From positions 1-45,776 of IMG/VR virus record IMGVR_UViG_3300037247_000151: a DNA stretch of 45,776 nt. The stretch is one strand, 5' to 3'. The position numbers and the translations under genes are program-made. Source of the stretch: a virus. Positions 1 to 45,776 of this stretch are shown here, one piece after another; within the stretch, counting starts at the first letter, position 1, and the number at the start of each line of letters is the position of its first letter. Below the pieces are notes generated by a model, which worked only from the letters and a program-made list of their open reading frames with translations, made no database searches and was not told where the DNA came from.

Positions 1-127
1 CCCGAAGCAAGCCCTTGCTCTATCGCAGATTTATAGCGGCTGTTAGGCGTGTAGGGGGAGAAGTATTTATCGTTTGCTTCTCTTACCGTGTTGACTCCCA
101 TCTTTTCTTTGCGCCAATAGTGATTGA
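1..127. repeat. Terminal direct repeat, identical to 45650..45776 (circular-assembly overlap or terminal redundancy)
   Basis: cccgaagcaagccc...gccaatagtgattga occurs at both window ends with a constant offset of 45,649 bp. Confidence 0.95.
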
Positions 128-182
128 AGTAGAACTCTATATCGCCTTCTTTAATTATTTTGTCGCTTACGTTATATTTCAT
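1..182 (-). CDS. 5' part of the junction-spanning hypothetical gene (continues at 45385..45776)
   Basis: ATG at 182 preceded by GAGAGGAGAA. It is in frame (27 codons) with the Met that the ORF track places at 45750 (= position 101). Confidence 0.6.
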   Translation of the reverse strand, partial: MKYNVSDKIIKEGDIEFYFNHYWRKEKMGVNTVREANDKYFSPYTPNSRYKSAIEQGLAS

Positions 183-199
183 ACCATTCTCCTCTCTTT

Positions 200-241
200 G
201 TTGAGCTTCAGCTCAATAATGCGCGCCAGCATCATATCGCC
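200..241 (+). repeat. Intergenic element (IGE) copy
   Basis: GTTGAGCTTCAGCTCAATAATGCGCGCCAGCATCATATCGCC, between the stop at 248 and the SD of the gene starting at 182. Confidence 0.75.
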
Positions 242-247
242 TACTCT

Positions 248-571
248 CTACCTCCATTTATTATAGTACAAGTCTTCTTCGTTCCAGTCGTCGTACTGTG
301 ACATTAAATATTCTCTGAATCGCTTTTTGTGTCGTTCTCGCAGGTTTACGTCTTTGTTGTAACCGTTGTCGTATTCGTGGTGACAGGTGTCGCACCCACA
401 CGCTCCGTTTTGTTCTATCCCTAGACCCCCATCAGACCGTGGTATGTAGTGCATGTTAGGTGCGCCCTGCCTTATCCCGCATAAAACGCATGTGTTTTGA
501 TCGCGTTCCTCTATGTCGTCTCGGACGGATTGAGAGAACTCACATGCTTTGCTTCGCTTACTCTTTGCCAT
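248..571 (-). CDS. Cys/His-rich HNH-like (beta-beta-alpha-Me) zinc-finger protein
   Basis: CVLCG...MHYIPRSDGG...NGACGCDTCHHEYDNG resembles the HNH nuclease core. Confidence 0.5.
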   Translation of the reverse strand: MAKSKRSKACEFSQSVRDDIEERDQNTCVLCGIRQGAPNMHYIPRSDGGLGIEQNGACGCDTCHHEYDNGYNKDVNLRERHKKRFREYLMSQYDDWNEEDLYYNKWR

Positions 572-577
572 AATATG

Positions 578-985
578 TCAGAACGGCATCTGTTCGTCGT
601 CGAGTGGCTCAAAGTCGCTCTTCTCGTCTTCAAAAAGCTCTGTTTGCTGTGGCTTGTTCTTTGGCGGTTCGCTCATGTGTTCGCCTTTTGGTGTCAAGAA
701 CTCAAAGTCTTCAACGATTAAATCTGTTGTGTATCGCTTGATGCCGTCCTTCTCATAGCTGCCGGTTTGAATGTACCCTGTAATTGCTATCTTATTACCT
801 TTTTTCATGTACTGACCGATTAGTTCTGCTGATTTTCTCCATGCTGTGACAGATATAAAATCGGTTTCGTCTTTTTTAAAAGGTCTTGTGACAGCGACGG
901 TGAACCGGCATACCGATATTCCCGATGCAGTTGTATTGACCTCTGGAGTCTTGCACACATTTCCAATTATAAAACATTTATTCAA
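578..985 (-). CDS. ssb: Single-stranded DNA-binding protein
   Basis: OB-fold N-terminus MNKCFIIGNV...TAWRK and acidic C-terminal tail DDEQMPF. Confidence 0.9.
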   Translation of the reverse strand: MNKCFIIGNVCKTPEVNTTASGISVCRFTVAVTRPFKKDETDFISVTAWRKSAELIGQYMKKGNKIAITGYIQTGSYEKDGIKRYTTDLIVEDFEFLTPKGEHMSEPPKNKPQQTELFEDEKSDFEPLDDEQMPF

Positions 986-1437
986 TTTAAACCCCTCCTT
1001 AAATTGTGGTATGCGGAATGTTCTCCGTGTCCCATAATTTGTAGATTTTCTATTCGGTTGTCTTTCTTGTTCTCGTTAACGTGATGGACTCTCTCTTCGT
1101 CATTTAAAGCTCTTCCCAAGTGATTGCTCATTACAAACCGATGCTCCATAACCAGTCCGTGTTTAGAAGCATTAGGGTGGTTGGGCTTATACAGCATTAT
1201 ATACCCCTTCGGTGTTGTTCTACGGTAGTTCTTGAAATTGCCGGAATTCGCGCCGCTTTGTGCCTTTGATCTGATTTCAAACAAGGATTTTAAGTTTTTT
1301 GATACTTTGAGCCTCGACACCTTGTGCGTTATTGCGCTAAGCGACTTCCCGTTAAAAAACTGAACGATGTCTTTCGCTCTGCGATATGGGTAAAGGAGTT
1401 CTAAAAGACTAACCTCTTCATCTGCCCACGTCTTCAT
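982..1437 (-). CDS. HNH homing-type endonuclease
   Basis: EHRFVM...VHHVNENKKDNRIENLQIMGHGEHSAYH; ATGA overlap with ssb. Confidence 0.85.
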   Translation of the reverse strand: MKTWADEEVSLLELLYPYRRAKDIVQFFNGKSLSAITHKVSRLKVSKNLKSLFEIRSKAQSGANSGNFKNYRRTTPKGYIMLYKPNHPNASKHGLVMEHRFVMSNHLGRALNDEERVHHVNENKKDNRIENLQIMGHGEHSAYHNLRRGLN

Positions 1438-1802
1438 TTTTTATCCTCCCCATTAATCATATTAAGGAAATAACCATAGTTTGGCGTTCCTATAAAATCA
1501 AAATGCACTTGCGTAACGACGGTAGATTCTTTCACATCACCGTAAATGTCGCTCATCACGTCTATCAACTCTTGTCGGTTGGCATACCCTTCAACCTTTG
1601 CGTCGTTATCCGTAACATCAGCAATCGTTTTTTCTTCTAGCGACTTTACGTCAATTAGTACGCAGTTTCTTCCTTTGTCCCCGATTAAAACCGTGTTCCC
1701 AAGAGGGTAGTCTCTTTTGCCTTTTCTTAGAGTGGCAACCTTGATGCCATTGCGCACATCGTCAAACATCATCTCTCTAAGTTCTATGATTATCTTGTTC
1801 AT
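1434..1802 (-). CDS. ASCH-domain protein
   Basis: FDDVRNGIKVATLRKGKRDYPLG...AKVEGYANRQEL pattern typical of ASCH. Confidence 0.55.
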   Translation of the reverse strand: MNKIIIELREMMFDDVRNGIKVATLRKGKRDYPLGNTVLIGDKGRNCVLIDVKSLEEKTIADVTDNDAKVEGYANRQELIDVMSDIYGDVKESTVVTQVHFDFIGTPNYGYFLNMINGEDKK

Positions 1803-2410
1803 TGTGTACCTTCTTTCTTTAGACGCTTGTTGATTTTAGTTACTTCTGTAAGCATTTCTTTTGTTGTCGATTTTATTACGGTTTTTCCAGTACGTTCTAA
1901 ATACTTATTCTCTACTTCATCGACTTCTTTAAACCCCATCTTTGCGTAAGCAGCGTATAGTTTTGTTTCGGCATCTGCCCAATCTTTTTTGTCTTGTTCA
2001 GGATTGAATAGATGCTCTGCGCTAGTTACTTGATCGGGATCGTCGTTTGATGGGACAGCAAAGGTTCTCCACAAAAGATACTTGTATGCGTAGCTTGATG
2101 CTTTACCACTGCCCTTGTCCGTGCCGTCGTGTCCTTGACCGCTTGACATCAAATCTATGAACTCTTCGGGTTTTTCTGTATTCAACAACCGATATGTGTA
2201 GATGCCACGAGTAACTTTTTCAACCTTGGTTTCTTCGACCTTGATTGGAAATAACACTAGCTTATACTCTATTAGTTTCTCTCTAAAGATTTGCGTGGTC
2301 TTCGCTTCCGATAAAAACTTGTACTTCGTAGAGCCGAACTCTGCTTTGCCGTCTTTTTTTAAATGTTCAACTTCGCTCATTATCTTGTGTATCTTCTCGT
2401 ATATGTTCAT
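1799..2410 (-). CDS. ERF-family single-strand annealing protein
   Basis: IMSEVEHLKKDGK...YKFLSEA...GKASSYAYKYLLWRTFAVPSNDDPD matches the ERF pattern; adjacent to ssb. Confidence 0.7.
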   Translation of the reverse strand: MNIYEKIHKIMSEVEHLKKDGKAEFGSTKYKFLSEAKTTQIFREKLIEYKLVLFPIKVEETKVEKVTRGIYTYRLLNTEKPEEFIDLMSSGQGHDGTDKGSGKASSYAYKYLLWRTFAVPSNDDPDQVTSAEHLFNPEQDKKDWADAETKLYAAYAKMGFKEVDEVENKYLERTGKTVIKSTTKEMLTEVTKINKRLKKEGTQ

Positions 2411-2423
2411 TTCACTTCTCCTT

Positions 2424-2726
2424 TCATGTGTAAGTTTTATTGTCCTTTTTCTCTGCTGCTATAATTGCTTGTGCGCTGTCCGATGTGCCTGCCGCTACAC
2501 GGAACAAATTGATTTGCATTTTAAGGCTTCCAACCTCGGCACGTAAAGCGTAGATTATTCTGTTAAGCTCTCTGACTTCTTCCTCTGCTTTCTCTGAATC
2601 CTCCAAAGCTATTCTAGTTAATTCTTCTTCGAGGTTTCCGTAGGTGTAGTGTACGCACATGTTCCCTCTTGCTATTATGTTGCAGTGACCGTCTTCTATG
2701 GTTATACAGTTAGTACATTTACTCAT
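2424..2726 (-). CDS. Hypothetical protein (Cys-rich N-terminus, coiled-coil C-terminus)
   Basis: ORF with AAGGAGAA SD. Confidence 0.6.
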   Translation of the reverse strand: MSKCTNCITIEDGHCNIIARGNMCVHYTYGNLEEELTRIALEDSEKAEEEVRELNRIIYALRAEVGSLKMQINLFRVAAGTSDSAQAIIAAEKKDNKTYT

Positions 2727-2742
2727 GGTTTTCTCCTTCCTT

Positions 2743-2783
2743 GTCGCTATTATGCTGACGCTACCTATTTCGCTACGCTCAAC
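2743..2783 (-). repeat. IGE copy
   Basis: Minus strand reads GTTGAGCGTAGCGAAATAGGTAGCGTCAGCATAATAGCGAC. Its TGA is the stop of 2779..3111. Confidence 0.8.
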
Positions 2784-3111
2784 CCTTTACAACCTTCACG
2801 TCATATCCTAGCTCTTTGGAAATTTGCTCTACTGTCATTTCTTTTGTTTTTTTGCTTTTCATGCCTCGTTCTCCAATTATGTAAGTCTGCCTGTTCCCGT
2901 CTTGTATTAAATAAACTAGCGTAGAGTCATAAATTCCGTGTGGTGCTGAAAAAAGAACCACAAAATCGTTGCCGCGCCTCCGTGATACATCAAGCTCTCT
3001 TCTGTTTTCCCAATCGCTTATACAAAGATTATGCTTTCCGAAAAAAGCATCCCATGTACTGTAAAGATACCCACCATCAACAACCTCAACGTGCTCTCCT
3101 ATTTTAAACAT
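2779..3111 (-). CDS. Hypothetical protein sharing a C-terminal tail with 3111..3803
   Basis: Ends KEMTVEQISKELGYDVKVVKG; TAATG overlap with the upstream gene. Confidence 0.7.
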   Translation of the reverse strand: MFKIGEHVEVVDGGYLYSTWDAFFGKHNLCISDWENRRELDVSRRRGNDFVVLFSAPHGIYDSTLVYLIQDGNRQTYIIGERGMKSKKTKEMTVEQISKELGYDVKVVKG

Positions 3112-3803
3112 TATTTTACCACCTTTACTTCGTACCCTAGCTTTTCAGAGATTTCAGCCACGGTCATTTCTTTTGTTTCTTCTCTTGTCCATATAGGCTC
3201 ATAGACTTTCATAATGTCGCAGTCGCTACCAACCGAGCTTGTAAGGTCGTCTTTTTTATATCGTATGTCTGTACTATCCAACTTTACCAACGAACCACAT
3301 CTGTACTCTACTACCATGCCCTCTTTCAAATCACTCTTTGTCATTTCTTTTTCCCCTTTATATTTTATTATTTCGTAATGCTTTCTTTCATACCACTCTA
3401 TGTTGCAGTAGTCCCCGCCGTATACCATATAGCATGTTTTTTCTTTCAAGTGTTGCCACATTGAATGTAAATTTACCGTGTTGCCATGGGGATACCCAAA
3501 CGCTTTAGCTATGTCCGAGAACTCTTTTGACCCTGCTTGTGTAGGGCAATGTACTACTTTGTTGTTGCCTACGTATTTGTCGTCAAACTCTTGTTTAGAC
3601 ATTAGTATCATTTCGTCTGTCCAATACCATTGTCCTGCATCTTCTTCCACGAGGTACCTAGTGTCGAAAAAATTAAGTGACTTTATAGTTAAGACTTTCC
3701 CTTTGTTTTTCGCCATTTCCCTTCTAAACTCACATGTAGGATAATCTTCACCACTTTTTAAATCACTTCGTATTAAAACTGTGTCGCCTTTCTTATACTT
3801 CAT
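3111..3803 (-). CDS. Hypothetical protein (230 aa from the SD-supported start)
   Basis: AAAGGAGAAAACCA-ATG at 3803. The track start at 3842 lies inside an IGE copy. Ends KEMTVAEISEKLGYEVKVVK. Confidence 0.7.
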   Translation of the reverse strand: MKYKKGDTVLIRSDLKSGEDYPTCEFRREMAKNKGKVLTIKSLNFFDTRYLVEEDAGQWYWTDEMILMSKQEFDDKYVGNNKVVHCPTQAGSKEFSDIAKAFGYPHGNTVNLHSMWQHLKEKTCYMVYGGDYCNIEWYERKHYEIIKYKGEKEMTKSDLKEGMVVEYRCGSLVKLDSTDIRYKKDDLTSSVGSDCDIMKVYEPIWTREETKEMTVAEISEKLGYEVKVVK

Positions 3804-3819
3804 TGGTTTTCTCCTTTCT

Positions 3820-3859
3820 GTCGCTTTGATGCTGACGAGCATTATTCGCTACCGCTCAC
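3820..3859 (-). repeat. IGE copy
   Basis: GTGAGCGGTAGCGAATAATGCTCGTCAGCATCAAAGCGAC. Supplies the codons VSGSE and the TAA stop of 3842..4144. Confidence 0.85.
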
Positions 3860-4144
3860 TTTTTCGTATGTCTCGTAGAATATGTCAGCTTTACAAGGAT
3901 AAAATTCGCCCTTAACGCCTTTAAGGATATAATCCCCTTCGCTTACAAGCACTTCGCCCGATAGCGTGTTTATTAATAGCCCTAGTTTGGCAGATACCTT
4001 GTGTTCGATTATCTCGCCTTTATCGTTGAGGTACACACCTTCGACAAATGCTTCTTTTGATACAAAGTCGCAAACTTCATTCCATGTGTCCCATGCAAGT
4101 TTTACCGCCTCGATTACTATTGGTATCTTTCTATATCTTCCCAT
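3842..4144 (-). CDS. Hypothetical protein
   Basis: ORF; 14-nt overlap with the XRE gene. Confidence 0.7.
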   Translation of the reverse strand: MGRYRKIPIVIEAVKLAWDTWNEVCDFVSKEAFVEGVYLNDKGEIIEHKVSAKLGLLINTLSGEVLVSEGDYILKGVKGEFYPCKADIFYETYEKVSGSE

Positions 4145-4367
4145 GCTGTTCTCCTTTCTCTCCGTTCTTTATTGCTTTGTAAAAGTCGTCTAGTGTGATT
4201 CCTAGTTTGTTGGCAAACACCGATGCTCTCTCTAGGCTTATTTTGCGGTGTCCGTTTACCATGTAAGATACGTGCTGTGTAGAACATTCAAGTTCTATTG
4301 CCATTTCTTTTAGCTTTATGTCTCGGTCTTTCATTAGTTCTTTTATCGTTGCGTTGTTGTCTATCAT
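4131..4367 (-). CDS. XRE/Cro-type helix-turn-helix regulator
   Basis: IKLKEMAIELECSTQHVSYMVNGHRKISLERASVFANKLGITLDDF is a classic HTH_3 pattern. Confidence 0.85.
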   Translation of the reverse strand: MIDNNATIKELMKDRDIKLKEMAIELECSTQHVSYMVNGHRKISLERASVFANKLGITLDDFYKAIKNGEKGEQHGKI

Positions 4368-4381
4368 GTGTTCCTCCTCTC

Positions 4382-4421
4382 TTGCGCTTTGATGTTGACG
4401 CGCTTATTCGCTAACGCTCAC
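4382..4421 (-). repeat. IGE copy
   Basis: GTGAGCGTTAGCGAATAAGCGCGTCAACATCAAAGCGCAA directly 5' of the SD AGAGGAGGAA. Confidence 0.8.
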
Positions 4422-4428
4422 TTTGAAA

Positions 4429-4752
4429 CTATCTACTTATGTGTATATCTGATTCTGGAAAATCTTTACTTGCTTGTAACAGCTCTTCTAACCAAGGTAA
4501 AAAATCATCATATGTACCCCAACCATTTTTTGCGTCAAACTTCCTATACTTAGAAGGGTTATCCTTCATGTCGGCTATGCCTTTTTCAAGATAAGGCGTT
4601 AATTCAGCCGCTTTCGTTATCCCTACTTCTTCGGGTCGCCATAAAGGTTTGTACATACCTGCTTCCTTCGCCATCATGTTTAAATTATGTGTTATGTTTT
4701 GAAAATGTACTTCTGATTCCCTTACCTCTGTAAAATAAATATCTAAGCTCAT
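4429..4752 (-). CDS. Hypothetical protein, first gene after the early promoter
   Basis: ORF with AAAGGAGATAAAGAT-ATG. Confidence 0.7.
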   Translation of the reverse strand: MSLDIYFTEVRESEVHFQNITHNLNMMAKEAGMYKPLWRPEEVGITKAAELTPYLEKGIADMKDNPSKYRKFDAKNGWGTYDDFLPWLEELLQASKDFPESDIHISR

Positions 4753-4778
4753 ATCTTTATCTCCTTTCGTCTATCTCG

Positions 4779-4807
4779 ATTCTAACACAGAACTTAAACC
4801 ATGTCAA
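4779..4807 (-). promoter_or_regulatory. Sigma-A-type early promoter
   Basis: Minus strand TTGACA-17 nt-TAGAAT with TG at the extended -10 position (gTGtTAGAAT), about 25 nt upstream of the SD of 4752. Confidence 0.8.
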
Positions 4808-4834
4808 CAGTTAGTTTCAAAGTTTATTTTAGGG

Positions 4835-4867
4835 TATAGAAATAGGGACAGCCATGGTAGCTGCCCC
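4835..4867 (-). terminator. Rho-independent terminator of the late operon
   Basis: Minus strand GGGGCAGC-uaccaug-GCUGUCCC then UAUUUCUAU. The one non-Watson-Crick pair is G-U on the minus strand but A-C on the plus strand. Confidence 0.65.
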
Positions 4868-5122
4868 CGGAAGGAAGTGTGCATCTCTGCACTAGAAAGA
4901 AGAATTGCTCGTGAGAGCTGGTGGGAATCGCAAGGTGTTACCTCTTAATCCCCATGTGCTATGCAGGTAGGTTGGCAACCCTACATCTCTTTAAGACCTA
5001 TATAGTCGCACTCCTTTGTTGGGAGTTCCTGTATAGGCGTGGCAGCTGCCTGTTCTGCCCTCTGCATAGCTTAGAAAACTACATTACGTAGCGATGGTAA
5101 ACACATAGACTACCTTAATTGA
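4868..5122. ncRNA. Candidate structured RNA/DNA element (unclassified)
   Basis: No SD-led ORF. Stems: 9-bp long-range pair 4958-4966/5062-5070 enclosing three hairpins; GTGCA/TGCAC 4879-4892; GCTC-GTGA-GAGC 4907-4918. Confidence 0.3.
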
Positions 5123-5509
5123 TTATTTCTTTGATACTGCTAGTCTTGATTCTATTAGGTTTGCAATGTAGTTTGCGGTGATGTCTGAGTTTGCGTTTAT
5201 AACACTAAGCGACCTTTCCGATATGTCTGCCATGAATATTGCAGTTGCTTGCTTCATTACGATTCTCGCTTCGGAAACCGTCAACTTCCCATCTGTGTTC
5301 ATTGCTTTAAGTCCTTCAACCACATTGACCGCCATGCCTGCTACAACGCCGTCTGCGACCTTTTCAGCTTCGTTTAGGGCTGATAGTAAGCCTTCGTTCT
5401 TTGTCTTCTCTTTAAGCCACTTAAACCCGATTCTCACAAGAGGGATTATCGCCCCTGTGAAGATGATGCCTATGATAGCTATTAAGATTTCTGTTAGATT
5501 TACTTGCAT
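5123..5509 (-). CDS. Holin, LL-H-like
   Basis: N-terminal TM segment ILIAIIGIIFTGAIIPLV followed by an amphipathic Ala/Val-rich region; last gene of the lysis block. Confidence 0.6.
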   Translation of the reverse strand: MQVNLTEILIAIIGIIFTGAIIPLVRIGFKWLKEKTKNEGLLSALNEAEKVADGVVAGMAVNVVEGLKAMNTDGKLTVSEARIVMKQATAIFMADISERSLSVINANSDITANYIANLIESRLAVSKK

Positions 5510-5543
5510 TTTATTTCTCCTTTCTTTTTCTTTATTCTATTTC

Positions 5544-5572
5544 AATATAACATACACTCTGTTACATTGCAA
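5544..5572 (-). promoter_or_regulatory. Sigma-A-type promoter upstream of the holin gene
   Basis: Minus strand TTGCAA-17 nt-TATATT. Confidence 0.55.
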
Positions 5573-5573
5573 A

Positions 5574-6428
5574 TTATTGTGTTATATTCTTAGTGCTTCT
5601 AAAATAATCTCTTCCCATAGGAATAAATTCAGCGTGCTCCGAATTATGGACGATGCCACAGCCTAGCGTAGGTCTATACTTTGAGTGTTTACCATATGCA
5701 AAAGCATAAGCGTCAATGTCGATGCCACAACCTACGTTAAGACCAAATATAATGTTTCGGTTGTTTGCTGAATATTTGCACCCGCCAAACGAATGAGAAT
5801 GTCCTATTACAGTAGACATGCGTTCTTGTAAAGCTGCGTTCATAGCACCGTCTTTACCCAAACAGTTAATTCCGTGTTTGTACAAGACACCTTCAACAAA
5901 AACCTCGTCATTTTGTATTTCCCAACCTACAGGAGGGTTATAAAGTTCTCTTATTGATTTAAGATAAACTTCGTCCATTCCTACAGAAGCCGCAAGTTGT
6001 TCTGGTCTTTTGTCGTGATTGCCTAATATCCATATTGCTTCTGGAAACTCGTTGTAATACCTTTGCACGTTTATGTACGCATTGCTATACTCTGTCCTTG
6101 ATGAGTCAGCGCACGTTTCGTTAATAAACCTTGAAAGTGCGTGATGGTCAACCAGGTCTCCTACAAATATAATAGTTTCGCACCCATTTTTTTTAAAAGT
6201 GTCTTTTAGGAAGGTGATGTAGTTAGGGTGGTCAAAAGGAGCATGTATGTCACCTGCTATTCCGACAGCTCCACGTTTACGTCTACGCATTGACGGTGGT
6301 TTTTCATCAAAGTGTTTTCGCACTATGCTTCTGGGTAAGCCTATTATTCGTGCTATTTCGTCTATGGCGAATTTCTGCGCTCTTAATTCATCAGCTCTTA
6401 GCCACTCCATATATGCACCTTCTTTCAT
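5574..6428 (-). CDS. Calcineurin-like metallophosphoesterase with N-terminal HTH-like segment
   Basis: GDIHAPFDHP, GDLVDH, GNHD and GHSH motifs. The SD-supported start may be Met7 (6410). Confidence 0.85.
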   Translation of the reverse strand: MKEGAYMEWLRADELRAQKFAIDEIARIIGLPRSIVRKHFDEKPPSMRRRKRGAVGIAGDIHAPFDHPNYITFLKDTFKKNGCETIIFVGDLVDHHALSRFINETCADSSRTEYSNAYINVQRYYNEFPEAIWILGNHDKRPEQLAASVGMDEVYLKSIRELYNPPVGWEIQNDEVFVEGVLYKHGINCLGKDGAMNAALQERMSTVIGHSHSFGGCKYSANNRNIIFGLNVGCGIDIDAYAFAYGKHSKYRPTLGCGIVHNSEHAEFIPMGRDYFRSTKNITQ

Positions 6429-6433
6429 ATTTT

Positions 6434-6462
6434 AGCATACACTATATAGCGTTTCTTGTCAA
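6434..6462 (-). promoter_or_regulatory. Sigma-A-type promoter upstream of the phosphoesterase gene
   Basis: Minus strand TTGACA-17 nt-TATGCT. The -10 box ends 5 nt before the ATG at 6428. Confidence 0.55.
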
Positions 6463-6746
6463 ATCTTAAACTCTGTCTTGTCGTTCCTGTACTCTCGCAT
6501 TAGCTTGTCAGCATCTTCAAACGCGCCATTTACCTCGCCTGTTTTGACTTTGACCATAATAGCGTGGGTACAAGGGATAAGCACTTGCATACCCCTGTTC
6601 AAATGAAAAACGTTTTCTTTTAAGTCTTGCAAATCCGTTACTCTTTTTTGATGCCTCTTATACATTTTCATTACTCCTATAAATATTCCTGTTATTGCCG
6701 CTACCGTCAGCGGTATGCCTACCCCTAAAATTATATCGTTTGTCAT
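6459..6746 (-). CDS. Small membrane protein (holin/antiholin candidate)
   Basis: Single N-terminal TM segment ILGVGIPLTVAAITGIFIGVM; directly downstream of the endolysin gene. Confidence 0.5.
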   Translation of the reverse strand: MTNDIILGVGIPLTVAAITGIFIGVMKMYKRHQKRVTDLQDLKENVFHLNRGMQVLIPCTHAIMVKVKTGEVNGAFEDADKLMREYRNDKTEFKI

Positions 6747-6764
6747 TTGTATGCTCCTTGCTGT

Positions 6765-7703
6765 CTATTTTACTATGAGTTTAGCCATTTGTTCATCTGT
6801 AATAGGTCTTGTTACACCTTTTACATAGTCGATTTTTCTCTTCCCTCCCTTGCTTTGCATACAGTAGTCTTTGATTGATTCCATTTTCCACGGATGAACA
6901 GACGACCTTGTGTGACCCATGAATTTGTCACGCATGTAACCGCCGACGTGTGAAACGTCCTGCCCACTTCTGAAAGCAAAGAACAGCTCATCGCCAAACT
7001 TCCAATCGCTATAATCTTCGTTCATTATGTCGGATTTGATTTGTGCTAGGGTTTTGAACTGCGTGTGTTTGTAGTTTCTCCACTGTGCAACTGTCCAGCT
7101 TCCTATGTCGTTGCTAATACCAAAGCATCTGTTAAAGTTTCTCCATACTTCCGCACAATCACCCTCGATGTCCATGTCTGATCTGCCACCGTAAGGCAAC
7201 CTTTTACCGTAATAGTTTATTTTGCTATACTTGTGATGATACCCGCAGTAAGGGTACGCCCATTGTTCCATGATGTTGTCGCCAGGTTTAAGTTCACGTA
7301 TCATAGCATCAAGAATGTTCTGCGTGTTCGTGCCAGAACAATACTTGTTGATATACTTTTGTATATTCTCGTATACTTCGCCTGTAATTGGAGGACTAGG
7401 CTCTACCCACTTCATGTAGTTGCCGCCTTTGTTGTAAACGTAAGCGGTTTCTCCTGCGTAAAGAACAGGCATGTACGGTTCTTCAAGAGTGGTTGATAAA
7501 GTGTCAAATATATCACCGCTATTTGCAAACCCTACTACTGTTGAGCTTCCACCTTCTGCGCTTGGTTCGCTTCTAATGTTTGCTCCGCTACCTGTGTACA
7601 TTACCTTTTTTGTTGATGGCGGTGGAGTTTGTACCTTGATTACTAGGTTGTCTGTTGGTTTAAACTCACCTATTTTCTGACCGTTCTTAATTATTTCTTG
7701 CAT
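6765..7703 (-). CDS. Endolysin: SH3b-like domain plus NlpC/P60-like peptidase
   Basis: GSGANIRSEPS...VGFANSGDIFD (SH3b-like); GDCAEVW (Cys) and GDELFFAFRSGQDVSHVGGYM (His) resemble the NlpC/P60 catalytic motifs. Confidence 0.65.
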   Translation of the reverse strand: MQEIIKNGQKIGEFKPTDNLVIKVQTPPPSTKKVMYTGSGANIRSEPSAEGGSSTVVGFANSGDIFDTLSTTLEEPYMPVLYAGETAYVYNKGGNYMKWVEPSPPITGEVYENIQKYINKYCSGTNTQNILDAMIRELKPGDNIMEQWAYPYCGYHHKYSKINYYGKRLPYGGRSDMDIEGDCAEVWRNFNRCFGISNDIGSWTVAQWRNYKHTQFKTLAQIKSDIMNEDYSDWKFGDELFFAFRSGQDVSHVGGYMRDKFMGHTRSSVHPWKMESIKDYCMQSKGGKRKIDYVKGVTRPITDEQMAKLIVK

Positions 7704-7716
7704 AATATTCTCCTTT

Positions 7717-7769
7717 ACGCTGTTAAGCGGTTATAGCATTTTTATTCTCTTTTACGCCGTTAAGCGGTT
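7717..7769 (-). repeat. Tandem duplicated late-gene leader (ACCGCTTAACnGCG box + SD + ATG)
   Basis: Minus strand AACCGCTTAACGGCGTAAAAGAGAATAAAAATG(CTATAA) followed by AACCGCTTAACAGCGTAAAGGAGAATATTATG (endolysin start). Confidence 0.7.
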
Positions 7770-7771
7770 TT

Positions 7772-10700
7772 TTATAAGTAAGCACATACTGCTTGTATTA
7801 AAGCACCAACGTCTGCGTTCTGGTTAAATAAAACCGATAAAGTCGAGCCTAGTGCTCTGGTGTTTATAAAATAAACATCTTTTGTTGATATTGCTAGTGG
7901 CAACAGTTTGACAAAATATTGTGAGCCACCATTAGTGTTTCCTGCTGTTGCTAACGAACACGAGTTTTCTGCGTTTGACTCGCTATTGTTTGCTGTAGAT
8001 AATGTAATTTCTATTATTGCCGGACTAGCTGTTGATTTGTCAAGAATACATTTGACTGAATATATCACAGACCATACGCCTATCGGCACAGTTATAGAAA
8101 ATGAACCTAAGTTGTACCACACTCCGGATGTTGGCGGTGTCTGTGTTCTGTTAGTCGTGTCTTTTGAATACACCGTCCAGCTTGCAGGGTCAAGAGGAAA
8201 ATCAAACGGTGTTTTTTGTGTCGAGTAAAAGTTAGCTGTGATTGCGCTGTTTGCCATCAAGTGCAATGCCTCACCGTCTGTTGGGTCTATCTCATGCAAG
8301 AACGTTATTGTCGTTGATGTAACTACTGTAATGATTCCGTATATCGTGTTGCCACCGTTAACGAACCTCAACCGCATACCAACGCTGTACTTTGTTGTTG
8401 CATCACTCGGCACTGTTATAACACCCGTAGGGTCGTCTACACTTGCAAACGTCCATGTTTCGCTCGGGTCTATCCAACCGTCGATAGGTACGCCACCGCC
8501 TCCACCGCCAAAGTCGCTTTTCAACGCTTTCTTTAGTTCGCCTCCGTCGCTTGTGTCTGATATAAGCACGAAGTCAGCATCAACTGCCGTTACCGTAGAT
8601 TTGTTAGTGATGGCTGTTTTGTCCACCGTTAATACACCGTCGCCTGTGACTTCGCCTGTGTGAGTAGCATTTGTGACTTTAGCGTTGTTTGTTACTACGT
8701 CGGAGTGGTCTTTGCCGTCGCTCCCTCTATGTGTGGTGTTTAAACCTATCGCTGTTTCGTTGGCTGTGACTTTGCTATGGTCAGAACCGTCGCTACTGCG
8801 GTGAGTGTTGTTCAATACAACGTCGCTATGGTTCTTGCCGTCCGATGCTCTGTGTGTATCATTCAATACTACATTAGCATGGTCTGTGCCGTTTGATGTT
8901 CTGTGGTCTGTATTTAACGAGACTGCTGTGTTGTCGGCAATGTCTGTAAACTCTAAAGCTGTTTCACCACCGTTTACGGCAGGTACTTTTCCTGCTTCGC
9001 CAGCGTAAGATGAAGGAACGTCTGTAAGACCTAAGAATGTTGTTATTCCACTTGAACCTGCTCCGCTGCCTGCGGTTGAGTTAGGTATAAACCCTCTTAA
9101 ATCTTGATACCCTACACTTGGGTTGAATGTGAATACTGCGTTTGTTTTTCGCATTGTGAAACGTGCTAGTAAAAACCCTACGCCCTTGAACGGTTTAGGT
9201 ACGGAATAGACAGCGTAACCTAAAGCATCGTTTACTGCGTTGTTTTCAGAAGTGTAGCTGCCTGTCGGGAGGTCGCACATTAAATGTGATAGTTCGCCTG
9301 TTTTATTTGCCACACCCCATACTACTATGCTGAACCATCTGTTATTTAAAGTATCTCCGTCTGCATCTACGGTAAGGTCATTTAGATTTGACGTGGTTCT
9401 AAACGCACTTACAGGGTCGTTTACTACGTGTATATCGTCGCCTGTTGACATATCTATTGCGGGGAAATCATGCAAATGCATTTGATACACTTTCCCCGAA
9501 GTGTTAGAAATAAAAACGTTAGCTGTTGTGCCTGTTAGTGAAGTTTCTGCGCCAGCCCACCATTCCGCTTCAATCGCTCTTATTCTTTCTCCGATGTGAG
9601 ATAAGTGACCTTGACTTGTTACCGTAGACTGTATGTGGTCGTTCCAATTTTGGTTGCGAAACGCGCCAACCGTTACGATAGATGCTGCGCTTTGCAAGTA
9701 AAGGAGCGCTACTTTAGCATGCTCGGTTGCAGGCCAGTCACCTGTTGACGTAACTATAGTCGTCGGGTCTGATTCTAAAATATACACAAAGTTCTCTTGT
9801 GGGTTTGTGTCTGTGCCTGCTGTTAATGTAACAGTTGCGCCGGGGTCTGTGTCTAAAATGAACCTACCGCTGCTGAAAAACAAAGTCATATCGGGATGAC
9901 CGTTTGTAGGTGTTAATGTTCCTGTTATGACAGTACCGCTAGAGGTTACTCTAAAGTCAAAAGATTCTCTTAAAACACCGTTCCAAAAGTTCTGCAAATC
10001 GTCGGTAGCTTCGCCTAGAACACTTACAACGATTTCGCCGTCTGTAGGGTCTTTTACCGCAACTCCACCTATTTGTATTCTGTAGCTTGGAAACTCGGGC
10101 GGTGTAGCAGTGAACTCGCCTGCCGTAGTAGCAGATAAATAAATGTTGTCACCAACAGTAAAAGCATTAGTATTTATGCCTCTAACCCTACCTAGTTCAG
10201 TTGCAATCCCAACTTCTCCTGCGGGTATGTCCATTGTAGCTACCCATACCGCCCTGTCGAAGTTGCTAAAAACGTCTGCTTGTGCAAGTTCTATGTGTGG
10301 GTGTCCACTGGTTGCGCCCCCTACAGGATGAACTACTTTGCCGTCGTCTATTTGCGATACTGTGTCGTTAAACACAATAAAGAATATTTCTTGCCCTACT
10401 TGTAAAACCGGACCTAATCCTGTAACAATATTTATAGTGAACTCAGTTTCGTTCCAGTAAATTGTTCCGGCTGCGCTTCCGGGCGTTGCAGGTGTGGTAT
10501 CAAGAATGAGTTGCTTTATATCAGATATTTCTTTGTCGCCCATATTCAAGTCGCCGGTCATAGGATCGTTGGTTGCGTCTAGCCGAAGATACTTGGTGTT
10601 GAGATTTGCTTCATCTATCGCTACTGTTACGTTATCAGTCGGTCCTACTGTCGTGTCTATGCCCGTTCCACCAACAACAGTAAGCGTATTACCGTTAGTG

Positions 10701-10837
10701 ATTGTTTGTGCTGTACCCTCATTTGCGTCTACGTCAAAAGAAGTCATAGGACCAGACGTTACTAAGGTGTCAATCCTTGCTTTTTGGTCGTCTATTCTTT
10801 TTGATAAACTTCTTTCGGGTGCATTATATCTTGGCAT
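7772..10837 (-). CDS. Tail fiber / receptor-binding protein
   Basis: 1021 aa, last large structural gene. FLGLTDVPSSYAGEAGKVPAVNGGETALEF motif, four T-H-R-x-S-D-G-x-x-H-S-x-V repeats, a Gly6 linker and a beta-rich C-terminus. Confidence 0.7.
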   Translation of the reverse strand: MPRYNAPERSLSKRIDDQKARIDTLVTSGPMTSFDVDANEGTAQTITNGNTLTVVGGTGIDTTVGPTDNVTVAIDEANLNTKYLRLDATNDPMTGDLNMGDKEISDIKQLILDTTPATPGSAAGTIYWNETEFTINIVTGLGPVLQVGQEIFFIVFNDTVSQIDDGKVVHPVGGATSGHPHIELAQADVFSNFDRAVWVATMDIPAGEVGIATELGRVRGINTNAFTVGDNIYLSATTAGEFTATPPEFPSYRIQIGGVAVKDPTDGEIVVSVLGEATDDLQNFWNGVLRESFDFRVTSSGTVITGTLTPTNGHPDMTLFFSSGRFILDTDPGATVTLTAGTDTNPQENFVYILESDPTTIVTSTGDWPATEHAKVALLYLQSAASIVTVGAFRNQNWNDHIQSTVTSQGHLSHIGERIRAIEAEWWAGAETSLTGTTANVFISNTSGKVYQMHLHDFPAIDMSTGDDIHVVNDPVSAFRTTSNLNDLTVDADGDTLNNRWFSIVVWGVANKTGELSHLMCDLPTGSYTSENNAVNDALGYAVYSVPKPFKGVGFLLARFTMRKTNAVFTFNPSVGYQDLRGFIPNSTAGSGAGSSGITTFLGLTDVPSSYAGEAGKVPAVNGGETALEFTDIADNTAVSLNTDHRTSNGTDHANVVLNDTHRASDGKNHSDVVLNNTHRSSDGSDHSKVTANETAIGLNTTHRGSDGKDHSDVVTNNAKVTNATHTGEVTGDGVLTVDKTAITNKSTVTAVDADFVLISDTSDGGELKKALKSDFGGGGGGVPIDGWIDPSETWTFASVDDPTGVITVPSDATTKYSVGMRLRFVNGGNTIYGIITVVTSTTITFLHEIDPTDGEALHLMANSAITANFYSTQKTPFDFPLDPASWTVYSKDTTNRTQTPPTSGVWYNLGSFSITVPIGVWSVIYSVKCILDKSTASPAIIEITLSTANNSESNAENSCSLATAGNTNGGSQYFVKLLPLAISTKDVYFINTRALGSTLSVLFNQNADVGALIQAVCAYL

Positions 10838-10839
10838 AG

Positions 10840-13800
10840 TTACCTACCTAATCTTGGGAGTTCTTTTCTGTAAAACTGCGTTGAAAACTTCTTAAATCCT
10901 AAATCTTTAATGGCTTTTTCTACTTGCTCGTCTGTCCAACGAGGGTTTTCTTCTCTAATTTGTTTTTCTGCTTTACCTTCAAGGCTGTTTGTCATATAGC
11001 TAACCTTAGTTTTGAAATTCATATCTCCAATGTCACTGGCGACTTTTTCTAGGCGAGGTAGCATTTTCCGTTCTTCTTTGGTTATCTCGCCGTCTTTAAC
11101 AATATCCCATGTCATGTTATAAATTTCGGTTTTGGCTGTTGGTAGTTCAGTTGGGTAGTTGTCGGCTTTAAGCACATACTCCCTTATTTGTTCTGTTTTA
11201 CCCTCGACTTCTTTCCACTCTTGGTACTCAAAGTCAGGGAATATCTGCTCCATCCCTTTTGTTATCCATCTTTCAGCGTTCTTTGCAGGAATACCGAATA
11301 TTTCAGCAAACGGTGTGGCGACATCAATAATCTTGCCGTACAAAGTTTTGTCGTTCTCTATTACCGCTTGCTCGATTCCACCAAATGCATCATTGATAAG
11401 GTCTATTATAGGCACATTCATATCGTATTTGCCGAGGTTAATATCAAGACCTAATCTTTTTGCCACAGTTGTAAGTGTTGCACTTGCCATTCTTGACAGC
11501 ATAGGCGATGCTGTTCCGAGTAGAGATTTGATGCCTTGGTCTAAAATCTTTTCTTCGTCTTCGCCTCTGCCAAATAGCGTTCTGCCTAATCCGTAGTTTA
11601 ATCCTGCAAAAAACAAAATGTTAAAAGTAGTTCCTACTAGCCCACGTCTACCGGCAGCCCTCAGCTTTTTACCCTCAGTCACGTTGCCATCTTTAATCAT
11701 TTGGCGACCTTGCGTAATAGATTGCGCAGATTGACGAGCCATGTTTTGTTGCTGGTACTGTTGGGTAGAGAACATCATAACCCATCGTCCGAACTCGGAC
11801 TTTTGAACTTCGCTTCTGAACGGCACGTCGTACATCGGTTGTGTGTCCCACAAAGCGTTATGGTAAAGGTCAGAAACGTTTTCGCCTGTTTTTTTAGCTT
11901 GTGATTTTGCTGCGTGGTATATTGCGGTGACAGTCAATGCATCAACGTATCTTATTGCTCTTGCGTTAAAGACTTTGCCTTTGATGTTGGCAGCTTCCAT
12001 CAACGAGTAACCTTGCATTACTCTATCGTACATATCGGGCATTTCTTCAAAGAACGCGGCTCTTTTTTTCGGGCTTAATAGTGTAGCTGCGGCTTTAACA
12101 AAGTTTCCTCTCGCGAATAGGTATTGAGGTTTAATGTGCATCATTGCGCCTGGGTATGAAGCCATCTGTTTTAAAGGAACAGTTGGTGTCATACCGAGTT
12201 TGGATAACGCTACGCCTTTTTTCAGAACACGAGTAATGGCAAGGTCTACCTCGTTTATTACTCTGTCGCCTTTAGCAACTCTTGTTAGATATTCTCTCCA
12301 AAACTTTTCTTCTATGACTTTTTGATTTTTGTCTACGCCCATTTCTTTGAACGCTTTCATAACAGGCTCAGACTGTAACAAAAGGTTAGAATCGAATATC
12401 GCAGATGCGTAAGAAACGTAGTTGTTCGCTTGGTTGTGGTATGCGTGTGCTGTCCACAATGGGTTAGACAGCTTAATGTCACCGCCACCTGTACGAGCTA
12501 GTGTGAAAGTTGGGTTTATCTTAGTGCTGGTTGCGCCGTCTTCGGTAGGTGCTTTGTAAAAATGCCCTTCTTTAGACAATGGGAAGTAGAACGGATTGTC
12601 ACGTTGCATTTTTTCTGTGACTAAATCCGAACCGTTTACGTGCTTGTATGTTTTGTTTACTTGGTCTGTGTAATAGTCGAACACTTCTCTTATTAAGTTG
12701 TACCCCTTGTGAAGTTCAGGGTAATTCTTTTCGAAAGTGTCTCTGAATTTCTGTAACTGTTTAGGGTCGTACTGCTCAGACAACGCTTTAAATCCGTCTA
12801 CGTCCATTGATACGCCGTATGTGGATAAAAGCTCCCACTTAGCAAGTCCTTTGCCTAGCGTTGAATCATAGACTTTTTTACCTTTGCCGTCTTTAAAATC
12901 GCCCATTTCGCTTCTCAACATTTTATCAAGCGGTTTGAGCATATTTTCAATGACGTACATGTTGTTTTTGCCTTTTGTTAAAGTCCCTTTCATAATAGGT
13001 GTGATTACTTTTGCACGAAAGTTCGTACCCATCTTTAATGCTTTTGAACGAGCAGACTGTCCTATATTAACAGCTCTTTCTGCGATGCTGTGTTTGGGTA
13101 ACTTCGTAGGGATAGTTTGTTTTATATCCGAAACGTTATCGGCATACGTCTGATTATTAGATAATGTGAGTTCGCGCATTTCCACGTCATTGTCGCGCTT
13201 GGCTTGTTCAAGGAACGCCATAGCACCGTCTAGTTCGTCTGCCGTGAGTTCGCCTATGCTTACTTTGCCTAGTCTGTCGTATGTTTTTTTGATGTGGAAT
13301 GGTATGTTATCTTCGCCACCAAACTTAACACTCATAGCTGTTCTGATTTTTTCAAGTTTAGCTTTTGTCTTCGGTGTCATTTTCTTAGCTCGAGTGTCAA
13401 ACATTTCGTTCATGTTGTCCACAAGACTTTGGTATGTTTTGGTTAATCCAGATCGTTTAACTTCGTCTTTTAGTGTTTTTTGAAATTTAGTCTGCGCTTT
13501 AGAAGTTTCTTTGCGTATACGGGCATCAATTTGATTCGCGACCTTCCTTAATTCTCGTGCCGCGTTCTGCCTATTCGCAAACGCTTTGCCTATCGCTTGT
13601 ATTTCGCTTTTAGTTAAGCCGTTAGTAGTAATAGTTGGTTTTTTTGTATACCTTAGTCGACCTATACTTTGTTCTATTTCTACTGCTGCTCTTTTCAAAT
13701 TATCAATCGTATCTTTAAGCGACGCTTTCGGGTCTATTTTAACAACGTCTGCCTTTTTAAGCGTGTCGGTTTCTTGTTCATATTCTTTAGCATATTGCCG

Positions 13801-16569
13801 TGATTGTTCAAGTTTGATTTGTCGCTTTGCTTTTTGTTTGTCTGTTAAGGTCTTTGCATCGCCTACTTTAACAGGTTGAACTTCTGCTGCCGCCTGTCGT
13901 GTTTCTTTAGGTATTCCAGTAACTATATTTTTATCAGTTTCTATAGCGGTTACTGCCTTAGGTGCAGTGACACTAGGCTTCTTAGGTGAAACGGCTGTAA
14001 CCGCCTCCTGTGGCTTTGTAGTGGCTTTGAGTGTAGGTACTTCCTTTGTAACTGATTTTAGCGTAGGTATTTCTCCAACGTCTATTTCGCCGTCTGCTGT
14101 AAGGGCAACGGTATCTCCTTCGTCGGGTGCTATTATTTCTTTCGGTACGTTGTCGAGTACTTCTTGAACGCCATCTCTATATTGAATAAATGGTTCTCTG
14201 AGATTTTCGTCCTCTAATGTTTCAAGTACTATGTCGAGGTCTTTAACCATACCCTTCATCATATCGGTACGGTTTTTAGCTTTTATGGTGTTTTTAAGGT
14301 TTACGCCTGCTCTTGCTGCACCAAATAACGCTGATGTCAACGCTACCGTGATAGCAACTTCGCCTATTTGGTCGTTTGTCATGCCTTGCATTGATTCGGA
14401 TTCAAAGACTTCGCTTATCGGTTTGCCTGCTACTACTGTTTCTATAAGACCAGTTGAAAGTGCTTGGAATAATTCTTCGCCCATTTCATCAATAGGTACC
14501 ATTAGAGCTTTGAGAAGTTTGCCACTAGCCGCACCGGTTAACCCGCCTTTACTTGCGATACCACCTAATGATTCGATTTTTGCTGATGCCCCAGAGTCTA
14601 TAATAGCCGCTAACAACGCTTGAGGTGCAGACAGCCCCATCTCATCGTACTTACCTACGTTTGTGCCGACTGTACGCAAGAACATTTCTTTTACTATTGC
14701 GTTTGGTGCAACCTTACTAATTACTCCTGCGCCTTTTGTCGCTAATGACGGAAGTTTGGATGCAGCAGAGATTTTGCCTGCTACTGTACCTGTCGCTATG
14801 TCTAAAGCTGTGATTCCGATGTTCGTAGCAATTCTCATGATTTTAGAAGCGATAGGAGTATACTTTTCAGTCGCTTGCAGAATGTCTTCTTGTTTTTGCG
14901 TCGCCTGTTGAATGTCCTCAGAACGTTGCGCTATTTTTCTCATCCTGCCTTCCCATGACAATTCGCTCTGGCTTCCTGGCCCAATACCTAAAACTTCAGC
15001 AATCCCGCCCATAATTCCAGTGCCAATATCGAACAAATCTTGGAATCCACGCTTCCAACCTTTTTCTATACCTAGCAACGAGCCTATTGCAACTTGCCCT
15101 GCCGTTCCGCGCTTACCTGCTTTCTTAGCAATCTCAGCTTGCTCTATTGCGTTTTCAGCGAGGTATTCGTCAAATACATATTCGCCAACGATGTCTATAA
15201 ATTCAATGTCTTGTGGGTCTTGACTGTCTGGTTTTGGGTATACAAAGTTCCGACGACCATAAACTTGTTCGCCTATTGAAATTATATCTCGGAACTCTTC
15301 TTGTGCTTCTTCTGTGGTGCTCTTACCTAAGTTTTCGATTGTAGCATTTGCAAGTTCGTCTATAAAGTCAGGGTTGGTAGCTTTTGCTCTTTGATATGGT
15401 GTTGCGTTGTCTACTACAGGTTGTATGCGCTCGACAATAGAGTTGAACTGTTCTAATCCTTCGGGCGTTTCCATGTCTATGTTTTGGATTTCTTCTAAAT
15501 TAATTTTGCCTTGTGTTTCGCCTGTGAGTTTGTTGAATAAAACTGCGTAATCGCTTAGTACGGTTAACTGTGTTTCTTTTACTGGGGCTGTAACCTTTTT
15601 CTCAGTCGGAGGTTGTCTTATGCCAAGCTGCGCAAGTTCTAGGCTTTTTTGAGCATCAAACTCTTGAGGCGCACTAGGGGCAGCGGTTGGATCTATCCCT
15701 AGTTGTTTTAACTCTGCTGTTTCCTGCGGGGTAAACCTTCGTTTAGGGTCGCCAGTCAGCCCTTCACGCGCCAATGCTGCCATGTGGGGGTCAACGCCTA
15801 AGTTGCGCGATTCTTCTAGTATACTTTGACGTTTTTTAACTTCCGTATCGAAATAACCCCGCGGAACGCCAACTTGAGTAGCAATATCAGGAGGGTTGAC
15901 TATATCTTCGTATGCTTGAATGTACTGAACGACATCTTCTTGTGTTAATTCTTTAACATCTGCAAATATATCTGTTGCAGTCTGTGCCTGATCTTCTAGT
16001 AAAACACCGGCTGCATCAGCTTTTTCTTCACGTGCTTTTTTCCGTGTGTCGTCAACAAACTTTTTAAGTTTTTTGAAACCAGTTTTACCAAAGGCTTCAG
16101 GAACTAGCCCTAGTTCCTGTCTTTGCTGGTCTTCTGGTGTGTTTTGATATTGAAAGCGTTTTTGTAATGAAGGACTTAATACGTTATATGAATAATTCTC
16201 ATCTAAAAGTTTTTGATTAGATTCTTGCTGTTTGTCGGCAATCTTAAAAAATTCTTCGTTAGAATCTCTCTCTTGATTATACAAATTAGCCGCCATGTTA
16301 AATTCTTGTTCGTACCATTGCTCTCCGTATTGGCTAATATAAGCATCGGGGTTTTTTCTCATGTCTTCATATGTTCGTGAGTATAAAGATTTCTCTTCTG
16401 GAATTTTATAGTCGTCAAGAGAAGCCATGTATCCATAATGACTAACTTCGCTTTTATATTTTTTTGTATCACCTTGAAACACACGGAGATATTGTTCGGG
16501 GTTCCTGTCCATGTGTTCGTAGATGGTTTTGTTTGTTAAAAATCTTGTGTTATCTGCCATAAGGTCCAA
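10840..16569 (-). CDS. Giant virion-associated protein (ejection/internal or tape-measure-like); function unknown
   Basis: 1909-aa uninterrupted ORF in the structural block with central Gly/Ala-rich hydrophobic segments. The track start is TTG; the first ATG is at 16560. Confidence 0.55.
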   Translation of the reverse strand: MDLMADNTRFLTNKTIYEHMDRNPEQYLRVFQGDTKKYKSEVSHYGYMASLDDYKIPEEKSLYSRTYEDMRKNPDAYISQYGEQWYEQEFNMAANLYNQERDSNEEFFKIADKQQESNQKLLDENYSYNVLSPSLQKRFQYQNTPEDQQRQELGLVPEAFGKTGFKKLKKFVDDTRKKAREEKADAAGVLLEDQAQTATDIFADVKELTQEDVVQYIQAYEDIVNPPDIATQVGVPRGYFDTEVKKRQSILEESRNLGVDPHMAALAREGLTGDPKRRFTPQETAELKQLGIDPTAAPSAPQEFDAQKSLELAQLGIRQPPTEKKVTAPVKETQLTVLSDYAVLFNKLTGETQGKINLEEIQNIDMETPEGLEQFNSIVERIQPVVDNATPYQRAKATNPDFIDELANATIENLGKSTTEEAQEEFRDIISIGEQVYGRRNFVYPKPDSQDPQDIEFIDIVGEYVFDEYLAENAIEQAEIAKKAGKRGTAGQVAIGSLLGIEKGWKRGFQDLFDIGTGIMGGIAEVLGIGPGSQSELSWEGRMRKIAQRSEDIQQATQKQEDILQATEKYTPIASKIMRIATNIGITALDIATGTVAGKISAASKLPSLATKGAGVISKVAPNAIVKEMFLRTVGTNVGKYDEMGLSAPQALLAAIIDSGASAKIESLGGIASKGGLTGAASGKLLKALMVPIDEMGEELFQALSTGLIETVVAGKPISEVFESESMQGMTNDQIGEVAITVALTSALFGAARAGVNLKNTIKAKNRTDMMKGMVKDLDIVLETLEDENLREPFIQYRDGVQEVLDNVPKEIIAPDEGDTVALTADGEIDVGEIPTLKSVTKEVPTLKATTKPQEAVTAVSPKKPSVTAPKAVTAIETDKNIVTGIPKETRQAAAEVQPVKVGDAKTLTDKQKAKRQIKLEQSRQYAKEYEQETDTLKKADVVKIDPKASLKDTIDNLKRAAVEIEQSIGRLRYTKKPTITTNGLTKSEIQAIGKAFANRQNAARELRKVANQIDARIRKETSKAQTKFQKTLKDEVKRSGLTKTYQSLVDNMNEMFDTRAKKMTPKTKAKLEKIRTAMSVKFGGEDNIPFHIKKTYDRLGKVSIGELTADELDGAMAFLEQAKRDNDVEMRELTLSNNQTYADNVSDIKQTIPTKLPKHSIAERAVNIGQSARSKALKMGTNFRAKVITPIMKGTLTKGKNNMYVIENMLKPLDKMLRSEMGDFKDGKGKKVYDSTLGKGLAKWELLSTYGVSMDVDGFKALSEQYDPKQLQKFRDTFEKNYPELHKGYNLIREVFDYYTDQVNKTYKHVNGSDLVTEKMQRDNPFYFPLSKEGHFYKAPTEDGATSTKINPTFTLARTGGGDIKLSNPLWTAHAYHNQANNYVSYASAIFDSNLLLQSEPVMKAFKEMGVDKNQKVIEEKFWREYLTRVAKGDRVINEVDLAITRVLKKGVALSKLGMTPTVPLKQMASYPGAMMHIKPQYLFARGNFVKAAATLLSPKKRAAFFEEMPDMYDRVMQGYSLMEAANIKGKVFNARAIRYVDALTVTAIYHAAKSQAKKTGENVSDLYHNALWDTQPMYDVPFRSEVQKSEFGRWVMMFSTQQYQQQNMARQSAQSITQGRQMIKDGNVTEGKKLRAAGRRGLVGTTFNILFFAGLNYGLGRTLFGRGEDEEKILDQGIKSLLGTASPMLSRMASATLTTVAKRLGLDINLGKYDMNVPIIDLINDAFGGIEQAVIENDKTLYGKIIDVATPFAEIFGIPAKNAERWITKGMEQIFPDFEYQEWKEVEGKTEQIREYVLKADNYPTELPTAKTEIYNMTWDIVKDGEITKEERKMLPRLEKVASDIGDMNFKTKVSYMTNSLEGKAEKQIREENPRWTDEQVEKAIKDLGFKKFSTQFYRKELPRLGR

Positions 16570-17323
16570 TAACCCTTCTGTCTTTAGTCAATGTTCCGCC
16601 TGCACCTAATGTTGACCTACTTTTAGTAGATGGCTTTGCTGCTTGTGAAGTTCCATAAGGTCCAACAATTGTTCTTGTTCCAGTCATTACTGCACCTGCT
16701 CCCGGTCTTCCTTGAGTAAAGTCAGTCGTGCCACGAAGTTGTTGACCTGTACCATAAGCACCGCCAAATCCAAAATTAGAACCAAGAGAAGCCCCAGTAC
16801 CAGCACCAGCTTGATTATAAAGATTTTGAAACGCTTGCGCTCCGGTTAAAGGTGCTGGTTGATAACCTCCACCCCCTCCACCACCTCTACTTTGATTTCT
16901 CATATAGTTCTCGTAGAGGTTTTGCATCAACTGAGCTTGAATATCTGCTTCTGCACCTGTTTGCGCTGCTGCGTAACCGGTAGCTAATCCTGTTCTTTGT
17001 CGTCCTATATCGGTAAACGCTTGTGTTCGCTGTAACCCGAGTTCAGATCGTGCTTGCTGACCTGCCGCTAACATAGAGCCTGTTTGTCCCCACTGTTGAC
17101 CTGTAGCGTACCCACGATTAGCCATGATTTCTTGTAGTCGTCTGGACGCTTGCTGTGTTGCAACGTCTGCCGCTGTAGCTTGTTCTAAATACCGAGGGTC
17201 AATAGCAGCTTCTTGAACATCTAAAGCTGACCCGCTTTGCTCGAATTTCCTTCTCAGGTCTTCCATAACTGATATTCGCTGTTGTGCGGATATGTCTCTT
17301 ACATACTGTTCGCCGTTTGCCAT
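16550..17323 (-). CDS. Gln/Gly/Ala-rich virion protein
   Basis: Low-complexity ORF with a GGGGGGG run, inside the structural block. Confidence 0.5.
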   Translation of the reverse strand: MANGEQYVRDISAQQRISVMEDLRRKFEQSGSALDVQEAAIDPRYLEQATAADVATQQASRRLQEIMANRGYATGQQWGQTGSMLAAGQQARSELGLQRTQAFTDIGRQRTGLATGYAAAQTGAEADIQAQLMQNLYENYMRNQSRGGGGGGGYQPAPLTGAQAFQNLYNQAGAGTGASLGSNFGFGGAYGTGQQLRGTTDFTQGRPGAGAVMTGTRTIVGPYGTSQAAKPSTKSRSTLGAGGTLTKDRRVIGPYGR

Positions 17324-17333
17324 AGTTTGCTCC

Positions 17334-17972
17334 TTATAATACTTGTTTGTCTATTGCCCCTTCGTCTGGTGCTATAAATATTCCTATTACTTGTTTGTTT
17401 ATCGAACCTTCATCGTTTGCTATAAAAACTCTCGTAACTGCTTTATCTATACTTCCTTCGTCTGGTGATATTTTTATATTTCCTAAATCATGCGTTATGT
17501 CCAAGAAAATAGAACTTGCCTCAATAGCAAAACTTAAACCTAAACCAAAATCCCCTCTAATAGAAAGTTGTCCTGAAGGTCTTAACCCATTAATGATTGA
17601 TATTAAATCTGGCGTGGAAATTGACTTTGCTCCTGATTCAAGAGCTGACAACGAAAGACTACCTACAACAGCATTGGTAACTGTAGGTTGAGTATTCCAC
17701 GTAATAGTATCTTCGTCCCATACGTCTGTAAAATCACGAAGTTCAAAATTACCACCAGTGCTAGAACTTGCGTTAATAGTAAAGTTAAAAGTAACCGCAC
17801 TAATAGTTGCTCCAACGGGTACAGAAGCCATATCAAATCCAAACCAACCGAAATGATCAAATATACCACCGCTTTCAAATCCAACAAAAACATTGCTTGA
17901 AGAGCCAAAATTTGTAGTTGGGTTTTCTTCCTCTGTATATGATTCTTGATTTGAGTCAATACTTTTTATCAT
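17334..17972 (-). CDS. Structural protein with W-x-E-D-T-I-T-W-N-x-Q-P motif and C-terminal tandem repeats
   Basis: DVWDEDTITWNTQPT resembles carbohydrate-binding (DNRLRE/CBM96-like) domains. Three PDEGSIDKxV..FIA repeats at the C-terminus. Confidence 0.45.
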   Translation of the reverse strand: MIKSIDSNQESYTEEENPTTNFGSSSNVFVGFESGGIFDHFGWFGFDMASVPVGATISAVTFNFTINASSSTGGNFELRDFTDVWDEDTITWNTQPTVTNAVVGSLSLSALESGAKSISTPDLISIINGLRPSGQLSIRGDFGLGLSFAIEASSIFLDITHDLGNIKISPDEGSIDKAVTRVFIANDEGSINKQVIGIFIAPDEGAIDKQVL

Positions 17973-17974
17973 AG

Positions 17975-18538
17975 TTAAGCCTCGTGTTGCATGTAGACTG
18001 TGCCTTGCGGAAACGTTCCTGCTGGTGGTGATGCGCCTGTGCCAAACACTATCATAGCAAGTTGAACAGAGGTTGCACCGTCTACGTTCAGTTTTAGAAC
18101 GTTATTAGCTGTGTCGTAAGTTAAAGTGTCGCCTGTGTCAAGGGTGATTGTCTGGATAGTTCCTAACTTAATTTCTGTAACTTCTCCGGCTATTAACTCT
18201 GCTGTTCCTATAGAATTGTCGGTCATTTTTGCTTGAGTGATAGTGTTGTCTGGCGGGATAGTTCCAGAGCCAGCCGAGAATATAGTGTCAATAGCAGCCG
18301 CAACGGTCGCATCAGGTGCGCTACCTTCGTATCCTATAGCCTTTGCACCGCTGTCGTCTGCCGCTACGCTTGCGAGTGCGGTGAGTATAGCGTTGATTTG
18401 AGTTTGGTTGAATACCGCTCTAGTGTCAAATTCCTGCTGTACAACGTTAAAGTCGCCAACAGATACACCGTAATCGTCTACTTGGTCATCGTGTATGAAT
18501 GAAAAATCGCCAGGTGCTTTCGTTGCTGGTAAGCTCAT
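17975..18538 (-). CDS. Short fiber/appendage-like structural protein
   Basis: ITQAKMTDNSIGTAELIAGEVTEIKLG fiber-type segment; ATGA-type overlap with the upstream gene. Confidence 0.4.
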   Translation of the reverse strand: MSLPATKAPGDFSFIHDDQVDDYGVSVGDFNVVQQEFDTRAVFNQTQINAILTALASVAADDSGAKAIGYEGSAPDATVAAAIDTIFSAGSGTIPPDNTITQAKMTDNSIGTAELIAGEVTEIKLGTIQTITLDTGDTLTYDTANNVLKLNVDGATSVQLAMIVFGTGASPPAGTFPQGTVYMQHEA

Positions 18539-20436
18539 CTTTTTACCTCTCTTTGATAAATGAATTTTATTGCTACGTTCAGAATACCTAATGATTCTGT
18601 TTCGTTTAGGTTTTCAAGTTTTATTTGGTAATATCCTATTTTCTTTTCTTTAACCTTTGTGCGAGATTGCTGAGGAAAATCATTTGCACCATATGTAAAT
18701 GTGCTGTATTTTATAAGAGAATATTTGAACAATGATTTTGCTATGAGTTTTACTAATCTCCACACGCTTCGCAAATCGCTCCTTACATAAAGGGACGCGC
18801 TTGTACGAGCAGCAGGTTTGATTGTAAAAAATATTTTTGATACTAATTTTCGGTTTGTAGATGATTTAAAGTCGAATATTTTGCTTACCCATCTGACGTT
18901 TATTACATCTGTCGTGTCTTCATCGGTGTCGTCGGCTATGTTTGAGTCGGTTACGTCCTTAAATCTTGCTATACTAGCTTTGTCATCACGTCCAAAATAT
19001 AACATTCCACCGATTTCGAGTGCGGTGTTCGCAGATATGTTATCGAGTCTGTACCACTGGTTATAAGTCGCAGATGTGCTGTCGTAGTCGTACACCCACG
19101 CTATGTCGTTGGTGGGGTGTAATAGCCAGTATTTTTTGTCAAAGTCTATGCCTACATAATCAGATAAGTTTCCAAGCTCCAATATCCCGTCTATCGCAAT
19201 AGGGTTAGTGTCTATGTTTCGGTTAATTTTTTCGGATATAATTCTTACGTTTTCTTCGTTAAAAGGGTCTATAGAAACGATTTGGTAAACACCTTTTGTA
19301 GTAACAAACGTAGGGAAGTTGTCAAGAATAGCTACGTTTTCGCTTCCAACACCGCCTATTGTTCCGTTTAATAGAGACCTGGTAAAAACAGGTTCGCCGT
19401 CACTTTCGTAATATTGCCTTATGTATATACTTTTTTGTTTGATTATTACTAGTGCATCGTAAGCAAACGAATACTCTAGTATAGCGTCAGTGTCTTTTCC
19501 AACTTGGTCAAATCCGTCGTTCGGAAAGTACGTTGGATCTAACAGCCCGCTTCTAAAGTCGGTGTTAGGTATGTCGGAGTTCCCCGCTAAAAACACTCTG
19601 TTACCTTCGGTTGCACCCCATAACGCAAATTGTGTGCATTTATTGATTTTGTCAGCGTCACCTGATACGGTTTTAAAAGCGGTTATCTCAACGTTGTTGA
19701 TGTCAAGTTCGGGTGCGCCATGCGGTGCAGAGCCGTCAGCAAAGTCTACTACCCCTGTTGTTCTGTTAACTTCAAATTCTGTACCTTCCGTTAACGCAAC
19801 TCCACTTATATCTACCGTAACCGCCGTAGCGTCTAAGTCTGTAAATTGTAATTGGTAGTCTGTAGATACTCCGTCACCGCTATACTGTTGTATGAACCCT
19901 GCTGCAATCAAGTTCTTGGATTCAAACGCTGTTCCTCCACCCGCAGGAGGTGTGCCTATTGTTATTGTCGGAATATACCCAACAACCAAAGAGTACGTAG
20001 TGCCGTTATAAACCATATATCTTGCTGCCTCTAATACATATAAGTCATCAGTAAAGTTAAAGGATTTTGGTCTGGTTTGTGAATCTATCGAAGCAATCAA
20101 AGTATTAGTTAGCGGTTCTGATTCTATGTCGTCTATTTTGAAAAGATTAGCTGCTGCGACTGTACTAGAAACAAACAAGTATTGCGTACCTGTAGCTTTC
20201 TTGTATTCGAATATAGATTGAATTTTTGTGTTGTCGGGGATAGCGTCAAATAAAGTCAACCACCCCTTACGGCTGTCTAAAGCTCCTTTATCGTCACTTA
20301 GCATATTGAGCATTTCGGGGGTTTCGTTGTCTTCTATTTGGGTATTATTAACAGATATGTTTATACCCTTAAACTTGTCAATTGCTAGAGTTTGTTCGGT
20401 TTGTGGTTTTGATACTTTAGTATTAGGATAAAACAT
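18535..20436 (-). CDS. Large tail protein (nozzle/tubular-B-like by position)
   Basis: 633-aa ORF between the adaptor-position gene and the fiber-like genes; no motif recognised. Confidence 0.45.
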   Translation of the reverse strand: MFYPNTKVSKPQTEQTLAIDKFKGINISVNNTQIEDNETPEMLNMLSDDKGALDSRKGWLTLFDAIPDNTKIQSIFEYKKATGTQYLFVSSTVAAANLFKIDDIESEPLTNTLIASIDSQTRPKSFNFTDDLYVLEAARYMVYNGTTYSLVVGYIPTITIGTPPAGGGTAFESKNLIAAGFIQQYSGDGVSTDYQLQFTDLDATAVTVDISGVALTEGTEFEVNRTTGVVDFADGSAPHGAPELDINNVEITAFKTVSGDADKINKCTQFALWGATEGNRVFLAGNSDIPNTDFRSGLLDPTYFPNDGFDQVGKDTDAILEYSFAYDALVIIKQKSIYIRQYYESDGEPVFTRSLLNGTIGGVGSENVAILDNFPTFVTTKGVYQIVSIDPFNEENVRIISEKINRNIDTNPIAIDGILELGNLSDYVGIDFDKKYWLLHPTNDIAWVYDYDSTSATYNQWYRLDNISANTALEIGGMLYFGRDDKASIARFKDVTDSNIADDTDEDTTDVINVRWVSKIFDFKSSTNRKLVSKIFFTIKPAARTSASLYVRSDLRSVWRLVKLIAKSLFKYSLIKYSTFTYGANDFPQQSRTKVKEKKIGYYQIKLENLNETESLGILNVAIKFIYQREVKR

Positions 20437-20589
20437 TTAATTAAACGTTCCCCTTACAAAATATTTATGTTGACTATTTTTTTTTCTTAGTTCGGCGGCA
20501 AATTTTTCTGCGTCTGATCGGACTTTAAATCCGAACGCACATTTATGAGCGCCTTCTTTTGTTTTACAAAAAACTTGATGTAATTTCAT
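20437..20589 (-). CDS. Small basic protein (50 aa, not in ORF track)
   Basis: ATG at 20589; its TAA abuts the ATG of the 633-aa gene. MKLHQVFCKTKEGAHKCAFGFKV... Confidence 0.4.
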   Translation of the reverse strand: MKLHQVFCKTKEGAHKCAFGFKVRSDAEKFAAELRKKNSQHKYFVRGTFN

Positions 20590-20595
20590 TTTTAA

Positions 20596-21555
20596 TCACC
20601 AGTTATCGTTACTTATTATTTTTTGTCGCCCTTTATCGGAGGGAGAGTTTATTTGTAGATTAACAGTGTTCTCACTAGCTTGATTTCTGAAACTGTCGGA
20701 CATATAAGCGTCTTCGTCTCGCATTAAATCGGATGCTATGTAATCTACTAACGTAGGCACAACTTCGTCAGGCATGTCTATTACGGTGCTGTCAAACTCG
20801 CCTATTGTACCGTCTTCGGATATTAAAGTAGGGTAAGAGTAGTAATGAACGTTGAACTCGCCCTTATCTAGCCATTTAAAGTAAATTCTTCGGTTGTCTA
20901 TATCGAATTCGTCAAACCTGTAGTCGGCAAAGTCAGTGAATTGTTCGCTTTCAAATGTCCAATCTACTCGGTTTCGTTTATAAAAATCGGTTGGAAGGTC
21001 ATAAGGTACAAAAGGTGCGTATTCAGGTGCGGTAACGAACAAATCAGCAAACAACGCTACCCATCTATACGGATAACGGAAACTGCCGCTAAACCGTATT
21101 CTAACTGAGTTGTCGGTGTCACCTACTCCTGTTGAATCTGAATAGTTCACAAACCCTTCGCCTGTTTCTGATACGTGGTTAATTGTTTCTAATATAGTCC
21201 ACACGCTATTAATCTCTTCTTCGATGAAAATTGTTGCTGTATCCGCCACCTGGAAAGAGTACGCCTGACTGCCTACCGCTTCAAAGGTTACGTCGTTATC
21301 ATCCGATGTAGTTTCGTGAATAACGTTTTCTATAAATGTCCCAATTTGGTTATCGGGCATCAAGTGAGATATTTCGTATATCTTTTTTAGTTTATTAGTT
21401 TCTACGCTAAGTTTTTTCTGATACAGGTTAATAAACGGTATCATAGACAATTTATAATCGTCTATATCGCTTCCTGTAGCTACTTCACCTGCGTTAGAAA
21501 ATACTCGCATTTTGTGCAAAACCGAGTTTTGAATCTGTCCTACTGTTGTGCTCAT
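20596..21555 (-). CDS. Structural protein (head-tail adaptor candidate by position)
   Basis: 319-aa ORF after the capsid-associated genes. Confidence 0.4.
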   Translation of the reverse strand: MSTTVGQIQNSVLHKMRVFSNAGEVATGSDIDDYKLSMIPFINLYQKKLSVETNKLKKIYEISHLMPDNQIGTFIENVIHETTSDDNDVTFEAVGSQAYSFQVADTATIFIEEEINSVWTILETINHVSETGEGFVNYSDSTGVGDTDNSVRIRFSGSFRYPYRWVALFADLFVTAPEYAPFVPYDLPTDFYKRNRVDWTFESEQFTDFADYRFDEFDIDNRRIYFKWLDKGEFNVHYYSYPTLISEDGTIGEFDSTVIDMPDEVVPTLVDYIASDLMRDEDAYMSDSFRNQASENTVNLQINSPSDKGRQKIISNDNW

Positions 21556-21573
21556 GTTTCACCTACTTAAATC

Positions 21574-21593
21574 GGGGCGAGTTTCCCCGCCCC
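21574..21593 (-). terminator. GC-rich intercistronic hairpin (partial terminator) after the capsid genes
   Basis: GGGGCG-8 nt-CGCCCC, followed on the minus strand by GAUUUAAG. Confidence 0.4.
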
Positions 21594-21600
21594 TAATTAG

Positions 21601-22131
21601 TTATGCTAGTGTTGCGTACTCAACGTACACTTTTGCTACCATTTCTGCATAATCAGCAGCAACTAGTGTATACGCTATCGTTGTTGCAGCAGTCGTGATG
21701 TATGGTTCTGGTGATAAAGCCCCTGCTCCGTCTTCGTCCACGCTCATCAACGCGCCTAGTGTCTGACCTGTGTTGAGCAACGTACCTTTAACCGTGGCAA
21801 TCGAGGCTACCGAAACTCCAGCAAGGAATCCGTCTTCGTCACCGCCACTTATGCCTACAATTAAAGTTTTTGTCGTTCCTGTAGCTTCAGCGGTTGTTAC
21901 TGACAACCAAACCCTTTTGATGATTGCGTTTATCGGTATTACCAAAGTCGTGTCGTGCGAGTCAGTATCTGCTACAATTGGAAGGAGTTCGCTCACTGTT
22001 TGAGTCGTTAACCCACCGCTTGTAACGCTACCAGTTACATTTCCTGCCACATTACCTGTAACATTGCCTGTGACGTTTCCTATAAAACCGCCTGGTACTG
22101 TCAGCGGTCCGCTCATTTTACTTGCGCTCAT
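21601..22131 (-). CDS. Capsid-associated protein with N-terminal (GNVT)n repeat
   Basis: GNVTGNVTGNVAGNVTGSVT encoded by five 12-nt tandem units (22021-22080). Confidence 0.45.
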   Translation of the reverse strand: MSASKMSGPLTVPGGFIGNVTGNVTGNVAGNVTGSVTSGGLTTQTVSELLPIVADTDSHDTTLVIPINAIIKRVWLSVTTAEATGTTKTLIVGISGGDEDGFLAGVSVASIATVKGTLLNTGQTLGALMSVDEDGAGALSPEPYITTAATTIAYTLVAADYAEMVAKVYVEYATLA

Positions 22132-22143
22132 ATCAGTACCCCC

Positions 22144-23160
22144 TTAAAGCGAAGTGCCAAGACCCGGAATACAAGCTACAATGCCTCTGAACGAGTTTGT
22201 AGGACTTGCAACGTGCCTAGCTCTAGCTCTCCACTGGTTTGCATCTGTGTTCGTGTCTATGCAAGAGTTGATTTCAAGATCAATACGCTTCTGCAAAACG
22301 AACGGTTTGTTCTTCATGATGTACTTCATGTCTGCAAGCATCCACCACGAAGTCGAACCAGTTTTTCCAGCAGGTTCGCCCAAGAAATTCCAACTGATTA
22401 CGTTGTATCTCTTAGCGTTGTAAATACCGGCTCTGTCTGTCGATGTCGGGTTACCAGTTGCGTTTAGTGCTTCAAACACTAATTCCCTTTGAGCCGCATC
22501 GGCAGCGGTTGTAAACGGAACTATAATTGTGTCAGGTCTTAACCTTAGTTTACGTCCGTTATCGTCTCTCTGGTTCGACAAAATAGCTTCCAGTTTTGTC
22601 AGATTCTCGTTTGAAAATGCAGCGTTGTACAAGTTAGACTGGTCTGCAAACCCACCAGTTTTTGATGGATGGTCTGTTGCAAACAACGCTTTAGCATCTG
22701 CGCCGGCAATGTTGAATGTTTTACCTTCGAACAACTGCGTAGTTGAAATTGCTTTTGTGAAGAAATCCGCTGCGTACTCTTCCATCGTGTCGTAGTAGTT
22801 ATCTACCAAAGTTCCGGCTTCGTCTTTAATTGCGCCAAGCTTGCCATCCTCTATCATTTCTTTTGAAAATGATACTGAATCTTTCCACGTTATAGCGTTT
22901 TCCAAGATTTTAGTGTACATGTCCTGAACGTCTGATTCTGGATAAGCTGCGTTCTCGCCCTTTGGCTGCATCCTGTTTGAAAGCGATGTCTGACCGCCGT
23001 ATGATTCCGCCCAGTCGCCCGATGTTACCACCGGAATAACTTGGTCGTATATCGTGTTCTCAAGTGCTAAAAGGTCTTGCGACTCTAAATACTGTTTTAT
23101 AGGAGCTTGAATTTTACCAAAAGAGGTATCATTAAGTTCACTTGCTTTTGTTACTATCAT
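22144..23160 (-). CDS. Major capsid protein (presumed HK97 fold)
   Basis: 338 aa; position after the scaffold and decoration-position genes; strong SD. Confidence 0.65.
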   Translation of the reverse strand: MIVTKASELNDTSFGKIQAPIKQYLESQDLLALENTIYDQVIPVVTSGDWAESYGGQTSLSNRMQPKGENAAYPESDVQDMYTKILENAITWKDSVSFSKEMIEDGKLGAIKDEAGTLVDNYYDTMEEYAADFFTKAISTTQLFEGKTFNIAGADAKALFATDHPSKTGGFADQSNLYNAAFSNENLTKLEAILSNQRDDNGRKLRLRPDTIIVPFTTAADAAQRELVFEALNATGNPTSTDRAGIYNAKRYNVISWNFLGEPAGKTGSTSWWMLADMKYIMKNKPFVLQKRIDLEINSCIDTNTDANQWRARARHVASPTNSFRGIVACIPGLGTSL

Positions 23161-23176
23161 TTATCTCAACTCCTTT

Positions 23177-23590
23177 TTAAACTGCGTCAGCGTTTGTAAA
23201 GTGACCGACTACTTCTGATAATGTCTTTGCATCGGTTTCGTCCACCATAAATACGCCTGCGGTTGTAGTGTCTGTTATGCTAGTGGCTGCTGTTGTAAGC
23301 GTGTACTTATTGCCAATAGCCGTACTAACGATTTCGACTGCTGTTTGTGTAACAAACTTCGTAGTCTTTCTAATCTCGTATACAGGGACTTCTGCTGTTA
23401 CTCCGTCACCTGTAATTCCTGCTGCTGTTACATATCTCTGTGTGCCGGCAGTCGTTGCCGCACTCGTTGTGAGTATGCCAGACGATAGGTATACTATCTC
23501 GCCTAACAGGAAAACCTCATCACTCGTACCTATAAAATACTGTAGAGGTTGAGAATTTTTCTGTTCTTCTGCTATGTATTTGAAACTCAT
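23177..23590 (-). CDS. Head decoration-like protein (by position)
   Basis: 137-aa Thr/Ala-rich ORF between the scaffold and capsid genes. Confidence 0.35.
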   Translation of the reverse strand: MSFKYIAEEQKNSQPLQYFIGTSDEVFLLGEIVYLSSGILTTSAATTAGTQRYVTAAGITGDGVTAEVPVYEIRKTTKFVTQTAVEIVSTAIGNKYTLTTAATSITDTTTAGVFMVDETDAKTLSEVVGHFTNADAV

Positions 23591-23608
23591 GTTTTCAACT
23601 CCTTTTGT

Positions 23609-24349
23609 TTACCAGCCAGCTTTCTTCTGGTTTTTAGCCATCTTGGTCAATGCCTCGTCAGACACACCTGGATAAAACTTTCTCCAGTTTTCAACTTCTT
23701 TTTGGCTGACTGTTATTGTTTCTATTTCGCCTCCGCCTTGCGTTTGCTTAATATGCGAGTACCCTTTTGCTTGGTTTATAACTTCTTGCCTAGCTTCGTT
23801 CACAGAATTGTTTTGTAATGACTGAGCGTTCGCTATGTTAAAAGCCGATAAGACTTTTTCGCCCTTCTCCATCAAATCTAATATCTTGCCTGCGTTGTCG
23901 AGTTTTAATATATCTTCGACTTTTTCTAGTTTCAGACCGTGAGCTTCGTTAAGCTCGTCGAGTTCAGATTTGGGATTATAAATTTGTGGTTCGGGTTTTT
24001 GGTTTACTATTGATGCGATTGCCGCTACAGTTTTTACGTCAATGCCGGCACTTTCAAGAGTTTTGTTAGTTTGGTCTTCCTGCATAGCTGCTCGGTACTG
24101 CTCTTCTGTAGTAATCTCTGTAAACCCTTCTCCAGCTGCTTGGGCTGCATAAAAGGCGTTGCGTTCTATTTCTTTTTGTTCGTATTCATGCAACTTGTTT
24201 TCCGCGTTACGCTTTTCTACTCTTGCTTTAGCGAAAGCAAAGTTGCTTGGTGATTGTTCACCACTCGGGTTTTCACCGGTATCAGGTTGAACTTCTGTTG
24301 ATTCTTCTACTGTTGGTTCTACTGATTCTTCCTGCAATTTTTCGTCCAT
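23609..24349 (-). CDS. Scaffolding protein
   Basis: Acidic, helical/coiled-coil 246 aa located between the portal and capsid genes. Confidence 0.6.
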   Translation of the reverse strand: MDEKLQEESVEPTVEESTEVQPDTGENPSGEQSPSNFAFAKARVEKRNAENKLHEYEQKEIERNAFYAAQAAGEGFTEITTEEQYRAAMQEDQTNKTLESAGIDVKTVAAIASIVNQKPEPQIYNPKSELDELNEAHGLKLEKVEDILKLDNAGKILDLMEKGEKVLSAFNIANAQSLQNNSVNEARQEVINQAKGYSHIKQTQGGGEIETITVSQKEVENWRKFYPGVSDEALTKMAKNQKKAGW

Positions 24350-24406
24350 TTTTTTCTCCTATGGTTTAAGCCCCATGTGGCTATAATCTACGGATTCGCC
24401 CGTGCG

Positions 24407-24580
24407 CTAGTATCTCATCGCTTTGCTTTGTTTGTTGTAGTTCGCCTGGTTACCACCGGAAGGTGTCTGTCTGAGGTCTTTGCCCTCTTTCAGCTTACCG
24501 CCAGCTTTGCTTGTTGCGCCATACGGTGCTTTTGACGTTCCTTGTCCGCCGTTTGTCGGCATCATGTATTCATGCTTCAT
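24407..24580 (-). CDS. Small basic Gly-rich protein (57 aa, not in ORF track)
   Basis: ATGA overlap with the portal stop. MKHEYMMPTNGGQGTSKAPYGATSKAGGKLKEGK... Confidence 0.5.
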   Translation of the reverse strand: MKHEYMMPTNGGQGTSKAPYGATSKAGGKLKEGKDLRQTPSGGNQANYNKQSKAMRY

Positions 24581-26574
24581 TGGGTTGCTCCTTTCGGTTG
24601 ATTTTGTGCTTGTTCTTGCTCTCTTGCCGAATCATCTAGTTCTTGTATTAATTCGTCTGTTGGTGCACTTAGAAACTCTAGTAATATTTCTGGTGGCAGA
24701 GTTTTAAGCAGTTCTAACAGTTGCACACGTTTGTCTTGCTGGTTCGCCTGTTCTAATATTTTTTCAGCTATCGGGAATCCTACGCCAGCGAGTAGTTGCC
24801 ATAACTGTTCTACGGTCAACGCTCCTGATTGATAGAACCCTAATATTTGCTGATAGATATACTGTTTGTCTGTCGGGATTTCTTCTGTTCTGCTTGCTGA
24901 GAAAATGAAATCTGTATTGAAGTACCATTCTCCTGCTTTATCTTGGAGAAGAAGGTTGAACTTGTTGAACGATTTATAAATGGTGTCGCCTTTGCTGTCT
25001 ATCGTGAAGTAAGGGCGTTCTTCTTGAGTAAAGTTAAGGTCAAACCAAAACATTATCTTAAACAAATCGCTGTAGAATATTAACTTGTTTTTAATAGGTG
25101 CGCCCATAACGTTTTGAGTCTGCATAACCTGTATTTCTTTGGCTTTGCCTGATTTAGCAGACGAATCGTACTTGCCTTGGAACGATGGAGTGATACCTAT
25201 AGTTGTTTGGGCTTCTTGGTACAATTGCTGTAAAGCTACAAGATCGCTTTGTATAGGAGCTTGGATGTTAAAAGTTTTTATCTGGCTGAAAAGTTGAGGG
25301 CTGCCTTTTACAACAGTAACAACATCGTTTGAAATATCAATATTTAATTTGTCTGGAACATATACTAAGAAATTTGAACTTAAAAGTTTTTCTTCCATTC
25401 TCGAAGCGATTTTTTTGTAAGATTCTTGTAACGGCTGTATAAGTTCAACATCGCTTCTGCCTCTAAACGAAAAGTTATATGGGACATTTCTTCTTATGGA
25501 AATTGGAAATATTTTAGGTACAGGAATAGGAACTTTTGTGCCTTTTGGAACTGTTCGTTCTTTTACGATAGTTTTTGTTACGTCAATAACGCTAAGTATT
25601 TCACCAGTTTCGAGGTTTCTTACTATTTCTTTTGTGGTTTGCGGGTATGAAATTGGAGGTAAAAACAAGTCTTCTTTGATAGTTATTGTAGTTTGTATGT
25701 TGGTTCTGAGTTTTTTTGAACCGCACTTGCACTTTTTTGTGCCTTGTGGATATTCATTTTCGCACTTAGGACATTTTGCTACTCTAGGATAGTAATATTT
25801 GGGTACATCTTCCAAAATCGTGTTGACTGCCCACGACATCTTGCCTATGTCGCCGTCTTTGTCGCGGTAAAATGTTGTGACTTGGGTAACTTTGTCTTTT
25901 GACGAACCTGTAGCGTCAGTTTCGTTTTTCTGACGCTCTACTATATTAATGTCAGGATATTGTTCCCCGCTTGAACTTAAAGTAATGTTGTATTCTCGCT
26001 GAATAGCGTCTTTTGTTTTAGAGTCCATGAAGTGAATACGTTGCATTTCTTGGACTTTGAACACGTTTTCTTGTGGAATTACTTGTTTTGGGTGATAGTC
26101 TAGAATTTTTTTCTCGCCTAACTCGTCGTGCAAGCCTAAAGACATATCCCACGTTACTAAAGCAGGTGTCATGCCGTTTATGTACGTTGTGCGCTCGTTG
26201 TAGTCTGCCATTCTGTCCATAGGTAGTGATGCCATATCTGATATAATTTTTTCTTGTATCATTTTAGCTTGATCGTCCATGCCAGGGCGTAAAGACTTGA
26301 CTACTGGGATTGGTACGCTGGTATCTACTTTTGCTTCGATAAACTCAGACGTAAGATTTCTGACAACGTTAGTTTGTTTTATAGGCTGATTTGATTTAGA
26401 ATTAACGTTTTTTTGAGTAATCGAAGTGCCTCTATAAACCCTTTCGAACATGTCAAATATGTCTTCGTTGTTGTACTGCCCTTTATCGTGGTAAAAATCT
26501 CGCCTAAGCTGCTCAAATAACTCGTCACCGCCAAGCTCGTACATTTCACCGTCTACCAAATACTCTATTTTCAT
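24577..26574 (-). CDS. Portal protein
   Basis: 665 aa immediately after TerL. SD AGAAGGAG and ATGA overlap with the TerL stop (the track's earlier Met at 26595 is probably an extension). Confidence 0.7.
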   Translation of the reverse strand: MKIEYLVDGEMYELGGDELFEQLRRDFYHDKGQYNNEDIFDMFERVYRGTSITQKNVNSKSNQPIKQTNVVRNLTSEFIEAKVDTSVPIPVVKSLRPGMDDQAKMIQEKIISDMASLPMDRMADYNERTTYINGMTPALVTWDMSLGLHDELGEKKILDYHPKQVIPQENVFKVQEMQRIHFMDSKTKDAIQREYNITLSSSGEQYPDINIVERQKNETDATGSSKDKVTQVTTFYRDKDGDIGKMSWAVNTILEDVPKYYYPRVAKCPKCENEYPQGTKKCKCGSKKLRTNIQTTITIKEDLFLPPISYPQTTKEIVRNLETGEILSVIDVTKTIVKERTVPKGTKVPIPVPKIFPISIRRNVPYNFSFRGRSDVELIQPLQESYKKIASRMEEKLLSSNFLVYVPDKLNIDISNDVVTVVKGSPQLFSQIKTFNIQAPIQSDLVALQQLYQEAQTTIGITPSFQGKYDSSAKSGKAKEIQVMQTQNVMGAPIKNKLIFYSDLFKIMFWFDLNFTQEERPYFTIDSKGDTIYKSFNKFNLLLQDKAGEWYFNTDFIFSASRTEEIPTDKQYIYQQILGFYQSGALTVEQLWQLLAGVGFPIAEKILEQANQQDKRVQLLELLKTLPPEILLEFLSAPTDELIQELDDSAREQEQAQNQPKGATQ

Positions 26575-28292
26575 ACAACTCCTTCTTGCCGCCAATTATG
26601 CAAAATAACGTGTCTTTCATTTTCTGCTGCTCTGAGATAATCGTCTATCATGTCTTGAGGTAGATTAGACATATCTATATACTCAAATGTTTCTAGTTCT
26701 GATTCTAACTGCTGGTGAGCAATAAAACAGTTTATAGCTCGTGCCATTACCATATCGTCGTGTTTGCCTACCATAGCAACAGGTTTACCTTTTTCGTTTT
26801 TAACAAACGTCAGCATTTCGTCTAGTAAGGTATAGTCCCGTATTAAATCGGGTTCTTCTCTTACTATCGTTCTTAACATATCTAAAGCATGTTGCCGTGT
26901 TGATTTTGTGGTTTTAAATCCTGACTTTCTGACCATTTCTCCAGAAAAGGAGTCTTGCGCTGGATCGCGCATATAGATATTGTCGTAACCCATTCTTTCA
27001 ATTTCTTTATGTGGATGAGTAGAAAAGTTAAGTTCTACACCAATCAGAGCGTTGTTAGCGCAATGGTTTAGTTCTCCGTAAAACTTGCCTAGACAGTACA
27101 ATTGTCGGGCGTGTAAATCTTCATCAAACTGTACCCTGATGCTTGCTACGTCTTTTTCTGTTATATTATTGGTGCAAATACCTGTGTTAAAGTCAGACCC
27201 TTCGCCTGCTGTGTCTGCGCCTATAACGTAAGGAGTGTCCTTTTTTGGATTTTCGTAGATTGTGATATAACCATCTTCGTCCGGCACCCATTCTATAGTG
27301 TTGTCTATGATTTGATGGTTAACATACTTAAACTTAAACTCGCCTCTTTTGACTTTAAACTCTGTCATTTCAAGTATTCTTTGAGTGACGTTTTTGTTTT
27401 TGAAGTACCCACCACCGACGATGCCCCACATGCCAAGACCGTAGACTTTAAACTCTTCGGGTCTTTTTTCTTTAAGTCGAGCCATCTTTATATACTCAGA
27501 GTCAGGAAGGAATTTATTGTCGAGATATGTTGAGTGAACTAGAACGGTGTGGTAGTAATGGTTTTCTACAATTTTCTTTTCGTTCTTGCCTGCTATCTCA
27601 ACTAAGATTTCTTCTTTAATTATTCGATTGAGTTTTCTGTCAGATATTTTTAACTTCTGTTTGAAGTTTTCAAAAGGCTGTCTACCACAAAGATTTATAG
27701 TGCGTTTGGTTCTGTCTTTAAAAAATACTTTGTTTATCCACGATGTTATGATTACAGGGTTGAAAGATAAGCAAATCTGCATGTATCCCTTATACCCTCT
27801 TAAACGTCTTTCAAGTTCCCAATAATCTTCTTCAAGTATTTGGTCGGCTTCTTCTACCCATATTGAAGTAATATCAAATATAGATTTCAGTTTTTCAACA
27901 TCGTCCAGACCGGCAAATAAAAGTTCATTTCCTCCGAGAGTGATTTTCTCAGTACCAGCAGCTATGTTGAACTGCCACTCCTGGTCAGGATAGTTTAGTA
28001 ACGCCCTAGCCTTTAAAAGAGGGAACTGTGATAGAGATACTTGTTTGCGCTCGTTTCTTACGCACAGCAACCTATGAGCCTGTCCTATGGTTTCTAGCGT
28101 TTCGTGCACCATACGATCAATAAACATGTCCGCTATCTCGTATGACTTTCCGCTACTAGACCCGCCAATTAAAATAAGGTTTCTGCCTGTATAGTTGCGA
28201 ATAGGTTTGAAAATCTCGTTACGTGTCCGAAGCTCTTTAAGATTAAGTTTTTCTATTTCTATTTGTAACTCTAATTCTTTACGAGTTGGCAT
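26571..28292 (-). CDS. terL: Terminase large subunit
   Basis: Walker A LILIGGSSSGKS, Walker B IWVEEAD, nuclease-type acidic motifs GADTAGEGSD and KHDDMVMA. Confidence 0.9.
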   Translation of the reverse strand: MPTRKELELQIEIEKLNLKELRTRNEIFKPIRNYTGRNLILIGGSSSGKSYEIADMFIDRMVHETLETIGQAHRLLCVRNERKQVSLSQFPLLKARALLNYPDQEWQFNIAAGTEKITLGGNELLFAGLDDVEKLKSIFDITSIWVEEADQILEEDYWELERRLRGYKGYMQICLSFNPVIITSWINKVFFKDRTKRTINLCGRQPFENFKQKLKISDRKLNRIIKEEILVEIAGKNEKKIVENHYYHTVLVHSTYLDNKFLPDSEYIKMARLKEKRPEEFKVYGLGMWGIVGGGYFKNKNVTQRILEMTEFKVKRGEFKFKYVNHQIIDNTIEWVPDEDGYITIYENPKKDTPYVIGADTAGEGSDFNTGICTNNITEKDVASIRVQFDEDLHARQLYCLGKFYGELNHCANNALIGVELNFSTHPHKEIERMGYDNIYMRDPAQDSFSGEMVRKSGFKTTKSTRQHALDMLRTIVREEPDLIRDYTLLDEMLTFVKNEKGKPVAMVGKHDDMVMARAINCFIAHQQLESELETFEYIDMSNLPQDMIDDYLRAAENERHVILHNWRQEGVV

Positions 28293-28310
28293 AATGTCCT
28301 TTGGAAGTTA

Positions 28311-28345
28311 CCGGCGCAGCAGTCCGTGTGGCTCAACCACGCCGG
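28311..28345 (-). promoter_or_regulatory. Nested hairpin in the terL 5' leader
   Basis: CCGGC...GCCGG enclosing GTGG-ctcaa-CCAC, 19 nt upstream of the terL ATG. Confidence 0.3.
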
Positions 28346-28415
28346 CCTATATTTGGGAAGTAATAATTATTCATCTTTATTGTATTTTTATACATTTGTG
28401 GTTAAAAAATTTTGG

Positions 28416-28658
28416 TTATAGCACCGTTACTTCTTTTCTGTGATCTGTTCCGCTATCAAATACCAAAGTCTTCCCGCTTATCTTCTTTAAATAATCTTCA
28501 CACGCTAGTTCAAACGTGATTCCTTCGCCATATGTACCCTCAAGCATACAGCCGGCAGATACCCAGCAGTTTTTATAGTCTACGCATATTCGACTTGAAC
28601 CGTATCTTCTAACAACAAGGTTTCTATCAAGGTTTAATAGCTTTCCACTTGCTTCCAT
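28416..28658 (-). CDS. Hypothetical protein
   Basis: 80-aa ORF with SD. Confidence 0.55.
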   Translation of the reverse strand: MEASGKLLNLDRNLVVRRYGSSRICVDYKNCWVSAGCMLEGTYGEGITFELACEDYLKKISGKTLVFDSGTDHRKEVTVL

Positions 28659-28675
28659 CTTCTTTCTTCCTCCTC

Positions 28676-29128
28676 TTACTCGATGTCCAAATAGATAGTA
28701 TGAACGGTTTCTGATGCGGGTGTGTAACCTCCGACTGTTTCAAGAAGTCCGTATATATTAGATTCGCTGTCAGATACGTTGAACGTAGTGTTAACTTCAT
28801 CATCCTGAGAGAATATAACATCGCCAACTAAAGCTACAGGCACCGCTAGAACTATGCTTCCAAGGTACTTAGCTGAGTCTGCTGTAGGAAGTGTCCATGC
28901 GCCGTTATCAGCTATGTTCGTAGGTGATGCACTATACAAGTGCAGATTGTACGCTGCCATGCCTGCCGGTACCGCTGTTATGCCTACAAGGAATCTTGCA
29001 CCTAGTATCTTTTTAACTCCGGGACTCATTCCGCTAAAAGTTATGATGCTTGACGTGTTACCTATAACGTCGCCTGCTGTGTATGCTGTGGTGTTGTCGG
29101 GTCTTGTTATTGTGGCTGTTAATCTCAT
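28676..29128 (-). CDS. Hypothetical protein (beta-rich)
   Basis: 150-aa ORF with SD AAAGGAGA. Confidence 0.6.
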   Translation of the reverse strand: MRLTATITRPDNTTAYTAGDVIGNTSSIITFSGMSPGVKKILGARFLVGITAVPAGMAAYNLHLYSASPTNIADNGAWTLPTADSAKYLGSIVLAVPVALVGDVIFSQDDEVNTTFNVSDSESNIYGLLETVGGYTPASETVHTIYLDIE

Positions 29129-29162
29129 ATAAGTCTCCTTTAGTTTTAAAAATGTTTTATGG

Positions 29163-29348
29163 CTATATTGGAATTCCTATATTCTGTTCATCTGGGTAGT
29201 TTTCTAGGAAGCATGTTTCATAGTCTAATCTCTTAATTTCCCCTAAACAATATTGTCCCCATGCTGTGCGGATAGTTGCCATTTTTAGCATTTCGGTATC
29301 TGATTCTCTTGATAAACAGTATGGTAATGCGAATACTTTATCATTCAT
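29163..29348 (-). CDS. Hypothetical protein
   Basis: 61-aa ORF preceded by an ACCGCTTAAC box and SD. Confidence 0.5.
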   Translation of the reverse strand: MNDKVFALPYCLSRESDTEMLKMATIRTAWGQYCLGEIKRLDYETCFLENYPDEQNIGIPI

Positions 29349-29363
29349 GTTGTTCTCCTTGCC

Positions 29364-29379
29364 TCGCGGTTAAGCGGTG
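29364..29379 (-). repeat. Third copy of the late leader box
   Basis: Minus strand CACCGCTTAACCGCGA followed by GGCAAGGAGAACAAC-ATG. Confidence 0.55.
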
Positions 29380-29443
29380 TCGGTTGTTAAAAAGTGCCGC
29401 CAGTATTATCCATCAACCATTGTGCGATACGTGAATTTGAATA

Positions 29444-29710
29444 TTATGTGTGGGTAACTGTATACGTATTACTTTTAATCGTCCACTGAACTTCTCCATA
29501 TTTATTTAAAACCTCGAACATGCCATCACGTGGGCAAAACCAGATTTTGCTTATATGGTCTTTTCTATCCTCATCACAATGCAACTCTTCGCCCCTCTTT
29601 AATGCACAAGCTTTTTTGTAAAACTCATAATAATAATCATTCTTAATCGTGTCCCCGACCATCGCTTCTGTACCTTTTGCGTGGACTGCTCTGACTGAAA
29701 TTTTGTCCAT
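29444..29710 (-). CDS. Hypothetical protein
   Basis: 88-aa ORF with SD GGAGGTAA. Confidence 0.6.
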   Translation of the reverse strand: MDKISVRAVHAKGTEAMVGDTIKNDYYYEFYKKACALKRGEELHCDEDRKDHISKIWFCPRDGMFEVLNKYGEVQWTIKSNTYTVTHT

Positions 29711-29876
29711 TGTGTTACCTCCAATATTAGTTGGGTTGTCTTATATGTCTAAAGTGATTAAATATTACGTGCCTGTATAGTATCTTTTGTCGCAGTACCC
29801 CCACCCCTTGAGTGGTATCCCCCGGGGTCACCGGAGTCCATGTGTATTCTTATTCTATTGTTTCAAAGGAAGTGTG

Positions 29877-29978
29877 TTACTTGCCCTGTGGTGTACCGCA
29901 GCTATCGCATACAATGAGCTTGATGCTGCCGTCCTTTACTACCACTGTGCTGGAGCTACCGCAGACAGTACATGTCAT
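29877..29978 (-). CDS. Zinc-ribbon mini-protein (33 aa, not in ORF track)
   Basis: AAGGAGG SD; MTCTVCGSSSTVVVKDGSIKLIVCDSCGTPQGK has CxxC...CxxC. Confidence 0.5.
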   Translation of the reverse strand: MTCTVCGSSSTVVVKDGSIKLIVCDSCGTPQGK

Positions 29979-30181
29979 GGAGATAGCCTCCTTGTGTATT
30001 TACACACGCATTGGTACGTGTATAGAGCTTGTTACTCGTTGTCTGGTGTTGTGCTAGTATCTGTATATTAGTGCATAAAGGCTGTATAATGTGTTGTTGG
30101 TGTCCATACGGTGGGCATACAAGCCTTTAGTCGATAGGTATCGTATGTTTGCTTGCCTTGGTTTGTGTGTATTCTATGTGT

Positions 30182-30230
30182 TTATGCACGTTATGCAGTA
30201 ATTAAGCCGTTTATGCAGTGTTTTATGCAC
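30182..30230 (+). repeat. Four direct TTATGCA(C/G) iterons abutting the terS stop codon
   Basis: Copies at 30182-30189, 30191-30198, 30211-30218 and 30223-30230. Confidence 0.8.
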
Positions 30231-30817
30231 TATTCGGCTATCTGTGCTTGTTCTTCGGCTTGCTTTAGCTTGAGCTGTGCAAGCGCATCGGTTAGCTCTA
30301 GCACTGTCTGTGGTCGCTCTGCCTTGGCTGTCACGTCTGCTGTTATATCCTGCTTGGTAGAGTAACCATAGTTAGACTGGAGGTTTAAAGCGACCATACG
30401 TGAGTCTAATGCGCCTATTATAGCCCCTTTGTACTGGTTTATGTGACATTTGTCTTTCCCGCGCGCAAGGATTACAGAATAGTTATGTCTTTCTTCTATA
30501 ATTTTCCCGCTTTCCATTGTTATAATACGAGGGTCTTCGTCGTATATACCGTTCTCGTAAGGCTGTGCTGATGTATTGGTGTTAAAACAATGTAGCTTGA
30601 GTTCTAAGTACATGTAAGGTGAGCCAGTTACTATTATCCTCTGTCTATCTTCTTTATCCTTATATCGTCTTGTGCTCTTGTCTTGTATACCAAAGTATTC
30701 GTTTATTTTATCTTCTAGATCATTAGCTGTCTTGTATACTCTTGGTGATCCTGTATCATTTTTACCGTCTGGTCGTATCTTGAATACTTGTGGTTTTCCT
30801 CCTGGTTTACGTGGCAT
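30230..30817 (-). CDS. Terminase small subunit-like protein
   Basis: TANDLEDKINEYFG and ...LNLQSNYGYSTKQDI resemble TerS N- and C-terminal motifs; upstream of terL. Confidence 0.55.
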   Translation of the reverse strand: MPRKPGGKPQVFKIRPDGKNDTGSPRVYKTANDLEDKINEYFGIQDKSTRRYKDKEDRQRIIVTGSPYMYLELKLHCFNTNTSAQPYENGIYDEDPRIITMESGKIIEERHNYSVILARGKDKCHINQYKGAIIGALDSRMVALNLQSNYGYSTKQDITADVTAKAERPQTVLELTDALAQLKLKQAEEQAQIAE

Positions 30818-30820
30818 TGT

Positions 30821-31087
30821 TTAACCTCTCTTTGGTGTAGTAATCTCTACAGTTTGCTTGAGCCTTTCGGATAATCGCTCCATTGGTCTTTCGTGTGGTC
30901 TATGTTGATTCTCTACATTTACAGGGAATATTAGATACTTCCCTTTGTTCTCGTCATACCATGCAGCCGTTCCTATTGGTGCGTTCTTCGGCAACTCATC
31001 TGCATAATAATTAAGGGTTATGCCTGCTTGCTTATATAACTTTAGAATCTCTGCTTGTTCTTGTGTGTCCATCTTCTCCCCTTCCAT
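30821..31087 (-). CDS. Hypothetical protein (first gene of the late arm)
   Basis: 88-aa ORF. Confidence 0.55.
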   Translation of the reverse strand: MEGEKMDTQEQAEILKLYKQAGITLNYYADELPKNAPIGTAAWYDENKGKYLIFPVNVENQHRPHERPMERLSERLKQTVEITTPKRG

Positions 31088-31182
31088 ATGTTACGTTTGT
31101 GTTAACTCTTTTATTTAATAAAGGTATTAGGTATCTTTTATTGAATATTGCATTATAATCAAATATATAGGAGGATTTAACC

Positions 31183-31464
31183 ATGAACAAATATTACCTA
31201 GTTGACATTACTAACTTGTGCACGATGAGGAGTATAACCCGCGTTATGTTGAACGCCGACAAGCCTTTTATGGTTAAAGGTTGCAGTAGCCAATACTTTT
31301 TTAAAGGTTTAGACATTGCCAATGATGCACGTTCGGTTGATGAGTACTTCGGAACATACACAACCATACACGGAAAGTTAGATATGCGCACAAAAGATGC
31401 AAAAAACATGGTTCTTGATTATGGTTACGCAAGTATTAACGACTACTTAGAGATAGCATCTTAG
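31183..31464 (+). CDS. Hypothetical protein
   Basis: 93-aa ORF with SD TAGGAGGA. Confidence 0.6.
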   Translation: MNKYYLVDITNLCTMRSITRVMLNADKPFMVKGCSSQYFFKGLDIANDARSVDEYFGTYTTIHGKLDMRTKDAKNMVLDYGYASINDYLEIAS

Positions 31465-31537
31465 ATTGCAAAGTTACACATTGCATCAAGCCGTTTGTAA
31501 AACCTTCTTAGGTGTTGCGGCTTGGTTAGAACTTAGA

Positions 31538-31578
31538 GGCGATTTTATGCTGACGTGCATTATCTCGTTTCACTCGAC
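31538..31578 (-). repeat. IGE copy (inverted relative to the downstream plus-strand gene)
   Basis: Plus strand GGCGATTTTATGCTGACGTGCATTATCTCGTTTCACTCGAC. Confidence 0.7.
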
Positions 31579-31594
31579 TATATTGGAGGATATT

Positions 31595-31930
31595 ATGAAA
31601 CTTAAAGCTACTAAAAAAGAAATGAGAAACGGTTACTATACTATTATATCTATCGGATATTGTGATGCTCAATATCTTTTAAGGCACGAATCGCCAACTG
31701 CATATAGTTGCGGTCAAAATGGTTGGAGTTGCGACTACTACGACATAGATGGCGTTTTAATCTCTACAGGGTATTCACCTTTGAGCGATTCCAACGTAAA
31801 GCATGATTATAAGCTAATTCGAGAATACGACGAGAAGGCAAAGCAAGCAATCAATCTGGAGTCTTATGAAGAAACAGTAAAAGAGATTACAAGGCTACTG
31901 CATGAGTTTATTAAGACAGTTAAGAACTAA
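31595..31930 (+). CDS. Hypothetical protein
   Basis: SD TTGGAGGA-ATG at 31595. The track start at 31466 reads through the IGE. Confidence 0.65.
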   Translation: MKLKATKKEMRNGYYTIISIGYCDAQYLLRHESPTAYSCGQNGWSCDYYDIDGVLISTGYSPLSDSNVKHDYKLIREYDEKAKQAINLESYEETVKEITRLLHEFIKTVKN

Positions 31931-32023
31931 CTCGACACGGCGAGTATAAACAGCTTTAAGCCGTGAGCGTTGCGCAGTTGGGAGGCTGTGCAGGTAGTAA
32001 CTAAACTATATGGAGGTAAGATT

Positions 32024-32293
32024 ATGAATAAGTTATATTCAAACTCAGGTGAATTTTTAGGTGTTTCGGAATCGCTGCCCATCATTCGAGCTTTTAGGTG
32101 TGAGCGTTGCGGTTGCTTGATTCGCGAAGAAGATGGTGTCACTTGCCACGGTGGAGAGTGGGTGTGCGACCGCGATACTTGCCGGACTCTTGATTCAATT
32201 ACAAACGAATCATATATCAAACAAGGCGAGTATGAAGCAAAGGCGAGCTTGCGAGTTAATGAGCGTCAGCATAATAGCGACGAAAGGAGATAA
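32024..32293 (+). CDS. Cys-rich mini-protein
   Basis: SD TGGAGGTAAG; CERCGC...CHGGEWVCDRDTC. The 3' end is encoded by an IGE copy. Confidence 0.55.
   Translation: MNKLYSNSGEFLGVSESLPIIRAFRCERCGCLIREEDGVTCHGGEWVCDRDTCRTLDSITNESYIKQGEYEAKASLRVNERQHNSDERR
32242..32281 (+). repeat. IGE copy
   Basis: GGCGAGCTTGCGAGTTAATGAGCGTCAGCATAATAGCGAC then GAAAGGAGA. Confidence 0.8.
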
Positions 32294-32294
32294 T

Positions 32295-32498
32295 ATGACT
32301 TATATACCTAAACCGCTAATGATTTTAAAAGAAACCGAAACGACATATCAAGCGAGTGTTAAAAACTTAACTGCTACCTTGCCAAAGGATGCGAATATAA
32401 TAGTAAACGGAATCAAACAGCATCCGAGAATGTTAGTGATAGAACAAGTTGCTAGTTATGCAGGTATAACCGACTGGGATTTATTGGAGGTGAAATGA
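32295..32498 (+). CDS. Hypothetical protein (67 aa)
   Basis: SD GAAAGGAGA; MTYIPKPLMIL... Confidence 0.55.
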   Translation: MTYIPKPLMILKETETTYQASVKNLTATLPKDANIIVNGIKQHPRMLVIEQVASYAGITDWDLLEVK

Positions 32499-32581
32499 TG
32501 ATACACATACCTAAACCTCTTTACATTGCTTCAATAGTGTTTATCTTTGTAGTGATGGTTGGAATGTTTGCACAGGTTTAA
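32495..32581 (+). CDS. Putative 28-aa membrane peptide (not in ORF track)
   Basis: GGAGG SD and ATGA overlap; MMIHIPKPLYIASIVFIFVVMVGMFAQV. Confidence 0.35.
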   Translation: MMIHIPKPLYIASIVFIFVVMVGMFAQV

Positions 32582-32614
32582 ACGACTTCCCTTATTAGGG
32601 AGAAAGGATTTGTT

Positions 32615-32767
32615 ATGAATATTATTGATGCCATAAAAAAACTATCTTTTAATGAGTTTTGGGATTGGTACTTTGCGGAATTTTTAATACTATTTCCGTT
32701 TTGCGTTGTCCCTCCTAGCTTAAACGATGCTGCTTGGGCATACTGTTCTTTGCATGATATGATTTAA
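32615..32767 (+). CDS. Putative 50-aa protein (not in ORF track)
   Basis: SD GGGAGAAAGGA; MNIIDAIKKLSFNEFWDWYF... Confidence 0.4.
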   Translation: MNIIDAIKKLSFNEFWDWYFAEFLILFPFCVVPPSLNDAAWAYCSLHDMI

Positions 32768-32817
32768 GACAACATGCGCAAATCTTACTCACAACGGCTT
32801 AACGTGAGTAAACCAAG

Positions 32818-32857
32818 GGCGAGCTTGCGAGCTAATGCGCGTCAGCATCAAAACGAC
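32818..32857 (+). repeat. IGE copy
   Basis: GGCGAGCTTGCGAGCTAATGCGCGTCAGCATCAAAACGAC then GAAAGGG. Confidence 0.8.
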
Positions 32858-32870
32858 GAAAGGGCACACA

Positions 32871-33008
32871 ATGATTACTCTAAGACAATGGAACGGCTAC
32901 GCTTATAAAGTACTTGAAGAATTTACGAGCTTGCCAGACTGTCACAGATACATATTGATGCATAACGTTAAACACTTTTCGATTGATACTGTTGACGGTT
33001 TACTATAA
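32871..33008 (+). CDS. Putative 45-aa protein (not in ORF track)
   Basis: ATG 13 nt after the IGE/SD; MITLRQWNGYAYKVLEEF... Confidence 0.4.
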   Translation: MITLRQWNGYAYKVLEEFTSLPDCHRYILMHNVKHFSIDTVDGLL

Positions 33009-33058
33009 ACTCGACTGCGTGTCGGTGCGCTTTGTACATCAACTGAAAGGGATTTGTT

Positions 33059-33292
33059 ATGTCAATAACAATGTTAGACTTTATATCACAAGGTTTAGCC
33101 ACTAAGTATACTTTAGAAAACATTAAGGAACAAAATACCAAATGGAAAGCTGACGTTTTCGACAGTGCCGGTAAATTAGTAATGCAAAACTTCGAGGTTT
33201 ACAAGGCAGTCCCTTTAAATTCAGAAAAAAGCCACTTAAAACAAGCGTTTAATTTGTTGGATAAGAGCGTCTTAATTAGGGATTGGAAATAG
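33059..33292 (+). CDS. Hypothetical protein
   Basis: 77-aa ORF with SD GAAAGGGA. Confidence 0.6.
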   Translation: MSITMLDFISQGLATKYTLENIKEQNTKWKADVFDSAGKLVMQNFEVYKAVPLNSEKSHLKQAFNLLDKSVLIRDWK

Positions 33293-33304
33293 TTTCCTCC
33301 ACTA

Positions 33305-33337
33305 GAGGGCTTCCGTACTTTAGAAGCTCTCTTTTTA
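33305..33337 (+). terminator. Rho-independent terminator of the plus-strand island
   Basis: GAGGGCTTC-9 nt-GAAGCTCTC followed by TTTTT. The single wobble is G-U on the plus-strand RNA. Confidence 0.7.
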
Positions 33338-33767
33338 TACCTTTATTTAATTGTCAAGGTTCATGTACTCGACTTTTTCGAGTAGTTCCAACTATACGGA
33401 AATTCCAGATAGTTGGTTCTCATGTGTTAGGCATTTCCAGCCATACATCTGTTTGTTTTTGTTGGGGGATTTCTCCCCCGGCTCGCTTAGGAGCATTGTA
33501 TTTCGCCACTCACAGAAACGTTGAGTAAGCAACGCCCGTACCAAGGTGTAAGTGATTTGGTGAAAACGCTAGGTACTGCCCCTAGTTTCTCTTTTACGTT
33601 TCCATGCCGGCTATGTGGGGGGTGACCCCGCAATAGGTAGCGACCCTATCGTCGCGCCTCACTCGACGCCATAACCGATGTTTTTTTGCGCTAACTTCGT
33701 TGTTGATATTAGCGTGATATGGTTTTCGGTTGGCTGCCAGTATATGCACAGCTCAACCGCTGTTTAG
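33338..33767. other. Hairpin-dense gene-free region (at least 7 stem-loops) at a convergence point
   Basis: Stems at 33366/33379, 33388/33409 (8 bp), 33464/33474 (GGGGGA/TCCCCC), 33569/33581, 33617/33626, 33640/33651 and 33689/33709. No SD-led ORF. Confidence 0.5.
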
Positions 33768-33923
33768 TTATCCTGCGTATATTGTGAGTTGGTATTTTAT
33801 CATGTCTTGAAGTATAGTGTTGAGTTCTGATTTTGTGTATGGCTGCCCTGTCATAGCGTGAGCCTTTTTTAGTTCGTGGAGTGTTTGTTTGATCTTGCGG
33901 ATTGTAATAGGTATTATTTGCAT
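33768..33923 (-). CDS. Putative 51-aa protein (not in ORF track)
   Basis: ATG 1 nt after the stop of 33925..34182; MQIIPITIRKIKQTLHELKKAH... Confidence 0.4.
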   Translation of the reverse strand: MQIIPITIRKIKQTLHELKKAHAMTGQPYTKSELNTILQDMIKYQLTIYAG

Positions 33924-33924
33924 T

Positions 33925-34182
33925 TTATTCCCCTAAATAAGTCGCTAACAGCGTTTCCCCTTTTGATGTTACCCATCCAGTGCGAAGCGATACGCCACAT
34001 TCGATTAGTCCCCTGTCGTACGTTCGCTCCATTGCTCTGTACACAACCTTCTCAGGGCATTTAAACCGAGCACTGAGTATGTCGTAAGGGTATGCAAAAT
34101 TTCCTTCTGCTCCGTTCCAGTTTTTGCGCATTTCGACATATGCTTTACATACTTCGTAGTCGCTTATATCAGATCGCTTCAT
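33925..34182 (-). CDS. Small winged-helix-like protein
   Basis: 85 aa; ...YDRGLIECGVSLRTGWVTSKGETLL resembles a wHTH recognition region (weak). Confidence 0.5.
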   Translation of the reverse strand: MKRSDISDYEVCKAYVEMRKNWNGAEGNFAYPYDILSARFKCPEKVVYRAMERTYDRGLIECGVSLRTGWVTSKGETLLATYLGE

Positions 34183-34206
34183 TCTTTCCCCTTCTCGTAA
34201 ATCTTG

Positions 34207-34257
34207 TTGCCTCCAATAAGTTGCATTGTTCGTACTTTATTGCCCCTTATAAGTTGC
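34207..34257 (-). promoter_or_regulatory. Pair of 18-bp direct repeats (operator candidates) between a TATAAT box and the 34182 start
   Basis: Minus strand GCAACTTATAAGGGGCAA and GCAACTTATTGGAGGCAA, 33 bp centre to centre. TGTATAAT at 34261-34268. Confidence 0.45.
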
Positions 34258-34369
34258 TTTATTATACAGCTTGTTGAGCTTGGCAACCTCAATGTATATC
34301 AGTGGTCGCATTTCCATTATGTTGTCAGGTGTGATTTTGTCGAGCTGTTTACCTATTTTTATTATTAGT

Positions 34370-34561
34370 TTATCTTTTTGTTTCGACATGTTTTGTCGGC
34401 TTCCCGATGTCTATGAGCCGCAACATAGGTCTGCCGTTTGCGCCATCTATGTCCACCCTTACGCTGTCATGTTCTATGAACTCAACCGTTCCCGTCTCTT
34501 CGTTGTAATCAATACTGGCTAATAACTCGTTTGAGTCTCTTGCGCTAACTGTAATCTCCAT
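34370..34561 (-). CDS. Hypothetical protein (63 aa from the SD-supported start)
   Basis: AGAAAGGAAGAACAA-ATG at 34561. Confidence 0.55.
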   Translation of the reverse strand: MEITVSARDSNELLASIDYNEETGTVEFIEHDSVRVDIDGANGRPMLRLIDIGKPTKHVETKR

Positions 34562-34666
34562 TTGTTCTTCCTTTCTAAAAAACCAGCTCCGAGCCACTCA
34601 AGGCATGTGTGATTTACTTTGGTGACTCGCAACTAATTGTGAGGCTGTTTAAATTTCTACTTCTCT

Positions 34667-34695
34667 ATTATACATCATATAAAAACTAATTGCAA
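34667..34695 (-). promoter_or_regulatory. Sigma-A-type promoter
   Basis: Minus strand TTGCAA-17 nt-TATAAT, preceded by the shared upstream box (34696-34726). Confidence 0.75.
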
Positions 34696-34784
34696 CCCCA
34701 TAAAACATCAAAACTCTTACAAAAGTTTGAAAATAAATAAAGGTGTTTCGGGGTAGGTGTCGAATACTTATATAAAGAGTTAAA

Positions 34785-34825
34785 AGCGATATGACGCTGA
34801 CGGACATTATTTCGCTTTGCTCAAC
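34785..34825 (-). repeat. IGE copy (inverted relative to the downstream plus-strand gene)
   Basis: Plus strand AGCGATATGACGCTGACGGACATTATTTCGCTTTGCTCAAC. Confidence 0.8.
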
Positions 34826-34846
34826 TAAAAGAAAGAAGGTAGAATT

Positions 34847-35113
34847 ATGTATGATCTTGATGAACTTGATAAACCGTTACCACATTTGCTAACGAACTTC
34901 CCTTTGTCGGAGCTAGGAGTATACCAAAAAGCCGTTAAGGAGTTTGGCGACACCACTCTATACATCGATACTGGTGGTGAGTGTTCGTGTGGTAAGGGTT
35001 ATAGTAATCTTCGGAACTCTAATCAAGGTTCTCTTATGTGTAATCGCAGAGGCGACCGCTCAGACTTTTGGAGAGTGTTTGACCGAATAATGTACGGTCA
35101 TACGAAAAGATAG
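34847..35113 (+). CDS. Hypothetical protein
   Basis: 88-aa ORF with SD GAAGGTAG. Confidence 0.6.
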   Translation: MYDLDELDKPLPHLLTNFPLSELGVYQKAVKEFGDTTLYIDTGGECSCGKGYSNLRNSNQGSLMCNRRGDRSDFWRVFDRIMYGHTKR

Positions 35114-35116
35114 CTT

Positions 35117-35156
35117 GGCGAGTGGAACGAGCTAATGCGCGATTAATCAAAGCGAC
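35117..35156 (+). repeat. IGE copy
   Basis: GGCGAGTGGAACGAGCTAATGCGCGATTAATCAAAGCGAC. Confidence 0.8.
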
Positions 35157-35179
35157 AGCCGAAAGGCAGAAGGAGTATT

Positions 35180-35305
35180 ATGAAATACACATTACCCCGA
35201 AGACAGTACCGTGTACGCCCCTACAGCTTCGTTCACAAGCTAGGGGTAGTATTAGCGGTGTTGATTGGTTTAGCGGCTCTGTACGCCCTCTGTGCCCTCA
35301 CATGA
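35180..35305 (+). CDS. Putative 41-aa membrane protein (not in ORF track)
   Basis: SD AGAAGGAG; MKYTLPRRQYRVRPYSFVHKLGVVLAVLIGLAALYALCALT. Confidence 0.45.
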   Translation: MKYTLPRRQYRVRPYSFVHKLGVVLAVLIGLAALYALCALT

Positions 35306-35505
35306 TAGAATATAGCGAAGGAATCACAGACGTTGCAGCTTTTGAAAGAACTTACGACGATTTTATCAAAGCATGTGCTACAAAGTTTGAATTTGGCATA
35401 TTTGTTTTGAAAGAGAACAACGAGCACATGGAGCCCGTTTGTGTCGGTAAAGATTCAGAATATAGTTTTGGAGATTTCTTAGAAAGGAGGAGCGATGAAT
35501 ATTAA
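35302..35505 (+). CDS. Hypothetical protein (67 aa)
   Basis: ATGA coupling to 35180..35305. The track ORF from 35122 starts inside the IGE. Confidence 0.5.
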   Translation: MIEYSEGITDVAAFERTYDDFIKACATKFEFGIFVLKENNEHMEPVCVGKDSEYSFGDFLERRSDEY

Positions 35506-35776
35506 AGAGAAAATAGTTTTAATGGAGAAGTATCTACTCAACACTGCGCCAAACAGCGTAGCTATGCAAGAGATACTTCAAGACCTCCGCAAAATAGAAA
35601 GCGGAGAGATGGCTGAGGTTGTTAAATGCGAATGGAATACAGATGGCGAAGAAGACAATGTGCATTGGGTTTGTAGTAGGTGCGGCTATGAAAGTTGGCT
35701 TGATTGGGAAGGTAGCGTTCTTGAAGATATAAAATATTGTTGGAATTGTGGAGCCAAGTTGAGCAACGCGAAATAG
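35495..35776 (+). CDS. Zinc-ribbon protein
   Basis: C-terminal CSRCG...CWNCG; SD AAAGGAGGAG. Confidence 0.65.
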   Translation: MNIKEKIVLMEKYLLNTAPNSVAMQEILQDLRKIESGEMAEVVKCEWNTDGEEDNVHWVCSRCGYESWLDWEGSVLEDIKYCWNCGAKLSNAK

Positions 35777-35797
35777 TGCGCGATTAATCATATCGCT
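35758..35797 (+). repeat. IGE copy overlapping the 3' end of 35495..35776
   Basis: GTTGAGCAACGCGAAATAGTGCGCGATTAATCATATCGCT encodes ...LSNAK plus the stop. Confidence 0.8.
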
Positions 35798-35813
35798 AAG
35801 AAAGGAGAGAGTT

Positions 35814-36377
35814 ATGAGTGAATTAAAGAAGTGTCCGTTCTGTAATAGTGAAGATAGTGGCGTTTATGATGAGGTGACGGGAAGGGCAACAAAACATTAT
35901 GTCGAGTGTCATTTATGTGGAGCTTCCACTAATTTATTGCCCACAGAAGAAGACGCAATAGCTGCGTGGAACAAAAGAGCAGACGGATGGATAGGTGTAG
36001 AATATCCACCAACAGAACAAAAAGAATATCTCGTAACAGATGGTGAGTTTGTAGTAAGACAAACATTCTTTAATAACAATGCGCATAAAGGATTCATCGA
36101 CGGCGTTATATGCAAAGAAGACATCACTTACTGGCAACCGTTGCCCGATCCAAAAGTGAGTAGAGAGGAAGGGGACAAAATGAAAGCATATAAATGTGAC
36201 TTATGTTTCAAGTATTGTGATGACGTCTTAACTATACATTCAATAGTGAGACCATACTCGCACAGTGTTTACGATGAATTGAATGGGCAAAGTGTAGATT
36301 GTTGTGAAGACTGTTTCGATAAAATCATGGCGTTTATAGAACCAATGATAAAGAAGCGTAAAAGGCGAACAAAGTGA
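35814..36377 (+). CDS. Lar-like restriction-alleviation domain fused to a DUF551-like domain, plus a Cys-rich C-terminal module
   Basis: KKCPFCNSED...VECHLCGAST...EEDAIAAWNKR (Lar pattern); GWIGVEYPP...ITYWQPLPDPK (DUF551 pattern). An in-frame internal SD+ATG (MKAYKCDLC...) is also present. Confidence 0.65.
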   Translation: MSELKKCPFCNSEDSGVYDEVTGRATKHYVECHLCGASTNLLPTEEDAIAAWNKRADGWIGVEYPPTEQKEYLVTDGEFVVRQTFFNNNAHKGFIDGVICKEDITYWQPLPDPKVSREEGDKMKAYKCDLCFKYCDDVLTIHSIVRPYSHSVYDELNGQSVDCCEDCFDKIMAFIEPMIKKRKRRTK

Positions 36378-36403
36378 GCTAATGAGCGATTAATAATAGC
36401 GAA
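36374..36403 (+). repeat. IGE copy (short variant)
   Basis: GTGAGCTAATGAGCGATTAATAATAGCGAA; its TGA is the stop of 35814..36377. Confidence 0.6.
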
Positions 36404-36423
36404 AGAAATAGGCACTAATTAAA

Positions 36424-36792
36424 GTGCCTTTCCCTCGCCTTGATGCTCATTATTCGCTATCGTTCAATCAACTTATGGACGTTCTTAACAAAGTTTCAAA
36501 GCCGGAGAACAACAACACTATTGTAACAGACCAACTACACGCATACAGCCCGTTAGAGCGTAACAACTACGTGCATCTAAGGATAGACCACCGTCAAGCG
36601 TATTCAGACCACAACGGAACTCATACGAACACTATCGAGAGTTTTTGGGCGACATTAAAGCGTGGTGTGTACGGAATATATCATCATGTATCTGTTAAAT
36701 ATATGCAAAGATATGTTGACGAGTTTTGTTTTAGGTATAATAATCGTGGATTGAATATGTTTGATATGGTTTTGAAACAAGCGATGATATAA
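36424..36792 (+). pseudogene. IS1595 (ISXO2-like) transposase, C-terminal fragment only
   Basis: IVTDQLHAYSPL...HTNTIESFWATLKRGVYGIYHHVSVKYMQRYVDEFCFRYNNR. The N-terminal zinc ribbon and first catalytic Asp are missing. GTG start lies inside a hairpin with no SD. Confidence 0.7.
36434..36469 (-). repeat. Degenerate IGE copy inside the 5' end of the transposase fragment
   Basis: Plus strand CTCGCCTTGATGCTCATTATTCGCTATCGTTCAATC. Confidence 0.5.
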
Positions 36793-36826
36793 AAAAAGGT
36801 GACCTAAGGTCACCTTTTCATTTTTG
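36791..36826. terminator. Bidirectional rho-independent terminator
   Basis: A7-GGTGACC-taa-GGTCACC-TTTT at a convergence point. A second hairpin GGGC-ttgc-GCCC follows. Confidence 0.85.
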
Positions 36827-37032
36827 TTAGGGCTTGCGCCCAAATCGTTTTTTGTCGGAGTTCGCACTCCTATCTATTAAACCTTAACACTATGTTGGTT
36901 CAATGTCAAGTTTATTTTAACCGATACTTTCTAAGCATCCTTTTATGGTATCGCCCAATGCCTAGAAAAAGAGAGCAAGACGATATTATTTATCGTTGCG
37001 TAATGGTCGCAATTCCGAAGATAATTACTGAG

Positions 37033-37188
37033 CTAAGATCTAGTTAGTTTCTCGTCTACGTAGGCGAGTACAATTTCTTTGTAGTATGGCAACGCTATTA
37101 TATCCTCAAGTGTTAGCCCTTCTTTCATGCACCCATCGACCAATTCCCTTATTAGCCTTATCTTTATTATTTCCTGTTTATCAGTCAT
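37033..37188 (-). CDS. Putative 51-aa protein (not in ORF track), last gene of the early arm
   Basis: SD GAGGTGAA; MTDKQEIIKIRLIRELVDGCMKEG... Confidence 0.45.
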   Translation of the reverse strand: MTDKQEIIKIRLIRELVDGCMKEGLTLEDIIALPYYKEIVLAYVDEKLTRS

Positions 37189-37213
37189 CTATGTTCACCT
37201 CGTAATATTAGTA

Positions 37214-37227
37214 TTCCTAATTAGGAA
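37214..37227. promoter_or_regulatory. Perfect 14-bp palindrome (operator candidate)
   Basis: TTCCTAATTAGGAA between the -10 box at 37235 and the SD of 37188. Confidence 0.55.
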
Positions 37228-37234
37228 CACTATA

Positions 37235-37263
37235 AGTGTACTACGAAACAAAACCGTTGTCAA
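37235..37263 (-). promoter_or_regulatory. Sigma-A-type promoter
   Basis: Minus strand TTGACA-17 nt-TACACT, preceded by the shared upstream box. Confidence 0.6.
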
Positions 37264-37281
37264 CCCACTAAACTCTAAAAC

Positions 37282-37521
37282 TTACGCTAAAACTATATCT
37301 TGTGTTAACCGTGCGTAAAGGTATAGTTCCGTTTTTTTTTGATAAACTGTAGTCCTTTCCCCTACTTTCCATGTGAAAGTAGTTGGTATTCCGACATTAA
37401 TCCTCTCAAAAGGCTCTATGAACAATTTGCGCTTTGTTTCTTTAAAAATCTCAGAGTAAGCATCTGGGTAGTCTTCCGCAAGTTCTAGCGCCATCGTTGT
37501 TGCTCTATCAAATCTTTTCAT
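37282..37521 (-). CDS. Hypothetical protein
   Basis: 79-aa ORF with SD AAAGGATTGA. Confidence 0.6.
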   Translation of the reverse strand: MKRFDRATTMALELAEDYPDAYSEIFKETKRKLFIEPFERINVGIPTTFTWKVGERTTVYQKKTELYLYARLTQDIVLA

Positions 37522-37537
37522 GTTTCAATCCTTTCAA

Positions 37538-37577
37538 ATTGAGCTTGCTCAATAATGCGCGTCAGCACCATATCGCC
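37538..37577 (+). repeat. IGE copy (inverted relative to the flanking minus-strand genes)
   Basis: ATTGAGCTTGCTCAATAATGCGCGTCAGCACCATATCGCC. Confidence 0.75.
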
Positions 37578-37578
37578 C

Positions 37579-37680
37579 TCACATAAACCATCTGATGTAG
37601 ATTATCGCTGCCCAAAACGCTGCTATTGTTAGTCCTGCTACCCAACCTTTTTTTCTGCCTTGTTCTATATACCATTTCAT
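37579..37680 (-). CDS. Putative 33-aa membrane peptide (not in ORF track)
   Basis: ATGA overlap with the upstream gene; MKWYIEQGRKKGWVAGLTIAAFWAAIIYIRWFM. Confidence 0.4.
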   Translation of the reverse strand: MKWYIEQGRKKGWVAGLTIAAFWAAIIYIRWFM

Positions 37681-37862
37681 TTTTCTGCCTCCATTCTCTT
37701 TTTAATTTCCTCGCTTGCAACAATAATTATTGGTCGCACGCTTAGCTGTTCCTGTTTGGTTAAATATTCTAGGAATAACCTTTGCCCTAGTATGTACCCC
37801 TTGTGATATCCTTGTTCGTACCCAATTTGCCACTCGCTACTCATTCCCATGTCTGAATACAT
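37677..37862 (-). CDS. Hypothetical protein
   Basis: 61-aa ORF with SD AAGGAGTAAAA. Confidence 0.55.
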   Translation of the reverse strand: MYSDMGMSSEWQIGYEQGYHKGYILGQRLFLEYLTKQEQLSVRPIIIVASEEIKKRMEAEK

Positions 37863-37871
37863 TTTTACTCC

Positions 37872-37911
37872 TTGGCGATATGATTAATCGCTACTTATTC
37901 GCTTTGCTCAC
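37872..37911 (-). repeat. IGE copy
   Basis: GTGAGCAAAGCGAATAAGTAGCGATTAATCATATCGCCAA. Supplies the codons EQSE and the TAA stop of 37895..38092. Confidence 0.8.
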
Positions 37912-38092
37912 TCTGATTCTGCTCGTCGTATTCTTCGTCGGTTGTGATGTGCCCGTAACTCCAGTTGTAATGATAGCCGCACTTGCATTTCACGTCTGTT
38001 TCTACAAGCCCTATTTCATCGTGAAACTTCTCTACCTTGCACTCATCTTCACACCTAGGACAATATGTCGGTGCTTCTTTCCAAAATCTCAT
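37895..38092 (-). CDS. Zinc-ribbon mini-protein with acidic tail
   Basis: CPRCEDEC...CKCG. Confidence 0.6.
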   Translation of the reverse strand: MRFWKEAPTYCPRCEDECKVEKFHDEIGLVETDVKCKCGYHYNWSYGHITTDEEYDEQNQSEQSE

Positions 38093-38210
38093 CTTTTCTC
38101 ACCTTTTTCCCCATTCGTTTCAACAACCTGTAAAATCTGCGGTTGTCGTACTCTGTTATGTCTAAATTCTGAATCTTTGCCCACTTTTTGAAGTTCTTTT
38201 TTGTTTTCAT
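38055..38210 (-). CDS. Putative 51-aa basic protein (not in ORF track)
   Basis: SD AGGAGGTACAAC-ATG; overlaps the next gene by 38 nt. Confidence 0.35.
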   Translation of the reverse strand: MKTKKNFKKWAKIQNLDITEYDNRRFYRLLKRMGKKVRKDEILERSTDILS

Positions 38211-38246
38211 GTTGTACCTCCTGCTTTATAGTATGCAGAAAGTTTT

Positions 38247-38299
38247 AAAAAGATTCCTATTGCATATTATTTTATATAGAATCTTTTGCAATAGGATTC
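38247..38299 (-). terminator. Rho-independent terminator after the radical SAM gene
   Basis: Minus strand GAATCCTATTGCA-22 nt-TGCAATAGGAATC (one mismatch) followed by TTTTT. Confidence 0.55.
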
Positions 38300-38339
38300 G
38301 TCGAGTTGATTAATCGCGCATTATTTCGCTGCGCTCAAC
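38300..38339 (-). repeat. IGE copy
   Basis: GTTGAGCGCAGCGAAATAATGCGCGATTAATCAACTCGAC; its TGA is the stop of the radical SAM gene. Confidence 0.85.
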
Positions 38340-39078
38340 TTTTGTTCATCTCTGCTCTTAATCCTTCTTTGATATAATAGTTAAGCTCGTTCTCTTTGCA
38401 TAGCCTCTCGCACTCTTTACCAAACTCTCCCCAGTTTATTTCTGATGGGTGGTAGTTTAATTTTCCTATTTTGAACTTATCAACATATCCTAAATTGAGA
38501 CGAAGCATGAGGTATATATCTTTTTCATTCAATACGGGTTCCATAGACATCCATGTTCTTATTCCGTGGTCGTGAGCGCGATCCAATACAGCTAAACGAT
38601 TTGCAGGTATAGCCGCAAAGGGTTCTTGTTCGCACGGCAGACACAGCTTTCCACCCCCATATCCTGTGTATGTCACGCCAAACCAATCATTCTCATCGAG
38701 TAAGTCGAAGTCTCTCTCGGAAATTGTACCGCCTTTTGTTAATATCTGTACATGGTTCCCGCTATCCTTAATCAATTTAATGATTTCTCTAGTCGCAGTT
38801 GTGTCTATATCCGCAGGGTAAGGGTCACATGTAAAACAAAGATGTATTAATTTGCCCTTTAATTTTTCCCTTTCGATTTGCTTTTTAACTTCGTTTACAA
38901 TATTTTTCCTCGGCTCGACGTTAGAGTGAAAATCCTCTCGTGTCTTTCTTAACACGCTCGGCGCAAAACAGTACGAGCACCGATGGGTACAGCCTGTGTA
39001 AATGTTAATTGCATAGTCCCCGTATTCTTTAGCTTTCCCGCTAGGCTTGTATATTGGTTTCATCTTCAATTCTCCCAT
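38335..39078 (-). CDS. Radical SAM enzyme (SplB/COG1533-like)
   Basis: CX3CX2C cluster motif in YTGCTHRCSYCFAP near the N-terminus. An alternative SD-supported start is Met6 (39063). Confidence 0.8.
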   Translation of the reverse strand: MGELKMKPIYKPSGKAKEYGDYAINIYTGCTHRCSYCFAPSVLRKTREDFHSNVEPRKNIVNEVKKQIEREKLKGKLIHLCFTCDPYPADIDTTATREIIKLIKDSGNHVQILTKGGTISERDFDLLDENDWFGVTYTGYGGGKLCLPCEQEPFAAIPANRLAVLDRAHDHGIRTWMSMEPVLNEKDIYLMLRLNLGYVDKFKIGKLNYHPSEINWGEFGKECERLCKENELNYYIKEGLRAEMNKS

Positions 39079-39548
39079 CTAAAATATTTTCCATCCTGGT
39101 ATTCTCTTGTAAATAAATTATGTCCTCTCTTGCCGACAAAGTATAGGTAATCTTTCGGTAGCCTGTACTCGTAGATGCCCTCTTGCTCCATCAGCCACGC
39201 TCTCAACACGTTTCTTGCGATTGCCTTGTACTCGTCTGTCGCAGGTGCGTGTCTGTCGTAGGCGAACTGGCTTGAAGCGGTTGCACACTCGATTATGGTG
39301 TTACCACGATGTCCAACGTCTACTCGGTTTAGTACCGTCCATACTACTGCTTCTTTTTGTATTTCCGGGATATGCTCGTAATTTGCTTCTCCGTGTATTA
39401 CTTTTGCTAAGACGATTATTTCTTCTTTGTAGTTTTGTAGTTCTACTGATGCGTTGTAGTATATTTCGTCTCGTGGGTGGATAGCGTAAGCAGTCCCGGG
39501 TAACATCAGCAAGATTAGTACTACCGTTGTGATTAATTTCTTTATCAT
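39066..39548 (-). CDS. Secreted SleB/CwlJ-family (Hydrolase_2) cell-wall hydrolase
   Basis: Signal peptide MIKKLITTVVLILLMLPGTAYA. LAKVIHGEA...QKEAVVWTVLNRV...SSQFAY matches the SleB catalytic-domain pattern. Confidence 0.7.
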   Translation of the reverse strand: MIKKLITTVVLILLMLPGTAYAIHPRDEIYYNASVELQNYKEEIIVLAKVIHGEANYEHIPEIQKEAVVWTVLNRVDVGHRGNTIIECATASSQFAYDRHAPATDEYKAIARNVLRAWLMEQEGIYEYRLPKDYLYFVGKRGHNLFTREYQDGKYFRWEN

Positions 39549-39558
39549 TTGTTCCTCC

Positions 39559-39753
39559 TTAAATTACAAGCAAATCTTTATAAAGGTTTTCATCACATAT
39601 AAACTTTATAGACCCTAATTCAAGTGACCGCCCTTGTTCTTCAATTAGTTTGGCGTTAAGTTTCTTAACGGCTTGTGTAGGTCCTTCTGCTATTACATAT
39701 GCTTCTCTTGTCGTTACCCTTGTTTGCTCTGTGATTTTATATAGATTCATCAT
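39559..39753 (-). CDS. Hypothetical protein
   Basis: 64-aa ORF. Confidence 0.5.
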   Translation of the reverse strand: MMNLYKITEQTRVTTREAYVIAEGPTQAVKKLNAKLIEEQGRSLELGSIKFICDENLYKDLLVI

Positions 39754-40093
39754 ACACCTCGAACTTCGTTCCGTTGTAGCGGTAGAGCTGTCTCATAACT
39801 ATGCATTCGTCGCCGATGTAACAAAATGCGCCTCCGTGCGTTGTGCTTACGCTTTCCGAGAATAGATCGACCTTCTGCTGTTCCTCTATCGGCAACCCTG
39901 AGATTATCTCAAAGCCTGTCATTTCCGTACCTTTTGAAACCTCAAATCCGACCTCTACTGCCGCTAACCGAGCCATTGCGTTAACTAAATCTTCTTTACT
40001 TTCATAAATATCTAGCCTCACCCACGCTTCGTGTACCTTTTTCATTTCATCAAACTCTTCTTTTAGTAACCTCGCGCATTTTATCTGTTCCAT
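39737..40093 (-). CDS. Hypothetical protein
   Basis: 118-aa ORF with SD AAGGAGAAG. Confidence 0.6.
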   Translation of the reverse strand: MEQIKCARLLKEEFDEMKKVHEAWVRLDIYESKEDLVNAMARLAAVEVGFEVSKGTEMTGFEIISGLPIEEQQKVDLFSESVSTTHGGAFCYIGDECIVMRQLYRYNGTKFEVYDESI

Positions 40094-40111
40094 ATTACTT
40101 CTCCTTATCTC

Positions 40112-40369
40112 CTAATATTCTTTGTCGCCGATTTTATTGCTCACTAGGTCAGCTTCAAATTCCTCTTGCTCGATTGCATCAAGTTTTTGCGGTGTTAAAT
40201 CGCTTACTTCGTTGTCGAGTGCTTCTTTGATTACCTCTATGTCGTGTTGGTGTATCCATTTACCTTGTTTTTCTAGTTCGTCTATTATTTCATTGATTTT
40301 GTTGCCCATTGCTCCATCTCCATATACTGGGCTCTTTCCAAAAAGTGATTTCCTTTCTACCTTCTTCAT
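40112..40369 (-). CDS. Hypothetical protein
   Basis: 85-aa ORF with SD GGGAGGTATAAGA. Confidence 0.6.
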   Translation of the reverse strand: MKKVERKSLFGKSPVYGDGAMGNKINEIIDELEKQGKWIHQHDIEVIKEALDNEVSDLTPQKLDAIEQEEFEADLVSNKIGDKEY

Positions 40370-40389
40370 TCTTATACCTCCCTTTTTTT

Positions 40390-40429
40390 ATCGAGTTGAT
40401 TAATCGAGCATTATTTCGCTACGCTCACC
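40390..40429 (-). repeat. IGE copy
   Basis: GGTGAGCGTAGCGAAATAATGCTCGATTAATCAACTCGAT; its TGA is the stop of 40425..40721. Confidence 0.85.
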
Positions 40430-40721
40430 TTTCCAAAATTCCAATTTCTTTTGATACTCCCATGTATTTCTTCACTTTTTCTATTTTGTCGTTGTAAATA
40501 GCAGGGTCAATATGGCTGCGGAAAATCGTTGCACTATCCGAAAGCATGTACCTTATTGCATCAATATCAAGAAGTTCTTTATTGAGTTCCGCTTGGTTGT
40601 TAATGTTTGGTCTGTTTGGATGATGGTTTTTCAACCCAAATCGCAAGCATTTTGTAGCGACTTTTTGCACCTCCGCACATTCCTCGATTAAACATATCAA
40701 CAAATATTCTGTTCTGTCCAT
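40425..40721 (-). CDS. MazG-like NTP pyrophosphohydrolase (small all-alpha)
   Basis: LIEECAEVQKVATKCLRFG and ELLDIDAIRYM fit the EExxE...K..R...E..D pattern. SD AAAGGAGAACACT-ATG at 40721. Confidence 0.45.
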   Translation of the reverse strand: MDRTEYLLICLIEECAEVQKVATKCLRFGLKNHHPNRPNINNQAELNKELLDIDAIRYMLSDSATIFRSHIDPAIYNDKIEKVKKYMGVSKEIGILER

Positions 40722-40735
40722 AGTGTTCTCCTTTC

Positions 40736-40778
40736 GTTGAGCCAACGGCGAAATAATGCACGTCAGCATCGTATCGCC
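40736..40778 (+). repeat. IGE copy (inverted relative to the flanking genes)
   Basis: GTTGAGCCAACGGCGAAATAATGCACGTCAGCATCGTATCGCC. Confidence 0.8.
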
Positions 40779-40780
40779 TC

Positions 40781-41035
40781 TTACTCCTTTGGCATTTCAT
40801 AAAAATACCTGCCCGTGTTACTCGGTTTGTCTCGCCATTCCCAACTTTCCGCTGCTTCTCTTATCTCTGCCATAACCTGTAATGCACGTTCTTTTGATTT
40901 GTAGTAGCCGATTGTTATTGTCGATAATTCATCAAGAACAGGTCTTATCCCTACCCCCTCATATTCTTCATCGTATAAAATCATGTAGTTATCATAATTA
41001 ATATCTACCTCTTTATCTTGGCTTACTATTCTCAT
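40781..41035 (-). CDS. Hypothetical protein (84 aa)
   Basis: SD AAAGGAGAAAGAACA and ATGA overlap with the dnaC-like stop. Confidence 0.55.
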   Translation of the reverse strand: MRIVSQDKEVDINYDNYMILYDEEYEGVGIRPVLDELSTITIGYYKSKERALQVMAEIREAAESWEWRDKPSNTGRYFYEMPKE

Positions 41036-41736
41036 TGTTCTTTCTCCTTTCCGTCGGTTGGTTTGTTCCATCGCCAGTCTTTGTCTTGATATTGTACCCA
41101 TTCGCACATTTCGCCAAGTCTGCTGACGACAGCGTTTCCATATTTCTTTTTTAGCTGTTTGCCGTTTAGGTTTGTTGTGATGACGATGCCTTTGTTTTGT
41201 TCGTACAGCTTGTTCACCAGATCAAACACAAAAACCTTAACGTCGTCTTCCTTGTAACCAAACTTAAACTCTTTGCCCAAGTCGTCTATACAAACGAAGT
41301 CGCTGTCACAAGGGTCGTTGCGTTTCATAAGCTGTGTGACCGTTCCATACACCACATACTTGCCCTGCGTTGTGAGGTCGTTAGTCAAAGCAGCGATGAG
41401 GTGGGTCTTGCCGATTCCGTTGTCGCCGGATATTAAAACACCTTTAGACTTTTCTAAGATAACCCTTCGACATGCCATGTATGCTTTTTCGTTGTTGTCG
41501 TTTACATCAAAAGAATCGAATGTTCTGTTGAAGAACTTTTCTCCTAGACCACTTTGCTCTAGCAAATACTTAGCGTGTTTGTACCTGTCTCTTATATTTG
41601 AATCTTTAATAATTTGTTGTTGCTTTAGTTCGTGCTGTTTCTCGTATTCCTCAATACCAATTTCCTCTATTTTGGTTTGAACACGAATGTCTGCTTCTTG
41701 CAGTTTCAAGCCAAACCCATAATTTAATAAATCCAT
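41032..41736 (-). CDS. DnaC/IstB-like AAA+ helicase loader
   Basis: Walker A LISGDNGIGKTHL and Walker B DFVCIDDLGKE. Confidence 0.85.
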   Translation of the reverse strand: MDLLNYGFGLKLQEADIRVQTKIEEIGIEEYEKQHELKQQQIIKDSNIRDRYKHAKYLLEQSGLGEKFFNRTFDSFDVNDNNEKAYMACRRVILEKSKGVLISGDNGIGKTHLIAALTNDLTTQGKYVVYGTVTQLMKRNDPCDSDFVCIDDLGKEFKFGYKEDDVKVFVFDLVNKLYEQNKGIVITTNLNGKQLKKKYGNAVVSRLGEMCEWVQYQDKDWRWNKPTDGKEKEQ

Positions 41737-41749
41737 TTTTCACCTCTAA

Positions 41750-41802
41750 GTTACTAGTAACACGTACTTACCTAACCTATACTATACTAACCTATACTAA
41801 CC
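41750..41802. repeat. 12-bp palindrome plus TATACTAACC iterons (origin/regulatory candidate)
   Basis: GTTACTAGTAAC (41750-41761). CTAACC-TATAC-TATACTAACC-TATACTAACC (41772-41802). Confidence 0.6.
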
Positions 41803-41820
41803 TGTGTTGACGAACTGTAA

Positions 41821-42162
41821 TCATTTTGTATACATTTTGTTAACATCTAGTGTGAGTTGCTTGATTTCTTCTGTATACATCGTGTCGTTTCGTCTATCTT
41901 TTGCTATCAAATTATGTACAAACCAGTGTCGGATAACACACACTCCTGTATCAAAATCTATGATGTATTTGTTTTGGATAAGTAGTTCATAATCAGCCTT
42001 TTTTGCTTTTACCATAGCCATTACTTTTTTGCGTTTGTCCATGAACCCATCGTCGTCAGATCGTAAAACAAGATGCATATATAAACCTTGCGCTGATAAA
42101 GGCATATTTAAGAAAAGGTCAGTATCTATTACTTTTAAACTTAACATTCGTCTTTGTGCCAT
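41821..42162 (-). CDS. Replication initiator / replisome-organizer-like protein
   Basis: VIDTDLFLNMPLSAQGLYMHLVLRSDDDGFM...IRHWFVHNLIAKDRRNDT resembles phage replication initiator N-domains; directly upstream of the dnaC-like gene. Confidence 0.5.
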   Translation of the reverse strand: MAQRRMLSLKVIDTDLFLNMPLSAQGLYMHLVLRSDDDGFMDKRKKVMAMVKAKKADYELLIQNKYIIDFDTGVCVIRHWFVHNLIAKDRRNDTMYTEEIKQLTLDVNKMYTK

Positions 42163-42165
42163 GCT

Positions 42166-42327
42166 CTATTCCTTTCCTAAAAGCCTGTCTATTTCCTCTT
42201 GTGTGATTCGCCAGCAGTGACCTATCTTATTTCCTTTAATTGCGTTCTCTTGTAGTAACTTCGTTGCCGTTGGTCGTGATATTCTTAACTCTTTGCAAAG
42301 TTCGTTCATTGTGTATAGTTTTCCCAT
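42166..42327 (-). CDS. Excisionase-type (HTH_17/MerR-like) DNA-binding protein (53 aa, not in ORF track)
   Basis: SD AAAGGAGAA; MGKLYTMNELCKELRISRPTATKLLQENAIKGNKIGHCWRITQEEIDRLL. Confidence 0.6.
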   Translation of the reverse strand: MGKLYTMNELCKELRISRPTATKLLQENAIKGNKIGHCWRITQEEIDRLLGKE

Positions 42328-42345
42328 GAAATTCTCCTTTCTTAC

Positions 42346-42374
42346 ATTTTACAACTTTTGTTGTGCCTTGTCAA
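42346..42374 (-). promoter_or_regulatory. Sigma-A-type promoter
   Basis: Minus strand TTGACA-17 nt-TAAAAT, preceded by the shared upstream box (42375-42403). Confidence 0.75.
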
Positions 42375-42405
42375 TACCATAAAACTCTAAAACTCCTACA
42401 AAACT

Positions 42406-42753
42406 TCAAATTTCATCAGCAGGTGCGTTAAGCCAGTTAACGTCTGTGTCGTAGTCGTTTACCGAGCCTCCTATTTCTATGAACGTGGCGTAGTTTTGTG
42501 CTGACATTTTTGCGATCTGTTCTTTACGCATGTCTAGGTTTGTTTTTACTGGGTGTTCTTCTGCCCATTTGATAAGAACTTGCTCGTGCTTTTCTGGGTC
42601 GTCTGGGATTTTATAATAAACGTTTATGTTTGTTTTGTTTATTCTTTCGTGTATGCCTACTGATTCTAGGTATGTTATATGTTTCATGTTTTCTCCTTCT
42701 AATTGTGGATGCCTTCTGTTCCACTCTTCTGTTACCCTTTCAGCTAAACTCAT
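42406..42753 (-). CDS. Hypothetical protein
   Basis: 115-aa ORF with SD GAAAGGAGAACAAT. Confidence 0.6.
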   Translation of the reverse strand: MSLAERVTEEWNRRHPQLEGENMKHITYLESVGIHERINKTNINVYYKIPDDPEKHEQVLIKWAEEHPVKTNLDMRKEQIAKMSAQNYATFIEIGGSVNDYDTDVNWLNAPADEI

Positions 42754-42767
42754 ATTGTTCTCCTTTC

Positions 42768-42807
42768 GTCGCTTTGATTAATCGCGCATTATTTCGCTTT
42801 GCTCAAC
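42768..42807 (-). repeat. IGE copy (closest to consensus)
   Basis: GTTGAGCAAAGCGAAATAATGCGCGATTAATCAAAGCGAC immediately followed by GAAAGGAGAACAAT-ATG. Confidence 0.9.
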
Positions 42808-42812
42808 CTGCG

Positions 42813-43007
42813 TTAATCATAATCTATTCCAATTACCTTAGATGTATTTCCGCAATCCTCGCAGACTACGTCTACTCCATAATTCCTCATACTTTCATAG
42901 TCAAAAGCGTCAACCTTTAAGTGATTTTCAGAAAAACAATATGGACAAGTGTATTGATAGCCTACAATCTTTGTTTTCCCATAAATCTCTATCTCTTTAA
43001 TCTCCAT
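42813..43007 (-). CDS. Zinc-ribbon mini-protein (64 aa)
   Basis: CPYC...CEDCG. SD GAAAGGAATGATACG-ATG at 43007; the track start lies inside the IGE. Confidence 0.6.
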   Translation of the reverse strand: MEIKEIEIYGKTKIVGYQYTCPYCFSENHLKVDAFDYESMRNYGVDVVCEDCGNTSKVIGIDYD

Positions 43008-43022
43008 CGTATCATTCCTTTC

Positions 43023-43064
43023 GTTGAGCCTTGGCGAAATAATGCTCGATTCCTTCAAATCGCC
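43023..43064 (+). repeat. IGE copy (inverted relative to the flanking genes)
   Basis: GTTGAGCCTTGGCGAAATAATGCTCGATTCCTTCAAATCGCC. Confidence 0.75.
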
Positions 43065-43065
43065 T

Positions 43066-43425
43066 TTATATCTCTGTTATAGTAACAGTCACTTCGTTTT
43101 CGTCGCCTAGTTCAAAATCGTCTGTGAAGCCTGTAACGTGCTTCCATCCGTCACCTTGCAGGACTCCCGCTTTGACTAACCCATCCAAAATATATTTTTT
43201 AGCGAACGCTATGTTGTCCGGGTCTCTCATGCGGTTAGTCTCACGCCATAGGAAGCCGATACGAGCCTTTTTAGCAGGCTTAAGGTGTTGTGACTTAGCT
43301 TCCCATGTTACGAGGTCTGTGAGCATTCTCTTATCTGCTGCCGATGCGTACTTATTACCTCTTGCGGTGTCTGTATAATCGTTAAGAGTTGGGAATTTAT
43401 ACAGCAATACAAACGTTTGTGTCAT
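43066..43425 (-). CDS. rusA: RusA-family Holliday junction resolvase
   Basis: RMRDPDNIAFAKKYILDGLVKAGVLQGDGWKHV matches the RusA core. SD GAAAGGGGAAAC-ATG at 43425. Confidence 0.75.
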   Translation of the reverse strand: MTQTFVLLYKFPTLNDYTDTARGNKYASAADKRMLTDLVTWEAKSQHLKPAKKARIGFLWRETNRMRDPDNIAFAKKYILDGLVKAGVLQGDGWKHVTGFTDDFELGDENEVTVTITEI

Positions 43426-43435
43426 GTTTCCCCTT

Positions 43436-43558
43436 TCATTCTCCGTCATCCTCTAAGTGATCGCAGTCTATCTCGTCTTCATCAGGATGATAGTCGCCTA
43501 TCTCGCAGACTAAGCATCTTCCCCTGTCTGTTCCTTCGTCAAATAATTTACAAAACAT
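43436..43558 (-). CDS. Putative 40-aa acidic Cys-containing protein (not in ORF track)
   Basis: SD GCGGAGGATTGAT-ATG; MFCKLFDEGTDRGRCLVCEIGDYHPDEDEIDCDHLEDDGE. Confidence 0.4.
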   Translation of the reverse strand: MFCKLFDEGTDRGRCLVCEIGDYHPDEDEIDCDHLEDDGE

Positions 43559-43603
43559 ATCAATCCTCCGCTTCTTCTAGCCTTTTTGTTATGATGCTGT
43601 CTT

Positions 43604-43774
43604 TCATTGCTGTACAAAATCCTGATACTGTTTACTAATTTTTTGCAATAGATCGGTGTATGTCCTTTCACCTTGATGAGTCTTAAACATATCATCAGAG
43701 CTGGTTTGAGCGCACCGCAAACCGAATATAACCATTGCTAATTCTGTTTCGTCTATCGTAACTGTTATTTTCAT
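43604..43774 (-). CDS. Putative 56-aa protein (not in ORF track)
   Basis: SD GGGAGGAGAATAGA-ATG; MKITVTIDETELAMVIFGLRCAQ... Confidence 0.45.
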   Translation of the reverse strand: MKITVTIDETELAMVIFGLRCAQTSSDDMFKTHQGERTYTDLLQKISKQYQDFVQQ

Positions 43775-43775
43775 T

Positions 43776-43877
43776 CTATTCTCCTCCCTCTTCTTCTAGT
43801 GTGTCGTGTTTCTCTTCCTTTTCTTCTTCCTCGTATGGTTCGTCCATTGGTGGGGAGTTGTTTCTCCAGTCTTCCAT
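43776..43877 (-). CDS. Putative 33-aa highly acidic protein (not in ORF track)
   Basis: SD AAGGAGGGAAAC-ATG directly after an IGE; MEDWRNNSPPMDEPYEEEEKEEKHDTLEEEGGE. Confidence 0.4.
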   Translation of the reverse strand: MEDWRNNSPPMDEPYEEEEKEEKHDTLEEEGGE

Positions 43878-43889
43878 GTTTCCCTCCTT

Positions 43890-43928
43890 GTCGCTATTAT
43901 TAATCGCGCATTATTCGCTTACGCTCAC
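43890..43928 (-). repeat. IGE copy
   Basis: GTGAGCGTAAGCGAATAATGCGCGATTAATAATAGCGAC. Supplies the codons VSVSE and the TAA stop of the YopX gene. Confidence 0.85.
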
Positions 43929-44393
43929 TACTTCAACTTCGCAGGTGTTTGACATTGCTTTTGCTACTGTGCCGTAATTAGGAATGTACTCCCCTTCTTC
44001 AAAGTCCATGTAGGTGTCTAGGGCTATCCTTGTTCCGTTCCTTCTTTTAACCACGAAGCTACCATAAAAATATTCAATAACACCTTGGCTGTCGTGGTCT
44101 AAGTCTTCTGTCTTTTTTCCAAAAGGCGTTATGTAATAAGGGACAACGCTATCGCCCTCAAATATTTTTGTGTTGTTTTTGCTTTTTAGTTTTGTGTATT
44201 GATTGACGGTTTCGGGGTCTACTTCCCATGTTACAAGTCTTAGACAACCCTCCTCGCCTACTCTTTCGCTTTCGTCTGCACAGCTATCAAGTGGGAATAT
44301 ATACGCTTTCCCACTCATTCCGCACAAAATATAATACCCATTCACCCACTCGCCGTTGTCTATCCGCTTACCTCTGAATAATATATCTCTCAT
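43911..44393 (-). CDS. YopX-family protein
   Basis: N-terminal MRDILFRGKRIDNGEWVNGYY is the YopX hallmark. Confidence 0.8.
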   Translation of the reverse strand: MRDILFRGKRIDNGEWVNGYYILCGMSGKAYIFPLDSCADESERVGEEGCLRLVTWEVDPETVNQYTKLKSKNNTKIFEGDSVVPYYITPFGKKTEDLDHDSQGVIEYFYGSFVVKRRNGTRIALDTYMDFEEGEYIPNYGTVAKAMSNTCEVEVVSVSE

Positions 44394-44394
44394 A

Positions 44395-44811
44395 TCAATC
44401 TCCTATTTCTTCTTCGATCTCTTCTATTTCCCAAACTCCGCTTGTTCTTTCACCAAGCAGAGTCCACGTTGTCTCTACTCTTTTTCTTGATGTGTACTTT
44501 TTTGCTTTATCTTTAGTTGTGTAGCAAGCAAAAGTTTCGCCGTGGCTGATGTATGTTTTGCCTTCGTAATATCCTCCACCGACCTCTTCGTCTTTCAATA
44601 CAAAACTTTTTACTAGATGTGTTTTGAACATTACATCGTATTTGTTTGGAACGTGTGTCTTTGCGTAGTCTAGCATTTGCTGTTCTGTTTCTTGCCGTTG
44701 TTGTAGTGATGATTCGTTTGTGCATTGTGCAGATAGGTGTTTATACGCTGCGCAACCGGTTAGTTCTGTTGTGTGTTCCCATGCGCAGTCTTTACATGTT
44801 GCTGCTTTCAT
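44395..44811 (-). CDS. Hypothetical protein
   Basis: 138-aa ORF, tightly packed between the neighbouring genes. Confidence 0.6.
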   Translation of the reverse strand: MKAATCKDCAWEHTTELTGCAAYKHLSAQCTNESSLQQRQETEQQMLDYAKTHVPNKYDVMFKTHLVKSFVLKDEEVGGGYYEGKTYISHGETFACYTTKDKAKKYTSRKRVETTWTLLGERTSGVWEIEEIEEEIGD

Positions 44812-44823
44812 TTCTTCTCTCCT

Positions 44824-45342
44824 TTAAATATTTAACAGTGCAATCTCTTGAAGTGTCTTTGTTTCGATGCCTAGGTCTTTTGCTTCGTATACAATGCCCT
44901 CGATAAACCGGTTCATTTGTTTGGTGTCAAAATCCGAAGAGCCATAGAATATTTGCAGTTGCACCCCTGCTTTGCCCTCAACCTGCATATCGTTTAACTC
45001 TCTAGCATACTGATGGTTTCGTCTACATTGAGATTGAAAGTATGCAACAGCTTCTTTTGGCATGATGTAATGAGTAAACTTATCGCTGTATTGCATTAGC
45101 ATAGACTCGTATACCTCATCGTTCGACGTTTTCATTACCTTAGCAATTTTGCCGATCAGAAGCCAAGCATAATTGTTTTGGCTTAAAGTCTTCTTAGGGC
45201 GTTCCTGCTTGATTTCTACCGTGTATGGATACTTTGCTCCTTCTTGCTCGTTGATTAGGTCTATGACCGCCTGAGAGAGCGAGAGAGGTATAAAAAGCAT
45301 GTCTCCGTGTATCTGTATTGTTCCTGTTACTTTTGTCTTCAT
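44824..45342 (-). CDS. NinB/Orf-like recombination mediator (family also annotated as putative HNHc nuclease)
   Basis: EIKQERPKKTLSQNNYAWLLIGKIA parallels lambda NinB ERNRSLDQNRKLWACLGDV. GSSDFDTKQMNRFIEGI parallels the NinB C-terminal motif. Confidence 0.5.
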   Translation of the reverse strand: MKTKVTGTIQIHGDMLFIPLSLSQAVIDLINEQEGAKYPYTVEIKQERPKKTLSQNNYAWLLIGKIAKVMKTSNDEVYESMLMQYSDKFTHYIMPKEAVAYFQSQCRRNHQYARELNDMQVEGKAGVQLQIFYGSSDFDTKQMNRFIEGIVYEAKDLGIETKTLQEIALLNI

Positions 45343-45362
45343 AACCTACCTCCTTAATTATT

Positions 45363-45392
45363 GTCGAGTTGATGCTGACGAGCATTAACTCT
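45363..45392 (-). repeat. Partial IGE copy
   Basis: ...TTAATGCTCGTCAGCATCAACTCGAC. The left arm is replaced by the 3' end of 45385..; its TAA is that gene's stop. Confidence 0.6.
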
Positions 45393-45776
45393 CTGCGTTC
45401 GCCTTAATAAAATCTAGAGCTTCGCTTAAATAGAGTTTGTATCTTTCTTTTGCTCTAGCTTTCTGCTCGTTTAGGTGATATTCTGCTCTTTTGATTGCTT
45501 CTGCATCTTTAGCTTTCGATTCCTCCGCATATTTTCTAATTTCGCTTATTATGTAATCTTTGTCTTTCTCTAAATGCAGAAACCTTGTAGAACTAGACCA
45601 ACTAAATGGAGTTCCTCCATCTTGATGAAAAACCATATACTCGTTGCTCCCCGAAGCAAGCCCTTGCTCTATCGCAGATTTATAGCGGCTGTTAGGCGTG
45701 TAGGGGGAGAAGTATTTATCGTTTGCTTCTCTTACCGTGTTGACTCCCATCTTTTCTTTGCGCCAATAGTGATTGA
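45385..45776 (-). CDS. Hypothetical protein, 5'-truncated by the window edge (full gene is 148 aa across the junction)
   Basis: ORF continues upstream into the terminal repeat. The true ATG corresponds to position 182 of the other copy. Confidence 0.7.
   Translation of the reverse strand, partial: NHYWRKEKMGVNTVREANDKYFSPYTPNSRYKSAIEQGLASGSNEYMVFHQDGGTPFSWSSSTRFLHLEKDKDYIISEIRKYAEESKAKDAEAIKRAEYHLNEQKARAKERYKLYLSEALDFIKANAES
45650..45776. repeat. Terminal direct repeat, identical to 1..127
   Basis: Exact 127-bp identity with the window start. Confidence 0.95.

Follow-up and report, generated by a model that had tools for sequence, protein, structure and literature searches.

The window, the whole stretch of 45,776 nt of viral DNA that was analyzed, was a circular assembly (positions 1–127 equal 45650–45776). 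This 45.6-kb novel phage genome carried 21 copies of an intergenic element of ~40 bp (Table 1); the circularity makes copies 1 and 21 neighbors. All 21 copies of the original prediction were present at their places, and an nhmmer profile built from them recovered exactly those 21 on the circular unit genome, with scores from 13.6 to 36.5 bits. The next best match in the genome scored 7.3 bits. Comparison with shuffled sequence, a check that had been proposed, gave a best match of 10.6 bits in 30 first-order Markov shuffles. A repeat finder independently recovered the copies as families D1, D2, D6–D12, and I1–I12. Two copies had been drawn too short (36374–36403 and 45363–45392) and were extended to 36365–36403 and 45363–45402, and the interval under which the element had been reported, 37538–45392, spanned just nine of the 21. 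Copy 12 was degenerate, with the central 6 nt missing.

Table 1. Copies of the intergenic element and neighboring genes in the window (F, co-oriented with the downstream gene; R, inverted; blocks are left/center/right variants).
Feature	Coordinates	Strand	Class	Blocks	Bits	Remarks
Copy 1	200..241	+	R	L4/B/R2	35.7	Opposite in direction to minus-strand transcription; flanked by gene 248-571 and the 148-aa gene wrapping the circular junction
Copy 2	2743..2783	-	F	L1/B/R1	31.6	TGA of GTTGAGC, at +2, is the stop of upstream ORF 2779-3111
Copy 3	3820..3859	-	F	L2/B/R1	33.9	Encodes tail VSGSE* of ORF 3842-4144
Copy 4	4382..4421	-	F	L2/B/R1	27.9	Directly upstream of XRE/Cro-like gene
Copy 5	31538..31578	-	R	L3/B/R2	32.8	In plus-strand operon
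Copy 6	32242..32281	+	F	L3/B/R1	32.2	ORF 32024-32293 reads fully through (tail ASLRVNERQHNSDERR*)
Copy 7	32818..32857	+	F	L3/B/R1	33.2	Extended flanks in common with copy 6 (64 nt, 81%; family D7)
Copy 8	34785..34825	-	R	L1/B/R2	34.3	Divergent region between minus-strand gene island and plus-strand operon starting at 34847
Copy 9	35117..35156	+	F	L3/A/R1	27.6	
Copy 10	35758..35797	+	F	L1/A/R2	33.5	Encodes tail KLSNAK* of ORF 35495-35776
Copy 11	36365..36403	+	F	L3/A/R1	20.0	Holds stop of Lar-like gene; followed by hairpin 36410-36429
Copy 12	36434..36469	-	R		13.6	Degenerate; abuts 5'-truncated DDE_Tnp_IS1595 ORF without SD (Pfam model positions 76-153 of 153)
Copy 13	37538..37577	+	R	L4/B/R2	32.9	Closest relative is copy 1 (88%)
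Copy 14	37872..37911	-	F	L2/A/R2	21.5	
Copy 15	38300..38339	-	F	L1/A/R3	35.9	TGA of GTTGAGC is the stop of a radical-SAM gene; followed by terminator-like hairpin 38299-38252 and U5
Copy 16	40390..40429	-	F	L1/A/R3	34.9	
Copy 17	40736..40778	+	R	L1/B/R2	32.2	Forms the family's best hairpin (GGCGA...TCGCC, -15.1 kcal/mol)
Copy 18	42768..42807	-	F	L1/A/R1	36.5	Nearest to consensus: GTTGAGCAAAGCGAAATAATGCGCGATTAATCAAAGCGAC
Copy 19	43023..43064	+	R	L1/atypical center/R2	31.2	
Copy 20	43890..43928	-	F	L2/A/R1	30.1	Overlaps 3' end of YopX-like gene
Copy 21	45363..45402	-	F	L3/B/R3	27.3	Encodes tail ANAES* of the 148-aa wrap-around gene
ERF/ASCH/HNH/SSB module	578..2410	-				ERF 1799-2410 (Pfam 1.8e-10), SSB 578-985 (6.6e-29), HNH_3 (4.4e-08), ASCH (7.7e-12)
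XRE/Cro-type HTH protein	4131..4367	-				Candidate element binder; Pfam HTH_3 9.9e-08
HTH_17 (Xis/MerR-like) protein, 53 aa	42166..42327	-				Candidate element binder; Pfam HTH_17 1.4e-09

Counting only spacers of at least 25 nt, the element occupied 18 of 24 in the early and accessory operons and none of nine in the late block (Fisher P = 1.3e-4). Two of the six unoccupied early spacers carried other known signals, a sigmaA promoter (42374–42346) and a Pistol ribozyme. In agreement with the predicted absence from the structural/lysis block and the recombination module, the nhmmer scan showed 4422–31537 and 248–2410 to be free of copies; the tightly overlapped recombination and replication modules were flanked by elements, and the ERF and SSB genes sat in one operon. 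All copies lay exactly at gene borders, and upstream ORFs entered them in any reading frame. The copies did fill their spacers as described: about 10 copies contained the upstream stop and six more lay at most 10 nt downstream of it, the gap between element end and SD was 0–3 nt, and the downstream ATG followed 7–23 nt past the element in most copies.

The mean pairwise identity among the copies was 61%, with a total information of ~46 bits. The element comprised three or four GCGA-like boxes, 12–13 bp apart, with A/T-rich stretches between them. Invariant positions were few (GA..TA..CG..AT.A..CG), among them G and A in TTGAGC and AT in ATTAAT/CAGCAT. There were five invariant and eight near-invariant columns, where 0.07 and 0.58 would be expected if differences were evenly spread (P < 5e-5), and the variance of per-column differences was 14.8 vs. 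3.8 under even spread. Such sharp position conservation despite 61% identity points to sequence-specific recognition. Almost every combination of multi-nucleotide left, center, and right variant blocks was found, and each pair of blocks violated the four-gamete test. This free assortment indicated that sequence had been exchanged between copies inside the 40 bp. Identity between copies was independent of genomic distance (rho = 0.004). In principle, a small number of allowed variants per sub-site could produce the block mosaicism in place of recombination.

Fourteen copies were co-oriented with the downstream gene (F) and seven were inverted (R), exactly as counted before. The orientation independence drawn from this split was overstated, since the R copies form a separate sequence subfamily. 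The nearest neighbor belonged to the same class in 19 of 21 copies (P = 0.001), the right end read ATCGCC in inverted copies vs. AGCGAC, and hairpin potential was present in R copies and absent from F copies. Because the R copies differ in sequence, right end, and hairpin potential, the element may have orientation-specific roles. The imperfect palindrome claimed for the element applied to the six well-preserved inverted copies, which had in common a hairpin of 12 pairs (−9.85 kcal/mol), one of them a G-U pair found only on the transcribed strand; it did not apply to the whole family or to the 14 F copies, neither of which showed consensus base pairing. No pair of the R hairpin had compensatory changes, the covariation term was unfavorable, and single copies, when folded, gained no stability over shuffles (mean z about −0.8). 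Action on duplex DNA suits an element that occurs in both orientations and lacks a consensus RNA structure.

No described family matched the element in Rfam or the sequence collections. It was found in no other viral contig, in no deposited phage, in none of the relatives sampled, and in no locus recovered by a scan of GTDB genomes; none of the 92 loci that pattern scans yielded in GTDB genomes and IMG/VR was multi-copy. The absence of a T tract agreed with the earlier view that it is not a terminator. Nor is it a sigma-70-type (sigmaA) promoter, in line with the earlier argument against a simple promoter: only two of 21 copies passed a sigma-70 consensus scan, both taking their −35 from flanking sequence, and promoter-like matches were not enriched overall (46 vs. 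37.5 ± 6.5). A T7-style RNase III hairpin was rejected on the lack of conserved RNA structure, a REP on the lack of a consensus hairpin and of a RAYT, and a MITE on the lack of target-site duplication (within-class permutation P = 0.20) and of clear terminal inverted repeats; tests as a stoperator or a start-associated sequence were negative as well. The suggestion of an undescribed system held in that no known family matched, but a wholly undescribed class was not upheld because three close published analogs had been missed, namely the PeSLs (promoter-early stem-loops), the Cluster O 17-bp repeats, and the HF2 repeats.

The element resembles known phage repeat families and belongs to none of them; it would work like the PeSLs of T4-type phages or the Cluster O repeats. 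Bacterial REP/BIME sequences are likewise 20–40 bp long, intergenic, in both orientations, and at times in back-to-back pairs. However, REPs form stable hairpins, populate the host chromosome in large numbers, and are moved by RAYT transposases; the element had no consensus hairpin, no RAYT, and no sign of copies in the bacterial genomes scanned. PeSLs are short repeated cassettes from the upstream stop to the downstream SD. They cluster in the plastic early regions that are rich in ORFans, with few in the structural core; they too fall into subclasses, and genes are shuffled when copies recombine (PMC2839356, PMC4122927). However, PeSLs combine a near-consensus sigma-70 promoter with a stem-loop terminator, all along transcription, while the element has neither and one third of its copies are inverted. 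The 17-bp dyad repeats of Cluster O mycobacteriophages exist in >30 dispersed copies without meaningful orientation, enriched in the non-structural operon; they have been put forward as binding sites for a regulator, and gene indels are explained by recombination among them (PMC4351075). The Cluster O site is a perfect 7-bp inverted repeat, invariant between copies and inside genes in one third of cases (PMC4351075); the element is ~40 bp long, non-dyad, of 61% mean identity, and placed at gene borders without exception. In Cluster A mycobacteriophages, stoperators are repressor sites that occur in many copies through operons, often in short intergenic gaps, and affect transcription elongation, not initiation (PMC6550527, PMC9283540). 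They differ in being 12–14 bp, asymmetric, mostly in one orientation relative to transcription, on both genome arms, and linked to the immunity repressor (PMC6550527, PMC9283540); the element is three times longer, split 14:7 in orientation, and limited to early regions. The halovirus HF2 has two intergenic repeat classes (29 and 58 bp) whose position is conserved within the virus genus, but these are experimentally shown archaeal promoters (PMC8707807), and the element has inverted copies and no bacterial promoter consensus.

What is directly observed is where the copies lie, that conservation is position-specific, that the copies are mosaics, and that promoter, terminator, and hairpin features are lacking. 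The two candidate roles of the original prediction, a cassette boundary and a regulatory site, remained the best explanations, and the evidence supported a combination of both. We tentatively propose that the element forms, at early-module boundaries, an array of double-stranded DNA recognition sites for a regulator and is also a recombination substrate. A sequence-specific DNA-binding protein would read the invariant positions, and its binding would put the early and accessory operons under joint control, through shut-off or a roadblock, for instance, without touching the late block. The binder would most likely be phage-encoded, with the XRE and HTH_17 proteins as candidates; the paralogous pair 3111–3803 and 2779–3111 provides further ones, and no repressor or integrase was recognized in the phage genome. 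As module boundaries repeatedly carry this 40-bp sequence, the copies would offer short homology for exchange, presumably via the phage ERF/SSB annealing system, and modules would be reshuffled by copy-to-copy exchange, in the manner of the PeSLs of T4-type phages. Against this proposal, the box spacing is out of helical phase, and F and R copies would have no need to differ in sequence if the duplex site were purely symmetric.

A linker without any regulatory role, providing portable short homology by which co-infecting relatives swap accessory genes, is unlikely. About 40 bp is the length used by single-strand annealing proteins, and the mosaic copies, their confinement to accessory and early regions, their exact placement at borders whatever the reading frame, and the encoded ERF and SSB would all suit such a linker, as would the common flanks of copies 6 and 7 and the truncated transposase-domain ORF that ends at a degenerate copy. 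However, homology alone leaves the position-specific conservation unexplained, most copy pairs at 61% identity are poor substrates, seven inverted copies in one replicon would favor lethal inversions, and no relative showing exchange was found. It is highly improbable that the element is a selfish MITE- or REP-like sequence that spread within the genome, possibly via an IS1595-type transposase now fragmentary. A high-copy, lineage-specific family in both orientations, absent from the relatives sampled and with the DDE_Tnp_IS1595 fragment adjoining a back-to-back copy pair, would fit such a history. Against it stand the missing duplications and terminal repeats, the empty late spacers, the lack of any multi-copy locus in the pattern scans, and the conservation, which is not expected of decaying insertions; among the phage genes no cognate transposase or recombinase was found, nor any intact transposase, tyrosine transposase, or recombinase.

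The transcribed element could also be a site of mRNA processing or stability, with R copies forming a hairpin just upstream of the SD as a 5′ stabilizer or nuclease site and F copies a single-stranded nuclease site. Both classes together would divide the long transcripts of the early region into cistrons, and the self-cleaving Pistol ribozyme may have this effect in its own, comparable spacer. The hairpin common to the six R copies, with its strand-specific G-U pair, and the match between orientation classes and subfamilies speak for this explanation. It is distinctly improbable, since the F class has no structure, the R pairs show no covariation, the folds are no better than shuffles, and the classes would give complementary, unrelated RNAs yet keep the same invariant DNA positions. 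A decidedly unlikely alternative is that F copies are phage-specific internal promoters, used by the host RNA polymerase once a putative phage factor has redirected it. TTGAGC would be the −35-like and NNNNAT the −10-like motif, and transcription of every module would begin separately, shortly before the SD. Dispersed conserved intergenic phage repeats mostly prove to be promoters, as in HF2 (PMC8707807) and the PeSLs (PMC2839356), and the short gap to the SD and the invariance within both motifs would fit promoters. However, the spacing would be 18–19 nt, the key −11 A is absent in the ATTAAT type, the sigma-70 scan was largely negative, and canonical TTGACA-17-TATAAT promoters are present elsewhere in the genome. 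In addition, one third of the copies point against transcription, copy 15 would fire directly into a terminator, and the phage genome yielded no gene for a sigma factor or RNA polymerase. At least copy 8 may have a promoter role, because the plus-strand operon starting at 34847 has no recognizable sigmaA promoter.

All 21 copies of the ~40-bp repeat were found at the positions of the original prediction, and a repeat finder recovered them without prior information. A profile HMM built from the copies matched exactly these 21 at 13.6–36.5 bits; the next match scored 7.3 bits. The model was trained on the same 21 copies, and the real evidence for the family therefore lies in the clean score gap and in the independent repeat families. 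The best match in 30 shuffled genomes reached 10.6 bits. Most of the copy limits read by eye held, and two copies proved to be 9–10 nt longer (36365–36403 and 45363–45402). The copy at 36434–36469 was degenerate. As had been described, 14 copies were co-oriented with the downstream gene (F copies, GTTGAGC...GCGAC) and seven were inverted (R copies).

Positions 1–127 recur exactly at 45650–45776, so the contig is assembled as a circle or is terminally redundant; the unit genome has 45,649 bp and a G+C content of 40.9%. No nucleotide-level relative was detected by megablast and blastn among 50,697 deposited phage records, where the best result was one 74-nt coding match. The large terminase (TerL) was at most 35% identical to those of isolated phages, ~54% identical to those of metagenomic contigs, and 50% identical to that of a Vallitalea (Clostridia) prophage. 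A host of the Firmicutes type would fit the strong GAAAGGAG-type Shine-Dalgarno (SD) sites, the Pistol ribozyme and the skipping-rope RNA. The early operon encoded XRE/Cro, ERF, ASCH, HNH, SSB, YopX-like, HTH_17, DnaC-like loader and radical-SAM products. Neither a CI-like repressor nor an integrase was found in the phage, and only small XRE and HTH_17 proteins were present. The ORF at 43066–43425, guessed by eye to be RusA-like, had no Pfam support.

Main features of the phage genome and of the element surroundings
Feature	Coordinates	Strand	Remarks
148-aa gene across the junction	complement(join 45385..45649, 1..182)	minus	
Late block	~31.1 to 5.1 kb	minus	26 kb
Early operon	from the 4807-4779 promoter through position 1, then 45.6 to 37.3 kb	minus	
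Early-operon promoter	4807-4779	minus	canonical, TTGACA-17-TGnTAGAAT
Two accessory operons	31.2-33.5 and 34.8-36.8 kb	plus	small minus-strand island between them
Pistol self-cleaving ribozyme	31930-31999	plus	Rfam RF02679, 58.4 bits; spacer between genes 31595-31930 and 32024-32293
Skipping-rope RNA	4959-5069	minus	Rfam RF02924, 59.1 bits
Terminator-like hairpin	38252-38299	minus	directly after copy 38300; 12 pairs in all, internal branched loop, then UUUUU
DDE_Tnp_IS1595 ORF	36475-36792	plus	domain positions 76-153 of 153 only, 2.9e-25; no SD; starts at degenerate copy 36434-36469

The copies had been claimed to fill the spacers from stop codon to SD and to be confined to early and accessory genes, and the spacer counts agreed. 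Among the spacers of at least 25 nt in a curated gene list, a copy was present in 18 of the 24 in the early and accessory operons and in none of the nine in the late block (Fisher P = 1.3e-4). One of the six empty early spacers held a canonical sigmaA promoter (42374–42346) and another the Pistol ribozyme, whose cleavage would divide the polycistronic transcript of the accessory genes. Elements stood on both sides of the tightly overlapped recombination and replication modules without interrupting them. Whether a copy was F or R, its outer end lay 0–3 nt from the SD of the gene that followed, and for most copies the downstream ATG came 7–23 nt past the element. About ten upstream ORFs ended within an element (three at the TGA of GTTGAGC, seven at the TAA or TAG of AATAATG), so that several proteins have element-encoded tails; six further upstream ORFs stopped at most 10 nt ahead of it, and ORF 32024–32293 read through a whole element.

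The two orientations were sequence subfamilies, and the nearest neighbour of 19 of the 21 copies belonged to its own orientation class (permutation P = 0.001). Almost all R copies had the right end ATCGCC and the centre TCAGCAT, and F copies ended in AGCGAC or CTCGAC with either centre type. The orientation independence proposed at first was thus too simple. Mean pairwise identity among the copies was 61%, and the information content was ~46 bits over ~40 bp. Five columns were invariant and eight near-invariant, compared with 0.07 and 0.58 expected under an even spread (P < 5e-5). The fixed positions GA, TA, CG, AT.A and CG fell in three or four GCGA-like boxes, 12–13 bp apart and separated by A/T-rich stretches. 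Such position-specific conservation is the signature of a recognition site, and not of a tract kept purely for homology or of an insertion in decay.

Within the element, four left, two centre and three right-end block types were distinguished, the centre types differing by five bases and an indel. Few combinations of these blocks were missing, the four-gamete test was violated for each block pair, and the similarity of copies was independent of their genomic distance. Blocks of several bases are unlikely to have arisen by recurrent mutation, which indicated that sequence has been exchanged between copies and that the breakpoints fell within the 40 bp.

The original prediction held that none of the known systems fits fully, and this was borne out for REP and MITE elements, stoperators, start-associated sequences and RNase III hairpins, the defining features of which, as far as tested, were absent from the element. 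PeSLs of T4-type phages likewise extend from stop codon to SD in plastic, ORFan-rich regions and mediate gene shuffling (PMC2839356, PMC4122927), but the sigma-70-like −35/−10 promoter and the stem-loop that define them are lacking here. Indel or replacement breakpoints between related phages coincide with PeSLs; for a like role of the element, the mosaic copies are indirect support. The Cluster O mycobacteriophage site is 17 bp long with an invariant 7-bp inverted repeat and a 3-bp spacer (TGTTCGGNNNCCGAACA), whereas the element has another sequence, 40 bp and no dyad consensus; the function of the Cluster O repeats is unknown, they have been proposed as regulator sites, and recombination between them leads to indels (PMC4351075). 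By analogy, the element would work most like PeSLs and Cluster O repeats while being a member of neither.

Stoperators of Cluster A mycobacteriophages are asymmetric sites of 12–14 bp, predominantly in one orientation relative to transcription (PMC6550527) and bound by the phage immunity repressor; the element has ~40 bp and ~46 bits, with 14 F and seven R copies. The start-associated sequence of Cluster K is a 13-bp motif of a single orientation, placed directly at the RBS or at the start of translation, unlike the 40-bp element, which abuts the SD, excludes it and occurs in both orientations. We therefore class the element as a dispersed module-boundary phage repeat, unusual in its 40-bp length, its presence in three quarters of early spacers, its two orientation-linked subfamilies and its freedom from promoter or terminator content.

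Searches of related phages and of described families found no match to the element. Exact and degenerate element patterns gave 0, 0, 14 and 7 hits in IMG/VR, all of them single partial chance matches. A GTDB scan with one subtype pattern (185,579 species genomes) returned 71 single hits across unrelated phyla, which equals the chance expectation of ~70 by our own estimate (17 fixed bases, 596 Gb), and no multi-copy locus. A metagenome scan with a loose pattern yielded only single chance hits among the matches listed. Relatives identified by the DnaC-like protein (51–55% identity) and by TerL (44–54%) carried neither the element nor a comparable dispersed family, and just one further contig had genes for these phage proteins, at 100% identity to the window. 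As far as tested, the element family appears to be lineage-specific. Distant terminase relatives had three tandem 11-bp iterons in or beside replication genes (L227, 2559–2602; L229, 5167–5208), which are probable replication origins; no array of the 11-bp iteron type was present in the window.

The earlier statement that the element is neither a simple promoter nor a terminator was confirmed by the scans. Only two of the 21 copies passed a sigma-70 consensus scan, both with a −35 derived from the flank, promoter-like matches were not enriched in the element region (46 vs. 37.5 ± 6.5), and good canonical promoters were present elsewhere in the genome. Promoters for a redirected polymerase would suit a motif placed ahead of genes and are distinctly unlikely; among the annotated proteins of the phage there was no intact sigma factor, RNA polymerase, transposase or recombinase. 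An intrinsic terminator, that is, a G+C-rich hairpin with a T tract, was rejected, as the element has no T tract and the terminator scan called no copy. Terminator-like hairpins adjoined two copies without lying within them (36410–36429 and 38299–38252); the 110-nt region of the latter folds at −25.5 kcal/mol (z = −3.8), and its long loop hid it from the scan. A signal for RNA processing or stability, in which F and R copies would have different roles, could draw on the possible 12-pair hairpin of six good R copies, which showed no compensatory change, an unfavourable covariation term and no T tract. RNAalifold predicted no pairs, whether it was given the full set of 21 or the 14 F copies, and the folds of single copies did not surpass those of shuffled sequence (mean z about −0.8). 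A T7-type RNase III site, a co-oriented irregular hairpin of ~20 bp, did not agree with at most 12 pairs in six copies only. Rfam 15 at the gathering threshold gave no element match, its sole hits in the window being the skipping-rope RNA and Pistol, both outside elements. We regard this RNA reading as just as improbable as the redirected polymerase.

A selfish miniature element, least probable of the readings and very unlikely, seemed at first to be favoured by an excess of target-site duplications (P = 0.0025), which vanished when permutation was kept within the F and within the R class (P = 0.20); a MITE with terminal inverted repeats and target-site duplication was therefore rejected. Exact 4-nt flank duplications were found in two of the 21 copies. 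The DDE_Tnp_IS1595 ORF is either a 5′-truncated remnant or a member of the short phage protein family phrog_13752, and the HMM detected no element-like sequence 3′ of it that could be a parent transposon end. REP/BIME elements have many host-chromosome copies, a hairpin palindrome and a RAYT transposase; here single-copy folding (z about −0.8) revealed no stable hairpin and no consensus structure emerged. No RAYT was found in the phage. Integron attC sites carry RYYYAAC ... GTTRRRY at both ends, fold on the bottom strand and are used by an integron integrase, whereas GTTGAGC fits GTTRRRY at one end only, the element measures 40 bp vs. at least 57 bp, GTTRRRY is not enriched (104 vs. 103.8), and no tyrosine recombinase was found in the phage. 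DnaA boxes and parS do not explain the element, and by eye none of the cre, Fur, LexA and CIRCE boxes, ops, boxA antitermination sites or Chi was conserved across copies. The Spo0A 0A box was rejected with one of 32 boxes within an element copy. Over the whole window the Spo0A-box motif TGNCGAA was in modest excess (32 vs. 21 ± 3.2 in shuffles).

The best fit, which we hold tentatively, is a recognition site in duplex DNA through which a sequence-specific protein would govern the early and accessory operons jointly, combined with short homology used for exchange between copies. Such a protein would read the element and act on these operons together, and the copies may serve as homology at module borders, with the ERF/SSB pair of the phage as the obvious candidate machinery. 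Single-strand annealing proteins use homologies of such length, as in Red/RecET recombineering, which is why ERF/SSB are proposed. The distribution, the conservation pattern, the mosaicism and the negative tests are observations; we infer that binding takes place, what binds, which way the regulation runs and what part ERF/SSB have. A pure recombination linker would account for the exchanged blocks and leave the fixed positions unexplained, and is rather unlikely. A dedicated cassette exchange is improbable, slightly more so than the RNA and polymerase readings: a phage protein would recognise GA..TA..CG..AT.A..CG and nick or pair the DNA, ERF/SSB annealing would swap modules precisely between stop codon and SD, and F and R would be two site polarities, integron-like without an integrase.

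Dispersed gene-border repeats are, to our knowledge, one of the few concrete features proposed to explain phage genome mosaicism, and we know of only a handful of such systems, namely PeSLs, Cluster O repeats and lambdoid boundary sequences. The present Firmicutes-type siphovirus offers an unusually clear case: a single 40-bp motif occupies three quarters of early spacers, combines a recognition-site signature with internal evidence of copy-to-copy exchange, and is free of the promoter and terminator content that complicates the interpretation of PeSLs. Should a binding protein be identified, the element would mark out a new global regulator of early genes. A demonstration of exchange at the elements would be direct evidence that a phage annealing protein drives module shuffling through linkers.

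Some further features of the genome were observed. The plus-strand accessory block encloses a minus-strand gene island (33590–34700) with a promoter-like TTGCAA-17-TATAAT at 34695–34667, and upstream of the plus operon restarting at 34847 no sigmaA promoter could be recognised, the element copy 34785–34825 being all that is there. The skipping-rope RNA is placed after the late/lysis block ends and ahead of the early-operon terminator (4868–4844) and promoter. The adjacent minus-strand genes 2779–3111 and 3111–3803, with element copies on either side of the pair, have a paralogous C-terminus, ...KEMTV(A/E)(E/Q)IS(E/K)(K/E)LGY(E/D)VKVVK (75 nt, 76% identity), which resembles part of a helix-turn-helix and had no match in Pfam. 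Three tandem 48-nt repeats (17337–17480, minus strand, 63–75% identity) within the 212-aa structural gene 17334–17972 imply a 16-residue repeat in its protein.

Follow-up and report, generated by a model that had tools for sequence, protein, structure and literature searches.

A hydrolase resembling the spore cortex-lytic enzyme SleB and a radical SAM enzyme resembling spore photoproduct lyase (SPL) are encoded next to each other in the DNA analyzed here (the window, 45,776 nucleotides; IMG/VR record IMGVR_UViG_3300037247_000151), whose source is a ∼46-kb gut-type tailed phage of the Clostridia type. The question raised by this locus is whether the two proteins act together on the spores of the host, as a preliminary description had suggested, or whether they are independent neighbors. 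Both open reading frames (ORFs) of that description are present on the minus strand, and they are listed here together with the lysis genes of the phage:

39066..39548, minus strand: coding sequence of a 160-aa predicted exported Hydrolase_2 (SleB/CwlJ-fold) protein (ORF, profile and model)
38335..39063, minus strand: coding sequence of a 242-aa radical SAM enzyme of the SPL/COG1533 clade (preferred start, ATG at 39063; start of the longest ORF, 39078)
5123..5509 and 6459..6746: holin-like genes, ∼31 kb from the hydrolase gene
6765..7703: presumed endolysin gene (NLPC_P60, E 0.066; SH3_3, E 0.031; both sub-threshold)

The pair lies at the far end of a replication and recombination operon; upstream of it, this strand also encodes NinB/Orf, RusA, loaders of the DnaD-like and DnaC-like types and a MazG-like protein. 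Its placement in an early/replication module was right, the timing of expression being presumed from gene order. The operon is tightly packed. Thus, the hydrolase gene begins 10 nt past the upstream ORF, has its ribosome-binding site (AAGGAGG) at 39554..39560, and is flanked by a 64-aa ORF on one side and the radical SAM gene on the other. A Lar-type restriction-alleviation gene is found close by, as it also is in relatives. Scanning for promoters yielded 14 sites, compared with 10.4 ± 3.3 expected from shuffled sequence, which is no excess; none of them lay upstream of the hydrolase gene, and the pair lacks a dedicated promoter. In GC content, the pair (41.5%) matches the window as a whole (40.9%) and hence gives no sign of recent acquisition. 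When positions 37500..40500 were compared with the GenBank phages by megablast, no match was obtained, so that no annotated close relative is available. As for the separate NlpC/P60 endolysin that had been described, the 312-aa protein encoded beside the holin-like genes shows the architecture of an SH3b domain combined with a Cys/His peptidase, and its assignment to NlpC/P60 stays at the sub-threshold level given above.

The SleB-type hydrolase

The protein is predicted to begin with a signal peptide, which is followed by the catalytic domain:

39483..39548, minus strand: predicted Sec signal peptide, residues 1-22, MIKKLITTVVLILLMLPGTAYA (read from the sequence; cleavage after A-Y-A)
39072..39446, minus strand: conserved catalytic domain, residues ∼35-159 (family alignment)
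39387..39389, minus strand: codon of the catalytic Glu54 (family alignment)

The N-terminus is composed of a basic n-region, a hydrophobic core of 13 residues (mean Kyte-Doolittle value, 2.72) and an A-x-A site, after which the mature protein would start with IHP. This layout is common to the close relatives and is consistent with the Sec-type signal peptide proposed before. An N-terminal hydrophobic segment was present in 46 of the 55 hydrolase relatives, and a lipobox-like motif was matched by a regular expression in 2 of them.

With the single sequence, the match to Pfam Hydrolase_2 (PF07486) was weak (20.9 bits, E 5.7e-4, residues 65-132) and did not reach the gathering score of 27, and no match was obtained among the PDB sequences. 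Relatives were collected by an exhaustive HMMER search, a word-indexed protein search having given one non-identical relative. Hydrolase_2 was matched by 49 of 55 relatives (best E, 3e-13), and the family profile matched the SleB structures 4fet (E 1.5e-9) and 4f55 (E 2.8e-8). The three best PDB matches of the AlphaFold model (pLDDT 92.4) were all SleB, and BFVD matches (28-35% identity, E 3e-8 to 1e-5) carried the name "Cell Wall Hydrolase / Spore cortex-lytic enzyme"; PHROG 30550, matched with an E value of 1e-21, is listed as of unknown function. The earlier assignment to the SleB-type Hydrolase_2 family was thus correct, weak as a single-sequence match but firm by family profile and model. 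No second Pfam domain was detected in the protein, residues 1-34 corresponding in the model to the signal peptide and a helix. As modeled, the mature protein consists of one long helix and a domain of the SleB/CwlJ fold in which the catalytic Glu is intact. This residue (E54), which aligns with the YGE(S/A)RG Glu of Bacillus anthracis SleB, is kept in 54 of 55 family members, and W70, N74, R75 and Q94 are invariant. For its part, the window protein deviates from the consensus of its family at three positions that are otherwise well conserved (R56N, G57Y and D113N), so that a weak activity or another specificity is possible.

The catalytic-domain fold is like that of SleB and CwlJ (PF07486; 4fet and 4f55), with Foldseek probabilities of 0.98-0.99 and an rmsd of 2.3-2.6 Å over 103 columns, and the signature YGE(A/S)RG...LNR...QF, including the conserved catalytic Glu, is likewise shared. 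However, SleB carries an N-terminal PG_binding_1 domain and has YpeB as a partner, and the phage hydrolase has neither of them. SleB is expressed in the forespore, whereas the phage protein bears a predicted Sec signal peptide and belongs to a phage operon. Its C-terminal half (D113, W118, E121, LPxxYxxFxG...N.F) is particular to the phage family, and it scored 15.2 bits against the SleB equivalog model TIGR02869, whose cut-off is 236.5. Unlike SleB, moreover, the family extends to lineages that are not known to form spores. It was found in Saccharibacteria (7 of 80 genomic loci) and in Christensenellaceae genomes, neither of which is known to form spores.

The presence of the SleB/Hydrolase_2 domain in phages has already been documented (PMC8223927, PMC10294663). 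Phage Hydrolase_2 lysins named "cell wall hydrolase SleB" and gut-virome proteins contain the same domain as the window hydrolase; in contrast to those lysins, the sub-family of the window mostly has an N-terminal hydrophobic segment and is encoded in early, regulatory and replication regions, not in lysis cassettes. The family comprises at least 1,302 clusters (50% identity) and is encoded in early genome regions of phages and prophages of Clostridia. Among 26 sampled relatives, the Pfam families of the neighbors were HTH regulators, RecT, YqaJ, SSB and DnaB_2; holin, amidase and terminase were absent from the commonest neighbor families listed for this sample. No conserved partner of the hydrolase was found, any one immediate neighbor occurring in at most 5 of 51 loci; in 19 of 80 loci, an XRE-type repressor was encoded no more than 6 kb away. 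In 6 of 80 viral hydrolase loci, including three near-identical ones, a DUF5131-type protein was encoded ∼2 kb or less downstream, an association that was judged too sporadic to suggest a link.

The radical SAM enzyme

The radical SAM gene had been described as overlapping the hydrolase gene by 13 nt, which is an artefact of the longest ORF. The methionine of MKPIY, or the position one residue earlier, is the start in 26 of 31 aligned homologues, the other 5 having longer N-terminal extensions. The MKPIY start was also chosen by one gene caller, and GGAG is found 7-8 nt upstream of the ATG at 39063. Since the homologues begin at MKPIY, the two genes are separated by a gap of 2 nt (TGA-AG-ATG). 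Two motifs stand out in the alignment:

38968..38991, minus strand: CX3CX2C [4Fe-4S] motif with C25, C29 and C32, the invariant Y31, and F33 (alignment)
38815..38844, minus strand: invariant HLCFTCDPYP motif with H74, C76, C79 and D80, at the end of strand beta-2 (alignment; model strand 72-75)

The protein matched Pfam Radical_SAM (PF04055) with 46 bits (cut-off, 29.5), and C25, C29 and C32 were invariant in all 32 family sequences; GCTHRCSYCF is thus a genuine radical SAM cluster motif, as had been read from it. At the level of the family, the enzyme is compact and cytoplasmic, with a [4Fe-4S] cluster bound by these three cysteines. The best NCBIfam matches were PA0069 (63.5 bits) and Rv2578c (61.7 bits), covering residues 21-184, and PHROG 13321 was matched with an E value of 6e-28. 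The model (pLDDT 91.6) matched many radical SAM structures with a Foldseek probability of 1.00, in agreement with a partial TIM-barrel fold, and its best structural match in the PDB was SPL (4fhc; E 2e-7, TM 0.69-0.70). The resemblance to the COG1533/SPL group therefore holds in both sequence profile and structure. The JGI name of the homologues is "DNA repair photolyase." A search of PDB sequences with the single protein gave noise and a marginal SPL match, and GH71, the top PDB match of the family profile, was discarded as a spurious hit on the HLCFTCDPYP stretch.

The YAIxxxTGCxxxCxYC block of SPL (SplB; TIGR04070, PF20903; 4fhc) aligns with the phage enzyme. The CX3CX2C motif falls on the SPL sequence YAIPLATGCMGHCHYCY, Y31 corresponding to SPL Tyr96 and F33 to SPL Tyr98. 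The invariant C76 sits 44 residues past C32, compared to a spacing of 43 for Cys140 in SPL, and these two cysteines may be equivalent. However, SPL has ∼340 aa, whereas the phage enzyme has 242 and is devoid of the ∼85-residue N-terminal region of SPL, its cluster motif starting at residue 25. The scores against the SPL models TIGR04070 and PF20903 were 22 and 16.3 bits (cut-offs, 400 and 27), with only profile positions ∼73-171 being covered. Of 32 family members, 28, including that of the window, have Phe at the Tyr98 relay position, directly after the third cluster Cys, and 4 have Tyr, so that an SPL-like chemistry is not assured.

The families represented by PA0069 and Rv2578c (COG1533 "DNA repair photolyase," NF033668/NF038135) were the best sequence-profile matches, but the phage enzyme scored far below their cut-offs (360 and 430 bits), is ∼100 residues shorter and is phage-borne, without the LexA or ImuB-C context. 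PA0069 and SplB-like COG1533 genes are SOS-regulated or located within repair operons. DUF5131 (PF07505; phage Gp37/Gp68) and TIGR04470 ("radical SAM mobile pair protein B") are likewise compact, radical-SAM-like proteins of mobile elements, and they belong with SPL to RadicalSAM.org megacluster 5 (PMC9477430). Neither cut-off was reached by the window protein, which scored 27.7 bits against DUF5131 (E 2.4e-6; cut-off, 28.9) and 44.7 bits against TIGR04470. Membership of DUF5131 is nonetheless borderline, because some homologues have a precomputed PF07505 match. Unlike in those two families, no TcmP-like or pair-A partner adjoins the radical SAM genes.

The radical SAM family comprises at least 4,420 clusters (90% identity), located in phage replication modules. 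Its neighbors, classified by Pfam, were DNA methylases, HNH, YopX, DUF551 and sigma-70 region 4 proteins. The commonest annotated ones were the DNA methylases (N6_N4, Dam and D12), and SAM synthetase and PAPS-reductase were occasional. No conserved partner was detected, any one immediate neighbor being present in at most 7 of 75 radical SAM loci. No experimental study of this phage family turned up in the literature searched.

Co-occurrence of the two genes and their probable roles

Co-occurrence was analyzed in 240 loci (the top 80 viral hydrolase, 80 viral radical SAM and 80 genomic hydrolase loci). The radical SAM family was present in none of the 80 viral hydrolase loci. The hydrolase was found in 1 of the 80 viral radical SAM loci (L140), where two genes lie in between, and the radical SAM gene in 1 of the 80 genomic hydrolase loci (L184), with six genes and ∼4.5 kb between. 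A locus was thus shared in 2 of 240 cases and the genes were adjacent in none, a result at odds with the functional pair that had been proposed. The nearest relatives of the radical SAM gene (72% and 70% identical proteins, Dulem virus 36) have unrelated upstream genes; the possibility that the upstream genes of relatives L250 and Dulem virus 36 are hydrolases that have diverged was rejected, the hhalign probabilities being 1.6% and 0.3%. The adjacency of the two genes is probably an accident.

The reading that we favor, with a probability of about 70%, is that of two independent adjacent accessory genes, one for an exported wall hydrolase and the other for a radical SAM enzyme acting on DNA. 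The hydrolase would be synthesized with a cleavable Sec signal peptide and, on export, be cut by signal peptidase to a mature protein of ∼16 kDa. Expressed at the stage of replication and acting outside the membrane, it would cleave glycan strands in the peptidoglycan of its own host, like a lytic transglycosylase; its role would be that of an accessory for wall remodelling, distinct from the endolysin of the lysis cassette. The radical SAM enzyme, for its part, would split SAM to a 5'-deoxyadenosyl radical and probably act on DNA, in lesion repair or base modification. DNA is proposed as the substrate because the nearest structure is SPL, because the nearest sequence families, PA0069 and Rv2578c, are SOS-regulated DNA-damage genes, and because the phage family is encoded amid genes for replication, recombination and DNA methylases. 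Both proteins are further members of known families, correctly classified, and represent an ordinary case. The pair itself offers little to follow up, its useful outcomes being the corrected start of the radical SAM gene and the clear negative on co-occurrence. Two large uncharacterized phage families emerge, the compact SPL-clade radical SAM enzymes and the early-region Hydrolase_2 proteins, both frequent in phages that infect Clostridia of the gut and of digesters, and a separate biochemical study of either one could be worthwhile.

That the two genes form a module manipulating sporulation or germination of the host, by cortex lysis and spore photoproduct repair, is highly improbable. The pair is not conserved, even though the genes are adjacent here and probably translationally coupled. 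The nearest characterized proteins, SleB and SPL, are indeed both spore proteins, but their equivalog models were missed by a wide margin, the hydrolase has no PG_binding_1 domain or YpeB-like neighbor, and the radical SAM enzyme is without the N-terminal region and the Tyr98 of SPL. Gut phages of spore-formers are enriched in sleB/cwlJ homologues (PMC10294663); against this, Hydrolase_2 is common as a lysin domain of phages with Gram-negative hosts (PMC8223927), and the hydrolase family reaches Saccharibacteria and Christensenellaceae. Neither protein is a spore-specific orthologue, and the spore link drawn in the preliminary description is not supported; the apparent theme arises because the best-studied relatives of two broad families bear spore names. 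It is also unlikely that the hydrolase is a true or auxiliary endolysin, exported early by the Sec route and switched on by the holin-induced collapse of the membrane potential, as reportedly occurs with Lys44 of Oenococcus phage fOg44. This would fit its predicted signal peptide, and also that no other peptidoglycan hydrolase of the genome is supported by a profile at the level of the family, the candidate of the lysis cassette reaching only an E value of 0.066 to NlpC/P60. Nevertheless, that candidate is laid out as an SH3b plus peptidase protein beside the holin-like genes, ∼31 kb away, while the hydrolase gene lies within the replication operon and the commonest neighbors of its sampled relatives are regulators and recombination/replication genes. 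Even less likely is a role of the hydrolase-fold protein at the cell envelope as a superinfection-exclusion or lysogenic-conversion factor, not a wall-degrading enzyme. The hydrophobic N-terminal segment of most relatives, the lipobox-like motif of a few and the nearby XRE-type repressors would suit such a role, but the near-complete retention of the catalytic Glu and the other active-site residues (54 of 55) argues for an enzymatic function, and the gene belongs to a lytic replication operon without a promoter of its own.

For the radical SAM enzyme, the alternative to repair is that it produces a modified nucleotide or base of DNA, or breaks down a signal of host defence, and thereby evades restriction or other defence. 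The frequency of DNA methylases among the annotated neighbors, the occasional SAM synthetase and PAPS-reductase, and the Lar-type gene nearby in the window and in relatives point in this direction. The weak likeness to viperin and QueE models does so too, but those matches were marginal (E 7e-4 to 7e-3) and far weaker than the ones to PA0069 and Rv2578c. A hypermodification pathway would also be expected to have a conserved partner enzyme, of which there is none, and in structure the enzyme is closest to SPL, a DNA repair lyase, so this alternative is doubtful. PADLOC gave marginal viperin and PDC matches for the radical SAM protein and none for the hydrolase or the small neighbors, and a reading as a defence system was rejected on this result. 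A further and rather improbable version has the radical SAM family as a minimal SPL-clade enzyme with a chemistry of its own that acts on the DNA of the phage within strict anaerobes, as a lesion repair or a base modification of a new type, and, separately, the early-region Hydrolase_2 family as a non-lysis factor that remodels the wall or releases muropeptides; no joint action is needed in it.

The hairpin downstream of the pair

The pair had been said to be closed by its own terminator, and a candidate structure is found beyond the radical SAM gene:

38247..38299, minus strand: hairpin of 12 pairs with a 22-nt loop, followed by U5; possible leaky intrinsic terminator (RNA fold)

The hairpin and the U5 tract are real, but their form is not canonical. 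Folding of 38252..38299 gave a free energy of -21.9 kcal/mol (z -2.76), with 2 of 200 shuffled sequences being as good, and a scan for consensus terminators made no call there, because the 22-nt loop exceeds 8 nt. Downstream of the hairpin, the genes are co-directional, each with its own ribosome-binding site.

Layout and surroundings of the two genes

The features on which the analysis rests are the following:
1799..2410, ERF
about 4.4-30.8 kb, terminase, portal, tail and presumed lysis genes
38252..38299, hairpin followed by U5 (RNA fold: dG -21.9 kcal/mol, z -2.76)
38335..39078, minus strand, radical SAM open reading frame (ORF) at its longest, 247 aa, carrying GCTHRCSYCF
39066..39548, minus strand, hydrolase ORF, 160 aa, with a strong ribosome-binding site (AAGGAGG)

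Both minus-strand ORFs were present as previously described, but the 13-nt overlap reported between them was not retained, since it arose from taking the longest ORF. The start lay at the Met of MKPIY or one residue earlier in 26 of 31 aligned enzyme homologues, with longer N-terminal extensions in 5 of the 31. The MKPIY start is also used in one public gene call (L004), and the corresponding ATG at 39063 has GGAG 7-8 nt upstream. The hydrolase stop and the enzyme start thus read TGA-AG-ATG.

A terminator proper to the pair had also been proposed. The hairpin and its U5 tract are real, but the consensus terminator scan made no call there because of the 22-nt loop, and the genes beyond it run in the same direction and have good ribosome-binding sites. 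The promoter scan revealed no promoter-like site upstream of the pair, with no excess over shuffled sequence. The two genes form the end of a tightly packed gene run and not a self-contained unit.

Upstream on the same strand lie genes for NinB/Orf, a RusA-like resolvase, DnaD-like and DnaC-like helicase loaders and a MazG-like pyrophosphohydrolase. This region is the replication/recombination module of a tailed phage of roughly 46 kb. No integrase was identified among the window ORFs scanned. The GC content of the pair matched that of the window (41.5% versus 40.9%). Megablast of 37500..40500 found no close relative among GenBank phages; two other public contigs carry the same phage.

A plus-strand island separates the early and late modules. 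It contains a Pistol self-cleaving ribozyme (RF02679, 31930..31999, 58.4 bits; gathering score, 34.5) directly after ORF 31466..31930. Also on the plus strand, the gene for a Lar-type restriction-alleviation protein (35814..36377, E 1e-10) precedes a 122-aa fragment (36424..36792) whose sole match is to the C-terminal half of an IS1595-type DDE transposase; the stretch 35814..36792 resembles a decayed insertion lying on the other strand. Lar also occurs near the radical SAM gene of one relative (L006).

The hydrolase and its predicted export

The N terminus of the hydrolase, MIKKLITTVVLILLMLPGTAYA followed by IHP, contains the basic n-region, the 13-residue hydrophobic core (mean Kyte-Doolittle hydropathy, 2.72) and the A-x-A cleavage motif expected of the Sec-type signal peptide predicted earlier. 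A hydrophobic N-terminal segment precedes the conserved unit (residues about 35-159) in 46 of the 55 family members aligned, and a lipobox-like motif was found by regular expression in 2.

The SleB-type Hydrolase_2 label proved correct. The single sequence scored 20.9 bits, short of the Pfam threshold of 27, but 49 of the 55 relatives matched the domain, and the family profile retrieved structures of the spore cortex-lytic enzyme SleB (4fet, E 1.5e-9; 4f55, E 2.8e-8). The three best PDB matches of the AlphaFold model (pLDDT 92.4) were all SleB catalytic domains, with probabilities of 0.98-0.99 and an rmsd of 2.3-2.6 A over 103 columns. Gut-virome proteins matched in BFVD (E 3e-8 to 1e-5) are already annotated as 'Cell Wall Hydrolase' or 'Spore cortex-lytic enzyme, lytic transglycosylase'. 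The protein matched PHROG 30550 (listed function: unknown) at E 1e-21, and an exhaustive HMMER search gave at least 1,302 representative relatives, of which 465 reached E <= 1e-10. Glu54, kept in 54 of 55 members, aligned with the Glu of SleB YGESRG, the catalytic Glu151 of Bacillus anthracis SleB. With departures at well-conserved positions (R56N, G57Y and D113N), the window protein is a divergent family member. SleB orthology was rejected (TIGR02869, 15.2 versus 236.5 bits); unlike SleB, the hydrolase has neither a peptidoglycan-binding domain nor a YpeB-like neighbor.

The hydrolase would be exported by Sec and its signal peptide cleaved, leaving a soluble extracytoplasmic Hydrolase_2 domain of ~16 kDa. 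Judging from the conserved Glu, it would cleave glycan strands as a lytic transglycosylase, like SleB, and the operon structure suggests expression together with the replication genes. We regard it as an accessory wall-remodeling enzyme. The main rival explanation, that it is a Sec-exported auxiliary endolysin, was kept because the lysis-cassette candidate at 6765..7703 matches only below threshold (SH3_3, E 0.031; NlpC/P60, E 0.066); the consistent location of the hydrolase family in early regions speaks against this rival. For the separate NlpC/P60 endolysin described previously, the candidate is this 312-aa protein in the presumed lysis region, whose NlpC/P60 match is sub-threshold; an endolysin of this sequence would be a very divergent one.

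Two small ORFs of the presumed lysis region (5123..7703, minus strand) have transmembrane segments, and one of them matches Phage_holin_6_1 at E 0.037; a metallophosphoesterase (5574..6428; PHROG 221, E 1e-44) is encoded between the two. A skipping-rope RNA motif (RF02924, 4959..5069, minus strand, 59.1 bits; gathering score, 36.7) occupies the gap between gene 4429..4752 and the holin-like gene at 5123..5509. In the tail region, a 212-aa protein (17334..17972, minus strand) with a CBM96 carbohydrate-binding module (E 7.6e-14) probably belongs to the receptor-binding apparatus. L009, a relative of the radical SAM locus, encodes in its early region, ~1 kb downstream, a 158-aa protein (2133..2609, plus strand) that carries a 3D domain (PF06725, an MltA-like cell-wall domain), again a wall-active domain outside a lysis cassette.

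The radical SAM enzyme

The reading of GCTHRCSYCF as a radical SAM cluster motif was confirmed by the PF04055 match (46 bits) and by the invariance of C25, C29 and C32. Also invariant are Y31 and, in an HLCFTCDPYP block, H74, C76, C79 and D80. The best NCBIfam matches were PA0069 (63.5 bits) and Rv2578c (61.7 bits), followed by mobile-pair protein B (44.7) and spore photoproduct lyase (SPL; 22 bits), all far under their cut-offs; DUF5131 was a near miss (27.7 bits; Pfam cut-off, 28.9). The enzyme matched PHROG 13321 (listed function: unknown) at E 6e-28. At least 4,420 homologues were found in a large protein database, the best 120 being 61-72% identical, ~240 aa long and in many cases on 30-60-kb contigs; several bear the JGI name 'DNA repair photolyase'.

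The resemblance to SPL and COG1533 also held: SPL was the structure closest to the model (pLDDT 91.6; E 2e-7, TMq 0.69-0.70), and SuiB, NifB, BlsE, lipoyl synthase, QueE and viperin ranked below it. The cluster-motif block of the enzyme, YAINIYTGCTHRCSYCF, aligned with SPL YAIPLATGCMGHCHYCY, placing Y31 at the position of SPL Tyr96. C76, at the end of strand beta-2, lies 44 residues past the last cluster Cys, versus 43 for SPL Cys140, so that spacing and strand position are compatible with their equivalence. Unlike SPL, the enzyme lacks the ~85-residue N-terminal region. Like 28 of 32 family members, it has Phe at the Tyr98 position, and with this Phe SPL chemistry cannot be assumed.

The enzyme would bind a [4Fe-4S] cluster, cleave SAM reductively and run a radical reaction. 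Its substrate is most probably DNA, given the nearest structure, the nearest families and the replication and methylase context, with repair somewhat more likely than modification. PA0069, Rv2578c and SplB-like COG1533 genes are SOS regulated or lie within repair operons (PMC8565304; bioRxiv 10.1101/2022.03.14.484287; PMC3765255).

Co-occurrence and the proposed spore role

Both features are real and their family labels correct, each protein belonging to an already known kind. However, the functional pair proposed in the preliminary description did not recur in relatives, an outcome that the same description had named as refuting the idea. By tblastn and HMM searches, none of 80 viral hydrolase loci had the enzyme within 6 kb on either side. 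Conversely, only one of 80 viral enzyme loci (L140) had the hydrolase within that distance, with two genes between. Among 80 genomic hydrolase loci (5 kb on either side), the enzyme appeared once, in a Clostridia MAG prophage (L184), six genes and ~4.5 kb away and 70% identical to that of the window. The genes upstream of the closest enzyme relatives (P0002, 72%; P0004, 70%; Dulem virus 36) were unrelated and, when all neighbors were clustered, at most 7 of 75 enzyme loci and 5 of 51 hydrolase loci shared the same immediate upstream or downstream neighbor.

When the three genes nearest on either side were assigned to Pfam families, the two sets differed: DNA methylases, DUF551, YopX, HNH, PAPS reductase and sigma-70 region 4 for the enzyme, and HTH regulators, AAA_23, RecT, YqaJ, SSB and DnaB_2 for the hydrolase, with no holin, amidase or terminase among the hydrolase-neighbor families listed. 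Given this scarce co-occurrence and the differing neighbors, both genes are part of the variable accessory zone in early regions, where they only occasionally meet; their juxtaposition here is a matter of chance. Residual interest lies in the two large, uncharacterized phage families rather than in this locus.

A spore role found no support, and the present analysis revealed no tie of either gene to sporulation. The genomic hosts of the hydrolase family were mainly Oscillospiraceae, Christensenellaceae, Ruminococcus, Acutalibacteraceae and unclassified Clostridia, with Candidatus Saccharibacteria or Nanosyncoccus in 7 of 80 loci. Saccharibacteria and Christensenella are not known to form spores. 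As a lysin domain, Hydrolase_2 is well recognized and dominates in phages of Gram-negative hosts (PMC8223927), and sleB/cwlJ homologues in gut phages have already been catalogued and suggested to be repurposed lysins (PMC10294663).

In 6 of 80 viral loci (L081, L085, L087, L017, L022 and L040; three near-identical, one with a Pfam match at E 6e-41), the hydrolase homologue has a gene for a DUF5131-type radical-SAM-like protein 1-2.5 kb downstream, an occurrence judged too sporadic to indicate a link. This protein and the enzyme are different members of the same radical SAM megacluster.
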